Source: a virus. From it: a stretch of 64,000 nt of DNA. The notes under the pieces are model-generated. The model did not search any database. It saw only the letters and a program-made list of their open reading frames with translations, and was not told where the DNA came from. Each line of letters starts with the position of its first letter. Positions within the stretch are counted from its first letter, which is position 1. The position numbers and the translations under genes were made by a program. Below are positions 1-64,000 of this stretch, in pieces. The DNA lies in the IMG/VR virus record IMGVR_UViG_3300045988_125079, positions 32,001 to 96,000 of that record; one strand, given 5' to 3'.

Positions 1-19
1 TCAGCTCCTTTTGTTTTCT

Positions 20-95
20 TGGCACGCCTGTTTCGATTCGAACGAAAATCCACTGGGTTTAGAGCCCATTCCTTTACCAATTAAGGTACAGACGC
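20..95 (-). tRNA. tRNA-Sup(CUA), amber suppressor (possibly Gln-derived)
   Basis: 76-nt minus-strand cloverleaf. Acceptor GCGTCTG/CAGGCGT with G1-U72 and U4-G69 wobbles. D arm CCTT-AATTGGTA-AAGG. Anticodon loop C-U-CUA-A-A. T arm TTTCG-TTCGAAT-CGAAA. G73 and CCA are encoded. Confidence 0.8.
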
Positions 96-264
96 TCATA
101 TAGCTGTCTTTCCAGCCGCCATCGGTTTATGTTTTTGTTCCGCAGAACTACTAACAATACCATCACATCAGCCGCACGCGCTAATGCTGGCTACAATAGT
201 TGCAACTCGAAAACTACTTACCGCGTGGTGCAACCGGCGGGTTACGATCAGATTAGATTAGTAC

Positions 265-798
265 CTAATCTTCATTTGAGATAAGTTTAATATCCATGAC
301 TCTGCATGGCAAATTATAAAACTTGCACCATTTCTTTACTGAGTTTCCAGTAACATTAAACATTCTTCCGATTTGATCAAATGGAGTGTCTCTAATTAAT
401 TTTTTCAGATTTTCTCTTGTTGGCCAACAACTATGAAGTTTATTTTTATGACAGGAAACACAGAGCTTTGCTTTTCTGTCGATAATCACTCCACATACTT
501 GACATCGATTTATTTTTTCTTCACACCAATATGAACCATCTTCATATTGATGACACATACCAAAGTCTTCGTGCAGCATGTGGAAACGAGTATGGTCGCT
601 TTGGGTTGCAAATACTATAAGATTTTCTGGACGATTATCGTTTCGGATATGGTTTATATGATGAACCACTTCTTCACGTTTCAACGGCCTCCCTATTTTT
701 TGCTCTGCAACCAAAACATGTTCATACACCATTCCACTGGTATTTGCATGTAAATGATTTGGGCACCAAACTAATATGTAACCATTTGCTATTGCCAT
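265..798 (-). CDS. HNH homing endonuclease (paralog of 1433-1987)
   Basis: ORF 265-1026 trimmed to Met77 (MAIANGY), which aligns with MGYANGY of the paralog; the upstream part overlaps tRNA-Lys. HNH core EVVHHINHIRNDNRPENL. CxxC...CxxC zinc ribbon. C-terminal NSVKKWCKFYNLP. Ends in TAG, with TAA 4 codons later. Confidence 0.8.
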   Translation of the reverse strand: MAIANGYILVWCPNHLHANTSGMVYEHVLVAEQKIGRPLKREEVVHHINHIRNDNRPENLIVFATQSDHTRFHMLHEDFGMCHQYEDGSYWCEEKINRCQVCGVIIDRKAKLCVSCHKNKLHSCWPTRENLKKLIRDTPFDQIGRMFNVTGNSVKKWCKFYNLPCRVMDIKLISNED

Positions 799-821
799 AT
801 GATAAACCTCCCGCCAGTAAC

Positions 822-900
822 TGGTGTGATCGATGGGGCTCGAACCCACGAAAACCCTCTGATTAAAAGTCAGATGCTCTACCAACTGAGCTACGATCAC
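822..900 (-). tRNA. tRNA-Lys(UUU)
   Basis: Acceptor GTGATCG/CGATCAC. D arm GCTC-AGTTGGTA-GAGC. Anticodon loop CTTTTAA. T arm GTGGG-TTCGAGC-CCCAT. A73 and CCA are encoded. Variable region is 8 nt. Confidence 0.85.
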
Positions 901-1352
901 ATATACAAACCACAGAGGGATGTCACCTGTGGTCTTTTGTCCTGGCTTTAACGGGTCAGGCGTCCGGCATTTACCGTTACTCTTCAGAGCACTATTGGCG
1001 ATATGCTTATCCACTGCGGTTCTCAAACTCGATCATCCTTTTTGGTCAAGCCTCTTCCGGGTTATAGCCGCGCTACATAAGGTTTTCAATGTTATTCCTT
1101 CATTACTGTTTTCGAGCTGGTGAGACTTACGCACAGTTGCGCTCGGAATGCGGATCTTACATCGTCAGGGCACGCAGTTTGACCAAGCTTGCTACATCGG
1201 TCCCTGATCAGGAGTGTGACTGCCTCGCTAATCCTGTTGCAAACATCATCGATAATATCATTTGGGTCTGTGGATTTATCTCAGACGGAAAACGCATTAT
1301 CAATCGGAGGGAATTATGAACTCAAATTCAATTATCAAATCAACTTGCACAT

Positions 1353-1427
1353 TGGTGGTCCCGGCCTGAATTGAACAGGCGCACACGGAGCTTCAATCCG
1401 CTGCTCTACCAACTGAGCTACAGAACC
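1353..1427 (-). tRNA. tRNA-Phe(GAA)
   Basis: Acceptor GGTTCTG/CGGGACC with two G-U pairs. D arm GCTC-AGTTGGTA-GAGC. Anticodon loop TTGAAGC. T arm GCCTG-TTCAATT-CAGGC. CCA is encoded. Confidence 0.85.
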
Positions 1428-1432
1428 GTAAT

Positions 1433-1987
1433 TTATATCGTCAACCATTCTTCATTTGTATAATTTTTTATATCGCTAGATTTAAATGGCAAATTATAAT
1501 ACTTGCACCAGTTCTTTATGCAATTTCCAGTTACATTGAACTGTCTCCCTATTTGTTCAAAAGGAAATGATCTTATCAGATTTTTCAAAGTTTCTCTTTT
1601 AGGGCGTCCGTCTCGTCCTTCCTCCCTGTAACATTCTCGGCACAGAGTAGCTCCAGGATATATAACACAACCGCAACGCACACAATGATTGATTTTTAAT
1701 GGGTTGCTTTTACACGAAACCGTTCCATCAATATCAAATGTACATAAAGTAAAATCTTCTTCATTCATATGGAAAATCGAATGATCCTTTTTGGTCTTAA
1801 AAATCATTAAGTTGTCTGGATTATTATTGGACCGATTATGATCAATATGATGCACTACTTCTTCAGCAGTTAGATATCTTCCAAGTTTCTTTTCTGCAAC
1901 TAAAACATGTTCATATACCATTCCACTAATATTCGCATGTGGATGATTAGGCATATAAATTCGAACATATCCGTTAGCATATCCCAT
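1433..1987 (-). CDS. HNH homing endonuclease
   Basis: HNH core EVVHHIDHNRSNNNPDNL. Zinc ribbon CVRCG...CRECY. C-terminal GNCIKNWCKYYNLP. Clear paralog of 265-798. Wedged between tRNA genes. Confidence 0.85.
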   Translation of the reverse strand: MGYANGYVRIYMPNHPHANISGMVYEHVLVAEKKLGRYLTAEEVVHHIDHNRSNNNPDNLMIFKTKKDHSIFHMNEEDFTLCTFDIDGTVSCKSNPLKINHCVRCGCVIYPGATLCRECYREEGRDGRPKRETLKNLIRSFPFEQIGRQFNVTGNCIKNWCKYYNLPFKSSDIKNYTNEEWLTI

Positions 1988-2009
1988 GATTTTATCCTCC
2001 TAATTTATT

Positions 2010-2076
2010 TGAAGAAGTAGGATTCGAACCTACACTCGGGCTTTCGACCCAGCTCTACCAGTTAAGCTATTCTCCC
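2010..2076 (-). ncRNA. degenerate tRNA-like RNA (truncated anticodon arm)
   Basis: Acceptor GGGAGAA/TTCTTC with G3-U70. Normal D arm (GCTT-AACTGGTA-GAGC) and T arm (GTAGG-TTCGAAT-CCTAC). Only about 17 nt occupy the position of the anticodon arm plus variable loop. Loop TCGAAAG lacks U33. No CCA. The 5' end is preceded by the AUAU leader seen at other tRNAs here. Confidence 0.45.
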
Positions 2077-2189
2077 ATATAAACGGCAGGTTTTGTTACG
2101 CCCCTGCCTTGGCGCTCACCATTTATCAGCCATGCGGTAAACGACGGGGCTTATGTAATCGACCCACGAACCTACGCCCATGGATTTTA

Positions 2190-2290
2190 AAGACCTTTGA
2201 CCTGTATTCGTTATTATTTGACCGTTGATAAAAGTTTAACCTTTGAACTTTCAACCTTTAATCTTTAAATAAATAAACTTTAACCTTTCC
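2190..2290. repeat. array of AACCTTT-like heptamers (AAAGGTT on the minus strand)
   Basis: gaccttt, aaccttt, gaacttt, aaccttt, aatcttt, aaacttt and aaccttt are spaced about 8-15 nt apart in a non-coding spacer between tRNA-like genes. Confidence 0.5.
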
Positions 2291-2350
2291 GAAGAATTTG
2301 AGTCAATTACGTGTTGGCCCTCAGGACAACTCCTCCTCTTGACTCGATGT

Positions 2351-2420
2351 TTTTGAATATCGGAATCGAACCGACAAGACAGATTTTATGTCTGCGCCTT
2401 AACCATTTGGCTAATTCAAA
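2351..2420 (-). ncRNA. non-canonical tRNA-like RNA (anticodon undetermined)
   Basis: AU-rich acceptor TTTGAAT/ATTCAAA. D arm GCC-AAATGGTTAA-GGC. T arm GTCGG-TTCGATT-CCGAT. The anticodon stem is either AGACA/TGTCT with loop TAAAATC or GCAGA/TCTGT with loop CATAAAA; both lack U33. The variable region is too short. Confidence 0.45.
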
Positions 2421-2598
2421 ACCCAAGTATTGTTAGAATATATTTATACTTGATCTTCATATAGGCTTATCAGGCCGCTTTTATATGTGACTATTTGCTT
2501 CTTTATTTATTTGATTTCACTCTAGCGCCGCCGTCATTGGCAAAGAGCGAACAATTACAGTTTGTCGTTTTCAATAAACAGTGAATATGTATCAATGA

Positions 2599-3240
2599 TT
2601 AGTATTCGATTGTGATTTCGGTAGTTGCATTAGATTCAGATAAAACCGCGTCAACCTCAGCTTTGAAACTATTGATTTCGTCGGCCAGATTTTCCTTAGT
2701 TTTTTTAATGTTAATACCGTCAATCAGAATCATAGTTTCGCGCTCAATGTAACCATCTCGCATATCGCGAATTGCATCAGGAGACATCCCGTCTTTGTCG
2801 GCGGGGTTATTGCTTCGAATGACAAAATCATCCGCACGATCACTCAGGCGAGAATTCGTAGTTTCAATTACACTGACTGCATTGGAATACTGTCGCTCCA
2901 TCTGATTAAGCAGATCACTCAAGAAGTCGATTCCGTGCTGATTCATCCAAATAATTTGAGCGATAGTGTAGTCCTTACCGCATACAGTGCGATGGGTAAC
3001 AGCGTTAGACTCGGAGATAGCGCGCTTAATAGCATTCAGGCGAGCAATTAGGTCTTTGATTTTATCCAGTGAACTCTGACCATTTGCCTTATACTCTTCA
3101 ATGGTGACACCACCAAGCTTCTTCATGCTCTGCTTAGCAGCTCCGCAGAAAACAGCTTCACGAGTCAGCTTAGAAATCCGGTCTTCCAAAACGTTAATTT
3201 CAGCCAGTGCACGATGAATTGTCATAGTTTCAGTAGTCAT
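2599..3240 (-). CDS. hypothetical protein (213 aa, helical/coiled-coil character)
   Basis: ORF track. ATG start. Fits the minus-strand gene array. Confidence 0.65.
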   Translation of the reverse strand: MTTETMTIHRALAEINVLEDRISKLTREAVFCGAAKQSMKKLGGVTIEEYKANGQSSLDKIKDLIARLNAIKRAISESNAVTHRTVCGKDYTIAQIIWMNQHGIDFLSDLLNQMERQYSNAVSVIETTNSRLSDRADDFVIRSNNPADKDGMSPDAIRDMRDGYIERETMILIDGINIKKTKENLADEINSFKAEVDAVLSESNATTEITIEY

Positions 3241-3292
3241 AGTCGTTCTCCTTTAAAATATATAATCTTTAATGCGGTAGCCCGCTATTCAA

Positions 3293-3368
3293 TGGTGCTG
3301 GGGGTGGGGCACGATCCCACAACCTGAAAATTACAAATTTCCTGCGCTACCAATTACGCCACTCCAGC
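3293..3368 (-). tRNA. tRNA-Thr(UGU)
   Basis: Acceptor GCTGGAG/CCCCAGC with an A6-C67 mismatch. D arm GCGT-AATTGGTA-GCGC. Anticodon loop TTTGTAA. T arm GTGGG-ATCGTGC-CCCAC. CCA is encoded. Confidence 0.8.
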
Positions 3369-3998
3369 TTATGATGTGAGCATGTCTGCCCACATATTTA
3401 AAATGGATTCGATTGGATCTTTCGTAACAAACCCATTCAATTTTGATTCTTGCGATTGAACCGCCAAGTGATTTTTATATGTATCAAAGTACCTAAGCAC
3501 CTGTTGATGAATGCTATTTGTTGTCCTTCCGTCCTTTAAGTACCGACGGTACTTCCCTGCTCCAATTTGATATCGAAGCAATGCTGACGAATCGTTTTCT
3601 GTGAACTGTTTATGATATGCAAGGAGCGCTACTCCGCACCGAATTCCAATCTCGTCATCCAACAATTCCCTCATTGAATTGATACCAAGCGTCCGATGTA
3701 AAAAATCAAAGTTAACTTCATTAACCTGCATCAAACCGTAGTCAATCGTACCGTTAGAATTTTTATGTGTCAGTCCACTTTGAAAACGACTTTCATTATA
3801 TATAACAGCAACAGTCAAACTGTAATCAACGTCATATTCGTTACATATCTCCGCTGTATATCTTTTTAAGTCAGGAGACCAGTTTTCATATTCTTCAATT
3901 GGATTTTCCGCATTAGCAGCCGTTGAAACGACGGCAACGCAAAACAACATAACTATTACCGCACAAATCCATTTTGTAATTGTAATTCTGTACTTCAT
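3369..3998 (-). CDS. lytic transglycosylase (SLT domain) with N-terminal signal/TM segment
   Basis: AVIYNESRFQ...DYGLMQVNE matches the SLT catalytic Glu and GLMQ motifs. The N-terminus is hydrophobic. Confidence 0.8.
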   Translation of the reverse strand: MKYRITITKWICAVIVMLFCVAVVSTAANAENPIEEYENWSPDLKRYTAEICNEYDVDYSLTVAVIYNESRFQSGLTHKNSNGTIDYGLMQVNEVNFDFLHRTLGINSMRELLDDEIGIRCGVALLAYHKQFTENDSSALLRYQIGAGKYRRYLKDGRTTNSIHQQVLRYFDTYKNHLAVQSQESKLNGFVTKDPIESILNMWADMLTS

Positions 3999-4000
3999 GC

Positions 4001-4019
4001 CAACTGTTATTATCTACCC
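4001..4019 (-). promoter_or_regulatory. conserved 19-nt motif, copy 1 (minus-sense GGGTAGATAATAACAGTTG)
   Basis: Plus-strand text CAACTGTTATTATCTACCC is identical at 33469 and 40384, and matches 18/19 at 54630. This copy ends 2 nt upstream of the ATG of 3369-3998. Confidence 0.5.
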
Positions 4020-4037
4020 TATACATTTTTTAAGAGA

Positions 4038-4055
4038 AAGAGCCTCTCGGCTCTT
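4038..4055 (-). terminator. hairpin after 4066-5100 (weak terminator candidate)
   Basis: AAGAGCC-GAGA-GGCTCTT lies directly downstream of the stop codon. The trailing run TCTCTT is a poor U-tract. Confidence 0.35.
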
Positions 4056-4065
4056 AGTCTTATCA

Positions 4066-5100
4066 TTAAATTTTTTTAGCTTTAGATGCCATCATACAAT
4101 AATCTGCGTAAGTCATCTCACTGCCGTATGATTTCATATGGCTTATTACATAATCAGATCCGTAAGTCAATTGATCCAGTCTCATCTGGTGAAAACTTTT
4201 TAATTTTCGAATCACGGAACTTCTTATATAAATATCTTTATACGGAGAATTATCTGGCAAAAGCATCGAAGCTTCTTTTTCGAAACTTATTAATTTGTGT
4301 GCGTAATGTACACTTATCTGATCCTGAACCATATTTCTTCTAACGACATTACGCACTAGATATGGACTATCTACATATTCAACTATTCGTGTTGTTTGTT
4401 TATCGCCAAGGTTTACAATTGCTTCATATCCAGTGCTAATGACTGAATTCCAAATTGTACGAAACGCAAAATCATTATCGATTGTAACAGTTTTAACTGA
4501 ATGATCTTCTTTATTTACATCTGTTTTTAAAAGATCTCTTATACTGTCAAAGTCAAATTGGTAATATAACAAAATAACAACCGTAGCTGTCATTGCGTAT
4601 CGTCCACCGTAAAATAAGTTTTGAACATAATTCATAAAGGATTCTTCGTCTTCAAAAATGAAATCGCTTTCATATTTATCATTTTTCTGAATCGCTTCAA
4701 CTTGTTTTGCGGTTATTTCTGATTTCGTACCAAAAGCATTCTTTTTAGGACTTGTCCTATTAACCATAACTCCATGGGTTTTATATGTTCGTGCATTAAT
4801 ATATTGATTTTCATAGCACCATAACACATAACTTTTCATTACGGCTGCAAGCCTTCTTTGTGTTCCGGAACATAAACTATTAAACCATAAAAGATATACA
4901 TCGTCCATTTCTGGAGAACCCAACGAAAATTCGCAAAAATCCTTGTTGTACCTTTTTTCAATAGGCCCAGTATGTCTGAAAACAGACAATACCGTATTCT
5001 CCCTGGATTTTTGTGTCTTGCCTGTTTCGCCCTGACCAACGTAAAAATCAATGAATTCGGCCTTTCTATCACGATTATAGATTTTATCATCTACATTCAT
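4066..5100 (-). CDS. hypothetical protein (344 aa)
   Basis: Long ORF with ATG start in the minus-strand array. No motif recognised. Confidence 0.7.
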   Translation of the reverse strand: MNVDDKIYNRDRKAEFIDFYVGQGETGKTQKSRENTVLSVFRHTGPIEKRYNKDFCEFSLGSPEMDDVYLLWFNSLCSGTQRRLAAVMKSYVLWCYENQYINARTYKTHGVMVNRTSPKKNAFGTKSEITAKQVEAIQKNDKYESDFIFEDEESFMNYVQNLFYGGRYAMTATVVILLYYQFDFDSIRDLLKTDVNKEDHSVKTVTIDNDFAFRTIWNSVISTGYEAIVNLGDKQTTRIVEYVDSPYLVRNVVRRNMVQDQISVHYAHKLISFEKEASMLLPDNSPYKDIYIRSSVIRKLKSFHQMRLDQLTYGSDYVISHMKSYGSEMTYADYCMMASKAKKI

Positions 5101-5192
5101 TTCAGTTACTCCTCACACAGTGCGGTTTGTGTATTATTTATATTTTACACTATGTAAGAAGGTTTTGCAATGAAAAGATTTAAAATCTACGG

Positions 5193-5609
5193 TTATGCGA
5201 TAGCTTTTGGGTTGGTAGTTTGAGCCACCACATTCAGAAGCGGACATTGAATCATCATGGCGTTCACAGCCTTTGCCCAGTTTGCTTCAGTAAAAATGCC
5301 AATCGGCTCACTAAGCTGCAAATTGCGAATCGTATCTCTGCCCTCAACGACAAGAGTAGAGTCTTTCTTTAACCCTTCAACTTCGCCAGCCTTATAATCA
5401 ACATGAACAGGATTGCGACTGGCGGTTCGTTTTGTTGTAAACGGAATGACCTCGCATTGTCCAGATTTTTTGTTGTAAATATTGTTGGATACGATTAGAT
5501 ATGGATGAATTCCAATATACTTATGTACACTGGTTTTCGCTTCGCTTTCAGCTACATAGCCAAACCTAATCTCTCCGATCTTTGGGACGCTCTTGCCAGC
5601 CATGAACAT
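5193..5609 (-). CDS. MazF/PemK-family toxin-like endoribonuclease
   Basis: GEIRF...HPYLIVSNNIYNKKSGQCEVIPFTTK...GLKKDSTLVVEGRDTI follows the PemK/MazF pattern (RPxlIVS..N....viPiTs...S.v). Start moved to Met13, which has AAGGAGG 8 nt upstream. Confidence 0.6.
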   Translation of the reverse strand: MFMAGKSVPKIGEIRFGYVAESEAKTSVHKYIGIHPYLIVSNNIYNKKSGQCEVIPFTTKRTASRNPVHVDYKAGEVEGLKKDSTLVVEGRDTIRNLQLSEPIGIFTEANWAKAVNAMMIQCPLLNVVAQTTNPKAIA

Positions 5610-5651
5610 ATTTATGACCTCCTTGTTTATGGCTTGTCTTTTCATGGTCCC

Positions 5652-5680
5652 ATTATATCACTCTAAAGGGTAGTTGTCAA
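5652..5680 (-). promoter_or_regulatory. consensus sigma70-type promoter (TTGACA-17-TATAAT)
   Basis: Minus-sense TTGACA (5680-5675), a 17-nt spacer, then TATAAT (5657-5652). Lies just upstream of the MazF-like gene. Confidence 0.6.
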
Positions 5681-5704
5681 CCGTTTGTGACTATTTGTGA
5701 TGAT

Positions 5705-6037
5705 TTATTTAAATCTACCTTTTAGAAGTTCAAACCTTATAGATTCTTTTGAAAGATCGGATTTTGTAATAACCTCAGTTTTTCTCCCATTTTCAAAGAT
5801 CTCGCATTGGAATTTATTTCCAGTTATAACAAATCCAGCCTCTTCTTGTAACTCAGGGTTAACATTATAAAGTGTCCCCCAAATCGCGTAGCTTTTCTTT
5901 CTTTTTATCAATTCAAGATTTTGGGACCGTATTCTAACATAAAGACCATTATCTTCATCACCTCCTCCCCATATAAATATATTTGAAAATGACATAAGAT
6001 AATTAAAAAACTCTTCCGCAGTAAAAGTCTTTATCAT
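5705..6037 (-). CDS. hypothetical protein (110 aa)
   Basis: ORF track. ATG with AAAGGGGAAA upstream. Confidence 0.6.
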   Translation of the reverse strand: MIKTFTAEEFFNYLMSFSNIFIWGGGDEDNGLYVRIRSQNLELIKRKKSYAIWGTLYNVNPELQEEAGFVITGNKFQCEIFENGRKTEVITKSDLSKESIRFELLKGRFK

Positions 6038-6148
6038 TTTTTTGTTTCCCCTTTAAACAACCGCATTTTGTTAATTCTCTGCGGACTTCTCTTTTCGGTT
6101 GTTATTTTACCATATTATAGTTGTAAAATCAATAGAATTAGTTGTTCT

Positions 6149-6547
6149 TTATCTCAGCTTCTGCATCCACTTCCGCGAAATCTCGTTCTGATGTAGATAA
6201 TAAGTAACTCCCGTCACGTCATTCACAACCACATCATCATACGGGATACCCTTTTCATTAAGGTGAGCGATGAACCAACGCTTGGTCAGATAACACATCG
6301 GAGTTTTCCAAGGGTCGCCATAATCCAGTTTGCATTTTTTACAAGCATTATAATGGTTGCCGCACATATCCCACCACTCTTTACGAACACGCTCTCGCAT
6401 CCGCAGCACGTCTGGTGTGCCGACATATCCCATCTCTTCAACAGCTTTATGTACGGCTTTCTTCTGTTTGATGGATTGACCGGCATTGATGCCCGCACTG
6501 GCACCCAAACCCAACAGACCTAAAACGAACGAAGCAGCTCCACTCAT
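6149..6547 (-). CDS. hypothetical protein with N-terminal TM/glycine-zipper segment
   Basis: ORF track. AAGGAGG upstream. N-terminus SFVLGLLGLGASAGINAG. Confidence 0.6.
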   Translation of the reverse strand: MSGAASFVLGLLGLGASAGINAGQSIKQKKAVHKAVEEMGYVGTPDVLRMRERVRKEWWDMCGNHYNACKKCKLDYGDPWKTPMCYLTKRWFIAHLNEKGIPYDDVVVNDVTGVTYYLHQNEISRKWMQKLR

Positions 6548-6564
6548 GATGTTTTCCTCCTTGA

Positions 6565-6870
6565 TTATTCCATTGCAGTTTCAAGATCAAAAGTCGCACT
6601 CTCGAAGTCTCCATCAAGAGCATAAAGTATATTTTCAATATGATTAGATGCGCTAGAAAGATAATCACAGGCTCGGTCTGCTTTATCATATCTTTCACCA
6701 TCCTGAAGATTTTCTGGGATATTGTCTCGATAATTTTCTTCTTCATCCAAAATGTTATCGATTGTATCCTTTGTATTTTCTAAATCTTGCAATAAGTCAT
6801 TCATCTTTTGCTCAAGCTCATTTAGATGGTTAATAGTACCTTGAATTGCTTTTCTACGTTCTTTATTCAT
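6565..6870 (-). CDS. hypothetical acidic coiled-coil protein (101 aa)
   Basis: ORF track. ATG with AAGGAA upstream. Confidence 0.6.
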   Translation of the reverse strand: MNKERRKAIQGTINHLNELEQKMNDLLQDLENTKDTIDNILDEEENYRDNIPENLQDGERYDKADRACDYLSSASNHIENILYALDGDFESATFDLETAME

Positions 6871-6879
6871 TATTATTCC

Positions 6880-7506
6880 TTATTCAAACAGATCATTACG
6901 AATCCTTGGACGATATACACGATTTTCAGACCAGTCAATTGCTTTTTGGACCTTCCCTGTTCCCCAATCTCTTAAGGTGAAATAAGCAATACCTTCTAAA
7001 AGCTCTTTGATATCTTTACAATCACGTCGTTTCATTCTAGCTTTTTTCAACTCATTCTCAAGATAGCATCGTCTTACTGCGTTCGAATTTTGGAGTTCTA
7101 TTGCATGTTCAATGTCTGTGATCTCCAAACATGCCTCTTTTAATTCTTTACAGATGTCATTATATGTATCATTCAATCGCCCCAGAGTATCGTCAACGGC
7201 TAAAAGTCCTGCTTTTACTCCAGCCAATCTTTCTGAGTCCGGAACTTTTGTACGCACTCCTTCGACATGTTCGAACTCGTTATCTTCAATTTCGCAGGGT
7301 GGAACTGTTCCGCCATTTTCTGCGATCTCTTTCTTAGTAACAGCCCGATATCCTTTTCCTCGAAAAATATTAGGAAAACAATTTAACTGCTTTTTTACCC
7401 TGTCTTCATCGTAAACACAGGCTTCACTCAGTTTTGGAGTTTCAACTAGAACATTATCCTTGGTTCTCTTTAAAAACGTGGTCCCATTTGTGATAACATA
7501 ATCCAA
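6880..7506 (-). CDS. hypothetical protein (208 aa)
   Basis: ORF track. TTG start 10 nt after AGGAGG. Confidence 0.6.
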   Translation of the reverse strand: MDYVITNGTTFLKRTKDNVLVETPKLSEACVYDEDRVKKQLNCFPNIFRGKGYRAVTKKEIAENGGTVPPCEIEDNEFEHVEGVRTKVPDSERLAGVKAGLLAVDDTLGRLNDTYNDICKELKEACLEITDIEHAIELQNSNAVRRCYLENELKKARMKRRDCKDIKELLEGIAYFTLRDWGTGKVQKAIDWSENRVYRPRIRNDLFE

Positions 7507-7548
7507 AAATTATCATCCTCCTACCTTATTATAATAGAGGTCTACAAA

Positions 7549-8157
7549 TTAATGTTCCTTTAACACTACTGACTGTCCTTTTTCAAGTGCCCAACAATTT
7601 TTGCCTGCATAAGCGCAATCTTCACAATGACCAGAACATTCACACGCATCTGTAGGAGCTTCACATATACCATTCTTGAATGAAATGTATGCAACTGGAA
7701 GATTGTAGGGATTATTCATATTATAATTGGGCCAAAAAGAAAACAGAATATGTAAATTATTGGGTATTTTATTATCTGTAGCCAAATACTCGTTGATAAG
7801 ATCATATTTTTTAGTGAATGCCAAAAACTGGGTGCGAGGCAACTTAATTGCAATTCGACACATCATTTCAAAATAGCGCCTGTCCACGATGTCGCCACTT
7901 ACATGCCATCTAAAATAAAAAGACCCATAGGCGGCCGCAGTTGCTTGAACTTCAAAGCCGTCAGGGTCTGATAACCACAAATTCAAATTGTTGTCATAAG
8001 CGTTCCGCACAACACCTCTCCAGTCGAAATGACGGACATAACATGTCTTTGCGCATGGAACGCCCGGAGCACACGTTGCAATACGAGGCATCGAAATTGA
8101 TTTGATACTCCCCATTTTGCTGTTTGCGTTCGACACTGACAGCTTTAACATATTCAA
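7549..8157 (-). CDS. Cys-rich phage protein (reminiscent of the mycobacteriophage Gp88-type family; unverified)
   Basis: N-terminal SKMGSIKSISMPRIATCAPGVPCAKTCY and C-terminal CECSGHCEDC cysteine clusters. Confidence 0.55.
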   Translation of the reverse strand: MNMLKLSVSNANSKMGSIKSISMPRIATCAPGVPCAKTCYVRHFDWRGVVRNAYDNNLNLWLSDPDGFEVQATAAAYGSFYFRWHVSGDIVDRRYFEMMCRIAIKLPRTQFLAFTKKYDLINEYLATDNKIPNNLHILFSFWPNYNMNNPYNLPVAYISFKNGICEAPTDACECSGHCEDCAYAGKNCWALEKGQSVVLKEH

Positions 8158-8225
8158 TTCTTCACGGCCTCTCTCCGAAGCCGCACTCCTTCCTTATTAT
8201 AATAGCACTGTATTAGTCCAATAAT

Positions 8226-8372
8226 TTAGATATCTAGAACCGGTTCATCAGGCACCAAAGGATCGAATCTCGCTTCCACGTCCAAATCGTAATGATATGG
8301 GATGCCAAGACGATCTAGTTCTTCCTTGAAAATTTCAGCCAATTCATCCGGTGTATAGTCTTCGATTTTCAT
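8226..8372 (-). CDS. small hypothetical protein (48 aa)
   Basis: Hand-translated MKIEDYTPDELAEIF...VLDI. The ATG lies 1 nt after the stop of the upstream gene. Below the ORF-track length cutoff. Confidence 0.4.
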   Translation of the reverse strand: MKIEDYTPDELAEIFKEELDRLGIPYHYDLDVEARFDPLVPDEPVLDI

Positions 8373-8373
8373 T

Positions 8374-9159
8374 TCACACTACCTTTAATGCCATTCGATT
8401 GATAGTAACAACTAACTCGTTGACACGGTTTCTATCGATGGTGTCCGGCAAAGCAGTGTTCGCCTTATCGTACTGCAGGCGTTTTTCATATTCTTTGTGG
8501 AAATCTTTTACATCATGCTTGATATAACCGTTTGTAGCCTGGAATTCACCGTTTCGAGCCATCATCAATAGGTCGTGGTTTTCCGCTCGATTCGTAATGA
8601 TTTCACCCTTTTCCAAGATGTCAAATACCGTGAGATAAAGACGAATCATATTCATGATGGTTTTGTTCATTCGCTTCTTGGTGATCTGATCTTCTGGGTG
8701 TTGATTACACCATTCGCCCAAAGTGACTGCCTTCTTGAACAATTTATCTGCAAAGCCACCAAACGAATACACGACCTGTCTGGACAGGAACAACTTCTTA
8801 TTATCTATCAAAAGCTTTGTGGCCGGATGATAGCTTATAACGAGATCATCAACATTTCCAAGCTGCTCCAGCATGTTCGGATTGCCGCTACACATGAGCT
8901 TAACTGCTTTATTGAAGCTAAATACCGTTGTATCAGTGGTTTCATCGACCCAGTGATCGAACGTGTCCATGCCAAGCAGCTCATATTCTGTATTAAGCGC
9001 GACACCACGGATATCCACATCAGATCCTGCTACATTCGTTCCATAAGCATGGCTACCGCCAATAGTCAGAAACATCAAATGCTTGCTTAGGTGTGGATCA
9101 GTACGTAGAAAATCATACGGTTTGCTATCAATAATACGTTGTAATTCTTCTCGTGTCAT
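8374..9159 (-). CDS. Pol-beta-superfamily nucleotidyltransferase (RlaP-like)
   Basis: GGSHAYGTNVAGSDVDIRGV is the GS...DxD nucleotidyltransferase signature. Start trimmed to MTREELQ, which has AAGAGGTGG upstream. Confidence 0.65.
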   Translation of the reverse strand: MTREELQRIIDSKPYDFLRTDPHLSKHLMFLTIGGSHAYGTNVAGSDVDIRGVALNTEYELLGMDTFDHWVDETTDTTVFSFNKAVKLMCSGNPNMLEQLGNVDDLVISYHPATKLLIDNKKLFLSRQVVYSFGGFADKLFKKAVTLGEWCNQHPEDQITKKRMNKTIMNMIRLYLTVFDILEKGEIITNRAENHDLLMMARNGEFQATNGYIKHDVKDFHKEYEKRLQYDKANTALPDTIDRNRVNELVVTINRMALKVV

Positions 9160-9292
9160 TTTTACCACCTCTTTACGTTTTAGATTATTAACATCACAGC
9201 AATAAAACAAAATGCCCACATCGGAACAATTAACCATACCCAATCAAGGCAAAAATCAATAAATTGAGATAATAATCTCAAAATAAAGTTCA

Positions 9293-10132
9293 TCATAACC
9301 CTGTTTGCACCGTATCAAATTCGATCGTCTCTCCTGTTTCTTTATTGACACCATACCCTACCACATGAACGATATAAGCCGGCCAGCGCTCTTTGTTTTC
9401 ATCAATGGCGATACGAACAGTACCTTTGAAATTTTTGATCCAAGTTACACACCAAGGCTTTTCAAGATGATCATTGTATTTTGGATTAAACTTTAAGACG
9501 GAGACCAAATCAGCCACACATACCATACCGGCATCTGCGCAGAATTCGCCCAGTTTAACCTTCGTTTCTGGCACGAATGTAGTACAACCCCAATCACCGT
9601 AGTAAGTATTGGACTCTATTCCAATGATGCCATGGCTGCTGATATCGCAACATTCAAATTTTCTCCGCTCGTCATTTGACATATTATGAGACAGATAACA
9701 TGGATCTGTAATGATAATATCCCCATCAAACTCCATAATACCATCTTCTGCTTCAAGATAACGATCTTTATATTCTAAGAATTCTTCATATTTTTCTGCC
9801 ATATCTCGCAGTTTTTCAAATTCCTTCGAGATTTTCTTCAGCGTTTCATCGGGATCTGCACCCCTTTCGATATCATGCTTAATATACCATTTCACAAAAA
9901 AAGAGCCACTATCCGTTTCTGTAACCAATCTATGTACATCGAAACTGTCTGGTTCCTCGTTAAGCTTTGCAAGCGCCTCAAACAGTTTTATCTCGACATC
10001 AACAACACGACGATCAATAGTGCTCTTAACCCATTCAGGAATTCGATTCCATTCATCTACCAATGCCTGTGGATAATCTTTAAACTGTTCATGATATTCT
10101 TTATTCTTCTGTTCTACCCATTCATGTGTCAT
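9293..10132 (-). CDS. hypothetical protein (279 aa)
   Basis: ORF track trimmed to MTHEWVEQ, which has AGGAGA upstream and abuts the stop of 10135-10650. Confidence 0.6.
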   Translation of the reverse strand: MTHEWVEQKNKEYHEQFKDYPQALVDEWNRIPEWVKSTIDRRVVDVEIKLFEALAKLNEEPDSFDVHRLVTETDSGSFFVKWYIKHDIERGADPDETLKKISKEFEKLRDMAEKYEEFLEYKDRYLEAEDGIMEFDGDIIITDPCYLSHNMSNDERRKFECCDISSHGIIGIESNTYYGDWGCTTFVPETKVKLGEFCADAGMVCVADLVSVLKFNPKYNDHLEKPWCVTWIKNFKGTVRIAIDENKERWPAYIVHVVGYGVNKETGETIEFDTVQTGL

Positions 10133-10134
10133 AT

Positions 10135-10650
10135 TTATTCTCCTATCAGATTCGGATTCGTTGAATTCCAAATTTCTTGAGACGTATTTTCGCCATCATC
10201 CGACAGTTTATCGACCCAAGCATTGAGCACCTCACGGTACACTGTCATATTTGGACAAAAATGACTGTTGGTGAATACCGGCATATCGTCATTGCACAGA
10301 ATTCTCATGATAGCAGCACACACAGCGGCGGATCTCGATACACCAGCAGCACAATTCACGCAGAACCAATCGGTCTTATCTGCTTCGTGGTTATCCAAGA
10401 CAAAATTTACAATATTCCTAGCTTGAACATTCGTAATACATGTACCTTCCAGATTGGTGGTACAATCATCAAACTTCAGTGGTAAGAACGTAATGTTGCC
10501 TTCGCACTTCTGAAAATTGATATGATAACCATTCGCCTCAGTAATAGAGATAAACCGAATTCGTTCAAAATGCGATTCTTGAATAAACTTTTCTGCTTCG
10601 TCGGCGCTCATAACGGAGAACTTCCATTTGCCACGATACATGGTAATCAT
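10135..10650 (-). CDS. Cys-based (dual-specificity/PTP-like) phosphatase
   Basis: VNCAAGVSRSAAV matches the CX5R(S/T) active-site loop. Start at MITMYRG, which has GGAGGG upstream. Confidence 0.6.
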   Translation of the reverse strand: MITMYRGKWKFSVMSADEAEKFIQESHFERIRFISITEANGYHINFQKCEGNITFLPLKFDDCTTNLEGTCITNVQARNIVNFVLDNHEADKTDWFCVNCAAGVSRSAAVCAAIMRILCNDDMPVFTNSHFCPNMTVYREVLNAWVDKLSDDGENTSQEIWNSTNPNLIGE

Positions 10651-10651
10651 T

Positions 10652-11230
10652 TTATCCCTCCTCGATACCGAATAGTTCTTCGCCAAATAAGAAAAACTCT
10701 CCGCCAGTCAGTTCGTCATTCACGTCATTTAATTGATCAAACCTAAAATGAGACGGATCAATATTGATATGTTTGAAACCGGCCTCTGGCATATCCAAGT
10801 CATCACCATAACTGGAAATATAATCATCCAGACATTCGTAATACTGATAGCAACTGTTATAAATCTCCTGTTCATCATAATCAATCGTCATTTCTCCACA
10901 AGCAAAATGCAACTGATCATTCATTCCAAACTCGGAAATAGCAATCAAGCCGTCACTACCATTTACATTGTCCTTTTTAATGACTCCATTTGGATACACA
11001 TCTTCAAAATAAGACCAATCAGATGAATCAACGCCACCACCGTTCTGTTCGATATGATGCTTCAACTTGAGAATTAGGTCATCTTTTGTTGTGCAGCTCC
11101 CCCAGTTAACGAATTGTATGAGTTCATCTGCAATTGTTAAAGACGGCCATGTGTATGCACCCCAACGATAATGAATCGTAGCGATATCTTCGCCAAAAGC
11201 GTGAATCTTAACAACTAACGGTTGACTCAT
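10652..11230 (-). CDS. hypothetical protein (192 aa)
   Basis: ORF track. Its ATG overlaps the stop of the next gene. Confidence 0.6.
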   Translation of the reverse strand: MSQPLVVKIHAFGEDIATIHYRWGAYTWPSLTIADELIQFVNWGSCTTKDDLILKLKHHIEQNGGGVDSSDWSYFEDVYPNGVIKKDNVNGSDGLIAISEFGMNDQLHFACGEMTIDYDEQEIYNSCYQYYECLDDYISSYGDDLDMPEAGFKHINIDPSHFRFDQLNDVNDELTGGEFFLFGEELFGIEEG

Positions 11231-11544
11231 TATTTCAATTTCCCTTCTTGATATAATCTTCTTTTATATTCTCGAACTTTTCGAATCGTCTTTGCCCGTT
11301 CTTCTCGATCTTGCTTATAATTCATCCAATGATTTTTTATGTACTCATCGTTTTTTGCTTTTGATTCTTCATTTACAATCAACAAAATAGTTTTATGAGA
11401 TACATTATACTCTCGTGCAAGTTTTCGAAGTGAATATGTACCAGTTTGATATTTACGAAGTATTTCTGTCTTTTTTTCGGAAGTTAATTTTACACGCCGA
11501 TCTTGTTGCTCAGACAAGCGAATATTCTGCCACTTACTCGCCAT
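11230..11544 (-). CDS. small HTH DNA-binding protein
   Basis: YSLRKLAREYNVSHKTILLI is helix-turn-helix-like. Start trimmed to MASKWQN; the longer ORF-track N-terminus overlaps 11534-11866. Confidence 0.55.
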   Translation of the reverse strand: MASKWQNIRLSEQQDRRVKLTSEKKTEILRKYQTGTYSLRKLAREYNVSHKTILLIVNEESKAKNDEYIKNHWMNYKQDREERAKTIRKVREYKRRLYQEGKLK

Positions 11545-11866
11545 CTTCCTCAACCACCGGTCCAAAGTATTCGCCAAGCACTTCATCCCAAATTTCGTTT
11601 TCAGGGACATTGCAATCAAACTCATCCATAAAACGACTGGCGAGATAGTCAATATCTTCAATTGCATCATCGTAAGATACACCGTATTCCTTTTCAAACG
11701 CGTTCTTATCGCCGTCAAGCCATTCTAGGCGCTCATCAATAAATCGCTTTGCATCCATTTCACGATAGTGTGCTTCCTGATACCGATACGCCGCTTCAAT
11801 CTGATCTTCATTCATGACATAAGATGCTCCAGTAACACTGCTTACAACCACGATGTCTTTATCCAT
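11534..11866 (-). CDS. hypothetical acidic protein (110 aa)
   Basis: ORF track. ATG start in the operon array. Confidence 0.6.
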   Translation of the reverse strand: MDKDIVVVSSVTGASYVMNEDQIEAAYRYQEAHYREMDAKRFIDERLEWLDGDKNAFEKEYGVSYDDAIEDIDYLASRFMDEFDCNVPENEIWDEVLGEYFGPVVEEDGE

Positions 11867-11868
11867 AA

Positions 11869-12036
11869 TTATCCCTTTACTGCCTCAATACACACTAACT
11901 CATCTTCATAGTCGTTCATTTCGTTTTCATCGTACATAATCTTAGCAATTTTTTCAGCTTCTTCTTTTGAGTTTGCTTCAACAACGGTTTCATAATATCT
12001 AATTGCTGAAGCATAAACCGTATATTTATATTTCAT
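11869..12036 (-). CDS. small hypothetical protein (55 aa)
   Basis: Hand-translated MKYKYTVYASAIRYYE...CIEAVKG. ATG overlaps the upstream TAA (TAATG). Below the ORF-track cutoff. Confidence 0.45.
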   Translation of the reverse strand: MKYKYTVYASAIRYYETVVEANSKEEAEKIAKIMYDENEMNDYEDELVCIEAVKG

Positions 12037-12227
12037 TAAAAATACTCCTTCAGTGTTTCCTCCAAATATTCAAATCCGTTATAATCTTCAATGATTTCAT
12101 AATGCCCTGGTTCTACCCATCCACCACAGCACAAACACAAAACTCGATCGTCATTAAAAATAATGCCAAAGTGAATATCATCCGGTTCATCGAGATCCTT
12201 AAATTTAATCAGGCTCCTTGCTTCCAT
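12036..12227 (-). CDS. hypothetical protein (CCGG/zinc-like motif)
   Basis: ORF track 12036-12299 begins with GTG inside the HD gene. Trimmed to the first ATG (MEARSLIKF). Confidence 0.5.
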   Translation of the reverse strand: MEARSLIKFKDLDEPDDIHFGIIFNDDRVLCLCCGGWVEPGHYEIIEDYNGFEYLEETLKEYF

Positions 12228-12250
12228 CTTTACACCGTCCAACAATTGTC

Positions 12251-12811
12251 TTATACTCCAGCAATATGACTTGCCATCATGTCCGCTGTGTGTGTCCACA
12301 ACACATTCTGAAATTGACCAATGGCTCGATTATAATACTTCCATTCGTTTGTATCTGTCTCATAGGCACCCATATGCCATCGAATGCATGCAACTTCTTC
12401 CTCTGTCAGGGTGATAACACTCGCCAGCATACAGATGGATTTTTCGCCATGATGACTGAAAATAGAATCGTTCAGATACTCATATGTTCCTTTATCCGGA
12501 ATAAAAAGATACTGATCTGTTTTGCAAACATCATGCAACAGCCCAATTAGATACGGAGAGCGTGGATTTCCCCATTTCAGTCCTAACTTATCTGTCAGCG
12601 AAACAAGAGCCTTAACAACAGCGATGCTATGCTCTGCCAAACCACATGGATGAGAACCATGATATTTTGCAGATGCAGGAGCTACCCAAAAATTATGATG
12701 ATTTAGCCACTGAGTGAGTTTCATATAATCATCCCATGTTAAATACTTTTTCAAATCTTCATAAATTTCGTTTTTGAGTTCAACTTGCTTCTTTTCAATT
12801 TCTTCGTTCAT
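12251..12811 (-). CDS. HD-domain phosphohydrolase
   Basis: AEHSIAV...LIGLLHDVCK gives the H...HD metal-binding motifs. Confidence 0.75.
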   Translation of the reverse strand: MNEEIEKKQVELKNEIYEDLKKYLTWDDYMKLTQWLNHHNFWVAPASAKYHGSHPCGLAEHSIAVVKALVSLTDKLGLKWGNPRSPYLIGLLHDVCKTDQYLFIPDKGTYEYLNDSIFSHHGEKSICMLASVITLTEEEVACIRWHMGAYETDTNEWKYYNRAIGQFQNVLWTHTADMMASHIAGV

Positions 12812-12813
12812 TT

Positions 12814-13029
12814 TTATTCTCCTTTGCTTTTTAAAATATCTTTACGTACCCAACTTTCAAAACTCTCTACTACTTCATCGTCAAGCTCGTATTGATAATA
12901 AAAATCAACTTCACCATGAACATCAATACGATACATAGCCATAACGAAACCGTATTTTTCATTTGAAGCGTTAACATATCCGATTGTGCAATATCCTTTA
13001 TGTTGCTCGCATTGATCAAGTTTCCACAT
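12814..13029 (-). CDS. hypothetical protein (71 aa)
   Basis: ORF track. Tight spacing with neighbours. Confidence 0.55.
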   Translation of the reverse strand: MWKLDQCEQHKGYCTIGYVNASNEKYGFVMAMYRIDVHGEVDFYYQYELDDEVVESFESWVRKDILKSKGE

Positions 13030-13038
13030 ATAAACCTC

Positions 13039-13302
13039 TTAATCCTGACAAATATCTCCGTCCTCAAATCGAACCGAGGCTACATAGTTTTCATCATTCT
13101 TTTTATATCCAACAGTTTGAATATTGCCAAATGTTGAATTATATTCCGTTATTGATACCAAATTATTCCAGTCTACATTCACACCATCTTCAGAAAAGAA
13201 GATGCCGATACCAGGATAATCTTCTGTTTCACCAGTTGGACGGCACACAAGGTATCCACCGGGAATCTTGATTTTCATATCTATTTCATTAATAGGGATC
13301 AT
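13039..13302 (-). CDS. hypothetical protein (87 aa)
   Basis: ORF track. GGAGAT upstream of the ATG. Confidence 0.55.
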   Translation of the reverse strand: MIPINEIDMKIKIPGGYLVCRPTGETEDYPGIGIFFSEDGVNVDWNNLVSITEYNSTFGNIQTVGYKKNDENYVASVRFEDGDICQD

Positions 13303-13332
13303 ATTATCATCTCCAACAAAAGCATGATTCCA

Positions 13333-13536
13333 TTACTCAACATCTTCGAACTCACAATTTTCTTCATCTAGCTCATCACTGTCGGTAATGTATTCAAGAG
13401 TTCCAAGGGGAATTTTAGTGATATGTTCTTTCGCATATTTAATAGCTTCATCAATATTCATACTATCAGGAACATCAATAAAACTATTATAAACGGCCAT
13501 ACAATTTACAGTTACAGCCAATCTTTTCATACTCAT
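13333..13536 (-). CDS. hypothetical acidic protein (67 aa)
   Basis: ORF track. AAGGAG upstream. Confidence 0.55.
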   Translation of the reverse strand: MSMKRLAVTVNCMAVYNSFIDVPDSMNIDEAIKYAKEHITKIPLGTLEYITDSDELDEENCEFEDVE

Positions 13537-13619
13537 CTGCTCCTTTATTATGTTTTATTGTTTTGTATTGGCAGCGGTTATGCCTGCCCCAGTACCGCCA
13601 ATCACCTGGCATACGATTT

Positions 13620-13820
13620 TTACTTTAGCATCCCTTCGATCTTGTCAACCAAGGTCCAATACTCCATACCATAGAGACACGCTTCGTTATCGCCCTCATG
13701 TCGTTCAGCTTGCTCGTTAGAATCTTCGCACGGAACTTCAATCCCCTTCTGATACAGAAGGTCATCAAAGAGATCGACAATTCGTGCAGCAAGTTCTCTT
13801 TTCTTGTCCATCTGATTCAC
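13620..13820 (-). CDS. hypothetical protein (66 aa)
   Basis: ORF track. GTG start 8 nt after GAGGAG. Confidence 0.5.
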   Translation of the reverse strand: MNQMDKKRELAARIVDLFDDLLYQKGIEVPCEDSNEQAERHEGDNEACLYGMEYWTLVDKIEGMLK

Positions 13821-13825
13821 TCATT

Positions 13826-14014
13826 TTACTCCTCAAAGTCAATATCAAAAGAAGTAGTTCCGTCTTCGTTTTCCCGATAATTCATTTCAGCGAGAGAGTC
13901 CATACACTCCTTTAACTTCTTTTGCGTGTTCTCTACATCCGGATGGCTTAGAAGATACTGGAGTCGTTTTGCTCCATCAGCACTCAAAATAATATCTCCA
14001 TTAACGTAGTGCAT
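13826..14014 (-). CDS. hypothetical protein (62 aa)
   Basis: ORF track. ATG start. Abuts pncA. Confidence 0.55.
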   Translation of the reverse strand: MHYVNGDIILSADGAKRLQYLLSHPDVENTQKKLKECMDSLAEMNYRENEDGTTSFDIDFEE

Positions 14015-14015
14015 T

Positions 14016-14582
14016 TTATTCCTCGTTTACAATTTCGATTTGACACATCTTCATGGCGGCAAGTGCATTCTTGTGAGACTCAGGAGTAACGCCGGCACAG
14101 CAGCTTGCATCCACAATGATAGGTACCGACGGTAGAGCAGCTTTGAGCAGCATTGCATTAGAGATCACGCAGATATCAGTACAGAGACCAACCAGAGTAA
14201 TAGAAGTGATGTCCGCACTGGTGCACCAAAAAACATCTTTCAGATCACTTGCCAACCGGAATGATCCAAATGTGAATTTATCGTAAACCGGATTATTTTC
14301 ACACCAGTCTTCATCGGGGATCGTTGCATCGACCTCATCGACAAGCTGCCAGCCTCGTGTACCGCGCAGACAATGTTTAACAGGAAGGCGCTTGCCCTCT
14401 TGGGTTTCGAGATAATTGTTATGGTGAGTATCCCGGGTATACAGGACCTTACCTTTCCAACTCTTGATCTTCTCCACAACCTTCGGCACAATTGCCTGAG
14501 CTTCTGGAGTGCCAAGAGCGCCGGTCACAAAATCGTTCTGCATATCCACAACAATCAGAATATCAGCCTTTGTCTTTTCCAT
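14016..14582 (-). CDS. pncA: nicotinamidase / isochorismatase-family hydrolase
   Basis: ILIVVDMQNDF and TLVGLCTDICV provide the Asp, Lys and Cys catalytic pattern of PncA-type enzymes. Confidence 0.75.
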   Translation of the reverse strand: MEKTKADILIVVDMQNDFVTGALGTPEAQAIVPKVVEKIKSWKGKVLYTRDTHHNNYLETQEGKRLPVKHCLRGTRGWQLVDEVDATIPDEDWCENNPVYDKFTFGSFRLASDLKDVFWCTSADITSITLVGLCTDICVISNAMLLKAALPSVPIIVDASCCAGVTPESHKNALAAMKMCQIEIVNEE

Positions 14583-14594
14583 AAGAACTCTCCC

Positions 14595-15794
14595 TTAATT
14601 GTATTTCCAAATATATCCACCTGCTGATTTTTGTTTTCCTTTACAGCAGTTATAAATATTCGAGTGTTTGATGTTGTAATAGTTCGCAGCATCCGTCATA
14701 CTGCCCCATTCTTTAATTAAATTTCCAGTTTTATCATATTGGAGTACCTTTCGCTTTCCGCCGATATGCTCTTCTTTGCTTTTCGCAAACGCCACAACGT
14801 CATCAACGTCAAGTCCGTCCTCGTCATAAGCCCAAGCGTATCCTTTTGCCATATAAGCTTTCCGGTTACAGCACTCAGAAATTGCTCCATCACTTCCATT
14901 TACGGCTATAGCAGCTTCTGTTATTGTGTCATACCGCGCAACAATTTCTTTAGAATTCACATCTATTTGACAGACTTTTGCCCGATATCGTTTGTGTTTA
15001 TGAACACGCATTTCTTTTTCATGATATTCGTATTTATCAATACATTCTTCATTGAGCATTTGTTGGTAGAATTTTTGAAATATTTCTTCGATACGATTAA
15101 AATGAGTGTATTTAATATAAAGGATTGGAATTTTATGTTCTTCGCAATAATCGGATTTTATTTTGTCCAATCGTTTTCGTTCTTCAAGATTCTTTTCTTT
15201 TTGCTCTTTACATTCACCATTGAATGTAAATGGGTAATAATGCTGTTCGCCTTGTAATTCTACAAGAAACAGTAACTTTTTACTCTCATGGTGAAATATC
15301 GCGAAGTCAAAAGGTAAAGCTCTTGTATCTATACAATCAGCAAATTTATATTGCTGAATATATAAGATATTATTTTCAGACAGATATTGTTGCAGAATAT
15401 ATTCTGCTTTTGAAGAAACACAGCCGCATGATATTGTTTGCCCTGTAGTTAAAGCAGATATTGATACATAAGCGTATCTCCCACAGTCACATTCACATGT
15501 CCATATGGTTCTTTTTCCCGGTTTTCGTACAGGGCATAAAGCCACTAATTTACCAAAACGCTGACCAGTAACATCAACAAACTTAATCTTTGATGTGTTC
15601 TCACTTTGAAAACATCCACATGATCGTGTATGTCCAGATTTTAAATGTGTGCCGGCAACGACAACTTCGTTTCCACAATCGCATTTACAAATCCAATGTG
15701 GTTTATGTTGACCAGACGGTGTTATTCTGTCTTCTGCAGGTCCTATAACTGTTAATCGACCAAATTTTTGACCTGTTAAATCCTCCCTACTCAT
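14595..15794 (-). CDS. homing-endonuclease-like protein (Zn-ribbon repeats + Vsr/PD-(D/E)xK-like core + NUMOD1-type repeats)
   Basis: Two N-terminal repeats GQ(K/R)FG(R/K)L.V..W.C.CDCG...SCGC. Central LPFDFAIF...LVELQGEQHY. Two C-terminal repeats ending GY(A/I)W(A/K)Y. Confidence 0.65.
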   Translation of the reverse strand: MSREDLTGQKFGRLTVIGPAEDRITPSGQHKPHWICKCDCGNEVVVAGTHLKSGHTRSCGCFQSENTSKIKFVDVTGQRFGKLVALCPVRKPGKRTIWTCECDCGRYAYVSISALTTGQTISCGCVSSKAEYILQQYLSENNILYIQQYKFADCIDTRALPFDFAIFHHESKKLLFLVELQGEQHYYPFTFNGECKEQKEKNLEERKRLDKIKSDYCEEHKIPILYIKYTHFNRIEEIFQKFYQQMLNEECIDKYEYHEKEMRVHKHKRYRAKVCQIDVNSKEIVARYDTITEAAIAVNGSDGAISECCNRKAYMAKGYAWAYDEDGLDVDDVVAFAKSKEEHIGGKRKVLQYDKTGNLIKEWGSMTDAANYYNIKHSNIYNCCKGKQKSAGGYIWKYN

Positions 15795-15828
15795 AAATCA
15801 CTCACTTTCTATTGTAATTTTTTACAAT

Positions 15829-16581
15829 TTACTTGACCCAGTTTCTCATAAAGGTAGGCATTGGAAGCATTTTAAACATATTTGCATTGTGAAGCCTATC
15901 GATTTTTGCTGCCGTTTCAGTATCCCCACCAAAGTCTCCAGTACGAATATACTTATCCAGAAATTCGTATGTGAATCCAAGATTGTCTTCGTCCGTTTTA
16001 CCACTCAACCCATCCTGCGGAATTTTGTTGATAAACTTATCAGGCAAGCCAAGCAAAGTTCCAACCGCCTTAACTTCGGTTACTGTTAAATCGCCCAATG
16101 GACTAAATTGACCAACAGTGTCACCAAAAACACTTCCATACCCGGTGTACCGCTCACTATAGTTCGAATTATTGCTCACCCGCCCATTCCTGCTCTGTGC
16201 CACCATGAACAGAGTTGCCATACGGATGCGAGCCGGCAAATTCACACGAGCCTGCTTGGTATCCACGATCCCACCAGTACGGCCAGATTCCAGCAGTGTA
16301 TTCACCGTGCCCGCGATATTGATCTCATGTGAGTCGATGTCGAGGTACTTCACTACCTCACGCGCCACATCAATATCGCTCTGAACACCCTGCGGCATCA
16401 GAACACCAATGACGCGATCCTTGCCAATGGCCTCACAGCACAGAGCCGCCACAATAGTAGAATCCTTGCCACCAGAGATTCCGACGACTGCGTTGCACTC
16501 AGGGCCGTTCTTACGGAAGTAGTTGCGAATCCAGTTGATCAATTCTTCCTTAGTTTTCTTTGCATCGAATGTATAATTCAT
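15829..16581 (-). CDS. nadE: NH3-dependent NAD+ synthetase
   Basis: GISGGKDSTIVAAL is the PP-loop motif (SGGxDS). Length of about 250 aa fits NadE. Confidence 0.8.
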   Translation of the reverse strand: MNYTFDAKKTKEELINWIRNYFRKNGPECNAVVGISGGKDSTIVAALCCEAIGKDRVIGVLMPQGVQSDIDVAREVVKYLDIDSHEINIAGTVNTLLESGRTGGIVDTKQARVNLPARIRMATLFMVAQSRNGRVSNNSNYSERYTGYGSVFGDTVGQFSPLGDLTVTEVKAVGTLLGLPDKFINKIPQDGLSGKTDEDNLGFTYEFLDKYIRTGDFGGDTETAAKIDRLHNANMFKMLPMPTFMRNWVK

Positions 16582-16594
16582 AATTCATTCCTCC

Positions 16595-17059
16595 TTACAG
16601 TTTCCACAGCTCCACATCAACACCCTGGAATGCAGCATCAATATTCTTTTTGACCGTATCCCAGTTTGCACCGCCACGGACACAGCCGATCTTATACGGC
16701 ATTGCTACCTTGAGGTTTCCAGCACGAGCGATATCTGCAACGGTACTGAGCGCTTTTGTCAGAGCATCGATAGAGGTGTACTGCTTCCCGTTATAACCGA
16801 AATCTTCCTGACCGAAACAGTTAGCGATCCAGCGGCTCCCCTCTTCATTCACAGGAACTAGCTGTGCTACACCGAGATTCTGAGCAGGATCATTCATACA
16901 GCGCTCACATAGATCACGATACTGTTCGTATACGGCTGGATACCGTTCACGAACTTCTTTAGCAACACCGGACCCCATAACACCCTGACAATTGACCTGA
17001 TGACAGATAATGTCAGCATCAGAATCAAATACGTTGCCCTCTTTGATCACAACAGCCAT
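16595..17059 (-). CDS. macro-domain protein (ADP-ribose binding/hydrolase)
   Basis: ICHQVNCQGVMGSGVAKEV is a typical macro-domain glycine-rich loop. Start set at the Met 9 nt after GGAGG. Confidence 0.7.
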   Translation of the reverse strand: MAVVIKEGNVFDSDADIICHQVNCQGVMGSGVAKEVRERYPAVYEQYRDLCERCMNDPAQNLGVAQLVPVNEEGSRWIANCFGQEDFGYNGKQYTSIDALTKALSTVADIARAGNLKVAMPYKIGCVRGGANWDTVKKNIDAAFQGVDVELWKL

Positions 17060-17065
17060 CAGCAT

Positions 17066-17278
17066 TCACCTCCGATTCAACTCTTTGATTCCAAAATATT
17101 GCGCTCCTCGTTGACTACGCAAATTAAACTGCTCAAGCTCTGGGGTCCATACAACCACATCCATCTCATCAAAAGCCCCTGCATGAATTAACTTCAGAGC
17201 TTCTTTTCTATCGCATTTGCGAATAACTTTTCCATCGTACCAAAAGCGAATTAAGTTATCAGTGGGTTTATAAATCAT
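17066..17278 (-). CDS. hypothetical protein (70 aa)
   Basis: ORF track trimmed to the ATG (MIYKPTDN), which overlaps the NAMPT stop (TGATG). Confidence 0.5.
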   Translation of the reverse strand: MIYKPTDNLIRFWYDGKVIRKCDRKEALKLIHAGAFDEMDVVVWTPELEQFNLRSQRGAQYFGIKELNRR

Positions 17279-18756
17279 CAAAACTTTCCTTCCCACAGTC
17301 GATCGCGAACTTCTTTCAGACTGTACTCTTTTACCATCTCGCCATTACGGAATACAGTCTGCAACAGGTTGCCGTCGGAATGAGCAGCGTGATCCATCAA
17401 GCCATCTGTATAGGTCAGTTTTCCAGAATCATCCTTGGTGACATAGCACATACCCTTCAGACTCTTCTTAAAGTGATCAGTGTCGGTTTTGGGGTCTTTG
17501 AAGATTTGAATCTCCTTGCCATTGACCACTCCATAAGTTGCCTTAACTGCCATGCCAAAAGTATCGCGGGTAAACGGCTTCAACTGACCATTCTGCTCGA
17601 TGCACTGCATGGAAAAAGAACCAACACCGAGACTGACATTATTGCAGGCGAAGCCGTGTGCTTTGAGTTCGGCATAAATCTTTTCACAGCGCTGCACAGT
17701 AATCGAATCCCCGTATAGTGCCTTCACATGCGGGTCGAGCACCTTGTAGCCCTTACTGTTGACTGTGCCACCGAAGATATCCCACAGATGGTAAACAGTC
17801 TGCGTGACGATTTCTACCGGATCACCAGAGTCGCCACGAATCAGCAGCGTGCCATTGTGCGCCATAATCTCGTCTTTGAGCTGGGGTAGGATATTATCGA
17901 CCAGATTCCAATAGTCGTAGGAATCAGATACCATACTGAAGCTCATATTGGGATACAGCTCAGTCAGCGCCCGGCGGATGAAAGTGATCTCGTCTCCATC
18001 GACAGCGAAGTTAGAACACATCACACTATGCTCGGTGCTAATAGCGCCAAACGCAACGGGCTCCTTAGTGCAATCACAGCGATACATTTCTTCCAGATAC
18101 GGAATCGCAGGAACAGTGGCCGTATTCAAAAAGCTCAGACACCACCCAGCGCTGGATTTGACAGCAGACTGCATACACTCCTGACCACGGAAACTGAAAT
18201 CGCCCAGAGCACGAGCATGAGGCACGCCATCCTCCACGGTTTCATCGTAATATTTGTCCACGATATCGCGGTACAGGGTGCCGACCGTTGCAGAAATCAT
18301 CGGATGCCACAGCTCAGAGCTCATAAAGGATTCGAGGAACTGCGGAACCCATGCGAAATCAGGATGCGTATTGCTCATCTCAAGGAACGGCACATGAATC
18401 GGGCAGCGAGTGCCCTCGGGCAGTGCTTTGATCTCGACAGGAAGATAGCCCAGGTCATGCAGGGCAGCAATCTTATCGATATCATAAGCGTCTTTGCCAA
18501 TGGTTGCGTCCAGGACACGCTGATAATTTGAGACAACCCACTCCTTTGGGAAATCAAAAAACCAACGTTTAAAATAATTCTGCAGATAATTCTTGCAGAA
18601 CGCCTGAACACCAAACACGACGACTTCATCCACGCCATCCAGACGGCTCATACGAGGAGTAAAGTAACTGACCAGCTTGGTAGTGCCAGCCGGGAACTGC
18701 TTACTGTGAGTTGTCTTGTAGAAGTCACACAACAGCATCGGGTTAATATTGATCAT
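17278..18756 (-). CDS. nadV: nicotinamide phosphoribosyltransferase family (NAMPT/NadV; may instead be the NARP1 Namat type)
   Basis: 492 aa. N-terminal LLCDFYKTTH. Overall NAPRTase/NAMPT-like layout, including ALYGDSIT. Confidence 0.75.
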   Translation of the reverse strand: MININPMLLCDFYKTTHSKQFPAGTTKLVSYFTPRMSRLDGVDEVVVFGVQAFCKNYLQNYFKRWFFDFPKEWVVSNYQRVLDATIGKDAYDIDKIAALHDLGYLPVEIKALPEGTRCPIHVPFLEMSNTHPDFAWVPQFLESFMSSELWHPMISATVGTLYRDIVDKYYDETVEDGVPHARALGDFSFRGQECMQSAVKSSAGWCLSFLNTATVPAIPYLEEMYRCDCTKEPVAFGAISTEHSVMCSNFAVDGDEITFIRRALTELYPNMSFSMVSDSYDYWNLVDNILPQLKDEIMAHNGTLLIRGDSGDPVEIVTQTVYHLWDIFGGTVNSKGYKVLDPHVKALYGDSITVQRCEKIYAELKAHGFACNNVSLGVGSFSMQCIEQNGQLKPFTRDTFGMAVKATYGVVNGKEIQIFKDPKTDTDHFKKSLKGMCYVTKDDSGKLTYTDGLMDHAAHSDGNLLQTVFRNGEMVKEYSLKEVRDRLWEGKF

Positions 18757-18775
18757 TTCAAATCCTCCTTAAATC

Positions 18776-18940
18776 TCAGCTTTTATCGGCATTCACAAGC
18801 GTTCTTAATGCAACAATCCCCATTGAACACGCTTCATACTTCTGTACATCTTTTTCGTCAAAGCAGTTAAATCCAGCTCTCATATCAGAAAGTGTATGAA
18901 TCGCATTCCAAACTTCTTCTTCGGTGTATTTATATGCCAT
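18776..18940 (-). CDS. small hypothetical protein (54 aa)
   Basis: Hand-translated MAYKYTEEEVWNAIH...NADKS. Fills the gap between 18756 and 18964. Below the ORF-track cutoff. Confidence 0.4.
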   Translation of the reverse strand: MAYKYTEEEVWNAIHTLSDMRAGFNCFDEKDVQKYEACSMGIVALRTLVNADKS

Positions 18941-18963
18941 ATCTATTCAACCCATTTTAGAAC

Positions 18964-19245
18964 TTAACTTTTATCGTTAATCCTCCAGTCCAATTTTTGA
19001 CCACATTGTCTGCAGTAGTGATCATATTGACCAATTAACGTTGTATTGCACTTTGGGCATCTGTAGCTTTCATATTTTGGATCGACTACGACTTTCTTGC
19101 TCTCAATCCGATTGAAGTAATCACTCAAAACATCACTTATCATTGCTTTTTCAGACCAGTATGCATCTCCGTATTTGATACTTTTCGTTAAGCGCTGATA
19201 TGCACTAAGGATTTCACCTTTTGCATACTTCATATCAGTCCTCAT
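18964..19245 (-). CDS. zinc-ribbon protein (93 aa)
   Basis: CPKCN...CRQCG. An alternative ATG lies at 19233. Confidence 0.55.
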   Translation of the reverse strand: MRTDMKYAKGEILSAYQRLTKSIKYGDAYWSEKAMISDVLSDYFNRIESKKVVVDPKYESYRCPKCNTTLIGQYDHYCRQCGQKLDWRINDKS

Positions 19246-20062
19246 CCCAACGATGCTCCAATACAGTAATTTTGTCGTGCTTTCCAGTGAAGATACTGTC
19301 CGTAGTGTAAACCCCGTGAATCAGTTCCGGATCGTCAAACAGATGGCCGCGTTCCTTATCCAGGATACTGTTCTCGCAGTGGCTGACATACATATCGATA
19401 TTACCAGCACCCAGTTCCTTCAGCTTCTTGGCCGAATAGAACATGGTACCGCCGTAAGAGCAAATATCGTCAATCATCAGAACCTTTTCGCCAGGCTTCA
19501 CTTCGCCAACGACATCCAGACCGAGAATCTTACCAGTCGCCCAATCGCGCTTTTTATCGCCATGGATAATATAGGCACTGCACTTTGCTCGATCCAGTGC
19601 CCAGTGAACAGTTTCCTCGTATCGTTTCATTGCCCCTGCATCTGGGAAGTAGATCACATCCGGCTTGCTCTCCTCGATTACCTGACAAATCTCACGAATC
19701 GGAGTGTGTACTTCACACCGATCGATCAGAGCGGGAGCCACGTCGCTATGAGGATCAAATACAACAACGCGGCTGAATTCACATCGATTGATCTCCTCTG
19801 CGAACCACTTGAGAGTGAATACATCATCGTCACTATGAACGCGATCCATACGGGCGTTCGGAATATACGGCATAAACAGCTCGACTTCTCCCCCGTTATC
19901 TTTTACATCCTTTGCAATCATAACGACGGCGGGAAGTTCAGCCATAGATTCAAATGTCCAGACGATGCTGATCACATTCAGATAATTGATAGCTCTATAC
20001 TTCTTGATCAGCGGAGTGCCGTCAGGGAAAGAATCGATTTTATAATAATTTGCTTTAACCAT
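19235..20062 (-). CDS. prs: ribose-phosphate pyrophosphokinase family (Prs; may instead be the NARP1 Adps type)
   Basis: LFMPYIPNARMDR, VVVFDPHS and VLMIDDICSYGGT parallel the Prs motifs IPYFGYARQDR, VDLHA and VDDMIDTGGT. Confidence 0.75.
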   Translation of the reverse strand: MVKANYYKIDSFPDGTPLIKKYRAINYLNVISIVWTFESMAELPAVVMIAKDVKDNGGEVELFMPYIPNARMDRVHSDDDVFTLKWFAEEINRCEFSRVVVFDPHSDVAPALIDRCEVHTPIREICQVIEESKPDVIYFPDAGAMKRYEETVHWALDRAKCSAYIIHGDKKRDWATGKILGLDVVGEVKPGEKVLMIDDICSYGGTMFYSAKKLKELGAGNIDMYVSHCENSILDKERGHLFDDPELIHGVYTTDSIFTGKHDKITVLEHRWDED

Positions 20063-20073
20063 ATCGAACCTCC

Positions 20074-21177
20074 TTAAACTGCGTAATGCAGGCTACGCCC
20101 ACCACGACGTTCAAACATAATATACTTAACCGTTTCCTTTTCAAATGCAGCGTAGTCTGCCTTTTCCCACTCATAATCTCGGTCATAGGGATTTTCGACT
20201 CTGAGATTCTCACCAGAAATCTTACACTTACCAGTCTGCTGATCGAATTCAATATTATCCGTATTGAACCGAATCAAGTAGCTGTCCTTGCCCACAATCG
20301 GGGTGAAGTAATCAGAATAATCATGACCGCCATTAAACAAATCATAACTACCATGGCTAATAGACTTTTTACCGCTTTCAGTTACTGCCGTGACAGTATA
20401 GGCCATGTCGTCCAGATTGATGATGTTCAGATCCATGATGGCATCCTTAAATGGGGTACCGAGATTCAGCTCGAAAGCGATGGACCGCAGACAATCGTAA
20501 TTCAGAGTGACACGAGAAGAGAACTGAATAACAGATTCAATTTCGCCATAATACTTTGGATCAAGCTTGTCCTGCAGATAAGTACGAATCTCTTCAGCCT
20601 GCGGATAATCGAAGCGAAAATGATAATGGAAACGACCCGGACGGTTTACCAGATAATCATTCAGACTTCGCAGTTCATTGCACGTGACCACAAACAATTT
20701 CTTGCCTGCGGTAGTGCCGTCGAATAGACTCAGCATAGTATCCTGTGGCGTATTGTCATCTGTTTTGCGGAATGTTTTATCAAACTCGTCAAACAGAACC
20801 ATAACTTCCTGCGTGATTGATTCAATAAAACTTGCAATACCGGGGACGTATTCACTTACCAAAATGACAGGATAGCCCTCATCAATAGCGGCCTTAGCGA
20901 TCATTTTAGCAGTCATAGACTTACCGATACCCTTATCACCGCTGAGAATCACACCAAGATTTCGAGTAAACACTTTAAACGTACTCATTACCTTGGCTGC
21001 CTTTTCACTGGCGACACCATACACCTTTTCATCAACAACCATATCAGGACGACGAACCAGATAAAAACCGGTCATTTTGGAGAAACAGATGTCATATGTG
21101 CCTGCTGGAATTTGGTCATAAGCCTGCATGTCATCGCCGTACAGATGTAAACGGCCAGAGCTTTCAACAATTTTCAT
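20074..21177 (-). CDS. AAA+ ATPase
   Basis: Walker A GDKGIGKS. Walker B VLFDEFD. Confidence 0.75.
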   Translation of the reverse strand: MKIVESSGRLHLYGDDMQAYDQIPAGTYDICFSKMTGFYLVRRPDMVVDEKVYGVASEKAAKVMSTFKVFTRNLGVILSGDKGIGKSMTAKMIAKAAIDEGYPVILVSEYVPGIASFIESITQEVMVLFDEFDKTFRKTDDNTPQDTMLSLFDGTTAGKKLFVVTCNELRSLNDYLVNRPGRFHYHFRFDYPQAEEIRTYLQDKLDPKYYGEIESVIQFSSRVTLNYDCLRSIAFELNLGTPFKDAIMDLNIINLDDMAYTVTAVTESGKKSISHGSYDLFNGGHDYSDYFTPIVGKDSYLIRFNTDNIEFDQQTGKCKISGENLRVENPYDRDYEWEKADYAAFEKETVKYIMFERRGGRSLHYAV

Positions 21178-21188
21178 ATTGGCACTCC

Positions 21189-21575
21189 TTAGTTCAGCTC
21201 TTCCAGCTTCTTCATTAGGTCGTCGATGCCCATATCTTCCAACTCTTTATCCTTCTTCTTAGCTACGATCTTCATAATTTTATCGCGCTGTGCCTTCTTC
21301 TCGGCTGCGCTCGCACGAGCCTCGGACTCGGCCAGCTTGACGGATACGATATACTTGACCAGCTCAATCTTGTTTGCCAGTTCGGTATCCTCGGCGCTCT
21401 TAGCCGCCAGCAAAGAGTCTTCGTCGGCGGTTTTCTTCTGGCGGTTCAAAGCTTTAAAGATCGCATCCAGAGCCTCAACGTTCAGATCCCACAGATCTTC
21501 AACAGTCATAACACCCTTATAGGTGAAGCGATAGCGGTTACGAGTTGCGATCTCAAATAAATTCTTCTCCATCAT
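21189..21575 (-). CDS. hypothetical coiled-coil protein (128 aa)
   Basis: ORF track. Ala/Lys/Glu-rich helical sequence. Confidence 0.6.
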   Translation of the reverse strand: MMEKNLFEIATRNRYRFTYKGVMTVEDLWDLNVEALDAIFKALNRQKKTADEDSLLAAKSAEDTELANKIELVKYIVSVKLAESEARASAAEKKAQRDKIMKIVAKKKDKELEDMGIDDLMKKLEELN

Positions 21576-21585
21576 AATTCTCCTT

Positions 21586-21849
21586 TTACAATAACGAGTG
21601 ACAAGTTAGCCGCTTAGAATTCTCAAACATATCATCAGACCACAGCCAATTCATAGTATCTTCTTTAAGCTGATATCGGTCTTCTCTATATCCACCAATT
21701 GTCACAATTTTCCCGCAGAATTTTTTCATGTCTGAAACAAATCCAACTTTAATATCAGGGCATGGCCCAGATCGCATGCTATATATTTTCAGTTGTTCTA
21801 AATTCTGTTTTACACGCACCCTATCCCCAGGTTTGTAGCGATATTCCAT
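21586..21849 (-). CDS. small beta-barrel-like protein with CxSLL-COOH tail (LTCHSLL)
   Basis: MEYRYKPGDRVRV...WLWSDDMF...LTCHSLL. Start trimmed to the ATG aligned with paralogs. Confidence 0.7.
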   Translation of the reverse strand: MEYRYKPGDRVRVKQNLEQLKIYSMRSGPCPDIKVGFVSDMKKFCGKIVTIGGYREDRYQLKEDTMNWLWSDDMFENSKRLTCHSLL

Positions 21850-22022
21850 TATGATTCCCCATTCGTCATGTTCCTTCCACAATGAGGGCAGAACCGAGAT
21901 AAATGTTCATAATAATGTTGTGCTAAAATGTTATAGCGACAATCAGCGTCGTATCCACATTTTTCACAAAAATGCCATCCGTTTTCATCTTCCACCCATG
22001 TAGAAATATCGTTCTCGTTCAT
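21849..22022 (-). CDS. small zinc-ribbon protein (57 aa)
   Basis: Hand-translated MNENDISTWVED...CEKCG...CPHCG. Its stop overlaps the next ATG (TAATG). Confidence 0.45.
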   Translation of the reverse strand: MNENDISTWVEDENGWHFCEKCGYDADCRYNILAQHYYEHLSRFCPHCGRNMTNGES

Positions 22023-22031
22023 AGAATCTCC

Positions 22032-22298
22032 TTATAATAATGATTTGCAAGATAACAGATTTGCTAAGCCTAAAAACATCTCATCTGTCCATAGGATATT
22101 GTTTTGAGCTTCTTCTATGACATATCGATTTAAAACATACCCCATGACCGTCACAGTTTTCCCCTCAAAAGGTTTTCTTGCTTTAAAAGATCTTTTTACG
22201 ACAACTCCAAAATCTTGGGATAACATCTTATAATTATGACCTTCTTCGAAGCAATCTATCACGCGAACATGGTCTCCGGGTTTATATTGATATCCCAT
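22032..22298 (-). CDS. small beta-barrel-like protein with CxSLL-COOH tail (LSCKSLL)
   Basis: MGYQYKPGDHVRV...ILWTDEMF...LSCKSLL. AAAGGAGAG upstream. Confidence 0.7.
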   Translation of the reverse strand: MGYQYKPGDHVRVIDCFEEGHNYKMLSQDFGVVVKRSFKARKPFEGKTVTVMGYVLNRYVIEEAQNNILWTDEMFLGLANLLSCKSLL

Positions 22299-22308
22299 AA
22301 TCTCTCCT

Positions 22309-22575
22309 TTACAGCAGTGACCGACACGTAAAAGGATTAGCCAGACCGACAAACATATCATCAGACCAAATAGTGTCTTTATTTGACTCTTCGATCATGT
22401 ATCCGCCCAGTCTATATCCGGAAATCGTTACAACTTTCCCAGCAAGACGTTTTCTTGTCGGCAACGACACTCCGATTGTCAGAATGCTTTTACCAGAAGA
22501 CATATAATGGTTTTTCCCTGGTTCAAATTTATCTATCACGCGAACTCTATCCCCAAGCTTATATTTGTAATCCAA
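22309..22575 (-). CDS. small beta-barrel-like protein with CxSLL-COOH tail (FTCRSLL)
   Basis: (TTG)DYKYKLGDRVRV...TIWSDDMF...FTCRSLL. Confidence 0.65.
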   Translation of the reverse strand: MDYKYKLGDRVRVIDKFEPGKNHYMSSGKSILTIGVSLPTRKRLAGKVVTISGYRLGGYMIEESNKDTIWSDDMFVGLANPFTCRSLL

Positions 22576-24645
22576 TTAAATCACCACTTTCAGAACTCGC
22601 TCAGTAGCTCCCTGCACCTTGACAATGAAGGAGTCATGCTTTGTCTCAGAGAAACCAACGCCAGACAGCTGGTCATCGACAGACTGGACCGCCATCTGAG
22701 AACCGAGAGCTTCAAACACCCGCTTATGCTGCAGAAGTTCTGCTTTCAGAAATTCGTTGTAGAATCCGTTCGGCTTTTCAGGGTTGACACAATCCTTCAG
22801 CATAAAGAAGTAGTGACGGTTGCCGTTTCCGGTCTGCTCGTCCCAGTAGTTTGGAGAGTACATGGCCACAGAAACAGGAACGAACTGGTTGGAATTCACA
22901 CTCCAGATTTCGCGGGTGCTGGTAGAACTGGGCAGCTGCTCCTTGATAGAGAACTTGCCATCCTTCAGCGTGACCTTTGCCACGGCGACATTCTGACCCT
23001 GATGCAGCGGCTTATCGTAGTTAAACGAGTAGATGTTGCCATCGAACTCGATCTCAGCACGGAAACCGGTTTTTCCGCCACGACCAGCGAAACAATGAAC
23101 ATAGAAACTGTATTCGCCCTCCTTCATCTTTTTGATATCAGGCCAGGTGATGTTCTCGACTGCGACACGATTACGACCAGGCTGCATGATGTCAACATCC
23201 AGAACACCGCCCGTAGTGTAATTACGTTTTGCGCCAAAATAGATGTGGTTCTTATCGGGTTCAATGCAATGAGCATCCTCATCGTTTTCGTCCCACTCGC
23301 ACGACATATCATTCCACTGAATAGAGAAACGCAGAACGCCGTCGATTTTACCGCCAGCATTTTTGACGTTCTCCCGGATCTGGCTGTCAGTCACGTTACC
23401 CGTATATGCCCAACTAAAACCGTTCGCCCACTTGAACATAGATGGCGCAGCCTTATCCTGCGGCGCAATCAGAGACACCATATTCTTCTCGAAACGATTC
23501 TCCATGAACAGTTCCAGCCCAGTCGCAGTCGGAAGCACGTCCTTGATGAACTTGTCGATGCCGATTTCCTCTGCACGACCAAACTTCTTAGGATCAATCG
23601 CAACAGTCTTAGCCATTGCTTCAAACGGATTTGTAGCACCAGCAATACGAGGAGCAGCGTCACGATTACAGAACAGGATATTGTTGGCAGTGATATCGTC
23701 CAGAGTAGCAAACCGACGACCCAGACTGTTCATATAACCCAGCTCAGTGACGGTTTTCTGTGCATCCTCCAGCATCTTCTTGGTGAAAATCGCCTTGGGA
23801 CGCTTATAGTTAGCTGGTGCAACCACCTTTTCAAAAGCAGTCACAGCAGAATCCACATCCATACCTTCACTCAGATTAATAAGCAGAGTACCGATTGCAG
23901 TGTTACGAATACGAAGCTGTCCCATATCGCCCCATGCCGGTGCCAGCCAAACATAAGCGGCCTTGTTCTCAGCCGGAGTATTGTCATATTCAATCTTGTT
24001 AGTCTTAAATACCTTGACGGCGTTTTCAAATTCCTTACCGCGATACAAACTATTCTGTGCAATCAGCTCCAGAACAGTATCAACAGCATCCATGGTCAGT
24101 TCTTCCAGAGAACGCTTGTATACGTTTGCGGAATCACGCCACTGAGCCATCTTGGTAGCCACATCATCAGGCCGCACAACGAAACGCTGCGGAATCTTGA
24201 CTGCGAAATGATCCCAAGTACGCACATCCTTGTGGTTTTCATCGTACTCATAGTTCATCTCGGTGCCGAACATATTACCAGAACCGATCATATTGCGACT
24301 GACAAAGTACGGATTCACAATAGTGCGGCTCTTCACATAAGCATCCAGAGCGTCCACAACAGGCTGATACTTGGCAGACTTTGCATCGAAATTCCACACA
24401 GTAATCATTTTTCCATCATCAAACGCCACCAGCTTGCCGATATTCTTCACAAAACGGCGGCAGCAGGAACAATCATACTCACGGCGCTTACGGAACAGCT
24501 CATTCATACCGGCCGGGAAGCTGTCAAGATACAGATTGTACAGTTCATCCTCGTCTGCATCGGTGATAAACAGTGGATTCTCACCCTTCACCATCTCATT
24601 GAAGTGGTCCTGCAGAAGTGCGCGAAATTCCTTAAAATCAGACAT
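22576..24645 (-). CDS. large conserved hypothetical protein (689 aa)
   Basis: Long ORF with balanced composition. N-terminal REYDCSCCRRF cysteine motif. The 723-aa plus-strand ORF opposite it is judged a shadow. Confidence 0.75.
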   Translation of the reverse strand: MSDFKEFRALLQDHFNEMVKGENPLFITDADEDELYNLYLDSFPAGMNELFRKRREYDCSCCRRFVKNIGKLVAFDDGKMITVWNFDAKSAKYQPVVDALDAYVKSRTIVNPYFVSRNMIGSGNMFGTEMNYEYDENHKDVRTWDHFAVKIPQRFVVRPDDVATKMAQWRDSANVYKRSLEELTMDAVDTVLELIAQNSLYRGKEFENAVKVFKTNKIEYDNTPAENKAAYVWLAPAWGDMGQLRIRNTAIGTLLINLSEGMDVDSAVTAFEKVVAPANYKRPKAIFTKKMLEDAQKTVTELGYMNSLGRRFATLDDITANNILFCNRDAAPRIAGATNPFEAMAKTVAIDPKKFGRAEEIGIDKFIKDVLPTATGLELFMENRFEKNMVSLIAPQDKAAPSMFKWANGFSWAYTGNVTDSQIRENVKNAGGKIDGVLRFSIQWNDMSCEWDENDEDAHCIEPDKNHIYFGAKRNYTTGGVLDVDIMQPGRNRVAVENITWPDIKKMKEGEYSFYVHCFAGRGGKTGFRAEIEFDGNIYSFNYDKPLHQGQNVAVAKVTLKDGKFSIKEQLPSSTSTREIWSVNSNQFVPVSVAMYSPNYWDEQTGNGNRHYFFMLKDCVNPEKPNGFYNEFLKAELLQHKRVFEALGSQMAVQSVDDQLSGVGFSETKHDSFIVKVQGATERVLKVVI

Positions 24646-24934
24646 TGTTATTCTCCTTTGCTTTCATATAATTTTTGAGAAAAATACTCAAAAGTTCATC
24701 GGTGACTTCAAATCCTTGCCAGATTCGAGAGCTCTTATCTGTTCCAACTTGAGCATATAAATTTGTATTGCAATCAACCTCAATTGTAGAATCCGGATAT
24801 TTTTCAATCTCGTCATACTCATCAATTGCACTATTATTTATATAAAGATCAGCCTCATTTCTGCTATCAAAAAAACGAGGGAATTCGCACGATCCTTCAG
24901 AATCATATTCAAAAACACACCAGATCTTGTTCAT
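24638..24934 (-). CDS. hypothetical acidic protein (98 aa)
   Basis: ORF track. ATG start. Confidence 0.55.
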   Translation of the reverse strand: MNKIWCVFEYDSEGSCEFPRFFDSRNEADLYINNSAIDEYDEIEKYPDSTIEVDCNTNLYAQVGTDKSSRIWQGFEVTDELLSIFLKNYMKAKENNNV

Positions 24935-24943
24935 ATAACCACC

Positions 24944-25210
24944 TCATAATAATGACTTGCATCTAAACTGATGAGTTATTTTTTCAAACATTTCATCGCA
25001 CCAGAGCCAATTACACTCTTTTATTTTATACGATCCAAAAGATGAAATATGGTCAATATGAACTAATTTCCCACGCATTGCCATCATCTCTTCAATAACA
25101 TAATCGCTTTCCTGTTCAGCATATGGCCCAGATTTCATACAATAAAGATGACCCATACTTAAATCTTTACGGACACGAACTGTATCTCCAGGCTTATATA
25201 GATAATCCAT
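24944..25210 (-). CDS. small beta-barrel-like protein with CxSLL-COOH tail (FRCKSLL)
   Basis: MDYLYKPGDTVRV...WLWCDEMF...FRCKSLL. GAGGAG upstream. Confidence 0.7.
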   Translation of the reverse strand: MDYLYKPGDTVRVRKDLSMGHLYCMKSGPYAEQESDYVIEEMMAMRGKLVHIDHISSFGSYKIKECNWLWCDEMFEKITHQFRCKSLL

Positions 25211-25221
25211 ATTTTCACTCC

Positions 25222-25482
25222 TCACAAGAGAGACTTACATACAATTCGACCCTCCGGTTCAAACATTTCATCTGTCCAATGCCAATTAATTTCGTTTAAG
25301 AGATATTGACCGCATGAAAATCCCTTGATATGGACAAACTGACCACGGAATTTCATCATATCGTCATTGGTGCTATTTGAACCATACTTGTAATCAGGGC
25401 CAGATTTCATACGGTACGATTGTTTGGTACTCAAATCGGCTCGAACCCGAACTCTCTGTCCAACTTTATATTTGTAATCCAT
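25222..25482 (-). CDS. small beta-barrel-like protein with CxSLL-COOH tail (IVCKSLL)
   Basis: MDYKYKVGQRVRV...WHWTDEMF...IVCKSLL. Confidence 0.7.
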   Translation of the reverse strand: MDYKYKVGQRVRVRADLSTKQSYRMKSGPDYKYGSNSTNDDMMKFRGQFVHIKGFSCGQYLLNEINWHWTDEMFEPEGRIVCKSLL

Positions 25483-25490
25483 ATTTCACC

Positions 25491-25763
25491 TCAAAGAAGA
25501 GACTTGCATGTAAGTGGCGTTAACGGTTCAAACATTTCATCGACGAAATAATTGCACTTACCATCTTCGATGATCTTGTACTTTCCATTTGCTTTATGAG
25601 AAATATGAACTATCTTTCCTGCCCAATTTGTTCTAATGCTGTATGTAGCGTAAGTGCTTGCATATCCTGGACCAGACTGCATTTGATATACATGTCCACC
25701 TTCAAGATGCTGCTTTACTTTAACAGCCTGTCCATTCCTGTATTTATATTTACTTTTCGACAT
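25491..25763 (-). CDS. small beta-barrel-like protein with CxSLL-COOH tail (LTCKSLL)
   Basis: MSKSKYKYRNGQAVKV...YFVDEMF...LTCKSLL. Confidence 0.7.
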   Translation of the reverse strand: MSKSKYKYRNGQAVKVKQHLEGGHVYQMQSGPGYASTYATYSIRTNWAGKIVHISHKANGKYKIIEDGKCNYFVDEMFEPLTPLTCKSLL

Positions 25764-25783
25764 TTTCTTTTACCTCCCAAAAT

Positions 25784-25876
25784 TTACAAAAGACTCGTAC
25801 AGTAAATAAATTTTGCAGGCACGAGCATTCCATCACGTACTTGTACCGCATCGCCAACTTTATACATACACGCCAT
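25784..25876 (-). CDS. 30-aa mini-protein with CxSLL-COOH tail (IYCTSLL)
   Basis: Hand-translated MACMYKVGDAVQVRDGMLVPAKFIYCTSLL. Lies between the integrase stop and 25763. Below the ORF-track cutoff. Confidence 0.5.
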   Translation of the reverse strand: MACMYKVGDAVQVRDGMLVPAKFIYCTSLL

Positions 25877-25879
25877 TTT

Positions 25880-26686
25880 TCATTCTCCATCAAACCAATC
25901 AGAAACTCGATCCGACATCCTGTCCATCTTTTCCTGTGCAGCCTTACAATACCTCATTGTGATTCTTTCATCGCTATGATTCAATTTCATCTGGAGAAGC
26001 TGCAGAGTATTTCCTTCGTCTTGAGTCCCCTCTGCACTCTTTAGCGCTGCCATTGCATATGTTTTTCGCATTGTATGTGTAGACAATTCAATATCAAGGC
26101 CGCACATTTTACCGGCATTTTTCAGGATACCATATATCGATCGAACATTAAGCGAACCGCCCTTCTGGCTCTGGAATAAAAACACATCTCGTGAGACTTC
26201 AAAATGCTGCTCGTCGTAATATTCTTTCAAAACTTCGGCAGCCATTTTAGGAATTTTACAGATATTTCGCTTTCCTGTTTTCTGCTCAAAAACATCAAGA
26301 TGGCTCTTTACTTTACCATTTAGTGTATAAACATCTTCCGTCTTTAGTTTTACAAGATCGCTGCAACGAAGACCGACAGAACAACCAAGAATGAACAGCG
26401 TTTTATTCCTGATTCTATATCCGACCTTACCGTTTTTACCAAGATAATCTACTACTTTTTTGAACTCCTCTTTAGATTGAATCGGACTAGCCGGAGTCGG
26501 CTTCTTTCGTCCATCGCAAGTGTAAAGACTTGTTGTTTTCGTCTTCTTTTGTTTTTTTCGAGCAGCTGTTACGGCGTCACGAATCATCTGCTGCAATTCA
26601 TCTTCAGATAACGTAATATGAGCTTCGTCAGAAGAATTAGGAAATATAATCAGCTTATCTTTTTCTTTTACCGCTGCTTCTGCCAT
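25880..26686 (-). CDS. tyrosine recombinase / phage integrase family
   Basis: GLRCSDL (Arg I), HTMRKTY (HxxR) and LNHSDERITMRYC (His and catalytic Tyr). Confidence 0.8.
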   Translation of the reverse strand: MAEAAVKEKDKLIIFPNSSDEAHITLSEDELQQMIRDAVTAARKKQKKTKTTSLYTCDGRKKPTPASPIQSKEEFKKVVDYLGKNGKVGYRIRNKTLFILGCSVGLRCSDLVKLKTEDVYTLNGKVKSHLDVFEQKTGKRNICKIPKMAAEVLKEYYDEQHFEVSRDVFLFQSQKGGSLNVRSIYGILKNAGKMCGLDIELSTHTMRKTYAMAALKSAEGTQDEGNTLQLLQMKLNHSDERITMRYCKAAQEKMDRMSDRVSDWFDGE

Positions 26687-26713
26687 ATTGTAGCCTCCTT
26701 ATATGTGTTACAT

Positions 26714-26968
26714 TTACAGCAAACTTCGACACGAAAACGGTGCAGCACCTTCAAGCATTCCGTCCGACCAGAGATAGTTTCCATCATCTATATCGAGAAT
26801 ATAAAATCCACTTTTGTATCCTACGATTTTAGTAGTCATCCCTTCATAACTCGACATATGTAAACCAAGTCCGCAGTAATTCCCAGGACACGGTCCAGAT
26901 ACCATTGGAAGATTTTTTACCGGAGATTCTATTTTGACTTTTTGTCCAATTTTATATTTGTAATTCAT
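26714..26968 (-). CDS. small beta-barrel-like protein with CxSLL-COOH tail (FSCRSLL)
   Basis: MNYKYKIGQKVKI...YLWSDGML...FSCRSLL. Start trimmed to the ATG aligned with paralogs. Confidence 0.7.
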   Translation of the reverse strand: MNYKYKIGQKVKIESPVKNLPMVSGPCPGNYCGLGLHMSSYEGMTTKIVGYKSGFYILDIDDGNYLWSDGMLEGAAPFSCRSLL

Positions 26969-27034
26969 ACTATACCTTTCTTTCACACTCTCTTCTAATT
27001 GGTTGGAGGCCAGAGAGGAGTTCAAAGCGAGAGG

Positions 27035-27282
27035 ATTTAATTTGATTGGCGAAGCGATAAATTAAATACGAACGATTTGAATCCGCGCGTCCGCCGAAGG
27101 ATCAAGGGCGACTCCAGCTTCGCTGGGTCGCCTGCGATCCGCAGGTCGGACCTGGCTGAATGCCAATGCGGGTGGAAGATCCCCGATGCGCTCCTCCCGG
27201 AGGGCGAGCGAGGGGATCGACATGCCTTACCATTATCTCAACAGTTGGAATCTCCAGCTGCCTAAATTTCATTTAGTATTCA
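27035..27282 (+). ncRNA. GC-rich structured element, copy A (unclassified family)
   Basis: Nested perfect helices: ATTTAATTT/AAATTAAAT, GGCGAC/GTCGCC, CCTGCG/CGCAGG, GATCCCC/GGGGATC. The 3' module has hairpin CAGTTGG-AATCT-CCAGCTG, hairpin CTAAAT-TTC-ATTTAG, then TATTCA. The G-U pair forms only in plus sense. Strand and RNA-versus-DNA nature are uncertain. Confidence 0.4.
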
Positions 27283-27299
27283 AGAGAGATCAAACAGTT

Positions 27300-27662
27300 T
27301 TACTTTTCAACAATAGAATCCGAATCATCTATTTCTTCTGACTCTTCATCGAGAGCGTCATCTAGTTCCAATAAATACTGATTCAAGGCGTCTCGGCCAG
27401 CCTCAAGCATTGCTCGATGGATTTCAGGTTCTGCATCCTTTAAAAGATCCCCACAAAGTGCAAGATCCTCAGCTTCAAACCCCGTAGATTCCATATCCTT
27501 GATGGCATCCGCGACATCTGAAGGGGCCCAAAATACCATAGCACGATGTTCGTCTTCATCGAGGACTTCAACATCGTCATTTACCACTGCTCTCACATAA
27601 TCAGCGACATTTTCAAGCAGCTCAGGTGGCACAGAACCGTCACGACACATAATTTCAATCAT
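27300..27662 (-). CDS. highly acidic small protein (120 aa; DNA-mimic/anti-defence candidate)
   Basis: Asp/Glu-rich throughout (for example LDDALDEESEEIDDSDS). Start at MIEIMCRDG with GGAGGA upstream. Immediately downstream of the RT. Confidence 0.6.
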   Translation of the reverse strand: MIEIMCRDGSVPPELLENVADYVRAVVNDDVEVLDEDEHRAMVFWAPSDVADAIKDMESTGFEAEDLALCGDLLKDAEPEIHRAMLEAGRDALNQYLLELDDALDEESEEIDDSDSIVEK

Positions 27663-27675
27663 AAATCCTCCTTTG

Positions 27676-28908
27676 TTATGCGGCATCTTTTGGACGAAGA
27701 TCGTCTTTAATCATAGCCATCACATCAACATGGTATTTGTTGTTGGCTTTTGAAATCAACGCTTTGATTTTGTCTTTTTCTACCATTTTATAATAGCTGA
27801 TAAGACCATTAAGCTCCTGAACGTCTTCAATTGTCCAAGGAGCATTTTCCTTTTTACAGCGGATATAGTTGGACATCATAATCTTGAATGTCTTGATGTT
27901 ACGCCATCCAACCGTGATTTCATTGTTCTGATTCCACATCAAGCCGAGCACCCAGTTTTTACTCGAATGACGATTGCCGTAATGAGTTTTTTCTTCATTC
28001 AGAGTAAATGGAGCATGGATATACGCCAGAATATTTTTGATTACATCCTGCATCTCCATATAGTCAAAACTCAAATAACAACTAATCGTGATATCATCCG
28101 CATATCTTGTATAAGTAAAATCACGAGTAATGCCATCTTTCATTTTGAAACCATGACGAATTTTTCGACTCAGCAAATGATCAAATGGAATCATCATGAC
28201 ATTCGTAAGCCAAGGACTCAAGGGGCTTCCCTGCGGTAATCCATTGCGAAGAAAAGCAATCTTTAATGCATCACTCAACGCTTCATGGCCGCCGAATGGA
28301 TCTTGCATGATAAGAGCGAACGGATAAATCACACTCAACATTCCCATAACAAACTCTGGATTAGAGCTGGGGAAAAATCCGTGAAAGTCGAATTTTACAG
28401 ACCAGTTATTTTCATAAATAACCTGCTCTTTTTCTCCTGTTGTCGGGTTCGTTTTAGTCCGCACATGCCCTTCCTGATGTTTTTTCACAGCAGTCAAAGT
28501 AGACCGATGCGGAACATAAGCATGTGCCGCAGTATGATAGTCTGCAAGCATAAAGCTTTTTAACAACGTTTGCAGTTCGTTCAATGCGTCACTAAGGATT
28601 TTGTCTGGAGCATCAATTGGCCGCATGCCACCTGTTTTTTTGGGAATTTCATAGTGAGTATAGTGAACAGACATATCCGGTTCAGATTCGAGCTGTTCGT
28701 ATTTCTTATTAAACGCTTCGAGTTCTCGAATCATTCGGTTAATATCTGTCATGGCTCTCAAACGTGGGGTAAGTTCGTCTCTACAAACAGTCACAGTCGA
28801 AGTAACATCTTCTCGATATTTCAATTTCTCAGACTCGATAATGCCTGCAAGAATCTCATCGATTGTGATCTGTCTCGTTTTAGGGGCTGCTTTGTATGTA
28901 ATATACAT
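27676..28908 (-). CDS. reverse transcriptase (retron/Abi/DRT-like, stand-alone RT domain)
   Basis: RT motifs KKTGGMRPIDAP (1), HAYVPHRS (2a), KFDFHGFFPS (3), GLPQGSPLSPWLTN (4), YTRYADDITIS (5) and KNWVLGL (7). No endonuclease, maturase or Cas domains. Confidence 0.85.
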   Translation of the reverse strand: MYITYKAAPKTRQITIDEILAGIIESEKLKYREDVTSTVTVCRDELTPRLRAMTDINRMIRELEAFNKKYEQLESEPDMSVHYTHYEIPKKTGGMRPIDAPDKILSDALNELQTLLKSFMLADYHTAAHAYVPHRSTLTAVKKHQEGHVRTKTNPTTGEKEQVIYENNWSVKFDFHGFFPSSNPEFVMGMLSVIYPFALIMQDPFGGHEALSDALKIAFLRNGLPQGSPLSPWLTNVMMIPFDHLLSRKIRHGFKMKDGITRDFTYTRYADDITISCYLSFDYMEMQDVIKNILAYIHAPFTLNEEKTHYGNRHSSKNWVLGLMWNQNNEITVGWRNIKTFKIMMSNYIRCKKENAPWTIEDVQELNGLISYYKMVEKDKIKALISKANNKYHVDVMAMIKDDLRPKDAA

Positions 28909-28929
28909 ATTATCTTCCTCTTATCGTGA

Positions 28930-29165
28930 TCTAAATAGGTCTCAGCTCATTCCAAGCCTGATCGCAGTGCGGATCTTGACTATGTTGTTGAGCGATACAT
29001 CGTAAAATTTCACCCTGCAGTGACGCTGATGACGTCGACTACCTGGAGGATGGCCGTTGCCTCCGCGGTACCTCCATGGCCATCGGCGGCTCGCGGGGCA
29101 CCTCCCTCGTTCTACCTTTGCGAACCAATCGGATCTCCGGTTGGACTGTGGTTAACAGTAATTCA
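28930..29165 (+). ncRNA. GC-rich structured element, copy B (same family as A and C)
   Basis: Helices GATGGCC/GGCCATC and CCGCG/CGCGG. The 3' module is CTACCTTTGCGAA, hairpin CCAATCGG-ATCT-CCGGTTGG, hairpin CTGT-GGTTA-ACAG, then TAATTCA. Confidence 0.4.
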
Positions 29166-29185
29166 TCACGATTTTATTTCAAATT

Positions 29186-29860
29186 TTAACTTGCAATAAC
29201 ACTATGCTGATAAGGATCAACAACAATCATCTTGTTGACTTTATTCTTCCCCATAGCAAATCCGATGAAATTCGTAACAGCCTGACAGCAGATTTCACGA
29301 ACTGTCGGAGCAAGTCCCTGAACAACGCCACATGCAGAAACGGGCGTACTTGCCGTGGCTTCTTCGTGAGTGAAATCCATAGAATTTTTGAGATTTTCCT
29401 TCATGGATTCATCCATCCAATCAGCCGCCCAACACTGAGCGTCGTAAAGACCGGTTCGGATATCAAACACGCCCTTAATATTGGGATTATATTTGTTCTT
29501 CTCCATGAAATCTTTTCGAATTTCAATGTTGTCAACAGCCAGGAAAACATATCCCTGAACCTGTTCACCATGCCAACCATTGGGTTTGATGATGATATCG
29601 TCCTTCGCGTCAGGATTAATCATGCAGATGAGATTTGCAACAGCTTCAACCTTCGGATGACCAATATCCTGCTGGAAAAACATTTGGTTCACGATATTCT
29701 TCGATTCAACGATGTCCATATCCCAAAGCGTAAAATTAGTGAGGCCGTATCGAGCCAACAGCTCAGCCACAGTCGAACCAACAGAACCACAGCCAATGAT
29801 ATGCACCTGGCCACGAATTTCTTTAGGATTGAAAATCATCTCAATCTTGCTCAGATTCAT
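29186..29860 (-). CDS. ThiF/MoeB/E1-like adenylyltransferase (short, no obvious catalytic-Cys domain)
   Basis: HIIGCGSVGSTVAELLARYGL is a Rossmann GxGxxG motif at the N-terminus. 224 aa. Confidence 0.75.
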   Translation of the reverse strand: MNLSKIEMIFNPKEIRGQVHIIGCGSVGSTVAELLARYGLTNFTLWDMDIVESKNIVNQMFFQQDIGHPKVEAVANLICMINPDAKDDIIIKPNGWHGEQVQGYVFLAVDNIEIRKDFMEKNKYNPNIKGVFDIRTGLYDAQCWAADWMDESMKENLKNSMDFTHEEATASTPVSACGVVQGLAPTVREICCQAVTNFIGFAMGKNKVNKMIVVDPYQHSVIAS

Positions 29861-29877
29861 TTGTTTATCCTTTCTTT

Positions 29878-30840
29878 TTAATCCTGAAATGCATCAATGT
29901 CGTTATAATACGGCCAGCAACTCGAATTACCGACTGCTTCCAATTCTTCAGGATGCTCTTCGTAATACTTGGCGAGATTGCTTTTTGCCGGCACTTTCGG
30001 AGCGGCGCTGCCAGTTACCGTCTTCTTCGACTCTTCTTTTTTTGTCCCGACCAACGGGGTTTTCGGGTACGTAACGGTGGAGCCGTATACCTTACTTGCA
30101 CCCGCGCCTCCTGCAGAATATCCTCCATTGCTTCCAATTGCGTTTGCGCTGTAATTGGTATTTCCGGTCCAATTCCCTGTCGCGCCATATACAGGTGTTG
30201 TGGCAATTTTGTTCTTAACAATCTGGTCTGCGTTTTCGAGAAATCGAGAAGAATCAAAATCACCAACGGTGACATTCACATCCTCTCCTTCATAGATAAC
30301 GTTTGCCTTCAGATCAATAACCCGAACATTATACTCACGCCGCTTGTTCCAAATCATAAAGATTTCATAGCTATCCATCGGCATAGTATCAACGAAACGC
30401 CACTGGTCTTCCATATCTGTAGCACTCGGGGTGACTCCCATATTGACATGAGAATGACCTTGAAAATGCAGACTGTTAAAATCCTCATCGGGCAGCTTCG
30501 CGTACCACATAGAATACTCTCCCCAATCGGTATTCACGGTCGCTCCCGTGACAGTCTGGGGATAAAGCAGAATCTTAGTAATCTGAAAGTGAGTATCATC
30601 GATTCGATTCACCGTGCCACACCACGCGACTTCGGACGAGAAGTGGTTAATCAGAGCGAACATCTGATGATATGCTTCGTAGGTGAAATTCACTGTGATT
30701 GCATTCTTCTGCTTTACTGCAGGAAATTCTGCGCTATATGTAAACTTATCACTGCGGATATAATTCATAGCCATCAGCTGTTCATAAAGCTTCTGTGCTG
30801 CGTTCTTTGCGTACTCCTGTGAAATCTTAATCGGCTTCAT
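29878..30840 (-). CDS. JAB/MPN (JAMM) metallopeptidase with Gly/Ser-rich C-terminal extension
   Basis: HFQGHSHVNMGVTPSATD matches HxH-x7-S-xx-D. A low-complexity tail follows. Confidence 0.75.
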   Translation of the reverse strand: MKPIKISQEYAKNAAQKLYEQLMAMNYIRSDKFTYSAEFPAVKQKNAITVNFTYEAYHQMFALINHFSSEVAWCGTVNRIDDTHFQITKILLYPQTVTGATVNTDWGEYSMWYAKLPDEDFNSLHFQGHSHVNMGVTPSATDMEDQWRFVDTMPMDSYEIFMIWNKRREYNVRVIDLKANVIYEGEDVNVTVGDFDSSRFLENADQIVKNKIATTPVYGATGNWTGNTNYSANAIGSNGGYSAGGAGASKVYGSTVTYPKTPLVGTKKEESKKTVTGSAAPKVPAKSNLAKYYEEHPEELEAVGNSSCWPYYNDIDAFQD

Positions 30841-30854
30841 TTATATCTCCCCTT

Positions 30855-32327
30855 TCAAGCAGCCGCCGTTTCCTTTTCTTTCTTTAAGATTTCGAACACC
30901 TCTGCGACTGTATAAAGATTACCAGCATCGTCCTCAAGATATTTCTTGGTAGAAATGGTTCGTTCATTGAACAGATCATGCATCAATTCGGAAACCACCG
31001 TAGAATCACCCCAGTTCAGGTAAGAACTGGAGCAGATAATAGTAGTAAGAGTCCCAATGAAATCATGATTCTGAGATAACGATTCAAAGGTCGCTTCATA
31101 GCCACCGTAGCAAGCATGGCGATCAATGTGCGGCTGACGGATACGATTTTCCATCATCTCCGGATGATCTTCCATATCACACTGAGTGACAACACGAACA
31201 CGATCATCAGAATTCACGCGCCATTCACAATATGTGCGGATCTTAAAGCGATGTTCTTTCCAAATAGCGCAGAAGAATTCTTTCGTTTCCTCAAAAGAGT
31301 ACGGGCTCTTCTGATAGATGTAGTTTCGTGCATCCCGTTTGTTCTCGACACTGTGCCGGAAAGCGCCTTCATCACAGTCATTCAAAAAGCCGGTGTAACC
31401 AACATACAGGTTGTCATCGCTCTTTCGGAGAAAGCTCAGAACTTTATTCGCTTTCAGATAATTTACAATAGCTGCCTCGTCTTCGTCTGTACAGCAAGCA
31501 CGATTACGAATTGCTTCAAGACGAATCTGCGCATCGTCCAGCTTGCTCCGATACTGGCGAATCTGATCGAAAGTATCCGTGATCCGACGTTCATAGCTGC
31601 GGATTTCTTCTTCTCCGCGACTAATAATCGAGTCATAATTGGCACTGCAGAATCCCTTCAGGCTTGCAGCCAATTTCTTTCCATAGAAATCGCCAGCGTC
31701 ATAGATCTTCTGCATGGCATCGCAGAACTTGGCATCCTCTTGATTGTATAAAAACTGGATAATGGCCTTTTCTTCTTCTGTAATCGGCACTTTCTTAAAG
31801 CACCAAGGAGTCAGACGGGGAAAACAACTCGCCGCCATATGCATAGCCTGCATAATTTTTTGACGGCCAACAAAGATGATAGTTCCCTTCTTTTTCTCAT
31901 TCTGGTAAACCGTTACATCACCAGCCTTATCAATGTACTGTGAGACATCATCAAGTTTCTTCCAGCCGAGCTTCTTATAATCCTCGTTATATTCTTCGCT
32001 CTTTTTCATGATTTCTGTAGCATTATCGGTATCGAGGATATTAACCAGAACACCATAACGGAAAGTCTTAAAAGGACTGTCTTCGTGAACAAACGTCTCT
32101 TTCGTCAGTTCGCTCTCCTCAGAGCTAAAATAACTCGTGATAACCTGCAACTGAATGCGGCCGCCGATCTCATTCATCGCCTTCAAACGTTCCTCGTTCA
32201 GAAACATTCTCATAACAGCCAGCAGCGTGTTGTCTTTCACTTCGGTATCGTTCTGAGAAAGGATATTCTGATAAGCATCGTCACACTCATTTGTGCCAAG
32301 CTTAACAATAATCGGGTTGAAAGCCAT
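30855..32327 (-). CDS. hypothetical protein (490 aa) in the ThiF-JAB cassette
   Basis: Long ORF. AGGAGGAAAAATT precedes the ATG. The segment QPHIDRHACYGG might be an E2-like His...Cys site, but this cannot be judged by eye. Confidence 0.7.
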   Translation of the reverse strand: MAFNPIIVKLGTNECDDAYQNILSQNDTEVKDNTLLAVMRMFLNEERLKAMNEIGGRIQLQVITSYFSSEESELTKETFVHEDSPFKTFRYGVLVNILDTDNATEIMKKSEEYNEDYKKLGWKKLDDVSQYIDKAGDVTVYQNEKKKGTIIFVGRQKIMQAMHMAASCFPRLTPWCFKKVPITEEEKAIIQFLYNQEDAKFCDAMQKIYDAGDFYGKKLAASLKGFCSANYDSIISRGEEEIRSYERRITDTFDQIRQYRSKLDDAQIRLEAIRNRACCTDEDEAAIVNYLKANKVLSFLRKSDDNLYVGYTGFLNDCDEGAFRHSVENKRDARNYIYQKSPYSFEETKEFFCAIWKEHRFKIRTYCEWRVNSDDRVRVVTQCDMEDHPEMMENRIRQPHIDRHACYGGYEATFESLSQNHDFIGTLTTIICSSSYLNWGDSTVVSELMHDLFNERTISTKKYLEDDAGNLYTVAEVFEILKKEKETAAA

Positions 32328-32378
32328 AATTTTTCCTCCTATATGTAATTTTTATTTCAGGAGCCCAGATACTGGACA

Positions 32379-32408
32379 TATATAAGGCAGACTTTAACCG
32401 GCCTGCCA
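32379..32408 (-). terminator. rho-independent terminator candidate after the 76-aa gene
   Basis: Minus-sense GGCAG-gccggttaaagt-CTGCC followed by TTATATAT. Confidence 0.45.
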
Positions 32409-32483
32409 GCGGCTGCAATGCTTAGAATATCGTTGTAACCAATAACGATTTACTTTTTATTTGCGATTCTTTTCGTTAATCGT

Positions 32484-32714
32484 TTAACGGGCGTTATCAT
32501 GCTTCGCGACGACCGTGATATAGCATGCATCACCGACGCCCAGAGCAGTCAGAGACATGTTCAGCTTGTCGGGGGTCAGGATCGTACCATCCAGAGTAGC
32601 CTGAGCAGCGCTGAAATCAACGCCATTCTCAGTCAGGATCTCACGGGGAGTCTTAGTAGAAGCAGCGGGAACGGTGTTACGGTTGCCATTGGTAACGAGA
32701 GTAACGAAAGTCAT
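32484..32714 (-). CDS. ThiS/MoaD-like beta-grasp (ubiquitin-like) protein lacking a Gly-Gly end
   Basis: VTLVTNGNRNTV...TPREIL...GVD...ATLDGTIL...LGVGDACYITVVAKHDNAR parallels the ThiS/MoaD pattern (vNGe..v...tv.eLl....vavNg.iv....L.dGD.veiv). GC-rich codons. Confidence 0.55.
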   Translation of the reverse strand: MTFVTLVTNGNRNTVPAASTKTPREILTENGVDFSAAQATLDGTILTPDKLNMSLTALGVGDACYITVVAKHDNAR

Positions 32715-32834
32715 AATATGTACCTCTTTCTAATTTGAAAAATATTTTGAAACGCCAATCAGCGAATCATCTTAATGAATGCCGGACGTATTGCGCTGGA
32801 ACATCCGGCGTGGAACCAATGCTCTGCTTAGCTC

Positions 32835-33272
32835 TTACTCAGCGTCAGCAGTGTGCTCAGGCTCGACCTCGTCATCGATGTTGATAGCTGCATTCATAGC
32901 GGCCTCATCAGCAGCGATGCTCTCCATTGCCGCATCAATCTGAGCCTCGATCTTCTCGCAGTTGACAATGGTCAGACCCAGATAGTCGCGAACCCATGCC
33001 TTGATGGCATCAGGAGTCTTCAGGTCGGCGGGCACCGGACGGCTCAGAACTGCAACCTTCTCACCGGTAACAGAATCGTTTGCAAACACGACACCGTTCT
33101 TGGAGATATCGTCCTTAGAATCGACCATCATGGCGCACACCGGAGTCTTGTCCTTGCCTTCGCCCTTGTACAGAACCAGAGCATCAGGACGGAACTTGGT
33201 GACCTTCTTCAGAGTCTCAACATTGAACTTGGAAGCGACGAACAGGGAATTGAACTTAACAGTTGCCTTCAT
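32835..33272 (-). CDS. hypothetical protein (145 aa, acidic C-terminus)
   Basis: ORF track. ATG start. GC-rich codon usage like the 76-aa gene. Confidence 0.65.
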   Translation of the reverse strand: MKATVKFNSLFVASKFNVETLKKVTKFRPDALVLYKGEGKDKTPVCAMMVDSKDDISKNGVVFANDSVTGEKVAVLSRPVPADLKTPDAIKAWVRDYLGLTIVNCEKIEAQIDAAMESIAADEAAMNAAINIDDEVEPEHTADAE

Positions 33273-33468
33273 AGTGTTTTCTCCTTTTTAATAAGAAAGT
33301 TTTTATGTAAACGAGCAATCACCCGTTTTACCTTGTTTGTAACAGCTCCTTCATATCATCCAGAGCCTCATCCCATGTGTCAGCAGATTGAATAAACTGG
33401 CCATTATCCGCTGACACGAGTTCATAATGGCCGTCAACATACTTGATATACATACTTTCCTCCTTATC

Positions 33469-33487
33469 AACTGTTATTATCTACCCT
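33469..33487 (-). promoter_or_regulatory. conserved 19-nt motif, copy 2
   Basis: CAACTGTTATTATCTACCC is identical to copy 1. Followed in plus-strand text by the inverted repeat TACCC-tttaaat-GGGTA. Confidence 0.5.
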
Positions 33488-33502
33488 TTAAATGGGTAAA
33501 AA

Positions 33503-33730
33503 TTATAATAGCGACTTGCAACAAATCTGATCGGAACATGGTTCCCATAGCCAATTAGGACACCATGAAATATGTATTTCACCATGTGAAAATGGATCGA
33601 TCATATCAACAATAATCTGTCCTTCTTCGTCAACAGCCACAATTTTCCCTCGCTTATGATAGTTGGTATCAGTGGCCGAGCATTCATTTCCAATTCTTAC
33701 CATCTGTCCGATACGAAATTTATATTCCAT
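33503..33730 (-). CDS. small protein with CxSLL-COOH tail (ICCKSLL)
   Basis: MEYKFRIGQMVRI...WLWEPCSDQICCKSLL. Confidence 0.7.
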   Translation of the reverse strand: MEYKFRIGQMVRIGNECSATDTNYHKRGKIVAVDEEGQIIVDMIDPFSHGEIHISWCPNWLWEPCSDQICCKSLL

Positions 33731-33739
33731 ATTTCCCCC

Positions 33740-33985
33740 TCATAGCAAAGACTTACATTCAAACGAAGGGCAGCGATCAAAATAGTCTGGTGATTTTCGC
33801 CATCGATACCCTTTCTTTAGCGGCGGATAACCAACAAGTGACACTTCATCTTCTAAAAGTTCCACAGTGAGTGTTCCATTAGGTGCAATGTCGACTACTT
33901 TGCCAAGTTTTCTTTGTGCCTCATCGCACCACATGTCATCAATATCAGTCGTTCTGACAAGATCCCCAATTTTAAATTTAGTCAT
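33740..33985 (-). CDS. small protein with CxSLL-COOH tail (FECKSLL)
   Basis: MTKFKIGDLVRT...DRCPSFECKSLL. Confidence 0.7.
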   Translation of the reverse strand: MTKFKIGDLVRTTDIDDMWCDEAQRKLGKVVDIAPNGTLTVELLEDEVSLVGYPPLKKGYRWRKSPDYFDRCPSFECKSLL

Positions 33986-33997
33986 CAGCTAATCCTC

Positions 33998-34234
33998 TCA
34001 CAACAACGATTTACAAACAAATGGCTTTGTTTTTACCTTCACCCAATTATCAGCAGTGAGCCACCATTCATAACCAGCCCCTACGTCTTCTCCGCTGCCG
34101 ATATCGGGCATTGCCTCAAGCATTTCAACAACGATATAGTCAACGTCTACTGCCTTCACGATTCCTTTCTTCCCGACATTCCCAGGAGCCCACATATGGG
34201 GAGCCGAAGCGACAATATCACCAACCTTAACCAT
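33998..34234 (-). CDS. small protein with CxSLL-COOH tail (FVCKSLL)
   Basis: MVKVGDIVAS...VKTKPFVCKSLL. Confidence 0.7.
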   Translation of the reverse strand: MVKVGDIVASAPHMWAPGNVGKKGIVKAVDVDYIVVEMLEAMPDIGSGEDVGAGYEWWLTADNWVKVKTKPFVCKSLL

Positions 34235-34243
34235 TTTTTCACC

Positions 34244-34468
34244 TTACTTGAGTTTCTTCAAGATATTCTCCTTCATGACTTTGCACAAAGACTCAACGTA
34301 TGCCTCCTTCATTTTCTTGGACATTTTCTCATTATTAAGATAATCTGCAGTGGTTTCAATCATAGAATTGCCTACGATCTCCATCACATCACCCTTATCT
34401 TCGCCTTTATCCAAAGTAATGTCAGTCAACACGCCGTTGAAGGGAGTAGTGCTAATAATCAGTTTCAT
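34244..34468 (-). CDS. hypothetical protein (74 aa)
   Basis: ORF track. ATG start. First CDS after the tRNA array. Confidence 0.55.
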   Translation of the reverse strand: MKLIISTTPFNGVLTDITLDKGEDKGDVMEIVGNSMIETTADYLNNEKMSKKMKEAYVESLCKVMKENILKKLK

Positions 34469-34508
34469 AATACTTTGTCCTTTCGCTTTTATTATTAATA
34501 TTCGAACA

Positions 34509-34589
34509 TGGTGCGGCTAGAGGGACTTGAACCCTCACCCGAAGACCAGATCCTAAATCTAGCGTGTCTGCCGATTCCACCATAGCCGC
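34509..34589 (-). tRNA. tRNA-Leu(UAG)
   Basis: Acceptor GCGGCTA/TAGCCGC. Anticodon loop TTTAGGA. Long variable arm. T arm GAGGG-TTCAAGT-CCCTC. CCA is encoded. Confidence 0.85.
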
Positions 34590-34728
34590 ATATAAATTAG
34601 GTACACCTGCACTCCCGATTCTCCAAGCAGGACAACTTCCATTTCGGACCACTACATCCGAAACATTAGGGCGCAACAAGGAAGTCGTGGCTATTTTATT
34701 GATCGTACTTTTACCACTATGTACCTAT

Positions 34729-34851
34729 TGGTGCCGCAGAGCTGAGTCGAACAGCTACTGTGCTCACATCATCATCCTCTACCCTATCCTTGTCATGACT
34801 AAGAATTCGCTGTAAAGGAATCACCATGATTATTGCATTACCTCTTGCGGC
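34729..34851 (-). ncRNA. expanded tRNA-like RNA (123 nt) with acceptor stem, T arm and CCA
   Basis: 5' GCCGCAA pairs with 3' CTGCGGC-A-CCA. T arm AGCTG-TTCGACT-CAGCT. The interior is about 47 nt too long for a tRNA; it holds stem ATTCTT/AAGGAT with loop AGTCATGAC. The AUAU leader precedes the 5' end as at genuine tRNAs. Confidence 0.4.
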
Positions 34852-35061
34852 ATATAAAATGTTCAGGCCGGATCATCTTGCTGTTTAACCACTGTTTCGT
34901 ATTCCCGCTATCGTTCATGAACTCTCATCATCGATTGCTTCGTGGCACCTGAACCCCCATTTTGTTAGAGACCTAATGGGCAAAGCTGTCTACCTACACC
35001 GGTTGTGAACGGACATACCCGGCTGGATTCAGACACTGGAGTCTCAAACCGTTTCGTGTCG

Positions 35062-35135
35062 TGGAGCAGTCAACGAGAATCGAACTCGCCCATCCTGCTT
35101 GGAAGGCAGGCGTACCACCACTATACGATGACTGC
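35062..35135 (-). tRNA. tRNA-Gly(UCC)
   Basis: Acceptor GCAGTCA/TGACTGC. Anticodon stem CCTGC/GCAGG with loop CTTCCAA. T arm GCGAG-TTCGATT-CTCGT. CCA is encoded. Confidence 0.85.
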
Positions 35136-35354
35136 ATATAATTCCCAGCTCAACTTTCATTGGCTGGGCTCGGCTTAACTTTGGCCTATTGCATTCGATA
35201 CAACACGTTCGCAAGATTATATCAAAAGAGCCGAGAATAATAGACTTCCTCTGCAGAAAGGTAATAGACAGAGGCTTTCGTTAACCCCTTTCGGGGTGGT
35301 ATCCCGCACAGGCGCGGCCGGATCTGACCGCTAAAGACCCTACCCATACGAGAT

Positions 35355-35440
35355 TGGTGCTACCGACCCGACTTGAACGGGCACGTCGTTACCGACAAGA
35401 GATTTTAAGTCTCCGGTGTCTGCCATTCCACCACGGTAGC
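35355..35440 (-). tRNA. tRNA-Leu(UAA)
   Basis: Acceptor GCTACCG/CGGTAGC. Anticodon loop CTTAAAA. Long variable arm TGTCGGTAACGACGT. T arm GCCCG-TTCAAGT-CGGGT. CCA is encoded. Confidence 0.85.
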
Positions 35441-35527
35441 ATATCAAAGCTGTCTGTCCAGCAGTCAACCGTCTTTCCGATTTGCCAAACCGTTTTACCC
35501 AATAGACTCCCGACTCGATCGAGCCGG

Positions 35528-35610
35528 TGGTGTTTCGGATGGGACTTGAACCCACATGCTTGCGCAGAAGTTTTTGAGACTCCCCTGTCTGCCGATTCCA
35601 GCACCGAAAC
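35528..35610 (-). tRNA. tRNA-Leu(CAA)
   Basis: Acceptor GTTTCGG/CCGAAAC. Anticodon loop CTCAAAA. Long variable arm. T arm GTGGG-TTCAAGT-CCCAT. CCA is encoded. Confidence 0.8.
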
Positions 35611-35650
35611 ATATATGCTCGTCTTTCCGAGCCGCCACTGCTTGCGCAGG

Positions 35651-36562
35651 TTACTTCATATCATTCAGTACAGGGATGCTGGTATCACCGCCGACATAAG
35701 TAGGAAGCTTACCATCCCACTTTTCATACATCTGCTGCTGAATCAGCCGGTCAGTCAGAGACTCAGAGATGATTTTATTCGCCTCGGCTTCTGCGTTCGC
35801 CTTGGAAATCTTGGTCTGATTCTCAATCTCCTGCGCCTCGTCATTGCGCTCGGCCACAAAAGACTTGTTAATAGCAGCCTGAACAGACGCATCGTCGTAC
35901 TCGATGCCATCCTTCATACCAAGAACAGTAATCGTGATACCGCGCTCTGCAAAATACTCAGTCACATCCTTGCGGACATAATCCATAATCTCGGCCTTCT
36001 TCTCAAGGATCTCATTCATGGTGTACTTAGCGCACATTTCAACAAAGTCAGCTTCAACACGAGCACGGATTTCAGTATCCATAATCTCGGAGAGCTGCTT
36101 GTTATTGTAGGAATACAGGAACTTGACTGCATCGTTTTCAGTGTAGATCTGAGCAGAGCAGTTCATACCGACGGAGAAGCCAATAGACTCTTTGCTTTCG
36201 GCAGAGATGGACTGGTTGACAGTGCTGGTGCCACTATCCTTGCCCTCGGACCATTCACGAGTAACAGGAGTTCTATTGACGACGACTAACATATTATCCG
36301 GAACCCAAGTACCAATAATGTCAGTCGGCGACAGATGTCGCTTCGAGTAAGTAATGTACACCTGCTTGGCTGCCACCTTTGCCTCGGCGAGCATTGCCTC
36401 ACTCTCAAAGGACGCCTGATTTTCCCCACCCTCTGAAAGTGAAATCAGAAATGCAGTTTCATGAGGTTCGATTGTATGCACCTCTTTCTTAGTGCACCCC
36501 GTAAATGTCATCGCCATCACGATTGCACATGAAACTACGAAAATCTTTTTGAATTTCTTCAT
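35651..36562 (-). CDS. SPFH/band-7 (stomatin/prohibitin-like) lipoprotein
   Basis: Signal peptide with lipobox MTFTG-C. SPFH-like core followed by an Ala/Glu-rich helix (KANAEAEANKII). Confidence 0.7.
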   Translation of the reverse strand: MKKFKKIFVVSCAIVMAMTFTGCTKKEVHTIEPHETAFLISLSEGGENQASFESEAMLAEAKVAAKQVYITYSKRHLSPTDIIGTWVPDNMLVVVNRTPVTREWSEGKDSGTSTVNQSISAESKESIGFSVGMNCSAQIYTENDAVKFLYSYNNKQLSEIMDTEIRARVEADFVEMCAKYTMNEILEKKAEIMDYVRKDVTEYFAERGITITVLGMKDGIEYDDASVQAAINKSFVAERNDEAQEIENQTKISKANAEAEANKIISESLTDRLIQQQMYEKWDGKLPTYVGGDTSIPVLNDMK

Positions 36563-36574
36563 TCGTTCCTCCTT

Positions 36575-36799
36575 TTAATTTTTGAATAGAATATATACCA
36601 CAGCTCCAATCGCAAGCGACAGAGCTACAGACACCGAAAAAGCCAACTCGCTAATACGGCCGTAAAGAGAACTTATGCTTCCTGTTGCCATTTGAACAAG
36701 CGAGATGTGCCGCAGGAGCTTTTCGAAAATATCATCGAGACTCAAAAACGAAACAACCGATGCGCAGGCTGCCAGCAATAAATCTTTATGTTTTTTCAT
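36575..36799 (-). CDS. small membrane protein (74 aa)
   Basis: Two hydrophobic segments. Immediately upstream of the SPFH gene, in an NfeD-like position. Confidence 0.55.
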   Translation of the reverse strand: MKKHKDLLLAACASVVSFLSLDDIFEKLLRHISLVQMATGSISSLYGRISELAFSVSVALSLAIGAVVYILFKN

Positions 36800-36872
36800 A
36801 GCTTACCACCTCAGAATCCGGTCTCAGCTTTGCCATAAATTGGGTCATGATGACAAAACTCACACATTTGAA

Positions 36873-37544
36873 TTACTCCTTATCAAAGATATCCGTGTAC
36901 TTCGTGTACAGTTTACCGTTGTGGAAGTAAGTATTGTAATCGCACTGTTCAATATACCACCAGCGTTTCTGATGACCGGCCTTCAGGAAGTCATGCAGAT
37001 GATAAGTTGACTCGTAGTTCTCGTCCACACGCTGCCGGAACGAAAGCTCGTCAATCTCATCTGACGTTTCGACGTAATCAGCGATTCCATTGATTTCGTC
37101 CTCAGTCATATCGTCATCCACAACAAAGACCACTCGAACGATTTCGTTACCTCGACGACAAACATTCTCAATCTCATCTGTCGTATGCAGGTGATATACA
37201 ACACGGTCGAACTTATCAAACGGAAACAACATAATCTCGTGATTGTTTTCTGCATCAAAGTAACTGGTATGCAGCTCAATCTTGCGAAAAGAACGCCAAC
37301 ACGTCTCGAAAAAGCCACGCCACCATGCCTGATGCTCCCACCAGTGGAAAAGTGGATCGCCTCCTCCAGAAACAGACACCCAGTTGCAATCGTTGCATTC
37401 GTTATGAAGAACTTGCCACAGCTGAGCATAAGAAGAATACTCCCCTGTCGGTGTCATCTTGAGCTTGTTATTACGGACGATACACTCAGGGCAGCTGTAA
37501 TGGCAGCCGAAGTTCGTGATAATACTGAGATACTTGTCAGTCAT
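36873..37544 (-). CDS. small radical-SAM enzyme (activase/QueE-like size)
   Basis: FGCHYSCPEC matches CX3CX2C. SGGGDPLF is a glycine-rich SAM-binding motif. 223 aa. Confidence 0.7.
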   Translation of the reverse strand: MTDKYLSIITNFGCHYSCPECIVRNNKLKMTPTGEYSSYAQLWQVLHNECNDCNWVSVSGGGDPLFHWWEHQAWWRGFFETCWRSFRKIELHTSYFDAENNHEIMLFPFDKFDRVVYHLHTTDEIENVCRRGNEIVRVVFVVDDDMTEDEINGIADYVETSDEIDELSFRQRVDENYESTYHLHDFLKAGHQKRWWYIEQCDYNTYFHNGKLYTKYTDIFDKE

Positions 37545-37566
37545 CTTGATTTACTCCTTTTTTAAA

Positions 37567-37824
37567 TTATGCATACCACTTGGGTTGTTCCATATAAATT
37601 TTTGCTCCTTTGGTAAATCCAAGTCCCATAAGAAGATCAGCGATTACTGCATCCATATCTTCATGGACTCCGTCATAAGGAGGATACGGCCAATGAAGCT
37701 CGTCCATCAGTTTGTCGAACTCGTCGATAATTTCTTGAGGAATCTGAATTTGCCCTTTGAATTTATCAGCCCATGCTCCATATTCGGACTCTGGTTTAAG
37801 CTGTTTCTCATTGTCGTAAAACAT
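37567..37824 (-). CDS. hypothetical protein (85 aa)
   Basis: ORF track. ATG start. Confidence 0.55.
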   Translation of the reverse strand: MFYDNEKQLKPESEYGAWADKFKGQIQIPQEIIDEFDKLMDELHWPYPPYDGVHEDMDAVIADLLMGLGFTKGAKIYMEQPKWYA

Positions 37825-37870
37825 TTCATTTTACCTCATTTGTTTAAATTGTTTCGTTCGTACATTATTA

Positions 37871-37948
37871 TGGGACGTGTCGGATTCGAACCGTGATACA
37901 TAGACCCAGTTATGAGCTGGGCTCTCTAACCAATTGAGATAACGTCCC
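37871..37948 (-). tRNA. tRNA-Met/Ile2(CAU), with a weak T stem
   Basis: Acceptor GGGACGT/ACGTCCC. D arm TCTC-AATTGGTTA-GAGA. Anticodon stem CCCAG/CTGGG with loop CTCATAA. T loop TTCGAAT with only 3 clean stem pairs. No CCA encoded. Confidence 0.7.
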
Positions 37949-38353
37949 ACAGAGAGGAGGATTTAACCATGTACACCATCAGCGAGGAGCAAGCGGCTTA
38001 CCAATGCGCAATACTCGGTCGCGTCAGTAGATACAACACATAAGCGATTAGGTCTCTTATGGTGTCCATCCTCAAAGGCTGCCCTTTTCAAATTCACTCT
38101 CCGATACTCTGGGCACCGAGCATCTATGCCACTTTCGCAGGCAGTGCCAAATTCGCCTACTCATAATAGAGCCATGCACATCCACTGTGGCGGGTAGCTA
38201 CTCCCGTTGCATCATGGTTATTATTTTCGGTCAGAGCGTTATGGGTGTGTCAGAGGGGGAGTATGATCACCCACGGTGGAATTGCGCCACCCCAGCGACC
38301 GCGCACTACACTACGCTGCCGCATCGAACCTAGCTTTGCGGCTTGCACCGCTA

Positions 38354-38737
38354 TGGACCCGGTGGGATTCGAACCCACGTCCAAAACTAATACTCGATTA
38401 CAATTTTCTTACGCAATAGCCAGCATTTAGAATTTTGAAAAGGAATTCATGCCGCCGACACAGCAACCTTAGGGACGTAACGGTTGTTACATCACTCCAC
38501 CACTCGGTTTTGACGTCCGAGAACGCTAGTGTTTCTTACCGTTTACATCGGGTTCCGGGATTTATTCTTTGAACCGTCAAGCATTTACCTGCCTATCAGG
38601 ATGCTGTTTTGGGCACGGCATCAAGCCGCGCAACGATAACTGTTGTTGTTAGCGTTTATTTGTTTTTTGCCTCGTAAGGTGATGGCCGACCTGCGAATTG
38701 TAATTTTTCTTAGCCCTGTCGAAAACCTTTCGGGCCC
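38354..38737 (-). ncRNA. ~384-nt structured RNA closed by a tRNA-like acceptor stem and T arm
   Basis: 5' GGGCCCG pairs with 3' CGGGTCC, giving a G3-U70 pair. T arm GTGGG-TTCGAAT-CCCAC. A long-range 9-bp helix joins ATTACAATT and AATTGTAAT. Internal helices include GGACGT/ACGTCC and GTAAC/GTTAC. The 5' end follows the AUAU leader. Confidence 0.35.
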
Positions 38738-38743
38738 ATATAG

Positions 38744-38785
38744 AGAGGTCTCCAGGAATCAAACCCAGAAGTAATCATTGACCTC
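38744..38785 (-). ncRNA. tRNA minihelix-like RNA (acceptor + T-arm only)
   Basis: GAGGTCA...CTGGG-TTTGATT-CCTGG-AGACCTC. The AUAU leader lies 5' of it. It is directly followed by the leader of the next unit. Confidence 0.3.
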
Positions 38786-38929
38786 ATATAAAAGCAGGAT
38801 TATCGTACCTGCACAGCAATTTCAGCTACGGCAATTCAATCAAAAAGAAATTTGCAAAACATACGAAGCAAATGAAAAGGAGGTAATTGAATTGCTTTAT
38901 ACACAGGGGAATGCCGAAACCCTGCGCAA

Positions 38930-39005
38930 TGGTCCAAGTGACAGGTTACGATCCTGCTGCCTCATGCTCCCAAAGCACGCGCTCTGCCAATTGAGCTACA
39001 CCTGG
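38930..39005 (-). tRNA. tRNA-Pro(UGG)
   Basis: Acceptor CCAGGTG/CACTTGG. D arm GCTC-AATTGGCA-GAGC. Anticodon loop TTTGGGA. T arm GCAGG-ATCGTAA-CCTGT. CCA is encoded. Confidence 0.85.
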
Positions 39006-39071
39006 ATATATGCCGGTCTTTCCCGGCCGTCAGCCCCGCGCAGGGCAATGGAGGATGAGAAAATGTCTTAG

Positions 39072-40364
39072 TTAGGAAACCGCATCCAACGCTTTCGCAG
39101 CTTCCTTGAAGATTTTCATGTTCTTCTCCGATTCTGCGAAGATATCGGTTTTGGACTTTGGTGGACGGTTATGAGCACGAACATATGCTTTTGTTAAGCG
39201 ATTCATCTTTGCAACGCCCACAATGTCATAAATCTTCTGATAGGTTACCCAGTATCCAACTGTCTTGTCACCACGTTTTTCAGCGATTGGTTTAATAATC
39301 GGAAGCGTGATGCTCGCTTTATAGTATTTCTTTTTCTTAGATTCAGCAACAATCGAAACCGGCTCTTCGGATTCAACCACGCGACATTCAGCTTCAACGA
39401 CAGGTTCGGGTTCAGCAGCACGTCTCTTCGGAATTGCATCAGCCGGAATGATAGGAGGCGTCTTTGTAAGCACCCCCTTAATTCCCTTCTTGACTTCGGC
39501 ATTGTGCTTTTCGTTTTCACAGCGGTCTTTCATAATCGACATGAAGATCGATTTATACATCTCACTTGCCTCGATTACATCCAAACCGCTGATGTTTTTG
39601 AGACTTCCCTTATAATCAGTTTGTCTCACGAATTCTTTACGTGCATCCTCAAAGAACCAACCATAGTTGCGCCCCAGATAATCGTACCCCTGATGCAATA
39701 CGCAATTCAGAGTCAAACCTGTCAGGCTGACGATTTTGTTAGCCAGATCGTAAACTTCAGTCCGCCATTCACTACGCCCTTTCGGTGTCTGCCTCGGAGT
39801 GTAGGACCCAGGCTGTGTGCTTTGAAGTTTTCTTTCGAGCTGTTTGCAAACGAATAAGACATTATCAATGGCCTGTCTGTCCTGTTTGCGGGCAGTCTCG
39901 AATGCATCAAGCTTGGCCATCATCTCGTTTTGAATTTTCTGAACCGCAAGGACTTCTTGGTTCATCAACTCGAACCTTTGCTGACCCGTTGTTTTGACTG
40001 TGTAAGAGCCAGTCTTTCGAATCGCAGGAAGCACTTCACTGGTAACCCAGCGTTTAAAACGCTTGGCGGAATCAAGCTTACTTCCGAAAATCAAAGCATA
40101 CAGACCGGACTCGTTAATGACCGTCATAAGCCTGTTTTGGCCTGACCCGTTAAAACGACGGGTCAGCCTATCTTCCGTATCAACGTGCTTTCTTAACGCC
40201 TGGTCTGTATCTCCATACCCAAGCGCAGCTGCCACGTCTTTCCCTACAAACCAAGGATCAGAGTCGATCATAATAGAACGAATACTGCCAAACTCCTCGC
40301 TCGCAAACGCCCTGAGTACAGGCGGTTCACACTGTTTAACACTCTCTACCTTTTCTGCATTCAT
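39072..40364 (-). CDS. BRO-N domain protein (antirepressor-like)
   Basis: N-terminal FGSIRSIMIDSDPWFVGKDVAAALGYGDTDQALRKHV is typical of Bro-N. 430 aa. Confidence 0.7.
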   Translation of the reverse strand: MNAEKVESVKQCEPPVLRAFASEEFGSIRSIMIDSDPWFVGKDVAAALGYGDTDQALRKHVDTEDRLTRRFNGSGQNRLMTVINESGLYALIFGSKLDSAKRFKRWVTSEVLPAIRKTGSYTVKTTGQQRFELMNQEVLAVQKIQNEMMAKLDAFETARKQDRQAIDNVLFVCKQLERKLQSTQPGSYTPRQTPKGRSEWRTEVYDLANKIVSLTGLTLNCVLHQGYDYLGRNYGWFFEDARKEFVRQTDYKGSLKNISGLDVIEASEMYKSIFMSIMKDRCENEKHNAEVKKGIKGVLTKTPPIIPADAIPKRRAAEPEPVVEAECRVVESEEPVSIVAESKKKKYYKASITLPIIKPIAEKRGDKTVGYWVTYQKIYDIVGVAKMNRLTKAYVRAHNRPPKSKTDIFAESEKNMKIFKEAAKALDAVS

Positions 40365-40383
40365 TGTCCTAACCTTTCTTTTG

Positions 40384-40402
40384 CAACTGTTATTATCTAC
40401 CC
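40384..40402 (-). promoter_or_regulatory. conserved 19-nt motif, copy 3
   Basis: CAACTGTTATTATCTACCC is identical to copies 1 and 2. Lies about 20 nt upstream of the ATG of 39072-40364. Confidence 0.5.
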
Positions 40403-40550
40403 TCTACGAGAACAGAATACCACGTTGTCCTCTACATGTCAACTGTCATTTCGAACAGTAGATCATAATTGTTTTTGTGTGTTTTATGTTATTTGTTCCA
40501 TTTTTATAAAAAGTTTTCAACATCATCCTTCCATGTATTTTTGTTTCATC

Positions 40551-40841
40551 GAGATCTGATGAGTGCTGAGCGGTCTTCAGGCTGCCTGAGGCTGCAGGAG
40601 GTTAACGATGATTGGATGTCTTACCTGCGGACTGCCGGTATTTGGATTATTTCCTTGGCCAGGAAAATGCTGCTAGGTCGGACATTGGTACGTTTGGCCT
40701 GTCTAACAGGTGCCCTGAAGAAGTGAGTACCTGCGTGGGTCGACGTCGTCGCCTGGAAGGCGACATCTCGGTGCGGGCCTACCTCGTCCTACCTTTGCGA
40801 AACAGTTGGATATCCAGCTGCACTACTTTCGTAGTTATTCA
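40551..40841 (+). ncRNA. GC-rich structured element, copy C (same family as A and B)
   Basis: Helices GTCGCC-tggaa-GGCGAC and CCTGC/GCGGG, the latter with a G-U pair in plus sense only. The 3' module is CTACCTTTGCGAA, hairpin CAGTTGG-ATAT-CCAGCTG, hairpin ACTAC-TTTC-GTAGT, then TATTCA. Confidence 0.4.
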
Positions 40842-41061
40842 TCTCGATGTCCTTGATCAGCTTGCGTTTATTGTCTATGCGGAGCTATCAAAATCGACCA
40901 TTAAAATCACCTCTTTTCAAGTATGCCTTTTTGTTCCAATAATTATGCAGGCAAAACAGGGACAACGTGCACCAGTAGAGTAACTTCATTACTGAACCCC
41001 GTTATGTTATTTTACCCCTTGTTTATCTTAGACTTTTCAGGCTAAAAATTGATTCTGGCTT

Positions 41062-41406
41062 TTATTCAGCAGCCGCAGTTGCTTCTCTATACCGTTTAAA
41101 CCGTTCCGTGACCTTAGCTTTCTGCTCTTCAGTCATAACACGTTTAGGCTTAAACCCAACCAGCTTCTTCGGTACCGAGTACCAACGAGTCAAAACTTCG
41201 CCAGCAGATGTCTTGTACTCTCTGACGAGCTTATAGCTTTCAGGATCACGCTCGCACATCTTGTCAAGCCGCCTCCAAAAAACGGGATCAGTCGAACAGA
41301 TCTCAGCCTGTTTACTGGTCGCGCCGATCGTAATAATAGTCTCCTGCTCTTCGCGGGTAATACCAGGACCACCCTTTGGAGTAGTATTCACAGTCATATT
41401 TTCCAC
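41062..41406 (-). CDS. hypothetical protein (114 aa)
   Basis: ORF track. GTG start, or ATG at 41397. Confidence 0.55.
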   Translation of the reverse strand: MENMTVNTTPKGGPGITREEQETIITIGATSKQAEICSTDPVFWRRLDKMCERDPESYKLVREYKTSAGEVLTRWYSVPKKLVGFKPKRVMTEEQKAKVTERFKRYREATAAAE

Positions 41407-41435
41407 GCATTATCGTTCCTTTCTTACCGTGACGA

Positions 41436-41702
41436 TTATTCGTACCACGAAATCACAATAACATTGTCGAGTCCAGTATCATACGTCACACCGTCAATCT
41501 CAATCGAGGCATAGCCATAGTGCCGCCCCGATCGTGCTTTTGAGCACTCGCCTTCAACCAGCAATGTACCATCAGGATTGTAGACCTTGGCATATTTTAC
41601 TCGCGTACTCTTTTCAGCATCTGGGTTCGAGTTTTTGACGCAACCGGTCAACAACAGAACAGTAGCCAGTACGATCGCCGCGAGCAGCTTATGAAATCGC
41701 AT
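41436..41702 (-). CDS. small lipoprotein
   Basis: MRFHKLLAAIVLATVLLLTG-C gives a signal peptide plus lipobox. Confidence 0.65.
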   Translation of the reverse strand: MRFHKLLAAIVLATVLLLTGCVKNSNPDAEKSTRVKYAKVYNPDGTLLVEGECSKARSGRHYGYASIEIDGVTYDTGLDNVIVISWYE

Positions 41703-41707
41703 AAAAG

Positions 41708-41787
41708 GGTTCTCCTTTCTTTCCTTTCTCTTCTTTCGCTCTTTCTCCTTGATGGTTCCTCTTCTTTTCCTTCTTCTTCTTCCCCCT
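41708..41787 (-). repeat. ~80-nt polypurine tract (minus sense) in the 5' leader of the lipoprotein gene
   Basis: The plus-strand text is almost pure C/T (ttctcctttctttcctttctcttctttcgctctttctcc...cttcttcttcttccccc). Confidence 0.6.
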
Positions 41788-42066
41788 TACAATCCCCTAA
41801 TAATAATAACTATAATAACATCTCCTTAATTCTCTATTACACAATCATCACAATCTAATTAATCTGTTCCTAAAATTATTTCTCGCCACACTTCGCTCGT
41901 CGCTTGTTTGGCTTCGAATCAGAGTCGCTTCGCGCTTGGACTTCGCCCAAACCCGTTTTGTTTTTGTTTGATTGAATTCGAGTAGTGATTTCGTTAGGAA
42001 ATTGCATGTATTTTTGTTGTGTTATGATTTATGTTTTTAATGCTTTCAACAGAGTTTTCAACATTG

Positions 42067-42321
42067 TTACAGAAGCGACTTGCAATAAAGCGGCTCTTTA
42101 TGACGTAGAAATTCGTATTGTTCACTATATAAACAATCTTCAATATATCCGTCTTTAAATTTCATATGTGGACACCGATCGTTATAATCCTCATCCAAAT
42201 CATATTTGTCCCAGCCAAGAAATTCACATTCTTGTTCATTATAATAATCAAGATTTCTACAATGAAGTCTGAATATTGAACCTGGAATCCAAATTTCTTC
42301 TTGCGCCGTTACTTTCGTCAT
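42067..42321 (-). CDS. small protein with CxSLL-COOH tail (LYCKSLL)
   Basis: MTKVTAQEEIW...RHKEPLYCKSLL. The body is unlike the YKxGD family. Confidence 0.65.
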   Translation of the reverse strand: MTKVTAQEEIWIPGSIFRLHCRNLDYYNEQECEFLGWDKYDLDEDYNDRCPHMKFKDGYIEDCLYSEQYEFLRHKEPLYCKSLL

Positions 42322-42417
42322 TTGCTGGACCTCGTTTCAAGTAAAATTAGGAACAGAAGATTCGTATTTAACGATAATACGTTTCATGGTTTGACTCTTT
42401 AATTAACTTTTGCATAC

Positions 42418-42445
42418 ATTATACAACCGTTAGGCGTATTGTCAA
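42418..42445 (-). promoter_or_regulatory. near-consensus sigma70 promoter (TTGACA-16-TGTATAAT)
   Basis: Minus-sense TTGACA (42445-42440), a 16-nt spacer whose last 2 nt are the TG extension, then TATAAT (42423-42418). Confidence 0.55.
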
Positions 42446-42508
42446 CCCCTTTTTGATGTAATTTTGAGGTAGCAGAACAACTTTTAAGAGTTAAGAACGT
42501 TCCAAATT

Positions 42509-42721
42509 TCAGTAGCTTCGCTCATATATAGTGCCATCTTCTCTAATGATTGTTACGTTCTCTAGGCCAAAATTATAAGCAGCGATGTGCTTTGCTTTAA
42601 CATAATCGCGACTCAGATGTAGAATTTTGTTACAGTCACGGACTCGCCGCTCGTAGTTGGATCGTGCAGTGATCTTCCAGCCACTCTTCTCGCAGTACAT
42701 GACGAACTCACGCATTGACAT
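42509..42721 (-). CDS. hypothetical protein (70 aa)
   Basis: ORF track trimmed from the TTG start to the ATG preceded by AGGAGG. Confidence 0.5.
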   Translation of the reverse strand: MSMREFVMYCEKSGWKITARSNYERRVRDCNKILHLSRDYVKAKHIAAYNFGLENVTIIREDGTIYERSY

Positions 42722-42807
42722 TGGCCTCCTGTAACTCAACGATCTTAGTTGATTTGTTTGAAGATTTTACAACTGTATGGAGTGAATTAAGTAACACTTA
42801 AAGAAGT

Positions 42808-43224
42808 TTAGCTAATGCGAATCAGCCCTGCTCCAACGCCCATCTTCACACCGATTGCGCCAAACTCACTGAATTCCGGTGCATTGTAGTTGACCGCATA
42901 AACACAAGGACACATATTTTCAATGTCGCCCCAATCCCACGGCCATTCATCTTTCTCGTCGCTGACATAAAGCAGATTGTCAATGACGCCGAGCTCCTTA
43001 TGGAATGACCGGATCACACTGTAAACAAGTCCGCCGTACTCTTCTTCAAATTCGTGGACAGCTGCTTTCTGTTGGTCGTCTAGAGCGTAAAAAGCGCCCC
43101 AAGGCGGCTCACTGGATAGCGGTGTACCGTCTGCCTCGAACAGTTCAATTGCTTCATGAAAGAATCCAAACGCTTTCATCCGCTTGATAGCTTCGGCGCG
43201 CTTCTCTTCGATTGATACCTTCAT
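42808..43224 (-). CDS. hypothetical protein (138 aa)
   Basis: ORF track. ATG overlaps the upstream stop. Confidence 0.6.
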   Translation of the reverse strand: MKVSIEEKRAEAIKRMKAFGFFHEAIELFEADGTPLSSEPPWGAFYALDDQQKAAVHEFEEEYGGLVYSVIRSFHKELGVIDNLLYVSDEKDEWPWDWGDIENMCPCVYAVNYNAPEFSEFGAIGVKMGVGAGLIRIS

Positions 43225-43502
43225 TAGTTATCGCCTCCTTCAGGAATCACTTCGATCGTCTTGATTGAACCCGGCGAAAAACTCCGCCCACGAAGATCTT
43301 CCAACTTCGACAGGAAATCGAGAAGCGTATGCCAGCTAGTTGGCTTGTACTTCTGTTTTGCTCCCGCACTCAGGGTTGCTTGAAGTTCGCCAACGATATA
43401 GTCATCAAGGAAGTCCAGTCGAGCACCCGCCTCGCCGTCTTCCCAGCGACCTGTTTCGCTATTCCACTTAGCGACGTCATATGTAACCAGAATCGATTTC
43501 AT
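43224..43502 (-). CDS. hypothetical protein (92 aa)
   Basis: ORF track. ATG overlaps the upstream stop. Confidence 0.6.
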   Translation of the reverse strand: MKSILVTYDVAKWNSETGRWEDGEAGARLDFLDDYIVGELQATLSAGAKQKYKPTSWHTLLDFLSKLEDLRGRSFSPGSIKTIEVIPEGGDN

Positions 43503-43870
43503 TATACTTCGCCCCTTTCAATCAGCATTCTCGCCGCTTCTTTCAGGATACAGACACCCTGTGCACAACTCGCCACATCGATATTATGCTGTCTGTAAAG
43601 CATCCAGATCCCGCCAAAGAAACATACCGGGTCGCCAGCGGTATAACCAGCTGCATTCTGCCACAAACCCAGACCGGTATTGTTGAACAGCTTGTCCTTC
43701 TTATAGGCCCGCCGCAGCCCTTCCGGTGAAATAGGAATGTACTGTTTGACCTTATCTAGACCGCCAAAATAGTCGATATAACGAGCATAAATTTCACGAT
43801 GATCGAGTTCCATGCCCGTTCGCTTATCGATAGTGTTGCAAATGATACCGCATGCCTGATCAAGTGTCAC
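43502..43870 (-). CDS. hypothetical protein (122 aa)
   Basis: ORF track. GTG start 8 nt after AAGGAGGG. Confidence 0.6.
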   Translation of the reverse strand: MTLDQACGIICNTIDKRTGMELDHREIYARYIDYFGGLDKVKQYIPISPEGLRRAYKKDKLFNNTGLGLWQNAAGYTAGDPVCFFGGIWMLYRQHNIDVASCAQGVCILKEAARMLIERGEV

Positions 43871-43884
43871 AACTGCGTCCCTCC

Positions 43885-44172
43885 TTATTTATTGGATTTG
43901 CATTGATATTTTCGCTCAACTAATTCAGCTTCAGCACAAGTCATGCCATATCGCCATCGGATATCAACAACGGATTCGACCCAGTTTCCAGTCTTACGAT
44001 TCTTTATGACACGAACCTCTTCAACATCTTTGTGAATCTGTGTGCCGGGTTTCGGGAGATAAGTCAAAACGGTTTCCTCAGAATGTTCCAGATCATATGA
44101 GCCAACAAATGTACAATCACGTTTGATCAGATCAAAAATTTTCTTACGGTTCTGTTTGGACAAGTTTCGCAC
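43885..44172 (-). CDS. hypothetical protein (95 aa)
   Basis: ORF track. GTG start 10 nt after AAGGAGG. Confidence 0.55.
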   Translation of the reverse strand: MRNLSKQNRKKIFDLIKRDCTFVGSYDLEHSEETVLTYLPKPGTQIHKDVEEVRVIKNRKTGNWVESVVDIRWRYGMTCAEAELVERKYQCKSNK

Positions 44173-44190
44173 AGCTGCGCCGCCTCCTTA

Positions 44191-44457
44191 CTATTCTTCG
44201 AGTGTGATATCATCGTGACCAGCATCTTCAAGTGGTTCATCTGTTGCAAGCGCAATGATCTCGTCAATGTTGTTTTCGATTAGATATTTGACATCTTCCA
44301 GTCGCTGATCCAGAATTTCTTTCATCTGGGTTCTGACTGCTGTTTCACCGATATATGCGTAATTGCACTTCAGAGCCAGAATCAGGTCGTCAAACGTAAC
44401 GGGATCGAGAATCGTATCGCTGGTGAGCATGTCTTTGCCGAGTTTCCATTCAGACAT
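44191..44457 (-). CDS. hypothetical acidic protein (88 aa); ends TAG-TAA
   Basis: ORF track trimmed to MSEWKLGK, which has AAAGGAGA upstream. The TAG terminator is immediately followed by in-frame TAA. Confidence 0.55.
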   Translation of the reverse strand: MSEWKLGKDMLTSDTILDPVTFDDLILALKCNYAYIGETAVRTQMKEILDQRLEDVKYLIENNIDEIIALATDEPLEDAGHDDITLEE

Positions 44458-44488
44458 CTTGCGGGTCTCCTTTCTGCGACAGTCGTGC

Positions 44489-44803
44489 TTAAAATCTCCT
44501 GAACTGTACAAACTTGCCGTTAGCGTAGCAGGGAGAGTAGCACTGAATTCTTGTACCGTATCGCTCAAGGAATGCGTTTACAAAAACAGGTTCGCCCTGA
44601 AGAATTACAGCTTCCGGTTTCATGGTCATAACTGTATCAGCCGTATCCCATGCGAGAACTCGGACTCGGACAGAGGAATCAGTCGGCACAATAGTAGGTA
44701 GCGCCCAATCATGAAGAGTGCCATCTGTGCACATCTTTCGTGCTGCATCGAGCTGAGCGTTGGACCATTGGGCGATAGAAAGTTCCGTCATATTGAGAAC
44801 CAT
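44489..44803 (-). CDS. hypothetical protein (104 aa)
   Basis: ORF track. AAGGAGG upstream. Confidence 0.6.
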   Translation of the reverse strand: MVLNMTELSIAQWSNAQLDAARKMCTDGTLHDWALPTIVPTDSSVRVRVLAWDTADTVMTMKPEAVILQGEPVFVNAFLERYGTRIQCYSPCYANGKFVQFRRF

Positions 44804-44819
44804 TGCTACGTTTGCCTCC

Positions 44820-45164
44820 TTATTCTTTTACGGATAGTTCTTTTGCCATAATTCTTTCGCGCATCTCAGCTCCAGTTGAGGAAAAGTAATCGCGAGTAAG
44901 AACCCATGCATCTTCTTCGCCGCAGATTTCGGAAGGCTCTTTGAACAAACGAATTGCTTCGTCTGGCTTTTTACCACCAAAGATTTCCTTCTTAGCCGCA
45001 TCTGTGATACAAGGATCATTGTAGAGATTATGCCACCATTTTTCTTGTTCTTTAAGATACTCAAGTGCTTGTTCTTCAGTAACAAAAAGATCGTAATGAA
45101 ACTTGTCGTCGTGAATAGTTTCGTCACGGTCTTCATGGGACATAAAAATTCCCCAAACAAACAT
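44820..45164 (-). CDS. hypothetical protein (114 aa)
   Basis: ORF track trimmed to the ATG 9 nt after AAGGAGG. Confidence 0.55.
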   Translation of the reverse strand: MFVWGIFMSHEDRDETIHDDKFHYDLFVTEEQALEYLKEQEKWWHNLYNDPCITDAAKKEIFGGKKPDEAIRLFKEPSEICGEEDAWVLTRDYFSSTGAEMRERIMAKELSVKE

Positions 45165-45180
45165 ACTGCGCCGCCTCCTT

Positions 45181-45387
45181 TCATCCCATTTCGATCGTGA
45201 CACTGTTATATTCAGGGGTTCGATACATCACATCAGTTTCCCACTTCTTGGCACAATCGTAACTGGCGAATGCACGGCGGACCACCTTGAGCGGGATTTT
45301 GCCATTGTTGTCGGCGTAGAATGTAATCTTGTAATGCTGGAGCCGATAGCTAGCGTCTGCATAATCACCCATGCTGTGAACCCTCAC
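45181..45387 (-). CDS. hypothetical protein (68 aa)
   Basis: ORF track. GTG overlaps the upstream TGA. An alternative ATG lies at 45372. Confidence 0.5.
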   Translation of the reverse strand: MRVHSMGDYADASYRLQHYKITFYADNNGKIPLKVVRRAFASYDCAKKWETDVMYRTPEYNSVTIEMG

Positions 45388-45653
45388 TTCACTTCTCTTG
45401 ATTCGATCTGGACAAAACGCTCAAGCTCGTCGCCGTCTCCGTTCTTCCAACAATAACTAAGATTGCGTCCATCAGTATCGAACACAACGTCATAGCACTC
45501 CGGGTCTGCACTCACCGATTTTGCCATATCGGTCAACATTTTCATAGCACAATCGAGACTGCTATAGACATCCCCATTGTAATGATTGAACATCACCCAC
45601 GACTGGCCTTTGACTCGCTTGGAATAGGAATTATCTAAAATATGTACCATCAT
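45384..45653 (-). CDS. hypothetical protein (89 aa)
   Basis: ORF track. Confidence 0.55.
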   Translation of the reverse strand: MMVHILDNSYSKRVKGQSWVMFNHYNGDVYSSLDCAMKMLTDMAKSVSADPECYDVVFDTDGRNLSYCWKNGDGDELERFVQIESREVK

Positions 45654-45711
45654 TGTTACAACTTCCTTCTTTTTATCCGCTGCATTCTCTGTGGATTATA
45701 TATAGCGACGC

Positions 45712-45948
45712 TCATACCATATAGAAGTAAGAATACTTGATTTCTGGAGCGTATTTGTACTGGGTGACACACTCCAGCCCAATGATATGTTTGTTGCCTT
45801 GTAGGAGCGCCTTCTGACCTGGCGATAAAGTACAGTCAAGCAGCACCCGCATTGCCGGCTGACCACCCTTCAAGAGAACATTCTGATACTCGATCACATG
45901 GCTTTTGATCCTTGGCGGAAGGGATTCAATCCGTTTCGCGGTGTTCAT
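45712..45948 (-). CDS. hypothetical protein (78 aa)
   Basis: ORF track. GAGGAAA upstream. Confidence 0.55.
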   Translation of the reverse strand: MNTAKRIESLPPRIKSHVIEYQNVLLKGGQPAMRVLLDCTLSPGQKALLQGNKHIIGLECVTQYKYAPEIKYSYFYMV

Positions 45949-46263
45949 GTTGATTTCCTCTTTTCTTTTTGTGTGTGCTATTGTATTGGATGTGGTTACG
46001 TCTGCCTCGGTACCACCAGTCGCCCGACATTAACTCACCATTCTGCGTTTTGTATCCCATATTTCAGGCGAGGAACATGGTCGGTGACACCAGATAACTT
46101 TTTACAGCAATTATCAATACTGTACACAGAAAAGACCTTGTACTCCAATAGACATGGTCACATATCTATGTAAGAATGCGATTGATTGACTTGCCATTTA
46201 TTAACGCCCTTATACAGGTCTTACATAATCATTAATGACTACCGTCAATCAATTTTGCAGCGA

Positions 46264-46295
46264 TCATAAAAGAGGCCGCTGACTTTTGGCCTCTT
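46264..46295 (-). terminator. rho-independent terminator
   Basis: Minus-sense AAGAGGCC-aaaagtcagc-GGCCTCTT followed by TTATGAT. Confidence 0.55.
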
Positions 46296-46354
46296 GAACG
46301 GTGTCCAGAGGGGCACCGAAAGTCTATTCGTTTCATCAAGTATATTGTTAGGCG

Positions 46355-46462
46355 TCAAAACAGTTTGTATCGCCATGCCATGAAAACTTTCTCATTGGAT
46401 TCAGACGCGACCTTGCACCAATGGCAATACCCTATCGGCTTGCTATTCATGTCTAAAAACAT
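46355..46462 (-). CDS. 35-aa peptide (CxxC)
   Basis: ORF track 46355-46573 (GTG start) trimmed to MFLDMNSK, which has AAAGGAGG 10 nt upstream. Confidence 0.4.
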   Translation of the reverse strand: MFLDMNSKPIGYCHWCKVASESNEKVFMAWRYKLF

Positions 46463-46742
46463 GTAATTTGAACCTCCTTTCTGATGTGTTCGTTCGCTTA
46501 CACGACCTTTAAGATACTTACGAAATTCAATTTTGAATCCGTGCACTGACTCGCGATCGAAAAACGTTTTCACCCTCGGGCGGAACGCTTGCTCTTACTG
46601 CTACGCTTTTTCAACGTGCTTTTAAAACTGGGCTTGGAACCAGCACGGTTCTGCAGAACTCGTGGCCGCATTACACTCCGGCACTATTGCACCGGAGCGT
46701 CCTCTGCGTTATTCATCGCAACAATCGAAATAAACGTCATAA

Positions 46743-46751
46743 ATTATATCA
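46743..46751 (-). promoter_or_regulatory. extended -10 element (TGATATAAT)
   Basis: Minus-sense TG-A-TATAAT, about 280 nt upstream of the 35-aa ORF. No clear -35. Confidence 0.35.
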
Positions 46752-46823
46752 CCAATAACATCTTCGATTGAGCGATTGGAAATCATTGTATGTAGTAAAC
46801 TTTTGGCAACGGTGTACCGCTGG

Positions 46824-47195
46824 TCAGGACCGCACCACTTTCAACTCGCCGCGCTTACGGTTAGGTTTCGTGCCAGGCATGTAAATTGGCCTTGCAGTAG
46901 CCACCTTTGTGACCTGCTCTTCGACTGCAGGACTCAGCGGCTTAACATCCTTCGTGCTCCGTGCCGGCGTAATACTTGCATCGTCATTCGGCAGACGGTA
47001 TGGGCCAGCAAAATGAGTCTTGCGCAAATTCACGTCAACCGCTTCCAGGTCGTCCAGACTGAGGCCACGCTTGGCGACCTCGTTCGGAGTAAACAATTCT
47101 CCAGCAACAATAGCTGACCAGTATTCGATACCGCCGCGCCTCCTGACCAGGTAAGGCTTACCATCAGACGTTAATTTGACACGATAAAACAGCAT
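46824..47195 (-). CDS. hypothetical protein (123 aa)
   Basis: ORF track. GAGAGGTAAA upstream. Confidence 0.6.
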   Translation of the reverse strand: MLFYRVKLTSDGKPYLVRRRGGIEYWSAIVAGELFTPNEVAKRGLSLDDLEAVDVNLRKTHFAGPYRLPNDDASITPARSTKDVKPLSPAVEEQVTKVATARPIYMPGTKPNRKRGELKVVRS

Positions 47196-47211
47196 TTTTA
47201 TTTACCTCTCT

Positions 47212-47457
47212 TCAAATTTTGTATATTGCAATCATGAGCACCGCAGCGATCATGGTTACATACAAAGTAGCTACAATCGGCTCTTCGTGAAATATTTCCA
47301 CAACTTCATACCAGCATTTTTGGCAAACCTTGCAAAGCCGATTGTATGTTTTAAAACAGCCCAGATAGTAAAATCCTCGGCCGATCTGAATACCTGCCGT
47401 TGAGATTACAAGAACTCCGATTGTTCCGAGAATCCATTCAAACACGAATCGCGCCAC
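47212..47457 (-). CDS. small membrane protein (81 aa)
   Basis: Two hydrophobic helices and a CxxC motif. GTG start is uncertain. Confidence 0.5.
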   Translation of the reverse strand: MARFVFEWILGTIGVLVISTAGIQIGRGFYYLGCFKTYNRLCKVCQKCWYEVVEIFHEEPIVATLYVTMIAAVLMIAIYKI

Positions 47458-47460
47458 CTT

Positions 47461-47703
47461 TCAGATTTTAATAAACTGATCCAGATATAAACGAAGGCCG
47501 AGCATTTTGAAAAACGCCCGACCTGTTGTTGTATATGAGATTTTACGATAGCCGCAATCCCGTCGACTTTCACCGTTATTGATTGCTACACGGACGCGTT
47601 CTTCACCAGCTACACAATCGTAACGAAGGATTTCATATCCGCCATGATTACAGACCGGATACACAGCGATCGCCCGTGACAGTTCGACTGTAGCGCTTTT
47701 CAT
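47461..47703 (-). CDS. hypothetical protein (80 aa)
   Basis: ORF track trimmed to MKSATVEL. Overlaps the 3' end of 47648-48022. Confidence 0.45.
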   Translation of the reverse strand: MKSATVELSRAIAVYPVCNHGGYEILRYDCVAGEERVRVAINNGESRRDCGYRKISYTTTGRAFFKMLGLRLYLDQFIKI

Positions 47704-48022
47704 AAACCATTCTCGCCTTCTTTCCAAACATGTTTCGTCCACGTTTAGTCATCTGTCCATCGTCATGAACAATAAACCCATTATGATCTGTAATAGTCGC
47801 AATCAGCTTGCCGCCCCGTTCAATTTGCTCCCAGACAAGATGTTTTGGAATGTTAGATTTATAGCTTGCAAGCTCTTTGAATCCATTTCGTGCCTGCTCA
47901 AAAAATTGCGGACTGAGATACGTGTCATTGAGTTTGACGATTTTCAGGATTTCCAAATTCTCATTGATAACGACGCCAAACATTTCTTCAGCGACGTTTT
48001 CATAAATCTCGCTGATTATCAT
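47648..48022 (-). CDS. hypothetical protein (124 aa)
   Basis: ORF track trimmed to MIISEIY, directly after the stop of 48024-48746. Confidence 0.5.
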   Translation of the reverse strand: MIISEIYENVAEEMFGVVINENLEILKIVKLNDTYLSPQFFEQARNGFKELASYKSNIPKHLVWEQIERGGKLIATITDHNGFIVHDDGQMTKRGRNMFGKKARMVYEKRYSRTVTGDRCVSGL

Positions 48023-48023
48023 T

Positions 48024-48746
48024 TTAGAAATCATCCCCTTCTTCGTCTTCGCCAATGTAACACATCTCTTGTTTCAAGCCGACTTCTGGAATCACCTTAA
48101 CAATGGAAGCCCGGCGGATTCGCCCGACTTTCAATTCGTATTTGAGCAGCTCAAACGTGGATCTTGCCGCTGCTTGAATTGGAAATCGCAATATTTGTTC
48201 TTCGCCAGTCAGGTGGATGATGCGAACTTGATATAACCCCTGCGGCTTAGGCTCTGTCGTGTAATCTTTAGGAAGAGACCGTGCCAGGACTTTATATTTG
48301 CCGTCTCCAGTCTTTTCGCAAAGGCACACCGAGTAGCAATTCATATTTTCATTGGCTGTTTTCCAACCAAGAAACTCCTTATTCGCTTCTTCAAGTGTAG
48401 AATAGAATTTCTTACTGATACCAGAACCTCTTTTAGAGCCTTTTATAAGTTCGAGCTGAACCATATACTCAGGCGGGGATTTTTTGGTTTGTTGCTGTGT
48501 TGCCCTGAGTTCTTGTACTTCGCCATCTTTTAGATTCAGAGCAAAGAACACAGCGGTTTCAGTGGCAGGATTCGAACTAGTGATATAGTTCTCTTTTTTG
48601 TCGAGCTCGTCGCAAATTTTTCTGATTTCTTCGAGTTGTTTTAAAGCATTTTCTGCCAGAGAACAGTTACGATATTGGATAGTATTTTCGTATTTGTGTA
48701 ATGCTCCAAACCATGCAAGTTCAAAGATCTGTTTCACAGTCAGCAT
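48024..48746 (-). CDS. hypothetical protein (240 aa)
   Basis: ORF track. ATG start. Confidence 0.65.
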   Translation of the reverse strand: MLTVKQIFELAWFGALHKYENTIQYRNCSLAENALKQLEEIRKICDELDKKENYITSSNPATETAVFFALNLKDGEVQELRATQQQTKKSPPEYMVQLELIKGSKRGSGISKKFYSTLEEANKEFLGWKTANENMNCYSVCLCEKTGDGKYKVLARSLPKDYTTEPKPQGLYQVRIIHLTGEEQILRFPIQAAARSTFELLKYELKVGRIRRASIVKVIPEVGLKQEMCYIGEDEEGDDF

Positions 48747-48800
48747 TCGATTTTATTCCCCTTTTTCTGCTGCTACCTTGCAGTGTTCTTACTCGTCGGT

Positions 48801-49283
48801 TTACACATCGCCTCGCACAATGCCCATCACGGGAACACGCTGGCCTTCGCCCTGTTCAAACACATGAGCCTCGGTAGCGCGACCACCATAAACTTCACGC
48901 TTAGCCAGCTCAAAGTTTTCTTCAGCTTCCTTGTAGCTTCTGCACGGGTATTCAATTTGACCAAGACAAACCCATTTGATAGCAATAACATAAGGGGCTT
49001 CAGCAATCACCTGCTTATATGATTCCCGTCCACGATTCATGGAATCATTGCGCTCTTTAACTGCTTCTTCAGCCAGCTTGATTGCCATATCGGCACTGGT
49101 CGGGTGCTGCTTATGTTTTTCTTTCAGATAGACAGCTTCGATTGCATTCAAAGTCCCTTCACAGTCTTTTACAAGAGCTGCCGTTTTAGCACAGGGAATC
49201 GAATCATAAATAGCGCGTGCCGATTCGTATTCGTTCATTGCGCCCTTACGTGCATACTTGAGAATAGTCAGATTATCCAGCAT
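48801..49283 (-). CDS. hypothetical protein (160 aa)
   Basis: ORF track. AGAGAGGTAAATAAAA upstream. Confidence 0.65.
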   Translation of the reverse strand: MLDNLTILKYARKGAMNEYESARAIYDSIPCAKTAALVKDCEGTLNAIEAVYLKEKHKQHPTSADMAIKLAEEAVKERNDSMNRGRESYKQVIAEAPYVIAIKWVCLGQIEYPCRSYKEAEENFELAKREVYGGRATEAHVFEQGEGQRVPVMGIVRGDV

Positions 49284-49314
49284 TTTTATTTACCTCTCTT
49301 TGCTTATATATATA

Positions 49315-49881
49315 TCAGTCTGCTTTAGTGCAGTCAGACCACAGAACATCTTCCACGAAATCGTCAGAAAAATCCGGAGTTCCATTTGAATTGATAACGA
49401 GTGTCGCACTTTCACCGCGCTGCAGTGGGCAGAACCCGTAAAAGAACCAGTCTTCACCGTACTGGTCAGAAAACCAGACGCATTCACTTTGATTGTAGAT
49501 GCCGAAGACAGTTCCCTTCAAAATATAACGGCCAAGCGGTCCAACGGCCACATTGGCATAGGAACTTTGAATCGGATTTACCGCTACAACTTCGTCGTCG
49601 TAGATATACTCGGGTGTACCAGCGTCGCTCATTACGAGCTCGACTTCTTGCCCAACGATAAAATCAGGGTCGGCATTAAAAGCCCAAAGCTGGCCACGTT
49701 CATCCAGCGCAGTAAATTCACCGTCGATTTCGCTCCAGATTGTTCCGGCTTTGGTGTATGTCTGCTGAGGCATGGTGCCGGCAGCGTTTGCACTAGGAAC
49801 AGGAATTGCGAATATTGTAGTGATGAGGATAACGGCTGCGATGATAACAGTCATTCCTCGAAGCGAACGCATTGTTTTCAT
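49315..49881 (-). CDS. secreted protein (signal peptide)
   Basis: MKTMRSLRGMTVIIAAVILITTIFAIPVPSANA-AG. Confidence 0.65.
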   Translation of the reverse strand: MKTMRSLRGMTVIIAAVILITTIFAIPVPSANAAGTMPQQTYTKAGTIWSEIDGEFTALDERGQLWAFNADPDFIVGQEVELVMSDAGTPEYIYDDEVVAVNPIQSSYANVAVGPLGRYILKGTVFGIYNQSECVWFSDQYGEDWFFYGFCPLQRGESATLVINSNGTPDFSDDFVEDVLWSDCTKAD

Positions 49882-49929
49882 AATGATTTACCTTTCTTTA
49901 ATTCAAATGGATTCGTAACAGTGGCACTT

Positions 49930-50139
49930 TTAACGGCGGTGCTTCTCTCGCGCTTCGGCTGCAAAGCCCAGCTGCATGAAGAAAATTGCCAGCAGGATCA
50001 GCACCATAGCCGTAATAAACGCACCGTCCGAAACGATGCCGCCGGTCTGACAGGTGCCCTCAAGGCCCATGCTGTACAGCAGGCCCACGCAAAAGCTGCT
50101 CATCGCCAGCAAGTACCAAACGCCAGATTTGATTCTCAT
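49930..50139 (-). CDS. small membrane protein (69 aa)
   Basis: Two hydrophobic helices. AAGAAAGGAAAA upstream. Confidence 0.55.
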   Translation of the reverse strand: MRIKSGVWYLLAMSSFCVGLLYSMGLEGTCQTGGIVSDGAFITAMVLILLAIFFMQLGFAAEAREKHRR

Positions 50140-50154
50140 GTGGATTTTCCTTTC

Positions 50155-50292
50155 TTATTCTATCCAGCTTTTTGCGGAGCTTACATAATCAACACCCGCA
50201 TTCTGCAATGCTTCACGATATACAGTGGCCAGTTCGGTGTCGCCAAACATAATCGCTAAATCATAGGCGGATTCAATTGCGATAATGGACAT
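50155..50292 (-). CDS. small hypothetical protein (45 aa)
   Basis: Hand-translated MSIIAIESAYDLAIMF...SWIE. GAGGTG upstream. Below the ORF-track cutoff. Confidence 0.4.
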   Translation of the reverse strand: MSIIAIESAYDLAIMFGDTELATVYREALQNAGVDYVSSAKSWIE

Positions 50293-50305
50293 GACATCAC
50301 ACCTC

Positions 50306-50599
50306 TTATGCTTTGTAATTGCGGCACTTCACACCGTTCTGACGGCGAGAACAAGTCATACGCTTACAACCTTCACAACCGCCACAAGCTGCAACTGAAA
50401 TCAAATCATACACAGGATGAGCGACAATCAGGTCGTAACAGCCGGGTGTACTAGGAGTGTGCCAGCGATTTGGCTCGATTTCGATTGCATTTTCTGGCAG
50501 AGAGTCAATCTGAGTGGACAAACCCTCTTCGTCATAGCGAATCAAAGTGTATCCAGTCAGCCTATAACCGGGTTTAGCCGGAAATTCAAACGATTTCAT
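50306..50599 (-). CDS. hypothetical Cys-rich protein (97 aa)
   Basis: ORF track trimmed to MKSFEFPAK, which has AAGGAGA upstream. C-terminal ACGGCEGCKRMTC. Confidence 0.55.
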   Translation of the reverse strand: MKSFEFPAKPGYRLTGYTLIRYDEEGLSTQIDSLPENAIEIEPNRWHTPSTPGCYDLIVAHPVYDLISVAACGGCEGCKRMTCSRRQNGVKCRNYKA

Positions 50600-50771
50600 A
50601 ACGGATTCTCCTTTGCTTTTGCATGGGTAAAATGCCTGCTGGGGCGTACTGGGGCGGTATACTATCTTCCCCGTGACCGCCAATCGCACGGCATAAGAAA
50701 AGAGGTAAAAGAAAACGCCAGCACTTGTGTCTTGCGGACGCACTTGCTGACGTTGGGGTTGGTTATTAAAT

Positions 50772-50799
50772 TTGGGCGGTTTTATGTCATGCCCGGGAC
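50772..50799 (-). promoter_or_regulatory. conserved 27-nt post-stop motif, copy 1 (GTCCCGGGCATGAC core)
   Basis: 22/27 identical to 51746-51772. Lies 8 nt downstream of the stop of 50808-50993. Confidence 0.4.
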
Positions 50800-50807
50800 G
50801 TGCAGGG

Positions 50808-50993
50808 TCAGAGTTCGTTGATTTCTACTCTTATAACGGTTTGGTTTTCACCGTAATTCAGCTTCATAGCATACAAAGTCAAATCACGAAACTCTTCTGC
50901 TTCTTTCTTCGTAGCAAAATTAGTTGTCGTTAAGACTTTCGGTTCGTCTCTAAGGCAACTGATAGTTTTAACTACGAATTTATTTTCAGCCAT
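50808..50993 (-). CDS. hypothetical protein (61 aa)
   Basis: ORF track. GGAGGTAAATTT upstream. Confidence 0.55.
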   Translation of the reverse strand: MAENKFVVKTISCLRDEPKVLTTTNFATKKEAEEFRDLTLYAMKLNYGENQTVIRVEINEL

Positions 50994-51071
50994 AAATTTA
51001 CCTCCTGCGCTGGAATGGGATTAAACTAATCGCATTATAACGAACAGCGGAAGTAAATTCAAGGCGAAAAT

Positions 51072-51665
51072 TCAACGTTTACCAGATTTTACAGGAAACT
51101 GAGGATTAAGAGGACGGTAACCGTCGGTCGTATTGCCGTCCATATACTGGGCCATCTTATTATCCATAAAACGAATTCGACCATTCACATCAATCTGGCC
51201 ACCGTAGATTTCTTGGCTCGCAATCTGATACTCTTTCGAGAGGACAATTGGTGAATTACCGGCACTACGACCGATACCTTTGCCTTTAAACCGACGAATA
51301 CAAGATTTGCAATTGTCAGAAAACGCACGGTTATACATTGCATTTTCACAACGCCTTACAGAATCGGTTTGTTTTTCAGATTTGGATTTGATTTTCCAAA
51401 CCTGAATACGATGCTGGTGGACTGCTTCAAGAAGGAACGCGCTGATTTTAGTGGGACAAATTCGTACCCACTTAGAACCATTGTTCAGGATCACCATAGA
51501 AGGATATACACCAACTGCTGTCGCATATGGCTTAGTGATGAAATGAACACCACCGAACGAACCATAAAGTTCATTCAAGTTTACAACGTTACCACAGAAC
51601 AGCGTGGGCGTTTTTGCTTGAATAACCCATGCCTTCTGCGCATTGTCTCTGTAATTCGTTTTCAT
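51072..51665 (-). CDS. hypothetical protein (197 aa)
   Basis: ORF track. AGAGGTAAA upstream. Confidence 0.65.
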   Translation of the reverse strand: MKTNYRDNAQKAWVIQAKTPTLFCGNVVNLNELYGSFGGVHFITKPYATAVGVYPSMVILNNGSKWVRICPTKISAFLLEAVHQHRIQVWKIKSKSEKQTDSVRRCENAMYNRAFSDNCKSCIRRFKGKGIGRSAGNSPIVLSKEYQIASQEIYGGQIDVNGRIRFMDNKMAQYMDGNTTDGYRPLNPQFPVKSGKR

Positions 51666-51745
51666 TGCGCATTTACCTCTCTTTTCTATCAGAATCTTAG
51701 TTTAAAGCCCCCGCGCCACGTCAAGGCGTTCTGAATTTGCGGGAG

Positions 51746-51772
51746 TGAGCAGTTTAACGTCATGCCCGGGAC
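51746..51772 (-). promoter_or_regulatory. conserved 27-nt post-stop motif, copy 2
   Basis: Lies 7 nt downstream of the stop of 51780-52418. See copy 1. Confidence 0.4.
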
Positions 51773-51779
51773 AGCGCTA

Positions 51780-52418
51780 TTAAACAGCAGGAATAACAGA
51801 CTTGAGTTCGTCTACATCAAGAAGTTCTTTTTCGCTGATGAGCCCTCGATTGTACAGTTTGAAATGATGGTCACACTGCTCTTTTGCGAGGGTCAAAATA
51901 ATATCAGTTAAACCGTATTTGATGCAGGCTTTTTCTGCATAAGCTAATTTTTTTGCAGAATAAGAATTTGCGTACAATTTATCTGCAAGGTACGCTTTTT
52001 TATACTCAGATTCACACTTTCTTACAAATGCACGTTCACACAATTTGATTTTGCGCTGGTGCTCTTCTACAGACAGCATACACCACAGCAGCTGCCCCAA
52101 CAAAATTTCTTTCGTATCGGCGTTGACGACAGGCTTATTCTCAGGCCGTGTATACATGATATACCCATCCCTTGCGTTCTCAACGTACTTGACAGGCATA
52201 CCAGCACTCAGCATCTTGAACACCGTGTCGTCATTCACATTGGAAAGCCTCTCTCCGCCTTCCATGACGACATTGTATGCAGGACGAGCGACGATCTCGA
52301 CATCTGCGCTTGCAAAGTCGTGGGTCAGGTCATAAACCATCTCGTCAAGCTGGTAATAACCATGCTCACGAACATGGCCAAAACCGATGTTTTCACGAAT
52401 GATGTAAGGGCAGGACAT
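51780..52418 (-). CDS. hypothetical protein (212 aa)
   Basis: ORF track trimmed to MSCPYIIRE, which has AAGAGG upstream. The longer N-terminus is Pro/Arg-rich and spans a terminator. Confidence 0.6.
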   Translation of the reverse strand: MSCPYIIRENIGFGHVREHGYYQLDEMVYDLTHDFASADVEIVARPAYNVVMEGGERLSNVNDDTVFKMLSAGMPVKYVENARDGYIMYTRPENKPVVNADTKEILLGQLLWCMLSVEEHQRKIKLCERAFVRKCESEYKKAYLADKLYANSYSAKKLAYAEKACIKYGLTDIILTLAKEQCDHHFKLYNRGLISEKELLDVDELKSVIPAV

Positions 52419-52481
52419 AACGACAACCTCTTTTCTGAGTGTACAAAATGCGCCACACTCTAAGACGCTACGCATACTGCG

Positions 52482-52514
52482 TTGGAAAGGGGCCGCTTTG
52501 AACGGTGCGACCCC
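52482..52514 (-). terminator. rho-independent terminator
   Basis: Minus-sense GGGGTCGC-accgttcaaa-GCGGCCCC, with a G-U pair in minus sense, followed by TTTCC. Confidence 0.5.
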
Positions 52515-52539
52515 GAAAGGGTATCCGTGAGCTGCGTGG

Positions 52540-53355
52540 TTACTGCTTATCTTCGGCGGCTTTGGTCTCTTCGGCCTTCTTGGTGCGACCGTACAGAGCG
52601 TCCAGAATGGCCTGCTTCTCTTCCTGAGTCGCATGGCTCTTATTGACGAGGGTCACGACTGCCACAATGTCGATACTGTGGGCTTCGTAGTCGGCCACCT
52701 TCTTCTCCAGCTGCGCAATCTTGTCGTCTTTTTCCTTGGCTTCTTCTGCGGCCTTCTGCTCTTCTGCAGCTTTATCAGCGGCTTTTTTCTCGTTAGCGGC
52801 TTTGGTGTCTGCAGCCTTCTTTGCCTTTGCATCGTTGGCGGCCTTGCGTGCTTTCTTGAAGTCTGCCGCGCTGATACGGGCAAGAGGTTGACCGTTCAGA
52901 ATGCGGGCGGTCTCAAAGATGAGGTAGTTCAAGAAGCAGTCAGAAATTTTGCTTGCATCACCCGCGGCATCCGCTCTTGCATCTGCGGACACTTCGCCCA
53001 TCAGCACAAGGTCAGGCACGGTTACGCTATACAGAGGACGCCGCTTCCCGTCTGCCTTGTTAGGGTCGCGACTGCCCAGACCGTAAAACCACATTGCCAT
53101 AGACTTGCGTGCCTTTTCTTCTGCGGCCTTCAGCGCGGGGAGATCTTCTTCGGCAGTGCCCTTGCTTTCGCGGAGCATCACCATTGCCGCGATATCAGCA
53201 TACACTGCATCCGACACTTTCTTGATGCCCTCGACCGTGCCAACGACACGGAAGTCCTCAAGGGACTTTTTGGTGATAGCGGACACTTCCTGCTCAGGGT
53301 CAGCAATTGCCATGACCAGAGTAGCCAGTTCAGTCAGTTTTACGTTCTTTGCCAT
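52540..53355 (-). CDS. hypothetical protein with Lys/Ala-rich (histone-H1-like) C-terminal half
   Basis: KKARKAANDAKAKKAADTKAANEKKAADKAAEEQKAAEEAK. First gene of the minus-strand block. GAGAGGTAAAG upstream. Confidence 0.65.
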   Translation of the reverse strand: MAKNVKLTELATLVMAIADPEQEVSAITKKSLEDFRVVGTVEGIKKVSDAVYADIAAMVMLRESKGTAEEDLPALKAAEEKARKSMAMWFYGLGSRDPNKADGKRRPLYSVTVPDLVLMGEVSADARADAAGDASKISDCFLNYLIFETARILNGQPLARISAADFKKARKAANDAKAKKAADTKAANEKKAADKAAEEQKAAEEAKEKDDKIAQLEKKVADYEAHSIDIVAVVTLVNKSHATQEEKQAILDALYGRTKKAEETKAAEDKQ

Positions 53356-54592
53356 AATTCTTTACCTCTCTTTTGCGATTGTGTACAGTGCTATCCGTAT
53401 GATAACACTTGACGCGGTGCAAACTTGCGCTTGCGCCGTCTCAAGTGCCCGCCATGCTTTTACACATGACGAACACTGAAAAACTGTTATTTTTGTACGC
53501 TAAAGTGGTAGTTTTAAGCCTTGCTTTAGCGTAAAAGTGACTGCACAAATTGCGCTTGTATTCATGCAAGGCATTCCAGCTTTTGACATTTTGCAAGCTT
53601 GCGATTGCACGTCCACCACTAAAGAGTATAGTTAGGACTTGTGCAACGGCTACTTTTGTGCGTGCCAGCGCTTTTCCGACACTTATCGGGCGGTATCTGG
53701 CACATCATCACAGTGCACCCTATTAAGGCGCACCTATAGCTTATTTATCCAGTCGGCTATAGTCGGCAAGGTATATGCTATCCCCACGGAAGGCGTTTGA
53801 AATGGGACGCAAGACGAATACACACAAGTTGCAACGTCCGGCATAGTTCCCGCGCCAAAGCGTGGTCGTTCTACCTGTTTAAATTTTCAAAGTGCAACTG
53901 CTCCCCGGAAGCGGGTGCCGTTCCGGTGTTTCCCGTTCCCTCTGGAGTGACTACAGTATAGCCTAAATAATTTTTTTGTGCAACATGTCTACATGCCAGT
54001 TATCAGAACGCCAGTATAAAGAATGGCCGTGCCAGCCTATATATAAATAGGTATAAATTCCGTTCTGCCAGCAAAGTAAATAGCACCTTTTAACGGTAGG
54101 TACGATTTTCCGAAAAGCCGCATGATTCCTAGAGAAAATGGACATTCGGCGCGGCACGTGGCGGGGGTGGTTAAAAATCGAGAAATGGGGTGTGCCAGCC
54201 CTAAAGGGCTAAGTTGTTTCATCTCCCCATCACCAAATTATCTCTTCGGTTCCACCTTTAGTGTGCGTCATTTGTACATTAGCTTCGTGCTTCAATTCCT
54301 GTCCACGCATCACAACTTTGCTCATTTTATTCAATTAATCCGCTTAACAGCCCGCTTTCCTAAATCGCCACAAACTATATCCGAAGCTCCATCCGGAAAT
54401 CATCGTGTCATCGTTATATTTTATTATGTATTATTTTGTATATTTTCTGCCATTTGTTGCCATTTATTGTATTTTATCGCTGTTAAAAACGCATTAAATC
54501 GCTATATTTTCATCGTATTTTCGCTATTTTTTCGCCATTTATTGAATATTTTATTAAATTTCGCCTCATTCCGGAAATATTCATAATTTTAC

Positions 54593-54621
54593 TTGATATT
54601 TTGCATATTTAGGGGTATAAT
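54593..54621 (+). promoter_or_regulatory. sigma70-type promoter (TTGATA-17-TATAAT) for the plus-strand block
   Basis: TTGATA at 54593-54598, a 17-nt spacer, TATAAT at 54616-54621. Confidence 0.55.
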
Positions 54622-54629
54622 TATAAAAA

Positions 54630-54647
54630 CAACTGTTATTATCTACC
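54630..54647 (-). promoter_or_regulatory. conserved 19-nt motif, copy 4 (18/19 match)
   Basis: CAACTGTTATTATCTACC(g) is in the same plus-strand-text orientation as copies 1-3. Lies just downstream of the plus-strand -10. Followed by the inverted repeat CTACC-gtatagaat-GGTAG. Confidence 0.45.
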
Positions 54648-54698
54648 GTATAGAATGGTAGAGTAACATTTATTATAAGAAAGGACTGAATATCTGTT

Positions 54699-56027
54699 AT
54701 GAAATTTTATGACACTTCCGCCCTACTCGATCTCGGTGCTGCAGCATTCACAAGTCAGTTCTTGATTGCAGACATGACTTTGCACGAGTTAGAAGATATT
54801 AAAACAAGTGGTAAAAAGAACGAAGAAACTCGTTAGAAGGCACGTACCGTAACCCGCCTGCTTGCTGAACACCGCGACGATGGTAGCTTCCGAGTAGTAG
54901 CCGTTCCCATGTCTTCCCTATTCTACATCTTGGATGGCAAGCCAATCAGTGACAATAATGACGCGACGATCATGGCAACCGCCTATTGGTATCTGGATGA
55001 GCTGTGTCACAATTTGAATGACGCGATTGAAGCCGGTCTCACAGACGCACAGCGACAGATCCAAGCTGATATCGATTCTTTTAAATTTGTCACCAGCGAC
55101 TTAAGTTGTGCCAATATCGCCAGCGGTATTCTTGATCTACCGACTGAGTTCACTTTTCCTAACGCAACAGCTGCGAAAAACGACTATAAAGGATGGATAG
55201 AGGTCGCCCTAGAAGATGGCGGCGAAGAAGCGTTGGCTATGGCCTACTCTAAAGATGTCGAGCAGAAGAACTTGTTTGATACGCCCACTAACGGTTATGT
55301 CTTAATCCCAAATGCAGACGCTGATGGTAACACGGCTGGACTTCGCTGGGATGGCTCGCGCTATGTACCTATTAAGTATAAAAAAATCAGCAACCGCTTC
55401 ACTGGGGACATTCGCCCTCTCAACAATCAGCAGAAACTCGCCTTTGATATGCTGCAGAACGACAACATCACCGTCAAGATGCTTGCTGGAACATTCGGCA
55501 GTGGTAAAACGATGCTCATGGTGTCATCCGCTATTGATATGATCGAGAAACATAAAATTGACAAACTGATCTGGATTCGCAACAACATCGAAGTCAAGAA
55601 CACAAAAGAACTGGGAGCACTTCCCGGCACTCTACTAGAGAAGCTAGGAGCGGCCTCATTTGCTGGACCTCTTGCAGACCATTTGGGCGGAGAAAGCGGT
55701 TTGGAGTATTGGATCAAGAATGGGCAAGTAGAGGTGGCGCATCTCGGCTTCATTCGTGGGCGCGACTATAAGAATGCTATCTTGCTAGTATCAGAAGCAG
55801 AGAACTTGACAAAAGAACACATCCAGTTGCTGCTCGGCCGTGTAGGTGAAGGATCTATGCTGTGGCTTGACGGCGACTTGAAGCAGACGGATGAGGCGGT
55901 ATTTGAAAATAACAGTGGTATGCGCAAGGCAATCTCTGCTTTGACTGGAAATCCGCACTTTGCTTATGTGTACATGCCGAAGACAGAACGCAGCGAGACC
56001 GCACAGCTTGCCGATCTACTCGATTGA
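54699..56027 (+). CDS. phoH: PIN-domain + PhoH-like ATPase (YlaK-like), with in-frame TAG at 54834-54836
   Basis: ATG at 54699 gives MKFYDTSALLDLG...HELEDIK (PIN-like) in the same frame as ORF 54909-56027, which has Walker A GTFGSGKT. The two parts are separated by a single TAG. Confidence 0.7.
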
Positions 56028-56040
56028 GGCGTCGCGCAAG

Positions 56041-56475
56041 ATGATAGAAGTAAAAATAAGCGGCCTGAAAGTAGCGGACTACTGGTCTCCTACCGACGGA
56101 TGGAACTATGACGCCATTGATAGTCTTGCAAAAGAATTGTACGACCGCTACCGAGAAGCCGAAGCCGAACAGACAGTGGAGTTATTCAAGAACTACATAG
56201 AAAAAATGAGTATACTACATGAAATCGATCCATTCTCTATTGACTATATCCGCGATCAGATTGAGTGGATGATTCGTCCTTTGATGCATCGTGGAATGAC
56301 GATGAAAAAACGGTTGCAGATAAACGCATTGACCTATGAGATCGTAGAAAAGTTGCTTCCCTCTTATCTTGATAATATGGCTATGCTACATCAGTTACAA
56401 AAAGAATTAGAAAATGCGGCTTTGCATCGATATTTGATTACGCCATTTGGCAAAAGGACAGCTGTATGGAAATAA
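56041..56475 (+). CDS. hypothetical protein (144 aa)
   Basis: ORF track trimmed to MIEVKISG. Confidence 0.55.
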   Translation: MIEVKISGLKVADYWSPTDGWNYDAIDSLAKELYDRYREAEAEQTVELFKNYIEKMSILHEIDPFSIDYIRDQIEWMIRPLMHRGMTMKKRLQINALTYEIVEKLLPSYLDNMAMLHQLQKELENAALHRYLITPFGKRTAVWK

Positions 56476-56714
56476 TGAATGAAGCTAATTTGAATATGTT
56501 CTGGGCGATTGATGAGTATTTGACTTATAAGATGTCGCGATACTTTAATGCGTATATTCTTCTGATTGGTTTAAAAGACGATTCTGGTTTCTTTATGAAT
56601 TTTGAAGGTGGCAAAGGTGGAGTCGAAGGTCATTTATATAAAGAAAAAGGTCCAGCGGTATTCGCATTTATTGGCGACAATTACAAGATTCTACGAAATG
56701 ACGATGCAAAGTAG
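56466..56714 (+). CDS. hypothetical protein (82 aa); ends in TAG (would extend to 56771 if TAG is sense)
   Basis: ORF track. The next in-frame stop after the TAG is TGA at 56769-56771. Confidence 0.5.
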   Translation: MEIMNEANLNMFWAIDEYLTYKMSRYFNAYILLIGLKDDSGFFMNFEGGKGGVEGHLYKEKGPAVFAFIGDNYKILRNDDAK

Positions 56715-56790
56715 ATTGTAGATTTAGCATTAAAACTATGCAGTCAATACGAAGATCAATTATTTAATTGAATAGGAGGTTCCACAGGGT

Positions 56791-57264
56791 ATGTATAAAA
56801 TATTCGCTCCACGCGGCGGTGGCCGCACCTATCAAATATGTAAATACGCGATTGAAAACGACTGCGACATTATTGTGCCCGCTCTGAATTCTATCCAACA
56901 CATTATAACGATCATAATGCAAATCTGCTATGATTCTAATGGTGAATATGAATATATTGATGACAATAACAATTTGCGTGATATCAAAATTAAAACACCA
57001 AACGACACGATTGTGATCCACGTTTTTGACGCTGATAGTTTCCGACATGCACAATTTGGCCCCGCCAGAAGAAAACCCGTGGTGATCGACGATATTGATG
57101 AATGTATGAAGCGTATTATAAATTCCGACTTGATTGAAGCTATTTCTATAGCTACATATGACCCATCTGATGTCGCACTTCATCCTAAAATCACAGATGC
57201 AGATGATCCAGCTATAGGAAGACCGGCACTGCAACCGCAACTGACCTGTAGGAGTTTACTATGA
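56791..57264 (+). CDS. protein with P-loop-like N-terminus and CxSLL-COOH tail (LTCRSLL)
   Basis: APRGGGRT...VVIDDID...LTCRSLL. AGGAGG upstream. Confidence 0.65.
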   Translation: MYKIFAPRGGGRTYQICKYAIENDCDIIVPALNSIQHIITIIMQICYDSNGEYEYIDDNNNLRDIKIKTPNDTIVIHVFDADSFRHAQFGPARRKPVVIDDIDECMKRIINSDLIEAISIATYDPSDVALHPKITDADDPAIGRPALQPQLTCRSLL

Positions 57265-57605
57265 CAACAGATATTTTTGGAACGAGTAATTTTAAAAAGA
57301 ACGAAAAGGAAATACTAGACCTGGCTCGACATAAATTATATGCAGAACTTAGTGAAGAGCGTGGACGTAAAGTAGATTCAGTAACGATTTATGTTGATAT
57401 GGATCGCAGATATATACATTATGACTGGGATTTAACTTTTACTCTTAATCCGAAATATTTTATCAAAGTCGGAATTATATCTGGGTTACGGATGGAAATT
57501 ATTGAAGGCGACGCTGCAGAACTAATTTATAAGCGATATCTTGAATTGGTTAGCAAGTATACAATGCAATCTAAAAAATCGTTTGTTTGTAGGAGTTTGC
57601 TATGA
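57261..57605 (+). CDS. protein with CxSLL-COOH tail (FVCRSLL)
   Basis: The ATG sits inside the previous gene's tail codons (cTATGA), with AGGAG 7 nt upstream. Confidence 0.65.
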   Translation: MTTDIFGTSNFKKNEKEILDLARHKLYAELSEERGRKVDSVTIYVDMDRRYIHYDWDLTFTLNPKYFIKVGIISGLRMEIIEGDAAELIYKRYLELVSKYTMQSKKSFVCRSLL

Positions 57606-58021
57606 ATTACACTGTAACCGCCAGAGTCGCAATGCTGACTTCTGTAAATTATAATGCCAAAAATGGAATATACGTCCCATTAAACGATAATAACATGGTA
57701 TGGGTCATGCCATTCAAATCGTACCGTGATTTTAGAGCATGGTATTTAAGAGCAGACGATAGTTCAAAAATATTTCATCAGATATGGTTTGGACCCGGAT
57801 ATACCTATGATTCCATGAGTGATGTAGCGACACGGCTTGCAAAAGAATTTGATCAGCTTAACAATATGGATTATTACCGACTTGTTAATAACGATAGTAT
57901 TTTAGATTTGATACATCCTATCAAGCTTGACTATACGTGGACTTTCGATCATGTCGTAAAAATCACAGCGCCATGGTATGAACGAAATAAAAAGAATCTC
58001 GTATGCTACAGCCTATTGTAA
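57602..58021 (+). CDS. protein with CxSLL-COOH tail (LVCYSLL)
   Basis: Same ATGA-type coupling as 57261. Confidence 0.65.
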   Translation: MNYTVTARVAMLTSVNYNAKNGIYVPLNDNNMVWVMPFKSYRDFRAWYLRADDSSKIFHQIWFGPGYTYDSMSDVATRLAKEFDQLNNMDYYRLVNNDSILDLIHPIKLDYTWTFDHVVKITAPWYERNKKNLVCYSLL

Positions 58022-58047
58022 ACGTAGTGGGGAAGGAACTTCGTAGA

Positions 58048-58320
58048 ATGACACGAGAAGAAACTATAAAGTTAGTTGCTGAGAGCATATTTAGCGATCC
58101 AAGTATTAAGGCAACTCAACGGCAAGATGATCTTATTAAAGTAATAACATGTATGGCTGTGAATGGTGTTGACCATGTTTTGTATAAAGATAAAAAATAT
58201 AGACTTGATTGCGACGCAGGTTGGTTATTGTCTGACTTTATTATAAACGATTTTTATACATATCCGAAACCAATATACATAAATAAACAGCAGCCGCTAA
58301 TTTGCAGGAGTTTATTATGA
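58048..58320 (+). CDS. protein with CxSLL-COOH tail (LICRSLL)
   Basis: ORF track trimmed to MTREETIK, which has GGGGAAGGAA upstream. Confidence 0.6.
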   Translation: MTREETIKLVAESIFSDPSIKATQRQDDLIKVITCMAVNGVDHVLYKDKKYRLDCDAGWLLSDFIINDFYTYPKPIYINKQQPLICRSLL

Positions 58321-59075
58321 ATAGAATTGATTTTCAAAATGGATCGTAGATTCAAACGATAGAAACCAATCACGACGAATCTCAGGATGAAGTAATTAAT
58401 GTTTGGTCTGCAGATGGCAAACCAGTTAGAATCTGTCGTGAAAGCAATCCGAGCATTCAAGTGGTAAAACAATGTGCTGCAGATTATATAAAAAGATGGG
58501 CTGAAGTAAAACATTCAATTTCGACAATGCCTGAAGTATCAGACAAGTTTGACTATGAGTTTTATAACTACTCCCCTTCTCCGACTATTAATACGATTGA
58601 TTTATTTAATCGAGAATATGAAATGATAGTAAATGCAGAACGACAATCACATAAAGAAGAGGACGATATGAGAATTTTATTTGTAAGTCCAGAAAAATAC
58701 GATGCCGTATGTTCTTGGTATGATAATTTAGACACTGTACAAAAACACCGTAAAGTAATCGTAATATGCAAATCGCCGGACGAATTCCGTGAAAAGTTTG
58801 ACTATAGTAAAATGAATGCACAGTGTACTATGTTCTACTTTGATGAATATCTTGGATTGGCTAAGTCGTTTGAATATTGCAAATTATTTACTAAGTTGTA
58901 TGGAGAAGCTGATGTTAGATACATCTGTGGAAATAAAATGCGACAGATAAATATAGATGATTTAATGTGCCGCAATACATTTGATTGGTTTAAAGAGTTT
59001 TCTGTCGTGCCAGAATGCTTGGAAGATCTTATTCGAAATAGTAAGAGAGCCTTCGTTTGTAAGAGTCTATTATGA
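58317..59075 (+). CDS. protein with CxSLL-COOH tail (FVCKSLL) and in-frame TAG at 58347-58349
   Basis: The coupled ATG at 58317 (ttATGa) gives MNRIDFQNGS-TAG-IQTIETNHDES..., in frame with ORF 58461-59075. Confidence 0.55.
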
Positions 59076-59111
59076 TGTTTAATATAAAAAGCATTAAAGA
59101 GGTGAACACAT

Positions 59112-59300
59112 TTGGAACCCATCAGAGCATACGATCTCATCAACGGTTACTTTACACCAGAAATTAAAACTAATTCGTTTGTAATCGACAGAGCTAAAAA
59201 TGTACAAGATGAAATTGAAGATTTACGAAAACAGCTTATTGCTGTACAACGTGAGTTAGAAAAAATGAAGAAGCCCTTCCGTTGTGAATCGCTTCTATAA
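59112..59300 (+). CDS. coiled-coil protein with CxSLL-COOH tail (FRCESLL)
   Basis: TTG start 5 nt after AAAGAGGTGA. Confidence 0.55.
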   Translation: MEPIRAYDLINGYFTPEIKTNSFVIDRAKNVQDEIEDLRKQLIAVQRELEKMKKPFRCESLL

Positions 59301-59311
59301 GGAGGTCATTT

Positions 59312-59590
59312 ATGAAAGAAGATAATTTTTCAAAACAGGATATTTATAATATTGGATTCGCCGTAGTTGATGCGGTACGCGATTACGCAGTTACATATGA
59401 AAATATTATTGACGCAATTCAGATTTATGCTGAATGGCAAGAGTTAATTGGTGGTGCCTCGCTCCACGATACACTCTGGATGGATGATGGAACGCCAATG
59501 TCTCCTTCTTTGACGCGATATTTGTATTGTAAGCTATACGGGCTGAAAGAATATGATAACAACGACGAGGAGGATTATGGCGATGAGTGA
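59312..59590 (+). CDS. hypothetical acidic protein (92 aa)
   Basis: ORF track. AAGGAGG upstream. Confidence 0.6.
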   Translation: MKEDNFSKQDIYNIGFAVVDAVRDYAVTYENIIDAIQIYAEWQELIGGASLHDTLWMDDGTPMSPSLTRYLYCKLYGLKEYDNNDEEDYGDE

Positions 59591-59759
59591 TCGCAAGCGT
59601 AATAAGGTTTCGAAGAGTACATATATGCGCGAAGCTCGTAAACAGCGCATGATTGAAAACCAGTTTATGCACGAAGTTGAGAAGGCTCAGGAAGCCGCGC
59701 AGCCCAAACATGATAAGTGGCAGCGTAACAAACGGCGCGAATGGGATGATGAAGAGTAA
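59577..59759 (+). CDS. small basic protein (60 aa)
   Basis: ORF track trimmed to MAMSDRKRNK, which has GAGGAGG upstream. Confidence 0.5.
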   Translation: MAMSDRKRNKVSKSTYMREARKQRMIENQFMHEVEKAQEAAQPKHDKWQRNKRREWDDEE

Positions 59760-59767
59760 GGAAGGAG

Positions 59768-60139
59768 ATGTATCGCAGCATGGATAAAGAGCCTAAAAAG
59801 CCGGGCGGAGAGAATGATACAGAGCGAGACGATATTCAGGAGATCCGTGTCAACTCTATTCCGCTGATGGTGCTTATCGCTGGTGTTTTAAGTTCCGTTG
59901 ATTTTGTTGATTGGATGTTTACTATCGCAGAAATGCTGGTTGTATTCGTGCTTACATATCAGATTCTAGGGCGTGTGCTCTTTACTGCTCTGGTGGTTAC
60001 GCCCATTTTGGTTGTGTTTATCAGCAGGTGTTTGGCGGCCTACGATGAGATCACGTATAGCGACGACGATATGGGCGGCGATAGCGAAGATAACGATGAT
60101 GACCATTTTAACGACCACTGGAACAATTTGATTCATTGA
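59768..60139 (+). CDS. membrane protein (2-3 TM) with acidic C-terminus
   Basis: Hydrophobic segments IPLMVLIAGVL, MLVVFVLTYQILG and VVTPILVVFI. Confidence 0.6.
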   Translation: MYRSMDKEPKKPGGENDTERDDIQEIRVNSIPLMVLIAGVLSSVDFVDWMFTIAEMLVVFVLTYQILGRVLFTALVVTPILVVFISRCLAAYDEITYSDDDMGGDSEDNDDDHFNDHWNNLIH

Positions 60140-60152
60140 GGAGTGATATTAT

Positions 60153-62696
60153 TTGTTTAGTCCACCATTATATAGCGTACTAAAATTTAACTTGAATTAT
60201 ATCGTTTCTCATAACTATAATTTTAAACTGACACCAGAAGAGATGGAGCAGTATAAAGTCTTGCAGGGTGACGATATGCTGTTCAGACAGATTCGGCTCA
60301 TTTCCGACGACTAGAATAAATTCCAGCGCTTTATTATCTTTGTTGATGCAACAGGCGGCCAAAACCACCCTGATGCTATCGATCATTTAGTAGAGCATGG
60401 ATTCAAATTTAATGGTCAAAAATATCTGTTCTGTGAACGTAGTGCAAGTATGGTTCGTCAGAGTATGTTGAGTTTTGTTGAGCGACATATCTACCCTGAA
60501 CTCGATCGCCGTGTAAGCATGGAACTGGATTTTTCTGAGACACCAACTGTCCTGAGCAAGTATTATGCATATCGTGGTTTGATGCTGAGCAGCTGCCACT
60601 GTCTGGAGAACTGGTATCCCAAAATGATTGTTGTTCCAGATTATATGACAACGATCAAGAATCAGTGGATCGAGTACCTGGTAGACAAAACTGTGACGTT
60701 TAATGACCGCAAAACAGGCAAAGAACGTACCTGGACCCAGAAAGATATCGCCACAAAAACAGTTGACATTGATATCAACGCCTTTGATGGTGCTGGAATA
60801 TGCCACCCAAGTATCATGCGCGAATTTGAAAAGCGTATCGGTACTTCTGAACGGATGAATAGCTTGATTCTACGTGCTCCATATATCAAGGGTTGCTTAC
60901 ACGAGATTGATTACGAGCGTTTTTTTGAAGAGAACGGCGTTACAAAAATCAAGGATATCTGGGGTATGGAATATGATGTAACACCTGGCAGTGAACCAAT
61001 GATTATTATTACTGCTTCAATGTACAAGGGTCTCAAATATTTCAAGAAAACTGGTACCTATTCTGACTGGGAGAGATACTGGGAACTCTTCAAGAAGTAC
61101 GATAACTGCCTTGGTGTAGCCAAATGGAACTTTACGCTTGAACAAGAACCGCTTTCCACCCGTAGCAACTATCAGGTTATTCAAGACCTACAGCTTGACA
61201 ATGAGTCTTTTAAGCATCTAGCCGACGACAGCATTACCTGGTATCAGAATATTGTCAAAGGCGACCCGATTTATACATACTGCTTCCTTGGTTTACTTGC
61301 CGAGAACAATGACCCGATGAATCATTACATGGCTGCTGCCCTGCGTAATCCAGTGATGGTAAAAGAGCCGGCAATCAAAGATTATATTCACTCGCTGCTT
61401 GATAAATATCGCAATGAGATGAAGTGCGGTCGGCTTTGGATGAATGCTACTTTTAAGTTCTGGGCTCCTGACCTTATCGCACTATTGCAGCATATTGGTG
61501 GCCTTCCTGTGACTGGCTGCCTTGAAGACGGTGAGTTCTACAGTTTCGATCGTCGTGGTGTGATGGAAGGAGACCGCTTAATTGAGCGCAATCCCCATAT
61601 CTCTGTTGCTGAGCATGTAAAGGCCAAGGCCGTAGACAACGAATACACCCATAAATACTGCAGCCATCTTCAGAATGTTGCTATGGTGAATATCAAATCC
61701 ATCGTGGCTTCCAGACTTAATGGTTCAGATTTTGACGGCGACCTGGTTTTAATCATCGACAATCCGCTGATGATGAGTGGTGTTCCTGATAATATCCCCA
61801 TTACACTTGATGTTGAAGATAAGATCACTGCGTTAGCAGAATGTGATATTGTGAAGAACAAAGTTGCTTGCACCATTCGTGGATTGAAAAGTTCTATTGG
61901 TGAGATCTCAAACTACGCAACTGCATACCATAATAAGGTTCCGACCATGGAAAAGACCAAAAAGCTCTATCACGATAATATTTCGCTTTTGAGTATCTGC
62001 AACGGAAAAGCTATCGATTATGCCAAAACCGGTGTTCTGTATCCGATCCCGCGTAATGTAGCAGCTTATGGTCGTCCTCTACCCTACTTTATGAAGTATG
62101 CAGGTCCTTACTACGCACGTTTACATAATCTCAGCAAGGCACATAGCAACATGAACCTGCTTTGCATGAGTCTGGAGCGTTGGGAGCGCGGTGTACGGTG
62201 GCGCAAAGAGCCGGCAGGCAGCTTTGATTGGCATATCATGTACGACCCAGAGGTCTCCTATGACCAGGCAGTCTTTGATGAGATCGAAGCCATTTTCTTG
62301 GATTTCAACAAATGCCGCAAGGAACAGCTTGAGTTCGAAAAGAAATGCCGCAACTGGCAATTATATCATAAGGACATCGAGTCGCGTATTACCAAAGAAG
62401 AAGCCAAGACATATGAAACGAACTGGCAGGCGATCTACAATGTCTACCGTAACAAGTGCAAGCTGGTGTGTCCTGATGTGAGAGAGCTGGCGAATATTCT
62501 TGTAGTGCTTTGCTATGAGAAGTATCCAAATAAATTTAAGAAGTTCTTGTGGCACATGGCCGGCGCTGGTGTGGTCGAAAATATCAAGCCGGTTCTTGTT
62601 CAGTTACCAGTTCACGACCCGAACGGTGAGTATGAATATCTTGGCCAGCGATATAGTTTGGCTGAACCGAAAACTTATGAAGCGAGGGTGAAATAA
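60153..62696 (+). CDS. YonO-like single-subunit RNA polymerase (DPBB, DFDGD), with in-frame TAG at 60312-60314
   Basis: NGSDFDGDLVLII resembles the universal NADFDGD Mg-binding loop. ORF 60450-62696 extends upstream in frame through one TAG to a TTG at 60153, which lies 9 nt after GAGGAG. Confidence 0.6.
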
Positions 62697-62697
62697 T

Positions 62698-62997
62698 ATG
62701 GATAATTTGAAAGATCCGGTTACAATGGATAAACCCGAGCAAATGAATACACTTCATTGTCTATTTTGCTGCTCTACAAAAGTATATCCTGTTGTTGGAA
62801 AAGATATAAAATGTAAAAACAAATATCCGCCATATCAAGAAATTAAAATTCCAAGTATTGATGGACTATATTGCCCTGATTGTAAAACAGCTTATGCTAT
62901 AGACAAAAATCTTGACGATGTAATTCAGCAGTGTAGAAATATTTCGGGTGATTTAAATTTTTATCCATCAGAAATAAAGGAGAAAATTGATGTTTAA
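62698..62997 (+). CDS. zinc-ribbon protein (99 aa)
   Basis: CLFCC...CKNK...CPDCK. Confidence 0.55.
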   Translation: MDNLKDPVTMDKPEQMNTLHCLFCCSTKVYPVVGKDIKCKNKYPPYQEIKIPSIDGLYCPDCKTAYAIDKNLDDVIQQCRNISGDLNFYPSEIKEKIDV

Positions 62998-63250
62998 TCT
63001 ATTCAAAAAGAAGAAACCACAACAGGAAGAAGCTCCACAGCAGATGGAATGCCCCAAGTGTGGCGGAATCATGACACTGACAAATGGACTAACATATACA
63101 TTCCACTGTCGGGGGCAAGAACTCGAAGCCTCAAATGTTACCGCCATGAAATGCGCGAATTGCGGCGAAATGATGTTTAGCTGGGACGAGGCTCAACGTA
63201 TTCAAAAATTCGCTCATGAATCTGTGGGCTGGGAGGATAAAACAGAATGA
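62987..63250 (+). CDS. zinc-ribbon protein (YgiT/MqsA-N-like)
   Basis: CPKCGG...CANCGE with the typical spacing. Confidence 0.55.
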   Translation: MMFNLFKKKKPQQEEAPQQMECPKCGGIMTLTNGLTYTFHCRGQELEASNVTAMKCANCGEMMFSWDEAQRIQKFAHESVGWEDKTE

Positions 63251-63531
63251 GTTATCAGTGTTTTAAGACAACGGTTGTCACTTGTGTAATTTTGTTATGT
63301 TCACTCTTAGGTTTGGGAATCTGGGCATCCATTCCACATAAAAATGATACTGGCGACAAGTCAGTTTGCAACACAAAGACCTTATATCGTATTTCGGATA
63401 CAGAATTGATTTATGATGATAACACAAGGATCTTATATTATTGTTTATACAACGGTTTTATGTCTCCATACTACAATGCACGTGGCCAGCTTTGCCGCTA
63501 TGTTAATGGCGAAATTGTACCAATCGAGTAA
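63247..63531 (+). CDS. small membrane-anchored protein (94 aa)
   Basis: N-terminal TM segment VVTCVILLCSLLGLGIWA. Confidence 0.55.
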   Translation: MSYQCFKTTVVTCVILLCSLLGLGIWASIPHKNDTGDKSVCNTKTLYRISDTELIYDDNTRILYYCLYNGFMSPYYNARGQLCRYVNGEIVPIE

Positions 63532-63546
63532 GGAGGTTATGTAAAA

Positions 63547-63699
63547 ATGAATATGGCCGCGTTAATTGCATATTGGAGAGCTAGACCATTTTCGTTCATA
63601 GAAAAGTATTTTCATCTTCGTCTATATTGGTATCAAAAATTATATTTACGAATGATCTATGATAGGAGGTTAAATGGCATATACAACTTTCTACTGTAA
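63547..63699 (+). CDS. small hypothetical protein (50 aa)
   Basis: Hand-translated MNMAALIAYWRARPFSFIEKYF... AAGGAGG lies 10 nt upstream. Overlaps the next ORF by 26 nt. Confidence 0.4.
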   Translation: MNMAALIAYWRARPFSFIEKYFHLRLYWYQKLYLRMIYDRRLNGIYNFLL

Positions 63700-64000
63700 T
63701 GAAAATATGTTGCTTGATCATTGGCAGGACTATCACGAGTCAAATCTGATGTTGCGAAACCTGCTAAAGCGAACCTCCCTCTCCCCTATTGAATGCGCCA
63801 CGTTTTATTATGAGCGGATGAAAAATCCTGAGTCTGTCAGTTATGATCGCAGCCACTTGATTCAGATGTTCAGCAGAGGTCGTAAAAATAACGCGCCTAT
63901 ATTTGACGTACATCAAGTTGTACTTTATCAGAAAGATCTGGACTATATTACAGAGGCGCGCCGAAAATATCATATCAACTACGCACAATTACGTGTTCTG
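63674..64000 (+). CDS. hypothetical protein, 5' partial (runs off the window)
   Basis: ATG after ATAGGAGG. Open to the window end (MAYTTFYCNENMLLDHWQDYHE...). Confidence 0.5.
   Translation, partial: MAYTTFYCNENMLLDHWQDYHESNLMLRNLLKRTSLSPIECATFYYERMKNPESVSYDRSHLIQMFSRGRKNNAPIFDVHQVVLYQKDLDYITEARRKYHINYAQLRVL

What the first reader, a model, noticed from the sequence alone, without database searches (positions are those of the whole stretch)
20..95. Element-encoded amber-suppressor tRNA (anticodon CUA)
A well-formed 76-nt cloverleaf has anticodon loop C-U-C-U-A-A-A, giving anticodon CUA, which pairs with UAG. The weak 1-72 pair (G-U), G73 and U35 are reminiscent of Gln tRNA identity, but the charged amino acid cannot be read from the sequence. 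Stop-codon-recoded gut phages that carry their own suppressor tRNA are known (TAG to Gln, genetic code 15). This tRNA provides the mechanism for the in-frame TAGs reported below.
Basis: partly seen in the sequence, partly recalled or inferred. Interest (0 to 1): 0.75.

Follow-up and report, generated by a model that had tools for sequence, protein, structure and literature searches.

The report
Phage amber suppressor tRNA reading TAG as tryptophan
A gut phage related to Bacillus phage SPbeta carries a real tRNA that reads the stop codon TAG, and comparison with dozens of relatives indicates it inserts tryptophan rather than the glutamine assumed for such phages, a stop-codon reassignment not previously reported in viruses.

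Summary
Window 20-95 (minus strand) is a canonical 76-nt tRNA with anticodon CUA, G1·U72, G73 and an encoded CCA (ARAGORN; Rfam 58.6 bits). The cloverleaf is supported by compensatory changes in 16 of 21 pairs across relatives.

The window comes from an SPbeta-like gut phage of roughly 100-190 kb, probably infecting Clostridia. The tRNA sits in a conserved tRNA array.

The genome uses in-frame TAG only in its plus-strand late block. In the window these are the PhoH-like gene (54834), a small gene (56712), the YonO-like RNA polymerase gene (60312) and perhaps 58347. More follow just past the window, including the terminase gene.

The Gln/code-15 reading is not supported:
- In about 70 related genomes TAG alternates mainly with TGG, never with Lys/Glu/Leu/Ser codons at the scored sites of the reference late block, and falls on invariant Trp columns.
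- The same array slot holds tRNA-Trp(CCA) in relatives that have no in-frame TAG.
- Suppressor presence predicts TAG use perfectly (29 versus 8 genomes).
- The same method on the published code-15 phage phAss-1 returns CAA/CAG.
- Database "Q" residues at these sites are TAG codons translated with table 15.

Most likely this is a tRNA-Trp-derived suppressor that makes TAG mean Trp. Charging was not tested.

The parts
20..95 (-). Suppressor tRNA, anticodon CUA (tRNA-Trp-derived). Features: G1·U72, C2-G71, A9, G18G19, loop CUCUAAA, 5-nt variable loop, T loop UUCGAAU, G73, encoded CCA.
   Evidence: ARAGORN. Rfam tRNA 58.6 bits. Sequence. Covariation. Conserved slot in relatives. Nearest isotype is tRNA-Trp(CCA).
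265..798 (-). HNH homing endonuclease gene inserted between tRNA-Lys and the suppressor. It is one of only 2-3 genes in the window that end in TAG, and a back-up TAA lies 3 codons downstream.
   Evidence: Pfam HNH_3 on the identical gene in L004-L007. Stop-codon tally and read-through length. The Lys-to-suppressor spacing varies from 82 to about 1050 nt in relatives.
822..900 (-). tRNA-Lys(UUU), the conserved upstream neighbour of the suppressor slot in the tRNA array (...Phe-Lys-[Sup or Trp]-Ser-Glu...Gln).
   Evidence: ARAGORN and Rfam. Array order in 62 relatives.
54699..56027 (+). PIN-PhoH-like (YlaK-type) gene, first gene of the plus-strand block, with an in-frame TAG at 54834-54836 (codon 46).
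   Evidence: The PHROG 2765 profile match spans residues 3-440 across the TAG. TAG is conserved in L008-L012 with synonymous changes around it. Relatives have TAT, TAC or GCT at this position. Database 'Q' is TAG.
56466..56771 (+). Small late-block gene with an in-frame TAG at 56712-56714 (codon 83). Under the standard code it would end there; it continues 18 codons to TAA.
   Evidence: 13-14 relatives have TGG at this position with conserved flanks on both sides (YKILRNDDAK[W/TAG]IVDLALKLCS).
58317..59075 (+). Small late-block gene with a probable in-frame TAG at 58347-58349 (codon 11).
   Evidence: Conserved RBS and ATG at 58317 and no alternative start before 58461. L043 has GAA here with a protein-level alignment on both sides. 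L012 has a TAA two codons downstream, so this site is uncertain.
60153..62696 (+). YonO-like single-subunit RNA polymerase gene (Pfam RdRP, DFDGD motif) with an in-frame TAG at 60312-60314 (codon 54).
   Evidence: The PHROG 8308 match spans the TAG. Pfam RdRP on relatives. Homologues of 849-857 aa align upstream of the TAG. TAG is conserved in 24-29 relatives; others have TAC, TAT, GAC, GAT or AAC. Database 'Q' is TAG.

Best explanation
The feature is a functional, phage-encoded amber suppressor tRNA descended from the phage family's tRNA-Trp (anticodon CCA changed to CUA). It lies in the tRNA array of the minus-strand (early/middle) block of an SPbeta-like gut phage.

When expressed, it reads UAG as a sense codon, most probably tryptophan. 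This lets ribosomes finish late-block genes in which roughly 15% of Trp positions are written TAG. In the window these are the PhoH-like gene, a small gene and the YonO-like RNA polymerase gene. Just downstream they include the Metallophos, YonG-like and terminase genes.

What is shown:
- The tRNA is real and under structural selection.
- TAG is in frame in conserved genes.
- TAG use and the suppressor co-occur.
- TAG is interchangeable with TGG.

What is inferred:
- The host TrpRS charges the tRNA with Trp through G73 and the acceptor stem, despite U35.
- Confining TAG to the late block, including the polymerase that in SPbeta transcribes late genes, makes late expression depend on suppressor supply.
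For: 1. Real tRNA.

2. In-frame TAGs: profile matches span them. They are conserved in relatives amid synonymous change. TAG ends only 2-3 of about 104 genes (P=5e-5 against a 15% expectation), and those genes have back-up stops 0-3 codons downstream.

3. Amino acid. With L057 late genes as reference (5064 aligned codons), 9 of 59 TGG sites have TAG in a relative. The other one-step codons give CAG 3/94, CAA 0/71, TAT 3/198, TAC 0/71, AAG 0/186, GAG 0/164, TTG 0/62 and TCG 0/18. Of 9 reference TAG sites, 8 alternate only with TGG. No TGA or TAA occurs at Trp sites (W versus other one-step codons P=7e-8). TAG sites in relatives' YonO fall on Trp columns conserved 120/120 and 117/120. The two TAGs of the window lineage's YonG-like gene fall on columns that are W23/F15 and W34 of 38 among homologues below 60% identity. 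The terminase site is TAG/TGG/TTC/TTT.

4. tRNA ancestry. The slot between tRNA-Lys and tRNA-Ser holds a CUA tRNA in 44 loci, tRNA-Trp(CCA) alone in 11 and neither in 6. All suppressor families are nearest to tRNA-Trp(CCA), at 71-77% identity. They share U72, G73, A9 and the loop CUC[C/U]AAA.

5. Co-occurrence. 29 of 29 suppressor genomes have 4-11 TAGs at 35 scored sites. 8 of 8 genomes without the suppressor have 0-1 (P=3e-8).

6. Positive control. The same pipeline on phAss-1 and 10 relatives gives CAA 41, CAG 30 and TGG 0 (P=1e-15 against this family).

7. Late-block restriction in the window: 3 validated TAG versus 45 TGG in the late block, against 0 versus 225 in the early block.
Against: - Aminoacylation was not measured.
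- Bacterial TrpRS reads C35 through three hydrogen bonds (PMC12135181), so a U35 tRNA should be a poorer substrate.
- The E. coli tRNA-Trp(CUA) suppressor is charged with Gln (PMC9976931).
- phAss-1 carries a Trp-like CUA tRNA although its TAG aligns with Gln. Ancestry alone therefore does not fix the amino acid.
- Two of the window's own TAG sites (PhoH, YonO) lie at variable positions where relatives have Tyr, Ala, Asp or Asn, so they do not discriminate.
- A few sites alternate with Tyr codons, one or two with Glu codons, and 3-4 rare variants with CAG.
- Only about 84 kb of this genome lineage was seen, so other suppressors, an aaRS or a release factor elsewhere are not excluded.
- The regulatory role is inference only.
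Confidence: 0.75

Rival explanations
1. Standard code 15. The CUA tRNA is charged with glutamine, by GlnRS because of U35 or through the Glu-tRNA amidation route, and TAG means Gln.
For: Code 15 is the only TAG reassignment described so far in gut phages. The E. coli tRNA-Trp(CUA) suppressor is glutaminylated. phAss-1 combines a Trp-like CUA tRNA with TAG=Gln. Public gene callers already translate these genes with table 15. A few rare TAG variants sit at CAG sites.
Against: TGG is the dominant partner of TAG. CAA never partners it in the reference late block and only rarely elsewhere, in doubtful frames, whereas true code-15 phages show CAA 41, CAG 30 and TGG 0 with the same method. TAG falls on invariant Trp columns. 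The 'Q' alleles are table-15 artefacts. The tRNA lacks the features of the phage's own tRNA-Gln (U1-A72, A73, D arm, loop CUUUGAC). G1·U72 is not the U1-A72 that bacterial amidotransferases are reported to use (own knowledge).
Confidence: 0.1
2. Ambiguous or other decoding. The tRNA inserts a mixture (Trp plus Gln or Lys) or another aromatic residue such as Tyr. Selection merely tolerates TAG where an aromatic residue is acceptable.
For: Six or so sites alternate with TAT/TAC and one with TTC/TTT. U35 is an identity element for LysRS and GlnRS, and plant tRNA-Trp(CUA) is mischarged with Lys. Loss of C35 weakens TrpRS recognition.
Against: 0 of 186 AAG sites have TAG partners. The tRNA has a 5-nt variable loop and G73, unlike bacterial class II tRNA-Tyr with A73 (own knowledge). 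Invariant Trp columns carry TAG.
Confidence: 0.1
3. The tRNA is a decaying or non-functional copy. The TAGs are true stops, recent nonsense mutations or assembly errors.
For: Only 3-4 TAGs lie inside the window. The single-sequence fold is not a clean cloverleaf. No significant promoter-like site was found.
Against: Compensatory evolution occurs in all four stems. The anticodon loop, G1·U72 and G73 are invariant across three diverged suppressor families. The same TAGs are conserved in dozens of independent samples, in essential genes (terminase, RNA polymerase). There is perfect co-occurrence with the tRNA. No in-frame TGA or TAA occurs at Trp sites.
Confidence: 0.02
4. Pyrrolysine tRNA, as ARAGORN labels it.
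For: Anticodon CUA and G73.
Against: The tRNA has a canonical D loop with G18G19, a T loop UUCGAAU, a 5-nt variable loop and a 5-bp anticodon stem. tRNA-Pyl has a small D loop without G18G19, a 3-nt variable loop and a 6-bp anticodon stem (own knowledge). No Pyl genes were seen among the annotated window genes. TAG aligns with Trp.
Confidence: 0.01

Closest known systems
Code-15 gut phages with Sup-CTA tRNAs: crAss-like and Lak phages, and the SPbeta-related phAss-1 group (PMC10607447; Borges et al. preprint 10.1101/2021.08.26.457843; PMC9523058)
   Same: A phage-encoded CUA tRNA inside a tRNA cluster. In-frame TAG in late or structural genes. TAG is avoided as a terminator. Close relatives use the standard code. 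No phage aaRS is evident.
   Different: TAG aligns with Trp (TGG) here, not with Gln (CAA/CAG). The contrast was shown with the same method on phAss-1 relatives. Use is sparse, about 4-11 TAGs per 22 kb of late region, against 41 of 147 ORFs in phAss-1. The tRNA shares no close sequence with phAss-1 suppressors (55-60% identity).
Code-4 phages of Firmicutes (Agate and Jade clades), TGA to Trp with Sup-TCA tRNAs (Borges et al.)
   Same: A stop codon is reassigned to tryptophan by a tRNA-Trp-like suppressor in large Firmicutes phages, and recoding is concentrated in late genes.
   Different: The codon is TAG, which needs U35 instead of U34. Position 34 is not discriminated by bacterial TrpRS, but C35 is read directly, so this change is mechanistically harder. 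No TrpRS or release factor was found in the sequence held.
E. coli su7/supU, the amber suppressor allele of tRNA-Trp (CCA to CUA)
   Same: The same single anticodon change on a tRNA-Trp body with G73 and U72.
   Different: In E. coli it is charged with Gln by GlnRS. Here the comparative evidence points to Trp. All three phage suppressor families also carry C2-G71 and G1·U72, which the family's tRNA-Trp(CCA) genes only partly share.
NCBI translation table 32, Balanophoraceae plastid code (UAG = Trp)
   Same: The same codon assignment. It was the only UAG-to-Trp case found in the paper library.
   Different: That is a plastid genome-wide reassignment in a parasitic plant. This is a virus-borne switch imposed on a host that uses the standard code.

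Membership tests
Canonical elongator tRNA (Rfam RF00005) | Covariance-model score above the gathering threshold, and a cloverleaf with U8, A14, G18G19, U33, G53, T54-Psi55-C56 and C61 | tested here: met
   58.6 bits against 29. ARAGORN call. All listed positions are present in the sequence.
Canonical elongator tRNA (Rfam RF00005) | Stems maintained by compensatory substitutions among homologues | tested here: met
   97.6% of cells are paired. 16 of 21 pairs have changes on both sides. 0 of 500 shuffles reach the score.
Phage stop-codon recoding by a suppressor tRNA | Anticodon complementary to a stop codon | tested here: met
   CUA at positions 34-36.
Phage stop-codon recoding by a suppressor tRNA | In-frame occurrences of that stop codon in conserved genes of the same genome | tested here: met
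   PhoH-like 54834, 56712 and YonO-like 60312 in the window. Six or more lie in the next 9 kb of the same lineage.
Phage stop-codon recoding by a suppressor tRNA | Suppressor presence and recoded codons co-occur across related genomes | tested here: met
   29 of 29 suppressor genomes against 0 of 8 genomes without it.
Phage stop-codon recoding by a suppressor tRNA | The reassigned codon is depleted as a terminator | tested here: met
   2-3 of about 104 genes end in TAG, each with a back-up stop 0-3 codons on.
Genetic code 15 (TAG = Gln) | In-frame TAG aligns with Gln (CAA/CAG) in homologues | tested here: not met
   TGG is the main partner and CAA never partners TAG in the reference late block. 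The phAss-1 control gives CAA 41 and CAG 30. Database Q residues are TAG.
Genetic code 15 (TAG = Gln) | Suppressor tRNA with tRNA-Gln body features | tested here: not met
   The phage tRNA-Gln(UUG) has U1-A72, A73, a GCC/GGC D stem and loop CUUUGAC. Identity to the suppressor is 47 of 76 and at best 67-69%, below the 71-77% to tRNA-Trp.
Bacterial-type tRNA-Trp lineage | Discriminator G73 with U72 opposite A1 or G1 | tested here: met
   G1·U72 and G73 are invariant in all suppressor variants. The family's tRNA-Trp(CCA) genes have A1-U72 or G1·U72 plus G73. Identity elements are taken from PMC9976931.
Bacterial-type tRNA-Trp lineage | Homology and synteny with tRNA-Trp(CCA) | tested here: met
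   Same array slot. Nearest isotype for all three suppressor families. Anticodon loop CUC[C/U]AAA.
Bacterial-type tRNA-Trp lineage | Anticodon C34-C35-A36, recognised by TrpRS | tested here: not met
   Position 35 is U, and TrpRS contacts C35 directly. This does not argue against descent from tRNA-Trp, but it leaves charging by TrpRS unproven.
Bacterial-type tRNA-Trp lineage | Aminoacylation with tryptophan | not testable with these tools
   Only indirect evidence: TAG/TGG interchange and Trp-conserved columns.
tRNA-Pyl | Small D loop lacking G18G19, 3-nt variable loop, 6-bp anticodon stem, and pyl genes nearby | tested here: not met
   The D loop, T loop, 5-nt variable loop and 5-bp anticodon stem are all canonical. 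No pyl genes were found among the annotated genes. The defining features come from my own knowledge.

The most novel reading that the evidence does not exclude
A whole family of SPbeta-like phages of gut Clostridia has reassigned UAG to tryptophan using tRNA-Trp-derived CUA suppressors. This would be the first UAG=Trp code in a virus, and the first outside Balanophora plastids. It would mean a bacterial TrpRS, or an unknown phage factor, efficiently charges a U35 tRNA-Trp in vivo. It would also mean current pipelines mistranslate these phages by writing Q for W. Placing TAG early in the YonO-like polymerase and PhoH-like genes would make the late programme conditional on suppressor expression.
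Probability: 0.7. Interest if true: 0.85.

Novelty: new variant of a known kind. Interest (0 to 1): 0.8.

Why it matters
Phage stop-codon recoding has been described as two cases only, TAG to Gln and TGA to Trp. That pattern has been explained by the intrinsic tendency of GlnRS and TrpRS to accept the respective suppressors (Borges et al.).

A TAG-to-Trp family breaks the pattern in three ways:
- It shows that the amino acid cannot be assumed from the codon.
- It predicts a natural Trp-accepting amber suppressor. That is of interest for tRNA identity (how is U35 tolerated?) and for genetic-code engineering.
- It exposes a systematic annotation error. Public protein sets already contain these genes with Q at Trp positions.

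The family also offers closely related genomes with a CUA tRNA, a CCA tRNA or neither in the same slot. That is a natural series for studying how a code change starts.

Tried and rejected
- Coding-density comparison under alternative stop sets was uninformative, because recoding is sparse and local.
- I first counted Q in the closest database homologues of PhoH and YonO as support for Gln. I rejected this after the underlying DNA showed TAG at every such Q.
- TAGs at 56773, 57249 and 57590 looked in-frame. They lie in a conserved RBS/overlap motif (TGTAGGAGTTTACTATGA) upstream of the start codons.
- TAG at 11727 lies upstream of the true start, judged from gene calls in L004. TAGs at 4016 and 33483 lie in a repeated upstream motif.
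- Many TAG/CAG 'sites' from the all-against-all comparison are antisense or off-frame ORFs, where CTA/CTG Leu codons on the real strand mimic TAG/CAG. I restricted the analysis to the coding strand of the late block.
- A search for a CCA-anticodon twin of the window-type tRNA by exact pattern found nothing. The tRNA-Trp(CCA) genes in the slot belong to diverged sequence families.
- Using this family's proteins to read phAss-1 TAGs failed at about 23% identity. I replaced it with phAss-1's own IMG/VR relatives.
- No theta/HDV-like ribozyme was found beside the suppressor.
- No release-factor GGQ motif and no class I synthetase KMSKS motif in a real ORF was found in the sequence held.
- The phage tmRNA is not tied to the suppressor: it also occurs in genomes with tRNA-Trp(CCA) in the slot.
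- The promoter scan gave no more hits than shuffled sequence.
- Host assignment is weak: one 8.6-kb contig binned in an Oscillospiraceae MAG.

Full report
**1. The observation**

ARAGORN finds a 76-nt tRNA at window 20-95 on the minus strand with anticodon CTA. Rfam's tRNA model matches at 58.6 bits against a gathering score of 29.

Read on the minus strand it is GCGUCUG-UA-CCUU-AAUUGGUA-AAGG-A-AUGGG-CUCUAAA-CCCAG-UGGAU-UUUCG-UUCGAAU-CGAAA-CAGGCGU-G-CCA.

Thirteen further copies from related contigs, and then 44 from IMG/VR relatives, fall into three diverged sequence families. On an alignment of ten suppressor variants and four tRNA-Trp(CCA) relatives, the cloverleaf is 97.6% paired. 16 of 21 pairs have changes on both sides, and no shuffle of 500 reaches the covariation score. 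The tRNA is real and under selection.

**2. Context**

PHROG and Pfam hits, and the gene content of the flanks, identify an SPbeta-like phage. It encodes a YonO-like RdRP-type RNA polymerase with a DFDGD motif, together with YomU/V/W, YonB/D/G, YorH, PhoH, NAMPT and an anti-repressor.

- Contigs carrying its genes are 100-190 kb and come from human gut samples.
- The nearest cultured relatives by the polymerase are Thomasclavelia phages (41% identity), followed by Enterocloster and Bacillus SPbeta phages.
- Homologues sit in Clostridia genomes and in a contig binned with an Oscillospiraceae MAG.
- Genes run on the minus strand from 1 to about 54 kb. This block holds the tRNA arrays, a tmRNA, and replication and metabolism genes.
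- Genes run on the plus strand from 54.7 kb onward: PhoH-like, small genes, YonO-like, then the terminase and structural genes beyond the window.
- The suppressor sits at the end of a conserved array...Thr-Asp-Asn-Phe-Lys-[slot]-Ser-Glu...Gln. In this genome an HNH endonuclease gene is inserted between Lys and the slot.

**3. Is TAG read through?**

In the window, TAG ends only 2-3 of about 104 genes, and each has a back-up stop 0-3 codons on.

Three TAGs are in frame in conserved genes:
- Codon 46 of the PhoH-like gene (54834).
- Codon 83 of a small gene (56712).
- Codon 54 of the YonO-like gene (60312).

A fourth, at 58347, is probable. The supporting evidence is as follows. Profile matches run across the TAGs. 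The TAGs are kept in relatives while neighbouring codons change synonymously. Homologues continue on both sides. Other apparent in-frame TAGs turned out to lie in a conserved RBS motif or upstream of the start codon.

In the next 9 kb of the same lineage (L008) there are at least six more, in a Metallophos gene, a YonG-like gene (two) and the terminase gene. No validated in-frame TAG lies in the 54-kb minus-strand block. The window counts are 3 TAG versus 45 TGG in the late block and 0 versus 225 in the early block, P=0.005.

**4. Which amino acid?**

I aligned the late regions of about 70 related genomes and asked which codons stand where one genome has TAG.

With L057 as reference (5064 aligned codons), the fraction of sites with TAG in a relative was:

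| Reference codon | Sites with TAG in a relative |
|---|---|
| TGG | 9/59 |
| CAG | 3/94 |
| CAA | 0/71 |
| TAT | 3/198 |
| TAC | 0/71 |
| AAG | 0/186 |
| GAG | 0/164 |
| TTG | 0/62 |
| TCG | 0/18 |

- Of nine reference TAG sites, eight alternate only with TGG.
- No TGA or TAA ever stands at a Trp site, so this is not mutational noise.
- Over all loci, 27 plus-strand sites have TGG as the main partner. A handful have Tyr or Phe codons.
- In 120 YonO homologues down to 47% identity, two TAG sites of relatives fall on columns that are W in 120/120 and 117/120.
- In 120 YonG homologues, the two TAG sites of the window lineage fall on columns that are W23/F15 and W34 of 38 among proteins below 60% identity.

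As a control, the identical procedure on the published code-15 phage phAss-1 and ten IMG/VR relatives gives CAA at 41 sites, CAG at 30 and TGG at none.

The Q residues that the closest database proteins show at the TAG positions are TAG codons translated with table 15 by the source pipelines. They are not evidence for Gln.

**5. The tRNA's origin**

In 62 related loci the slot between tRNA-Lys and tRNA-Ser holds a CUA tRNA in 44, tRNA-Trp(CCA) alone in 11 and nothing in 6. One locus has both a CUA tRNA and a tRNA-Trp.

All suppressor families are nearer to these tRNA-Trp genes (71-77% identity) than to any other isotype in the arrays, including the phage's tRNA-Gln(UUG). They share U72, G73, A9 and the loop CUC[C/U]AAA. 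G73 and the first acceptor pair are the known bacterial Trp identity elements outside the anticodon (PMC9976931; PMC12135181).

For 37 contigs both the slot and the late region are in hand:
- 29 genomes with a CUA tRNA have 4-11 TAGs at 35 scored sites.
- Three genomes with only tRNA-Trp(CCA) have 0, 0 and 1.
- Five genomes with neither have none (P=3e-8).

**6. Mechanism and its limits**

The best-supported reading is that a tRNA-Trp-derived amber suppressor makes UAG a Trp codon during infection. About 15% of Trp positions in late genes are written TAG.

Charging is inferred, not shown. TrpRS contacts C35 directly. The E. coli equivalent suppressor is glutaminylated. phAss-1 shows that a Trp-like CUA tRNA can coexist with TAG=Gln. 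All three suppressor families carry C2-G71 with G1·U72, which may matter for charging; that is speculation.

No synthetase or release factor was found in the sequence held. The idea that TAG near the 5' end of the PhoH-like and YonO-like genes gates the late programme follows the proposal of Borges et al. and SPbeta biology (own knowledge). It is untested.

**7. Novelty**

Phage-encoded CUA suppressors and late-gene TAG recoding are known, including in SPbeta-related gut phages (PMC10607447).

The paper library contains no report of TAG=Trp in a phage. Borges et al. state that only TAG to Gln and TGA to Trp were seen. The only UAG-to-Trp hit is the Balanophora plastid code. I therefore rate this a new variant of a known kind, with about 0.75 confidence in the Trp assignment and near certainty that the tRNA is a functional suppressor.

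Noticed in passing
window 38351-38737 (-): A phage-encoded tmRNA (Rfam 92.4 bits; tag peptide ANNNSYRCAA). I wondered whether it rescues ribosomes that read through TAG stops. However, the same tmRNA 3' end occurs in relatives with tRNA-Trp(CCA) in the slot as well as in suppressor genomes, so it is not tied to recoding.
   Followed up: partly
window 46628-46708 (-): A Twister-P5 ribozyme match (45.9 bits against a gathering score of 37.6) in an intergenic stretch of the minus-strand block.
   Followed up: no
window 57247, 57588, 58303, 59058 (+): A repeated gene-junction motif TGT/C-AGGAG-TTTACT-ATGA (RBS plus ATGA stop/start overlap). It makes consecutive small proteins end in C[R/K/Y/E]SLL and places an out-of-frame TAG just upstream of each start. 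These TAGs mimic in-frame stops in stop-to-stop ORF scans.
   Followed up: partly
database proteins P0001, P0014, P0121, P0241 (loci L191-L195): Public gene calls for this phage family were made with table 15, so every TAG is written as Q. If TAG is Trp, these deposited proteins carry Q at conserved W positions.
   Followed up: yes
window 14016-18756 (-): An NAD-related cluster: isochorismatase/nicotinamidase-like, an HNH/NUMOD endonuclease, NAD synthase, a Macro domain and NAMPT. This resembles phage NAD-replenishing gene sets.
   Followed up: no
window 27676-32327 (-): A reverse transcriptase (RVT_1) gene lies next to a ThiF-like gene and two large genes (320 and 490 aa) with no family match. 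A tyrosine recombinase gene lies at 25880-26686.
   Followed up: no
L008 14866-17734 (about 2.9-5.0 kb beyond the window's right end): The terminase large-subunit gene of the window lineage is split by an insertion carrying a DUF723 endonuclease gene. It is intact (585 aa) in L009 and L012. Homing endonuclease genes in this family themselves use TAG at the conserved Trp of the NLRW motif.
   Followed up: partly
window 2009-2076 (-) and 2349-2421 (-): An extra tRNA-like sequence is seen only by Rfam (39.5 bits). A 'tRNA-Leu(UAA)' has a U-rich acceptor (UUUUGAA...) and no CCA. Relatives have tRNA-like genes with odd anticodon calls ('at', ATA, ATG) at the same place in the array.
   Followed up: no
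L160 12539-12610 (phAss-1, OQ749652 62539-62610): One of phAss-1's three Sup-CTA tRNAs is 72% identical to that phage's own tRNA-Trp and has nearly the same anticodon arm. A second (62445-62532) has A1-U72, G73 and a 21-nt insertion in the variable region. Yet TAG aligns with Gln in that group, so tRNA ancestry and decoded amino acid can differ.
   Followed up: partly
L096-L157, the slot between tRNA-Lys and tRNA-Ser: Suppressor family A shows length variation in a T-run in the variable loop (total tRNA length 77-81 nt) among otherwise near-identical genes.
   Followed up: no

What the first reader, a model, noticed from the sequence alone, without database searches (positions are those of the whole stretch)
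21586..26968. Portable C-terminal tag: hydrophobic-x-C-x-S-L-L-COOH on 18 small proteins (cluster 1, eight members)
Eight CDS in this stretch end with the same 5-residue unit:
- 21586 LTCHSLL
- 22032 LSCKSLL
- 22309 FTCRSLL
- 24944 FRCKSLL
- 25222 IVCKSLL
- 25491 LTCKSLL
- 25784 IYCTSLL
- 26714 FSCRSLL
Ten more CDS elsewhere in the window do the same (33503, 33740, 33998, 42067, 56791, 57261, 57602, 58048, 58317, 59112). In all 18, Cys is at -5, Ser at -3, Leu-Leu precedes the stop, and L/F/I sits at -7.

Ser is encoded by TCA/TCT/TCG in some genes and AGT/AGC in others, and Leu by TTA/TTG/CTN. The conservation is therefore at the protein level, not a DNA repeat.

The bodies are not all alike. 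Most in this cluster are YK(P/L/V)GDxVRV...WxW(S/T)D(E/D)MF small beta-barrel-like proteins. Other carriers have P-loop-like, coiled-coil or unrelated bodies. The tail behaves like a portable tag, and I know of no described phage tag of this form.

Hypotheses (inference only):
- Cys plus four residues to the free carboxylate has the geometry of agr-type autoinducing-peptide thiolactone rings (from memory, staphylococcal AIP-III ends CDFLL and AIP-II ends CSSLF). The window also encodes a short ThiF-type adenylating enzyme and a JAB peptidase (29186-30840) that could activate or trim a C-terminus.
- S-x-hydrophobic-COOH is a class-I PDZ ligand, for example for Ctp/Prc/HtrA proteases.
- The tail could be a degron or a virion/compartment targeting signal.
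Basis: partly seen in the sequence, partly recalled or inferred. Interest (0 to 1): 0.9.

Follow-up and report, generated by a model that had tools for sequence, protein, structure and literature searches.

The report
Phage-wide C-terminal protein address tag
A family of large gut phages ends about one in six of its small accessory proteins with the same seven-residue tail (hydrophobic-x-Cys/Phe-x-Ser-Leu-Leu), in three versions never mixed within one phage, which points to an undescribed tag read by a partner the phage itself encodes.

Summary
Eighteen ORFs in the window end in [L/F/I]-x-C-x-S-L-L-stop, against 0.03 expected by chance. Synonymous codons vary at every position, so selection acts on the protein.

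The tail is portable:
- It sits on 8 or more unrelated sequence families. Eleven carriers are SH3-like barrels; seven are ORFans.
- It is a low-confidence, unstructured appendix in an AlphaFold model.
- The SH3 body occurs elsewhere without it.

The same tail is present in about 230 loci from related SPbeta-like gut phage contigs of 100-150 kb. It comes in three dialects:
- T1: Phi-x-C-[KRH]-SLL
- T2: E-C-x-C-[ED]-SLL
- T3: Phi-x-F-x-SLL

No contig mixes dialects. All 50 contigs sampled at two distant clusters agree, although flanking genes cross dialects at 97-100% identity.

Because T3 has Phe in place of Cys, the thiolactone idea is disfavoured. ThiF and JAB have their own ubiquitin-like substrate gene next door.

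Best reading: a short linear docking tag that co-evolves with a phage-encoded reader. Candidate jobs are capsid loading, recruitment to the Ubl/E1/JAB module, and timed proteolysis. I found no prior description.

The parts
21586..21849 (-). Tail-bearing CDS, SH3-like group A, ends LTCHSLL
   Evidence: AF2 model
22032..22298 (-). Tail-bearing CDS, SH3-like group A, ends LSCKSLL
22309..22575 (-). Tail-bearing CDS, SH3-like group A (TTG start), ends FTCRSLL
24944..25210 (-). Tail-bearing CDS, SH3-like group A, ends FRCKSLL
   Evidence: close homologs keep the tail
25222..25482 (-). Tail-bearing CDS, SH3-like group A, ends IVCKSLL
25491..25763 (-). Tail-bearing CDS, SH3-like group A, ends LTCKSLL
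25784..25873 (-). 29-aa mini ORF: first SH3 strand fused in frame to the tail (IYCTSLL). Deletion derivative of an 87-aa gene that is intact in L002.
26714..26968 (-). Tail-bearing CDS, SH3-like group A, ends FSCRSLL
33503..33730 (-). Tail-bearing CDS, SH3-like group B, ends ICCKSLL
33740..33985 (-). Tail-bearing CDS, SH3-like group B, ends FECKSLL
33998..34234 (-). Tail-bearing CDS, SH3-like group B, ends FVCKSLL
42067..42321 (-). Isolated tail-bearing CDS, ORFan body, ends LYCKSLL
56791..57264 (+). Tail-bearing CDS, 157-aa ORFan, ends LTCRSLL. Orthologs about 50% identical in T2 phages carry T2 tails.
57261..57605 (+). Tail-bearing CDS, 114-aa ORFan, ends FVCRSLL
57602..58021 (+). Tail-bearing CDS, 139-aa ORFan, ends LVCYSLL
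58048..58320 (+). Tail-bearing CDS, 90-aa ORFan, ends LICRSLL
58317..59075 (+). Tail-bearing CDS, ends FVCKSLL. It is 252 aa if the in-frame TAG at 58347 is read through, or 204 aa from GTG 58461. Orthologs in T2 phages carry T2 tails.
59112..59300 (+). Tail-bearing CDS, 62 aa, ends FRCESLL
25880..32714 (-). It holds a Ubl-like 76-aa gene (32484-32714), a 490-aa protein (30855-32327), a protein with a JAB motif (29878-30840), ThiF (29186-29860), a retron-like RT (27676-28908), an acidic 120-aa protein (27300-27662), tail gene 26714-26968, and a tyrosine recombinase (25880-26686).

Best explanation
The tail is a short linear docking tag: Phi(-7)-x-[Cys/Phe](-5)-x-Ser-Leu-Leu-COOH, carried on a flexible linker.

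This family of SPbeta-like gut phages appends it to about 20 or more small accessory proteins with unrelated bodies. All of them can then be captured by one reader that binds an extended C-terminal peptide with its free carboxylate.

Each phage keeps all its tails in one of three mutually exclusive dialects, although the phages recombine freely elsewhere.

**What is shown.**
- Selection on the tail at the protein level.
- Portability across bodies.
- An exposed, disordered position.
- The three dialects and their genome-wide coherence.

**What is inferred.**
- That a single reader exists.
- That the phage encodes it.

My ranking, all inference:**
1. About 0.25: loading of the tagged proteins into the procapsid, so that a diversified arsenal is co-injected with the DNA.
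2. About 0.25: recruitment to, or modification by, the adjacent Ubl/490-aa/JAB/ThiF module.
3. About 0.15: timed proteolysis through a phage adaptor.
4. Remainder: another hub.
For: **Enrichment and protein-level selection.**
- 18 tails are seen against 0.03 expected.
- Synonymous codons vary at every tail position in T1, T2 and T3, including the dialect-specific positions.

**Portability.**
- The window carriers fall into group A (8), group B (3) and 7 unrelated sequences.
- Across all loci, 686 distinct tail-bearing products form about 20 families. At least 6 of these families carry two or three dialects.

**Exposure.**
- In the AF2 model the SH3 barrel has pLDDT of about 90. The last 10 or so residues have pLDDT 59 and no secondary structure.

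**The body exists without the tag.**
- 3463 representative homologs were found, many of them tail-less tandem arrays or multidomain proteins.
- L066 carries the body without the tail.

**Dialects.**
- T1 and T2 were seen.
- T3 was seen.
- Per-locus tally: 87 T1-only, 142 T2-only, 3 T3-only. The 6 'mixed' flags come from two weak F.S[LIV][LIV] ORF ends each.

**Coherence despite mosaicism.**
- All 50 contigs sampled at both clusters are concordant (contig names).
- The window has T1 tails, yet its RNAP allele is 99-100% identical to that of T2 phages. The breakpoint lies right after the last tail gene.
- NAMPT and the PRTase have 0 dialect-discriminating columns. The neighbouring module has 17-49%.

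**Distribution.**
- The nearest cultured relative, Thomasclavelia phage TR-TP2, has no recurrent C-terminal tag and no annotated ThiF, JAB or Ubl module.
Against: - No reader was identified.
- No PDZ, clamp, protease or TPR domain was found among the window proteins scanned.
- The 490-aa module protein has no structural match.
- The charge and co-variation analyses were uninformative.
- Dialects are monophyletic on the module tree. There were therefore only about 2-3 dialect switches, and co-inheritance cannot be cleanly separated from co-evolution.
- The hosts are unknown. A host-encoded reader that differs between host lineages is not formally excluded.
Confidence: 0.6

Rival explanations
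1. Capsid or virion cargo-loading peptide. The tail binds the inner face of the HK97-type procapsid or a head protein, so the tagged small proteins are packaged and injected with the DNA. This is a specific version of the best explanation.
For: **T1 versus T2 in the late region.** Strictly fixed differences are confined to a few genes:
- the putative major capsid protein (YonB-like, 15 columns, all within residues 193-306);
- the adjacent 177-aa protein (21 of 180 columns);
- a 71-aa protein next to the portal.

Neighbouring genes (terminase, the scaffold-like p169, tail genes) cross dialects at 94-100% identity.

**T3.** The T3 phage L201 has private alleles of the same head genes.

**General features.**
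- The tag is C-terminal, short and on a flexible linker, like encapsulin cargo peptides (from memory).
- The carriers are small, 62-252 aa.
Against: - The tagged genes lie in accessory or early-looking regions, not in the late operon.
- No further tail genes lie within the first 10 kb of the late region.
- The capsid association rests on few independent lineages and may be linkage.
- In T3 most late genes are private, so that test is not specific.
- The identity of the capsid protein is inferred from gene order only.
Confidence: 0.25
2. The tails are handles for the adjacent Ubl/490-aa/JAB/ThiF machinery. Either they are acceptor or recruitment motifs for Ubl conjugation, or their C-termini are adenylated and conjugated as in CBASS Cap2/CD-NTase, with JAB reversing or trimming.
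For: - Synteny is conserved in every lineage: tail arrays flank the module on both sides.
- The module is the most strongly dialect-partitioned block.
- ThiF is a bona fide E1-like protein: Pfam 3e-20, with PDB hits to UBA5, MccB and Cap2.
- JAB carries an intact HSHx7SxxD motif (read from the sequence).
- The tag and the module are both absent from TR-TP2.
- Ser(-3) is invariant in all dialects.
Against: - The operon has its own Ubl-like substrate. It ends in a conserved K[HML]DNA plus a variable extension and gives weak profile hits to SAMP2 and MoaD-like proteins.
- The tails end in Leu-Leu, not a small residue.
- Cluster 2 and the gene at 42 kb lie far from the module.
- Twenty or more different 'modifiers' would be unprecedented.
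Confidence: 0.25
3. C-terminal degron. The tail delivers early accessory proteins to a protease, either a host Clp/Lon/PDZ protease reached through a phage adaptor or a phage protease, for timed removal.
For: - The tail is an exposed hydrophobic C-terminus.
- S-L-L-COOH fits the class-I PDZ ligand pattern [S/T]-x-Phi-COOH (established knowledge).
- The phage also encodes a tmRNA with its own tag, which suggests it interferes with C-terminal-tag proteolysis.
Against: - No protease, PDZ or adaptor domain was detected in the window.
- A degron read directly by a host protease does not explain three mutually exclusive dialects among phages that recombine with each other.
- The tail does not end in the AA/LAA typical of ssrA-type tags.
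Confidence: 0.15
4. Ligand of a host hub such as the DnaN sliding clamp. x-S-L-L resembles the last three positions of the clamp-binding motif QL[SD]L[FL].
For: - The core S-L-L, with hydrophobic residues at -5 and -7, is invariant across dialects.
- Clamp-binding motifs often lie at C-termini, for example the MutS motif QMSLL (from memory).
Against: - Gln at position 1 and Leu at position 2 of the clamp motif are not matched.
- Dialect-specific residues at -4, -7 and -8 are under selection in each lineage, and a shared host pocket would not impose that.
- It is not obvious why about 20 small ORFans should bind a clamp.
Confidence: 0.08
5. agr-type five-residue thiolactone: Cys(-5) to the C-terminal carboxylate, activated by ThiF.
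For: - In T1 and T2 the spacing from Cys to the carboxylate is Cys plus four residues, the ring size of the AIP thiolactone (established knowledge of agr peptides).
- An adenylating enzyme is encoded nearby.
Against: - T3 phages have Phe at -5 in every tail, with the same synteny and module.
- The carriers are folded proteins of 60-250 aa, not secreted pro-peptides.
- ThiF has a cognate Ubl-like substrate.
Confidence: 0.04
6. Plain paralogy, or a DNA-level element such as a recombination site or translational-coupling signal that happens to translate as CxSLL.
For: - Eleven of the 18 carriers are SH3-like paralogs in arrays.
- Stop codons are usually followed at once by the next gene's ribosome-binding site.
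- A tyrosine recombinase sits inside the array.
Against: - The codons are highly diverse: both Ser codon boxes and six Leu codons are used.
- The tail is also found on 7 or more unrelated bodies.
- Orthologous bodies switch dialect.
- The tail lies outside the SH3 fold.
Confidence: 0.02

Closest known systems
Encapsulin cargo-loading peptides and the phage T4 capsid-targeting sequence
   Same: - A short portable peptide on a flexible linker directs unrelated proteins to one HK97-fold shell.
- Encapsulin peptides are C-terminal and have a small hydrophobic core (from memory).
   Different: - No sequence match was tested or claimed.
- The T4 signal is N-terminal and is cleaved.
- Here a capsid partner is only hinted at by allele association.
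- About 20 cargo families and three private dialects are not known for either system.
Class-I PDZ ligands / tail-specific protease substrates
   Same: An extreme C-terminal [S/T]-x-Phi-COOH with a free carboxylate, and further specificity from upstream residues at -3 and -4.
   Different: - No PDZ protein was found in the window.
- Ser is essentially invariant and Thr is almost never seen.
- The hydrophobic or Cys residues required at -5 and -7 extend the motif to 7-8 residues.
CBASS type II Cap2/Cap3 acting on CD-NTase C-termini; Bil and Bub bacterial ubiquitination-like systems (PMC11601596, PMC10557695)
   Same: - An E1-like adenylating enzyme and a JAB peptidase are encoded side by side.
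- In CBASS the handle is a disordered C-terminal tail on a non-Ubl protein.
   Different: - The module here has its own Ubl-like gene.
- The tails end in Leu-Leu.
- The module is phage-encoded.
- No E2 was recognised.
- A link to the tails is not shown.
Peptide pherotypes: arbitrium AimP/AimR of SPbeta-like phages, agr, Phr/Rap
   Same: - Short C-terminal peptide 'codes' fall into discrete, mutually exclusive specificity groups among otherwise recombining relatives.
- The phage family is SPbeta-like.
   Different: - Those systems use one secreted pro-peptide per genome, with a signal sequence.
- Here about 20 cytosolic folded proteins per genome carry the code.
- No RRNPP or TPR receptor was found.
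Beta-clamp-binding motif QL[SD]L[FL] and the C-terminal clamp-binding tails of T4 gp43/gp33/gp55
   Same: - A portable C-terminal hydrophobic pentapeptide shared by unrelated proteins that dock on one hub.
- S-L-L matches positions 3-5 of the motif.
   Different: - Positions 1-2 do not match.
- No phage clamp was seen.
- The number and kind of carriers are different.

Membership tests
agr-type AIP thiolactone precursors | Cys located four residues before the ring-closing carboxyl | tested here: not met
   Met in T1 and T2. In the T3 dialect, however, Phe replaces Cys in all 23 tails of L164 and L201.
agr-type AIP thiolactone precursors | Small pro-peptide with an amphipathic leader and a C-terminal recognition tail removed by AgrB | tested here: not met
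   - The motif is the extreme C-terminus of folded proteins of 62-252 aa.
- No AgrB-like hit was found among the scanned proteins.
Ubiquitin-like modifiers (E1/JAB substrates) | Beta-grasp fold of the body | tested here: not met
   - The AF2 model of 21586-21849 is an SH3-like barrel.
- The other carriers are unrelated ORFans.
Ubiquitin-like modifiers (E1/JAB substrates) | Conserved small C-terminal residue(s), often exposed by removal of a variable extension | tested here: not met
   - The tails end in Leu-Leu with no extension.
- The neighbouring 76-aa ORF does show this feature: K[HML]DNA followed by R, LAA, TGMN, VK or VVM.
Class-I PDZ ligand | [S/T]-x-hydrophobic-COOH at the extreme C-terminus | tested here: met
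   S-L-L-stop in 100% of 485 distinct tails selected with the pattern [CF].SLL$. The tabulated positions -10 to -4 are what that table informs on.
Class-I PDZ ligand | A PDZ-domain reader | tested here: inconclusive
   - No PDZ hit was found among about 60 window proteins scanned against Pfam.
- The rest of the genome and the host were not searched.
ssrA-type / ClpX C-terminal degrons | C-terminal LAA/AA-COOH or a basic MuA-like C-motif | tested here: not met
   The tails end in SLL. Basic residues occur upstream only in T1, and T2 is acidic.
Beta-clamp-binding motif | Q-L-[S/D]-L-[F/L] pentapeptide | tested here: inconclusive
   - Positions 3-5 match (S-L-L).
- Position 1 is C or F, not Q.
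- Position 2 is charged or polar, not L.
- Binding was not testable.
Encapsulin-type cargo-loading peptide | C-terminal short peptide on a flexible linker that binds the lumen of an HK97-fold shell | tested here: inconclusive
   - Position and disorder are met.
- The shell partner is only suggested by dialect-linked alleles of the putative capsid gene block.
CaaX prenylation box | Cys at -4 followed by two aliphatic residues and X | tested here: not met
   Cys is at -5, and it is absent in T3.
DNA repeat / recombination site (e.g. integron attC-like) | Conservation at the nucleotide level, with inverted repeats after the stop codon | tested here: not met
   - Codons are diverse at every position.
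- The intergenic gaps are about 10 nt and hold only a ribosome-binding site.

The most novel reading that the evidence does not exclude
The tail is a phage-private 'postal code'. It is a C-terminal cargo-loading peptide that docks on the inside of the phage's own HK97-type procapsid, in the manner of encapsulins. A fast-evolving arsenal of about 20-30 small effector proteins would then be packaged and co-injected with the DNA.

The three dialects would be privatised packaging codes that stop co-infecting relatives from loading each other's cargo.
Probability: 0.25. Interest if true: 0.9.

Novelty: new variant of a known kind. Interest (0 to 1): 0.8.

Why it matters
**If the tag is what it appears to be.** About one gene in six in the accessory regions of an abundant family of human-gut phages would be wired to a single, still unknown reader by a seven-residue code.

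**Consequences.**
- It would give one experimental handle on about 20 ORFan families.
- It would be a natural example of tag and reader co-diversifying into mutually exclusive 'private' dialects among recombining viruses.
- It might yield a compact, orthogonal set of three tags for targeting proteins in Firmicutes phage systems, for example to load cargo into virions.

**Annotation.** The tail flags these small proteins as one functional class that annotation pipelines miss. None has a Pfam domain.

Tried and rejected
- I counted dialect-discriminating and charge-reversing columns in each conserved module protein and compared net charge by dialect.
- The result was too noisy: every module protein splits by dialect.

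**Structure.**
- Structure and fold search of the 490-aa module protein gave a confident model but no PDB match, and only one uncharacterised viral match.
- Foldseek of the SH3 model gave only weak similarity to SH3 and Mind-bomb repeats.

**Domain and sequence searches.**
- Pfam, PHROGs, NCBIfam and PDB-sequence searches of all non-SH3 carriers and of 17 carrier families found nothing.

**Host.**
- The first genome-collection scan found nothing.
- The second returned only two contigs, binned into a Peptococcaceae MAG, which is unreliable.

**Relatives.**
- INPHARED holds only two short unannotated relatives.
- The nearest cultured phage lacks the tag.
- A search with a T3 protein in IMG/VR found nothing. 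T3 context came from Logan contigs and, by luck, from locus L201.

**Literature.**
- Searches for a described phage C-terminal tag, capsid-targeting motif or phage Ubl/E1/JAB operon returned nothing matching.

**Hypotheses rejected.**
- TAG recoding as the cause of the tails: the tails end at TAA or TGA.
- DNA repeat.
- Integron-like cassettes.
- DGR: the RT is retron-like.


Full report
**1. The observation**

All have L, F or I at -7.

From amino-acid frequencies, 0.03 of the 1126 ORF ends should match. Shuffling the last 30 residues 2000 times never gave more than 3 matches. C.SLL occurs only once away from a C-terminus. SLL is by far the commonest terminal tripeptide, with 20 cases against 5 or fewer for any other.

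Codons differ freely at every tail position:
- Ser uses AGY 7 times and TCN 11 times.
- Leu uses six codons.
- Cys uses TGT 11 times and TGC 7 times.

The conservation is therefore at the protein level. The stop is TAA or TGA and is usually followed directly by the next gene's ribosome-binding site.

Three details needed refining:
- 25784-25873 is a 29-aa ORF. It is an in-frame deletion of an 87-aa SH3 gene that is intact in relatives, and it keeps both the first strand and the tail.
- 22309 starts at a TTG.
- 58317-59075 contains an in-frame TAG at 58347. The alternative start is GTG 58461.

**2. The carriers**

BLAST of the bodies without their tails gives one group of eight (21586 to 26714), a distant group of three (33503-34234), and seven sequences unrelated to these and to each other.

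Groups A and B give only sub-threshold Pfam hits, to Mind-bomb and UBE2O SH3 domains. An AlphaFold model of 21586-21849 is a confident small SH3-like barrel with mean pLDDT 87. The last ten or so residues, which include the tail, drop to pLDDT 59 and have no secondary structure. Foldseek finds only weak SH3 and Mib-repeat similarity.

The seven other carriers, and 17 carrier families collected from relatives, have no Pfam, PHROG, NCBIfam or PDB-sequence match.

An exhaustive profile search with the tail-less SH3 bodies finds 3463 representative proteins. Many are tandem arrays of 2-17 copies or multidomain proteins without the tail. One unrelated low-GC phage has the domain as the N-terminus of a 178-aa protein.

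**3. The phage**

The window carries:
- 12 tRNA genes (11 from ARAGORN, plus one further Rfam match at 2009-2076), including a CTA suppressor, and a tmRNA;
- an NAD-salvage gene set;
- a retron-like reverse transcriptase;
- a YonO-type single-subunit RNA polymerase (Pfam RdRP).

Just beyond the window lie YonG-, YonD- and YonB-type late genes, the terminase and the portal. It is an SPbeta-like phage of 100-150 kb, known only from human-gut metagenomes. The host is unknown. Two contigs sit in a Peptococcaceae MAG bin.

**4. Relatives and dialects**

Related contigs all have the tail, but in three versions:

| Dialect | Pattern | Notes |
|---|---|---|
| T1 | [K][P]-Phi-x-C-[K/R/H]-S-L-L | The window's version |
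| T2 | [N/D/T/S]-E-C-x-C-[E/D]-S-L-L | |
| T3 | (G)-Phi-x-F-x-S-L-L | No Cys required |

T3 has 16 tails within 18 kb of contig L164 and seven consecutive ones in L201.

Among 485 distinct tails, S-L-L is invariant, -5 is Cys or Phe, and -7 is hydrophobic or Cys. This set was selected with the pattern [CF].SLL$, so the invariance of -5 and of S-L-L holds by construction within it. The looser patterns show the rare SLV, SIL and SLI endings. Synonymous codons vary at the dialect-specific positions too.

No locus mixes dialects: 87 are T1-only, 142 T2-only and 3 T3-only. The six 'mixed' flags rest on two weak non-canonical ORF ends each.

For 50 contigs, both the SH3 region and the cluster next to the RNA polymerase about 30 kb away were sampled. 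All 50 agree: 15 are T1 and 35 are T2 (contig names).

Body families shared between phages carry whichever dialect the phage uses. Examples are the 56791 and 58317 families and both SH3 groups.

**5. Mosaicism**

The genomes exchange genes across dialects.
- The window's RNA polymerase is 99-100% identical to that of T2 phages, but only 70% identical to that of the T1 contig which otherwise matches the window at 97-100%. The breakpoint lies between 59759 and 59780, just after the last tail gene.
- NAMPT and the PRTase-like protein have no dialect-discriminating column.
- The AAA ATPase has two alleles that are unlinked to dialect.

The block from the tyrosine recombinase to the 490-aa protein behaves differently. 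It splits completely by dialect, with 17-49% discriminating columns: 42 of 244 for ThiF, 23-35% for the four larger proteins, and 59 of 120 residues for the 120-aa protein. Its four or more deep lineages are only 40-75% identical to each other.

Each dialect is held by selection on protein sequence, in lineages that evidently co-infect and recombine. The simplest inference is a reader encoded by the phage that has co-diversified with the tag. This is inference. With only two or three dialect switches, co-inheritance cannot be fully separated from co-evolution.

**6. ThiF and JAB**

ThiF is a real E1-like protein (Pfam 3e-20). Its best PDB sequence matches are UBA5, TcdA, MccB and Cap2. The neighbouring protein has an intact JAMM motif (HSHx7SxxD) but no family hit.

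Immediately upstream lies a 76-aa ORF (32484-32714). Its orthologs in all lineages end in a conserved K[H/M/L]DNA followed by 1-4 variable residues: R, LAA, TGMN, VK or VVM. A profile of it hits SAMP2 and a MoaD-like protein weakly in the PDB, at E 0.04-0.05.

This is the signature of a ubiquitin-like precursor that is processed by a JAB peptidase and activated by an E1. The operon is 145 aa, Ubl, 490 aa, JAB, ThiF, and it therefore has its own substrate. Together with Phe at -5 in T3, this removes the basis for the thiolactone hypothesis.

It does not exclude that the tails are acceptor or recruitment motifs for this machinery. The conserved synteny argues for some link: tail arrays lie on both sides of the module in every lineage, and both tag and module are absent from the nearest cultured relative.

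**7. A capsid link?**

In 62 late-region loci typed for dialect, strictly fixed T1/T2 differences occur in:
- the tail genes;
- two small neighbouring genes (p75 and p113), plus an 86-aa gene that has a T2 ortholog in only five loci;
- a 71-aa gene next to the portal;
- a contiguous block of about 1 kb made of the C-terminal half of the putative major capsid protein (YonB-like, 331 aa, 15 columns) and the next gene (177 aa, 21 of 180 columns).

The portal and the YonD-like 544-aa protein show a few fixed columns as well (about 1% each).

Terminase, the scaffold-like p169 and downstream genes cross dialects at 94-100% identity.

The T3 phage L201 has private alleles of the same head genes. It also has private alleles of most other late genes.

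This is compatible with the tail being a capsid-loading signal. It rests on few independent lineages and on an identification of the capsid protein by gene order only. I treat it as a lead.

**8. Comparison with known systems**

The tail works like a C-terminal short linear docking motif. I tested it against the following families:

| Family | Result |
|---|---|
| AIP precursors | Fails |
| Ubiquitin-like modifiers | Fails |
| ssrA/ClpX degrons | Fails |
| CaaX box | Fails |
| DNA repeats | Fails |
| Class-I PDZ ligand | Meets the formal pattern, but no PDZ reader was found |
| Beta-clamp-binding motif | Matches only positions 3-5 |
| Encapsulin cargo peptides | Shares position and flexibility |

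The discrete dialects resemble peptide pherotypes such as arbitrium. Here, though, the code sits on about 20 cytosolic proteins per genome.

Literature searches found no description of such a tag.

**9. Verdict**

The tag is portable, under protein-level selection, family-wide, and present in three mutually exclusive dialects.

The generic reading as a tag or targeting signal is supported.

I rank procapsid loading and recruitment to the Ubl module about equal (about 0.25 each), ahead of a degron (0.15) and a host hub (0.08).

Noticed in passing
window 29186-33272 (- strand): A complete ubiquitin-like operon in a phage: 145-aa ORF (32835-33272), 76-aa Ubl-like ORF (32484-32714), 490-aa protein of unknown fold, a protein with a JAMM motif, and a short ThiF/E1. 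Orthologs of the Ubl end in a conserved K[HML]DNA followed by 1-4 variable residues, as in a precursor processed by a JAB peptidase. No E2 was recognised.
   Followed up: partly
window 26969-29185 (- strand): A retron-like reverse transcriptase (27676-28908; best PDB matches are the Ec83, Ec78 and Ec86 RTs). It is flanked by GC-rich, moderately structured spacers: 28909-29185 (z -1.8) and 26969-27299 (z -2.7). These could encode its non-coding RNA. An acidic 120-aa ORF follows at 27300-27662.
   Followed up: partly
window 38351-38737 (- strand): A phage-encoded tmRNA (Rfam 92 bits) with the predicted tag peptide ANNNSYRCAA, which contains a Cys.
   Followed up: no
window 20-95 (- strand) and 58347-58349: A suppressor tRNA with anticodon CTA. 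TAG ends only 3 of 71 confidently called genes. Tail gene 58317-59075 has an in-frame TAG that is GAA in one ortholog, but another ortholog has an extra TAA nearby. TAG read-through is therefore possible but not shown.
   Followed up: partly
window 46628-46708 (- strand): A type-P5 twister ribozyme above the Rfam gathering score (45.9 bits against 37.6).
   Followed up: no
window 14016-20062 (- strand): An NAD-salvage, counter-defence-like gene set: isochorismatase/nicotinamidase, NAD synthase, a Macro-like protein, NAMPT and a PRTase-like protein. It is nearly identical (85-99%) across all dialect groups.
   Followed up: no
window 59759-62696: A recombination breakpoint lies right after the last tail gene. 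From 59780 on, including the YonO-like RNA polymerase (60624-62696), the window is 92-100% identical to T2-dialect phages. It is only 45-70% identical to the T1 contig that matches it elsewhere.
   Followed up: partly
window 25880-26686 (- strand): A tyrosine recombinase (Phage_integrase, PHROG integrase 1.6e-43) embedded in the middle of the SH3-tail gene array in every lineage. Its role there is unexplained.
   Followed up: no
window 22576-24645 (- strand): A 689-aa DUF8224 protein conserved at 50-55% identity in Bastille-like Bacillus phages and in hundreds of Salmonella, Klebsiella and other phages. It sits between the SH3-tail genes. Its function is unknown.
   Followed up: no
locus L176 15750-17348 (related contig; beyond the window end): The C-terminal half of the putative major capsid protein and the adjacent 177-aa gene form a block of about 1 kb. 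Its alleles never cross tail dialects, while the flanking late genes do.
   Followed up: partly

What the first reader, a model, noticed from the sequence alone, without database searches (positions are those of the whole stretch)
27035..29165. Related GC-rich structured elements flank the RT operon, with covariation and a conserved G-U pair
Elements A (27035-27282) and B (28930-29165) are visibly more GC-rich than their surroundings. Both are built from nested perfect helices.

Together with a third copy (C) they share a 3' module of four parts:
- (CTACCTTTGCGAA)
- hairpin 1
- hairpin 2
- TA(A)TTCA

Hairpin 1 is CAGTTGG/CCAGCTG in A and C but CCAATCGG/CCGGTTGG in B. These are compensatory changes. 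All three copies keep a T-G pair as the fourth pair from the loop. That pair is a wobble only when the plus strand is read; it would be an A-C mismatch on the minus strand.

Hairpin 2 keeps its position but not its sequence: CTAAAT/ATTTAG in A, CTGT/ACAG in B and ACTAC/GTAGT in C.

The functional strand therefore appears antisense to all neighbouring genes. Two readings are possible: an independent plus-strand RNA, or the plus-sense cDNA of a minus-sense transcript made by the adjacent RT.
Basis: seen in the sequence. Interest (0 to 1): 0.7.

Follow-up and report, generated by a model that had tools for sequence, protein, structure and literature searches.

The report
Three retron-like template RNAs in phage
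The GC-rich elements are three related copies of a retron-type non-coding RNA gene read on the same strand as the neighbouring reverse transcriptase, so this gut phage probably makes three different small single-stranded DNAs from one enzyme, an arrangement not described for retrons.

Summary
Three GC-rich elements exist, with true limits A 26988-27290, B 28922-29173 and C 40547-40849. They share a two-hairpin module, and no Rfam family matches.

The strand call does not hold. On the minus strand, the strand of the reverse transcriptase (RT), each element reads:
- a terminal stem (a1), then a G;
- two short hairpins and a linker;
- a 150-230 nt C/A-rich core;
- a second G, then the stem partner (a2).

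This is the layout of a retron msr-msd RNA. B ends 14 nt before the RT start codon. The RT matches retron RTs best.

More than 100 related phage and Clostridia contigs keep the same layout on the RT strand:
- about 25 different covarying a1/a2 stems;
- covarying hairpins with G-U pairs;
- GNRA and UUCG loops on that strand.

Other clades have a bulge there.

The plus strand folds better only because of base composition. The difference vanishes against shuffled controls.

A, B and C are orthologous across phage clades, and relatives carry two to four copies per RT. I read this as a phage-borne retron with several templates. No cDNA, branch linkage or effector has been shown.

The parts
28922..29173 (-). 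Element B, a retron-type msr-msd-like ncRNA lying directly upstream of the RT. a1 is 29165-29172, the candidate priming G is 29164, the opposing G is 28931 and a2 is 28923-28930. The linker UUCGCAAAGGUAG is 29112-29124. The hypervariable core is about 28965-29108.
   Evidence: Sequence. Stem-plus-G grammar hit. Covariance-model hit at 69.3 bits, E 2e-12. The same element ends 20-35 nt before the RT start in nearly all related loci. The core differs at 43 of 100 positions from a phage with an identical RT.
26988..27290 (-). Element A, a second ncRNA paralogue. It lies downstream of the small acidic ORF and upstream of an 84-aa ORF. a1 is 27282-27288, the candidate priming G is 27281, the opposing G is 26995 and a2 is 26988-26994. 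The hairpins are 27262-27276 and 27242-27260. The core holds three long stem-loops.
   Evidence: Covariance-model hit at 58.9 bits. Fold z is -5.0/-2.7. Orthologous copies sit at the same position in loci L001-L047 and L078, with covarying a1/a2 stems CTCTCTT, CTCTTTT, TCACTTT, TCATTTT and TCACGAA.
40547..40849 (-). Element C, a third ncRNA paralogue. It lies 11.6 kb from the RT and about 180 nt upstream of a Bro-N gene. a1 is 40841-40849, the candidate priming G is 40840, the opposing G is 40556 and a2 is 40547-40555. The hairpins are 40822-40835 (GAAA loop on the minus strand) and 40803-40820. The linker is 40789-40801.
   Evidence: Covariance-model hit at 66.1 bits. Orthologues with the same a1 (CATCGAGAT) lie upstream of the homologous Bro-N gene in phages whose RT is 63% identical.
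27676..28908 (-). Reverse transcriptase of the retron lineage, 410 aa, active site YADD. It is the only RT in the window.
   Evidence: Pfam RVT_1 at 3e-16. PADLOC retron RT_II-A at 1e-38 and XIII at 1e-36. NCBIfam retron St85 at 1.6e-43, below the family cutoff. The best PDB profile hits are retron RTs: Ec83 at 3e-29, then Ec78, Ec67, Ec86. tblastn finds no second RT.
27300..27662 (-). Small acidic protein of about 120 aa (MIEIMCRDG...), encoded between the RT and element A. It is an accessory or effector candidate of unknown function.
   Evidence: It is conserved at this position in loci L001-L047 and L150. It has no family hit. The structure model is unusable, with pLDDT 47.
26714..26968 (-). 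84-aa ORF that starts about 20 nt after element A. It belongs to a family of small proteins ending in C-x-S-L-L.
   Evidence: It has homologues directly after the A-type element in related loci.
39072..40364 (-). Bro-N domain protein of 430 aa, downstream of element C.
   Evidence: Pfam Bro-N at 2e-25. Its position after the C-type element is syntenic in locus L121.

Best explanation
A, B and C are three paralogous genes for a retron-type msr-msd non-coding RNA. They are transcribed on the minus strand, the strand of the RT and of all neighbouring genes.

**Proposed layout and mechanism**
- Each RNA closes on itself through terminal inverted repeats (a1/a2), bracketed by two opposing G residues.
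- The 5' part holds two short hairpins. The second hairpin carries a conserved mismatch or bulge and is followed by a conserved linker. This is the msr-like handle that the RT recognises.
- The long GC-rich, C/A-rich core is the msd-like template.
- The single retron-lineage RT (27676-28908) would bind this handle in cis on B and in trans on A and C.
- It would prime from the 2'-OH of the G after a1 (29164, 27281, 40840) and copy the core starting next to a2.
- The result would be three different G+T-rich single-stranded DNAs, whose sequence is that of the window's plus strand.

**Shown**
- The anatomy.
- Conservation of that anatomy on the RT strand.
- Covariation.
- The RT lineage.
- The multi-copy arrangement.

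**Inferred**
- Transcription.
- cDNA synthesis and the branch linkage.
- Use of A and C in trans.
- Any biological role, whether exclusion of other phages, counter-defence, or control of the downstream genes.
For: **RT lineage.** The best matches are retron RTs. The invariant H of region X and the invariant G of region Y are present.

**Anatomy on the RT strand.** A simple grammar was used: a 7-nt stem, a G, 150-450 nt, then [T/C/A]-A-G and the stem's complement. It gave 135 hits on the RT strand and 10 on the opposite strand across 80 phage loci. Nearly every locus has one hit ending 20-35 nt before the RT start. The same holds in Clostridia genome bins whose RT is only 37-44% identical.

**Retron hallmarks.** Terminal inverted repeats, two opposing G residues, one to three msr hairpins and a long msd hairpin are the features given in PMC7736814. 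About 25 different a1/a2 sequences all keep both G residues.

**Hairpin covariation on the RT strand.**
- Hairpin 1 (17 representative 22-nt sequences): 100% paired, 6 of 8 pairs changed on both sides, 0 of 500 shuffles reach the covariation score, and slid controls give 23-45% paired.
- Whole module: 98% paired.
- GNRA/UNCG loops: 9 of 20 on the RT strand against 2 of 20 on the other.

**One RT, several templates.**
- There is only one RT in 64 kb.
- A, B and C types each keep their own a1 across phage clades.
- Three copies per genome recur in the 63%-identity clade.
- Relatives carry one upstream copy plus one to three downstream copies.
- The upper stem and loop of hairpin 1 are alike among paralogues of one genome and differ between genomes. 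This fits recognition by one RT.

**Non-coding.** Close relatives differ by indels that are not multiples of three.
Against: - No expression, cDNA or branch data exist.
- The RT scores below every curated retron family cutoff.
- The RT lacks the N-A of NAXXH and the V-T of VTG.
- The cores of B and C are not more structured than shuffled sequence, unlike a classic long msd hairpin.
- The elements are 223-341 nt long. From general knowledge, that is longer than most described retron ncRNAs.
- No effector was recognised.
- The setting is a large phage genome, not a bacterial defence island.
- In the window's own clade, the 5' module folds slightly better on the plus strand because of the C·A mismatch.
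- The grammar that picked the elements requires stem complementarity and both G residues. Those features are therefore partly selected for. The positions, the strand and the adjoining module are not.
Confidence: 0.68

Rival explanations
1. This is a template-RNA system like UG27. A phage RT, helped by accessory proteins, copies a central hairpin of each of several sequence-diverse ncRNA units into short unbranched cDNA hairpins. It would not use the retron 2'-5' branch.
For: A September 2026 preprint (10.64898/2026.09.22.753630) reports that gut-phage UG27 RTs carry variable arrays of structurally conserved, sequence-diverse ncRNA units that template 50-100 nt cDNA hairpins. Here too there is a gut phage, several diverse units per RT, a small conserved ORF next to the RT, and tandem units in relatives.
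Against: - The active site is YADD, not the YSDD reported for UG27.
- RT profiles favour retron RTs by 20-30 orders of magnitude over the UG-class RTs Drt2 and Drt3a.
- Units are 223-341 nt, against 135-167 nt for UG27.
- The UG27 motif AUC-N7-UANAG occurs in 1 of 123 elements.
- No large accessory ORF was recognised.
- No UG27 profile was available, so RT membership itself was not tested directly.
Confidence: 0.13
2. The elements are independent structured RNAs transcribed from the plus strand, antisense to the genes.
For: - Whole-element minimum free energy is lower on the plus strand in 96 of 102 elements.
- The plus-strand T-G pair in hairpin 1 of A, B and C is real.
- The plus strand of the cores is G+T-rich.
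Against: - The folding advantage disappears with dinucleotide shuffles: mean z is -2.0 on the RT strand and -1.7 on the opposite strand, and plus is better in only 9 of 24.
- In homologues the hairpins carry G-U pairs and GNRA/UUCG loops on the minus strand.
- Orientation relative to the RT is fixed in all clades.
- Promoter-like and terminator-like sites do not exceed chance on either strand.
Confidence: 0.05
3. The elements are cis-acting 5' leaders that control translation or stability of the gene that follows each of them (RT, the 84-aa protein, Bro-N). They might act with or without reverse transcription, as in the hybrid RNA of type VI retrons.
For: - Each copy lies upstream of a gene on the same strand, and that pairing is conserved: B with the RT, A with the small C-x-S-L-L protein, C with Bro-N.
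- a2 is 14-20 nt from the start codon for B and A.
- A type VI retron transcript that joins a template to a repressed effector ORF has been described (10.1101/2025.10.22.683967).
Against: - The ribosome-binding sites lie outside the a1/a2 stem.
- C is about 180 nt from its gene.
- In relatives, two or three units stand in tandem with no ORF between them.
- This rival is compatible with the main explanation and does not exclude it.
Confidence: 0.1
4. The elements act at the DNA level. They could be miniature inverted-repeat mobile elements, recombination or replication sites, DGR template and variable repeats, or group II intron remnants.
For: - Terminal inverted repeats are present.
- GC content is foreign to the surrounding genome.
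- There are several copies.
- Helices predicted on both strands are 97% Watson-Crick.
Against: - The terminal repeats covary instead of being conserved.
- Copies sit at syntenic positions across phage clades.
- The cores have no repeat elsewhere in the window.
- Variation shows no adenine bias: 33-41% of columns vary for each base.
- No Rfam hit was found, including intron families.
Confidence: 0.04

Closest known systems
Bacterial retrons (msr-msd ncRNA plus retron RT; classification of Mestre et al. 2020, PMC7736814)
   Same: - The RT belongs to the retron lineage.
- The ncRNA lies immediately upstream of the RT on the same strand.
- a1/a2 terminal inverted repeats are flanked by two opposing G residues.
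- Two short 5' hairpins are followed by a longer template region.
   Different: - There are three paralogous ncRNAs for one RT: one upstream, one downstream and one 11.6 kb away. Relatives carry up to four.
- The elements are 223-341 nt, with a branched or weakly structured C/A-rich core in place of one long hairpin.
- The RT carries an N-terminal extension and an insertion.
- The RT has only the H of NAXXH and only the G of VTG.
- No recognisable effector is present.
- It is encoded in 70-150 kb gut phage genomes of Clostridia.
- It scores below the cutoffs of all curated retron families.
UG27 reverse transcriptase systems of gut phages (Mestre et al. 2022, PMC9226505; bioRxiv 10.64898/2026.09.22.753630)
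   Same: - It is phage-encoded in the human gut.
- Several structurally conserved but sequence-diverse ncRNA units accompany one RT.
- A small accessory ORF lies nearby.
- The expected product is a set of different short structured cDNAs.
   Different: - The RT is of the retron lineage with YADD, not UG class 2 with YSDD.
- Units are about twice as long.
- Units are closed by a1/a2 with opposing G residues.
- The UG27 boundary motifs are absent.
- Units are dispersed at fixed syntenic sites, not arranged in one array.
Type VI retron hybrid RNA (Retron-Vpa2; bioRxiv 10.1101/2025.10.22.683967)
   Same: A reverse-transcription template sits on the same transcript as, and just upstream of, a protein-coding sequence.
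   Different: - Nothing here shows translational repression.
- The downstream genes are different (RT, small C-x-S-L-L protein, Bro-N).
- No HTH partner was found.

Membership tests
Retron | RT belongs to the retron/retron-like lineage | tested here: met
   - PADLOC: the best 25 hits are all retron RT models, led by RT_II-A at 1e-38 and XIII at 1e-36.
- NCBIfam: retron St85 at 1.6e-43, against group II at 5e-21 and Drt2 at 2e-10. All are below the family cutoffs.
- PDB: the top 12 hits are retron RTs.
Retron | Region X NAXXH motif and region Y VTG triplet (H and G are the most conserved residues; PMC7736814) | tested here: inconclusive
   In the alignment to the Ec83 RT, NAKIH corresponds to AVKKH, with H144 invariant. 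VTG corresponds to (I/x)LG, with G322 invariant. The N-A and V-T residues are not kept.
Retron | ncRNA gene contiguous with the RT and on the same strand | tested here: met
   B ends 14 nt before the RT ATG. The same holds in about 100 related loci.
Retron | a1/a2 terminal inverted repeats that pair, flanked by two opposing G residues (branching G after a1) | tested here: met
   Stems are 7-9 bp, with about 25 different sequences. A G follows a1 and a G precedes a2 in all of them. One natural variant, L061, has T in place of the first G. The selection grammar required the inner 7 bp and the G residues, but not the position or the strand.
Retron | msr with one to three short hairpins | tested here: met
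   There are two hairpins. Covariation gives 98-100% pairing, with 6-7 pairs changed on both sides, and the shuffled and slid controls are far lower.
Retron | msd folds into a long stable stem-loop | tested here: inconclusive
   A-type cores reach z of -4 to -7. B-type and C-type cores reach z of 0 to -3, with little consensus structure.
Retron | Produces msDNA joined to the RNA by a 2'-5' bond | not testable with these tools
   This needs ssDNA sequencing and a debranching assay.
Retron | Tripartite system with an effector protein | tested here: inconclusive
   The neighbours have no effector-type domain. The adjacent small acidic protein is conserved but unassigned.
UG27 RT system | UG class 2 RT with YSDD active site | tested here: not met
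   The RT has YADD: Y269 is invariant, A270 is at least 90% conserved, and D271 and D272 are invariant. YSDD is the site given in the preprint. No UG27 profile was available for a direct test.
UG27 RT system | Array of 135-167 nt units with AUC-N7-UANAG and UUYA boundary motifs | tested here: not met
   Units are 223-341 nt. The motif occurs in 1 of 123 elements.
Diversity-generating retroelement | Template repeat and variable repeat that differ at adenines | tested here: not met
   No second copy of any core occurs in the window. Variation is even across the four bases.
Any Rfam family (including msr RF00170, group II intron, HEARO) | Covariance-model match | tested here: not met
   There is no hit at gathering score, and no relevant hit at E up to 10.

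The most novel reading that the evidence does not exclude
This may be a phage-borne retron with several templates. One RT would make three or more distinct msDNAs from dispersed ncRNA genes. Each ncRNA gene is fixed upstream of a particular gene (RT, a small C-x-S-L-L protein, Bro-N). The cDNAs would then act as separate switches or decoys during infection. The template cores would be kept hypervariable, either by diversifying selection or by error-prone cDNA recombining back into the phage genome.
Probability: 0.15. Interest if true: 0.85.

Novelty: new variant of a known kind. Interest (0 to 1): 0.6.

Why it matters
**Departure from known retrons.** Retrons are known as bacterial anti-phage systems with one RT, one ncRNA and one effector. 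Here a retron-lineage RT sits in large gut phages of Clostridia with two to four template RNAs and no recognisable effector. That would extend retrons to a viral, multi-template setting.

**Parallel with UG27.** UG27 phage RTs were very recently reported to carry ncRNA arrays. The present system suggests that multi-product cDNA synthesis by phages arose in more than one RT lineage.

**Practical use.** This is a compact RT that may accept long templates (150-230 nt) of diverse sequence in trans. That property is wanted for retron genome editing.

**What the data provide.** This work supplies the RNA anatomy, the candidate priming residues and more than 100 natural variants with which to design the tests.

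Tried and rejected
- **Rfam.** Gathering and permissive thresholds gave nothing relevant.
- **Promoter and terminator scans.** Counts were at shuffle level on both strands, so they were uninformative.
- **Strand test by consensus folding.** Energies were similar on both strands. Helices common to both strands were 97% Watson-Crick, with 18 G-U against 17 A·C, so the test did not decide.
- **Strand test by raw folding energy.** It favoured plus but proved to be a composition effect.
- **MAFFT alignments** of the joined 5'+3' ends and of all hairpin-1 sequences were out of register and were not used.
- **Covariance model R1.** It aligned the L020-type hairpin 1 wrongly. The G-U count at the closing pair is therefore inflated. 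One search was used in its place.
- **DGR-type adenine mutagenesis** was rejected.
- **UG27 motifs** were absent.
- **A coding function for the cores** was rejected because close relatives differ by frame-breaking indels.
- **Structure prediction of the small acidic protein** failed (pLDDT 47). Only four sequences were allowed in the alignment. No fold search was run.
- **Literature searches** for phage-encoded or multi-ncRNA retrons found no description of this arrangement.
Full report
**1. The observation**

The window averages 42.5% G+C. Three islands stand out, with 120-nt maxima of 0.68 (27044-27268), 0.65 (28977-29175) and 0.61 (40652-40833).

The linker CTACCTTTGCGAA is exact in B at 29112 and in C at 40789, and diverged in A. 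Hairpin 1 is CAGTTGG/CCAGCTG in A and C and CCAATCGG/CCGGTTGG in B. A T-G sits at the fourth pair from the loop in all three copies.

This extends the elements:
- A: CTCTCTT/AAGAGAG, 26988-27290.
- B: ATCGTGAT/ATCACGAT, 28922-29173.
- C: CATCGAGAT/ATCTCGATG, 40547-40849.

A covariance model of the module finds exactly these three sites in the 64 kb. They are its own seeds, at E 2e-12 to 3e-10, and the next hit has E 0.6. Only A folds clearly better than shuffled sequence (z -5.0 on plus, -2.7 on minus). B and C do not. Rfam has no family for them.

**2. Surroundings**

All genes around the elements lie on the minus strand. Reading in the minus direction, the order is:
1. a protein with a JAMM-like motif (29878-30840);
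2. a ThiF/E1-like protein (29186-29860);
3. element B;
4. a 410-aa reverse transcriptase (27676-28908);
5. a small acidic protein of about 120 aa (27300-27662);
6. element A;
7. an 84-aa protein (26714-26968);
8. an integrase-family protein.

Element C lies about 180 nt upstream of a Bro-N protein gene (39072-40364).

The RT is of the retron lineage:
- Its best PADLOC hits are all retron RT models, led by RT_II-A at 1e-38 and XIII at 1e-36.
- NCBIfam gives retron St85 at 1.6e-43, against group II intron at 5e-21 and Drt2 at 2e-10. All are below the curated cutoffs.
- A profile of 27 homologues hits retron RTs first among solved structures: Ec83 at 3e-29, then Ec78, Ec67, Ec86 and Kva2.
- It is the only RT in the window.

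**3. Anatomy on the RT strand**

Read on the minus strand, every element has the same plan:
- a 7-9 nt stem half (a1);
- a G, followed by (A/C/U)AU(A/U);
- a short hairpin of variable sequence;
- a second hairpin with an irregularity two to four pairs below its loop;
- a conserved single-stranded linker;
- a core of 150-230 nt;
- Y-A-G, then the other stem half (a2).

B ends 14 nt before the RT start codon.

This is the plan given for retron msr-msd transcripts in PMC7736814: terminal inverted repeats that pair, two opposing G residues next to that stem, one to three short msr hairpins, then the msd.

**4. Related sequences**

The RT has 1246 relatives at E of 1e-10 or better. More than 540 stretches in IMG/VR encode one. 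The 80 loci fetched come mostly from 70-150 kb human-gut phage contigs. In bacterial genome bins, relatives at 37 to 63% identity come from Clostridia: Oscillospiraceae, Lachnospiraceae, Christensenella and Peptococcaceae. Only one unannotated GenBank phage record carries this RT.

A grammar made only of the stem and the G residues gave 135 hits on the RT strand and 10 on the other strand across the 80 loci. Nearly every locus has one hit ending 20-35 nt before the RT start. Most loci L001-L047 have a second hit after the acidic ORF. The layout persists at 37-44% RT identity, with one upstream copy and one to three downstream copies, some in tandem.

The a1/a2 stem takes about 25 different sequences, and the two G residues stay.

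The three paralogue types are orthologous across clades. Each keeps its own a1: B AATCGTGAT, C CATCGAGAT, A ATCTCT(C/T)TT. C-type copies again precede the Bro-N homologue. Three copies per genome recur in phages whose RT is 63% identical.

Within a genome, the upper stem and loop of the second hairpin are alike among paralogues. They differ between genomes. This is expected if one RT reads all copies.

**5. Which strand**

Four lines of evidence bear on this.

The plus strand folds better in 96 of 102 unique elements, with means of -99 against -87 kcal/mol.
- *Where the energy difference comes from.* Splitting the elements shows that the difference lies in the core. On the RT strand the core is C/A-rich (A 0.26, C 0.31, G 0.23, T 0.20). 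In most clades the 5' module folds as well or better on the RT strand.
- *Shuffle control.* Against dinucleotide shuffles the core shows no strand preference. Mean z is -2.0 on the RT strand and -1.7 on the other, and the other strand is better in only 9 of 24. The advantage is therefore one of composition, not of arrangement.
- *The hairpins.* They point to the RT strand. In 17 representative 22-nt hairpin-1 sequences, all 136 cells pair on that strand. Of these, 23 are G-U and none is A·C. Six of eight pairs change on both sides. No shuffle of 500 reaches the covariation score, and slid controls give 23-45% paired. Among 20 distinct four-base loops of the first hairpin that RNAfold predicts in the 5' module, nine are GNRA or UNCG on the RT strand and two on the other.

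The window clade and the 63%-identity clade have this mismatch. All other clades have a bulged A or C at that place. A mismatch and a bulge are both breaks in the helix, whereas a wobble pair and a bulge are not equivalent. I therefore read the position as a recognition feature.

**6. The core**

The core varies far more than its flanks. Between the window and a phage with an identical RT protein, B's core differs at 43 of 100 positions, against 1-5 per 100 in flanking genes. A's core differs at up to 25 per 100. The differences include indels that are not multiples of three, so the core does not code for protein.

Variation is spread evenly over the four bases and is dominated by transitions, so it is not DGR-like. 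No second copy of a core exists in the window.

A-type cores are strongly structured (z -4 to -7). B-type cores are not, and they show little consensus structure.

**7. Interpretation**

The best-supported reading is a retron-type system with several templates. The minus-strand RNAs are recognised through the shared 5' module. The RT would prime at the G after a1 and copy the core from the a2 side. This would give three G+T-rich single-stranded DNAs that match the plus strand.

It also moves the 'shared 3' module' to the RNA-only 5' part.

Transcription, cDNA synthesis, the branch linkage, use in trans and biological role are all inferred.

**8. Known relatives**

The closest family is the bacterial retron. 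The differences are:
- two to four ncRNAs per RT;
- longer, branched or weakly structured cores;
- partial NAXXH and VTG motifs;
- no recognised effector;
- a phage setting.

The closest concept is the UG27 phage RT. A September 2026 preprint shows that it has arrays of about 150-nt ncRNA units that template short cDNA hairpins. Here the active site is YADD and not YSDD. The profiles favour retrons, the units are about twice as long, and the UG27 boundary motif is absent. I could not score a UG27 profile directly.

Type VI retron hybrid RNAs are a lead for the fixed pairing of each element with a downstream gene.

Two targeted literature searches found no natural retron with several ncRNAs.

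**9. Verdict**

The finding is real and its link to the RT is right, but its strand call is wrong. It is a new variant of a known kind. It is of moderate to high interest to people working on retrons, phage counter-defence or retron editing.

Noticed in passing
21586-21849(-), 22032-22361(-), 22309-22503(-), 24944-25210(-), 25222-25482(-), 25491-25763(-), 26714-26968(-), 33503-33730(-), 33740-33985(-), 33998-34234(-), 42067-42321(-), 56917-57264(+), 57261-57605(+), 57632-58021(+), 58003-58320(+), 58668-59075(+): At least 16 small proteins (64-135 aa) on both strands have diverse bodies, yet all end in C-[K/R/H/Y]-S-L-L-stop. The ORF right after element A is one of them. Related phages have arrays of such proteins. 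In the 42%-identity clade the tail is ..SFD[D/E]L[I/L].. instead.
   Followed up: partly
29186-29860(-) and 29878-30840(-): A ThiF/E1-like protein (Pfam ThiF 3e-20) and a protein with a JAMM-like motif (HSHVNMGVTPSATD) lie directly upstream of element B. The synteny is the same in distant relatives. Together with the many proteins that share a fixed C-terminal tail, this suggests a system that processes or conjugates C-termini. A link to the RT is unknown.
   Followed up: partly
46628-46708(-): Type-P5 twister ribozyme: Rfam RF02684, 45.9 bits against a gathering score of 37.6.
   Followed up: no
38351-38737(-); 12 tRNAs between 23 and 39005(-): The phage encodes a tmRNA (92 bits) and a dozen tRNA genes, all on the minus strand.
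   Followed up: no
26809-26909 (C-terminal half of the 84-aa ORF): This stretch differs at 32-40 of 100 positions from two otherwise near-identical phages (L001, L002). Both phages share the same alternative allele. That looks like cassette exchange by recombination and not point hypermutation.
   Followed up: partly
L061:3650-3665: In one related phage, the G that follows a1 in every other copy is a T (GTTTGTGTT-T-TATAC). This is either a natural priming-site mutant or a sequencing error.
   Followed up: no
L151:2013-2843 and L156:3635-4273: In Clostridia genome bins with a 38-44% identical RT, two or three full ncRNA units stand head to tail right after the RT, with no ORF between them.
   Followed up: partly
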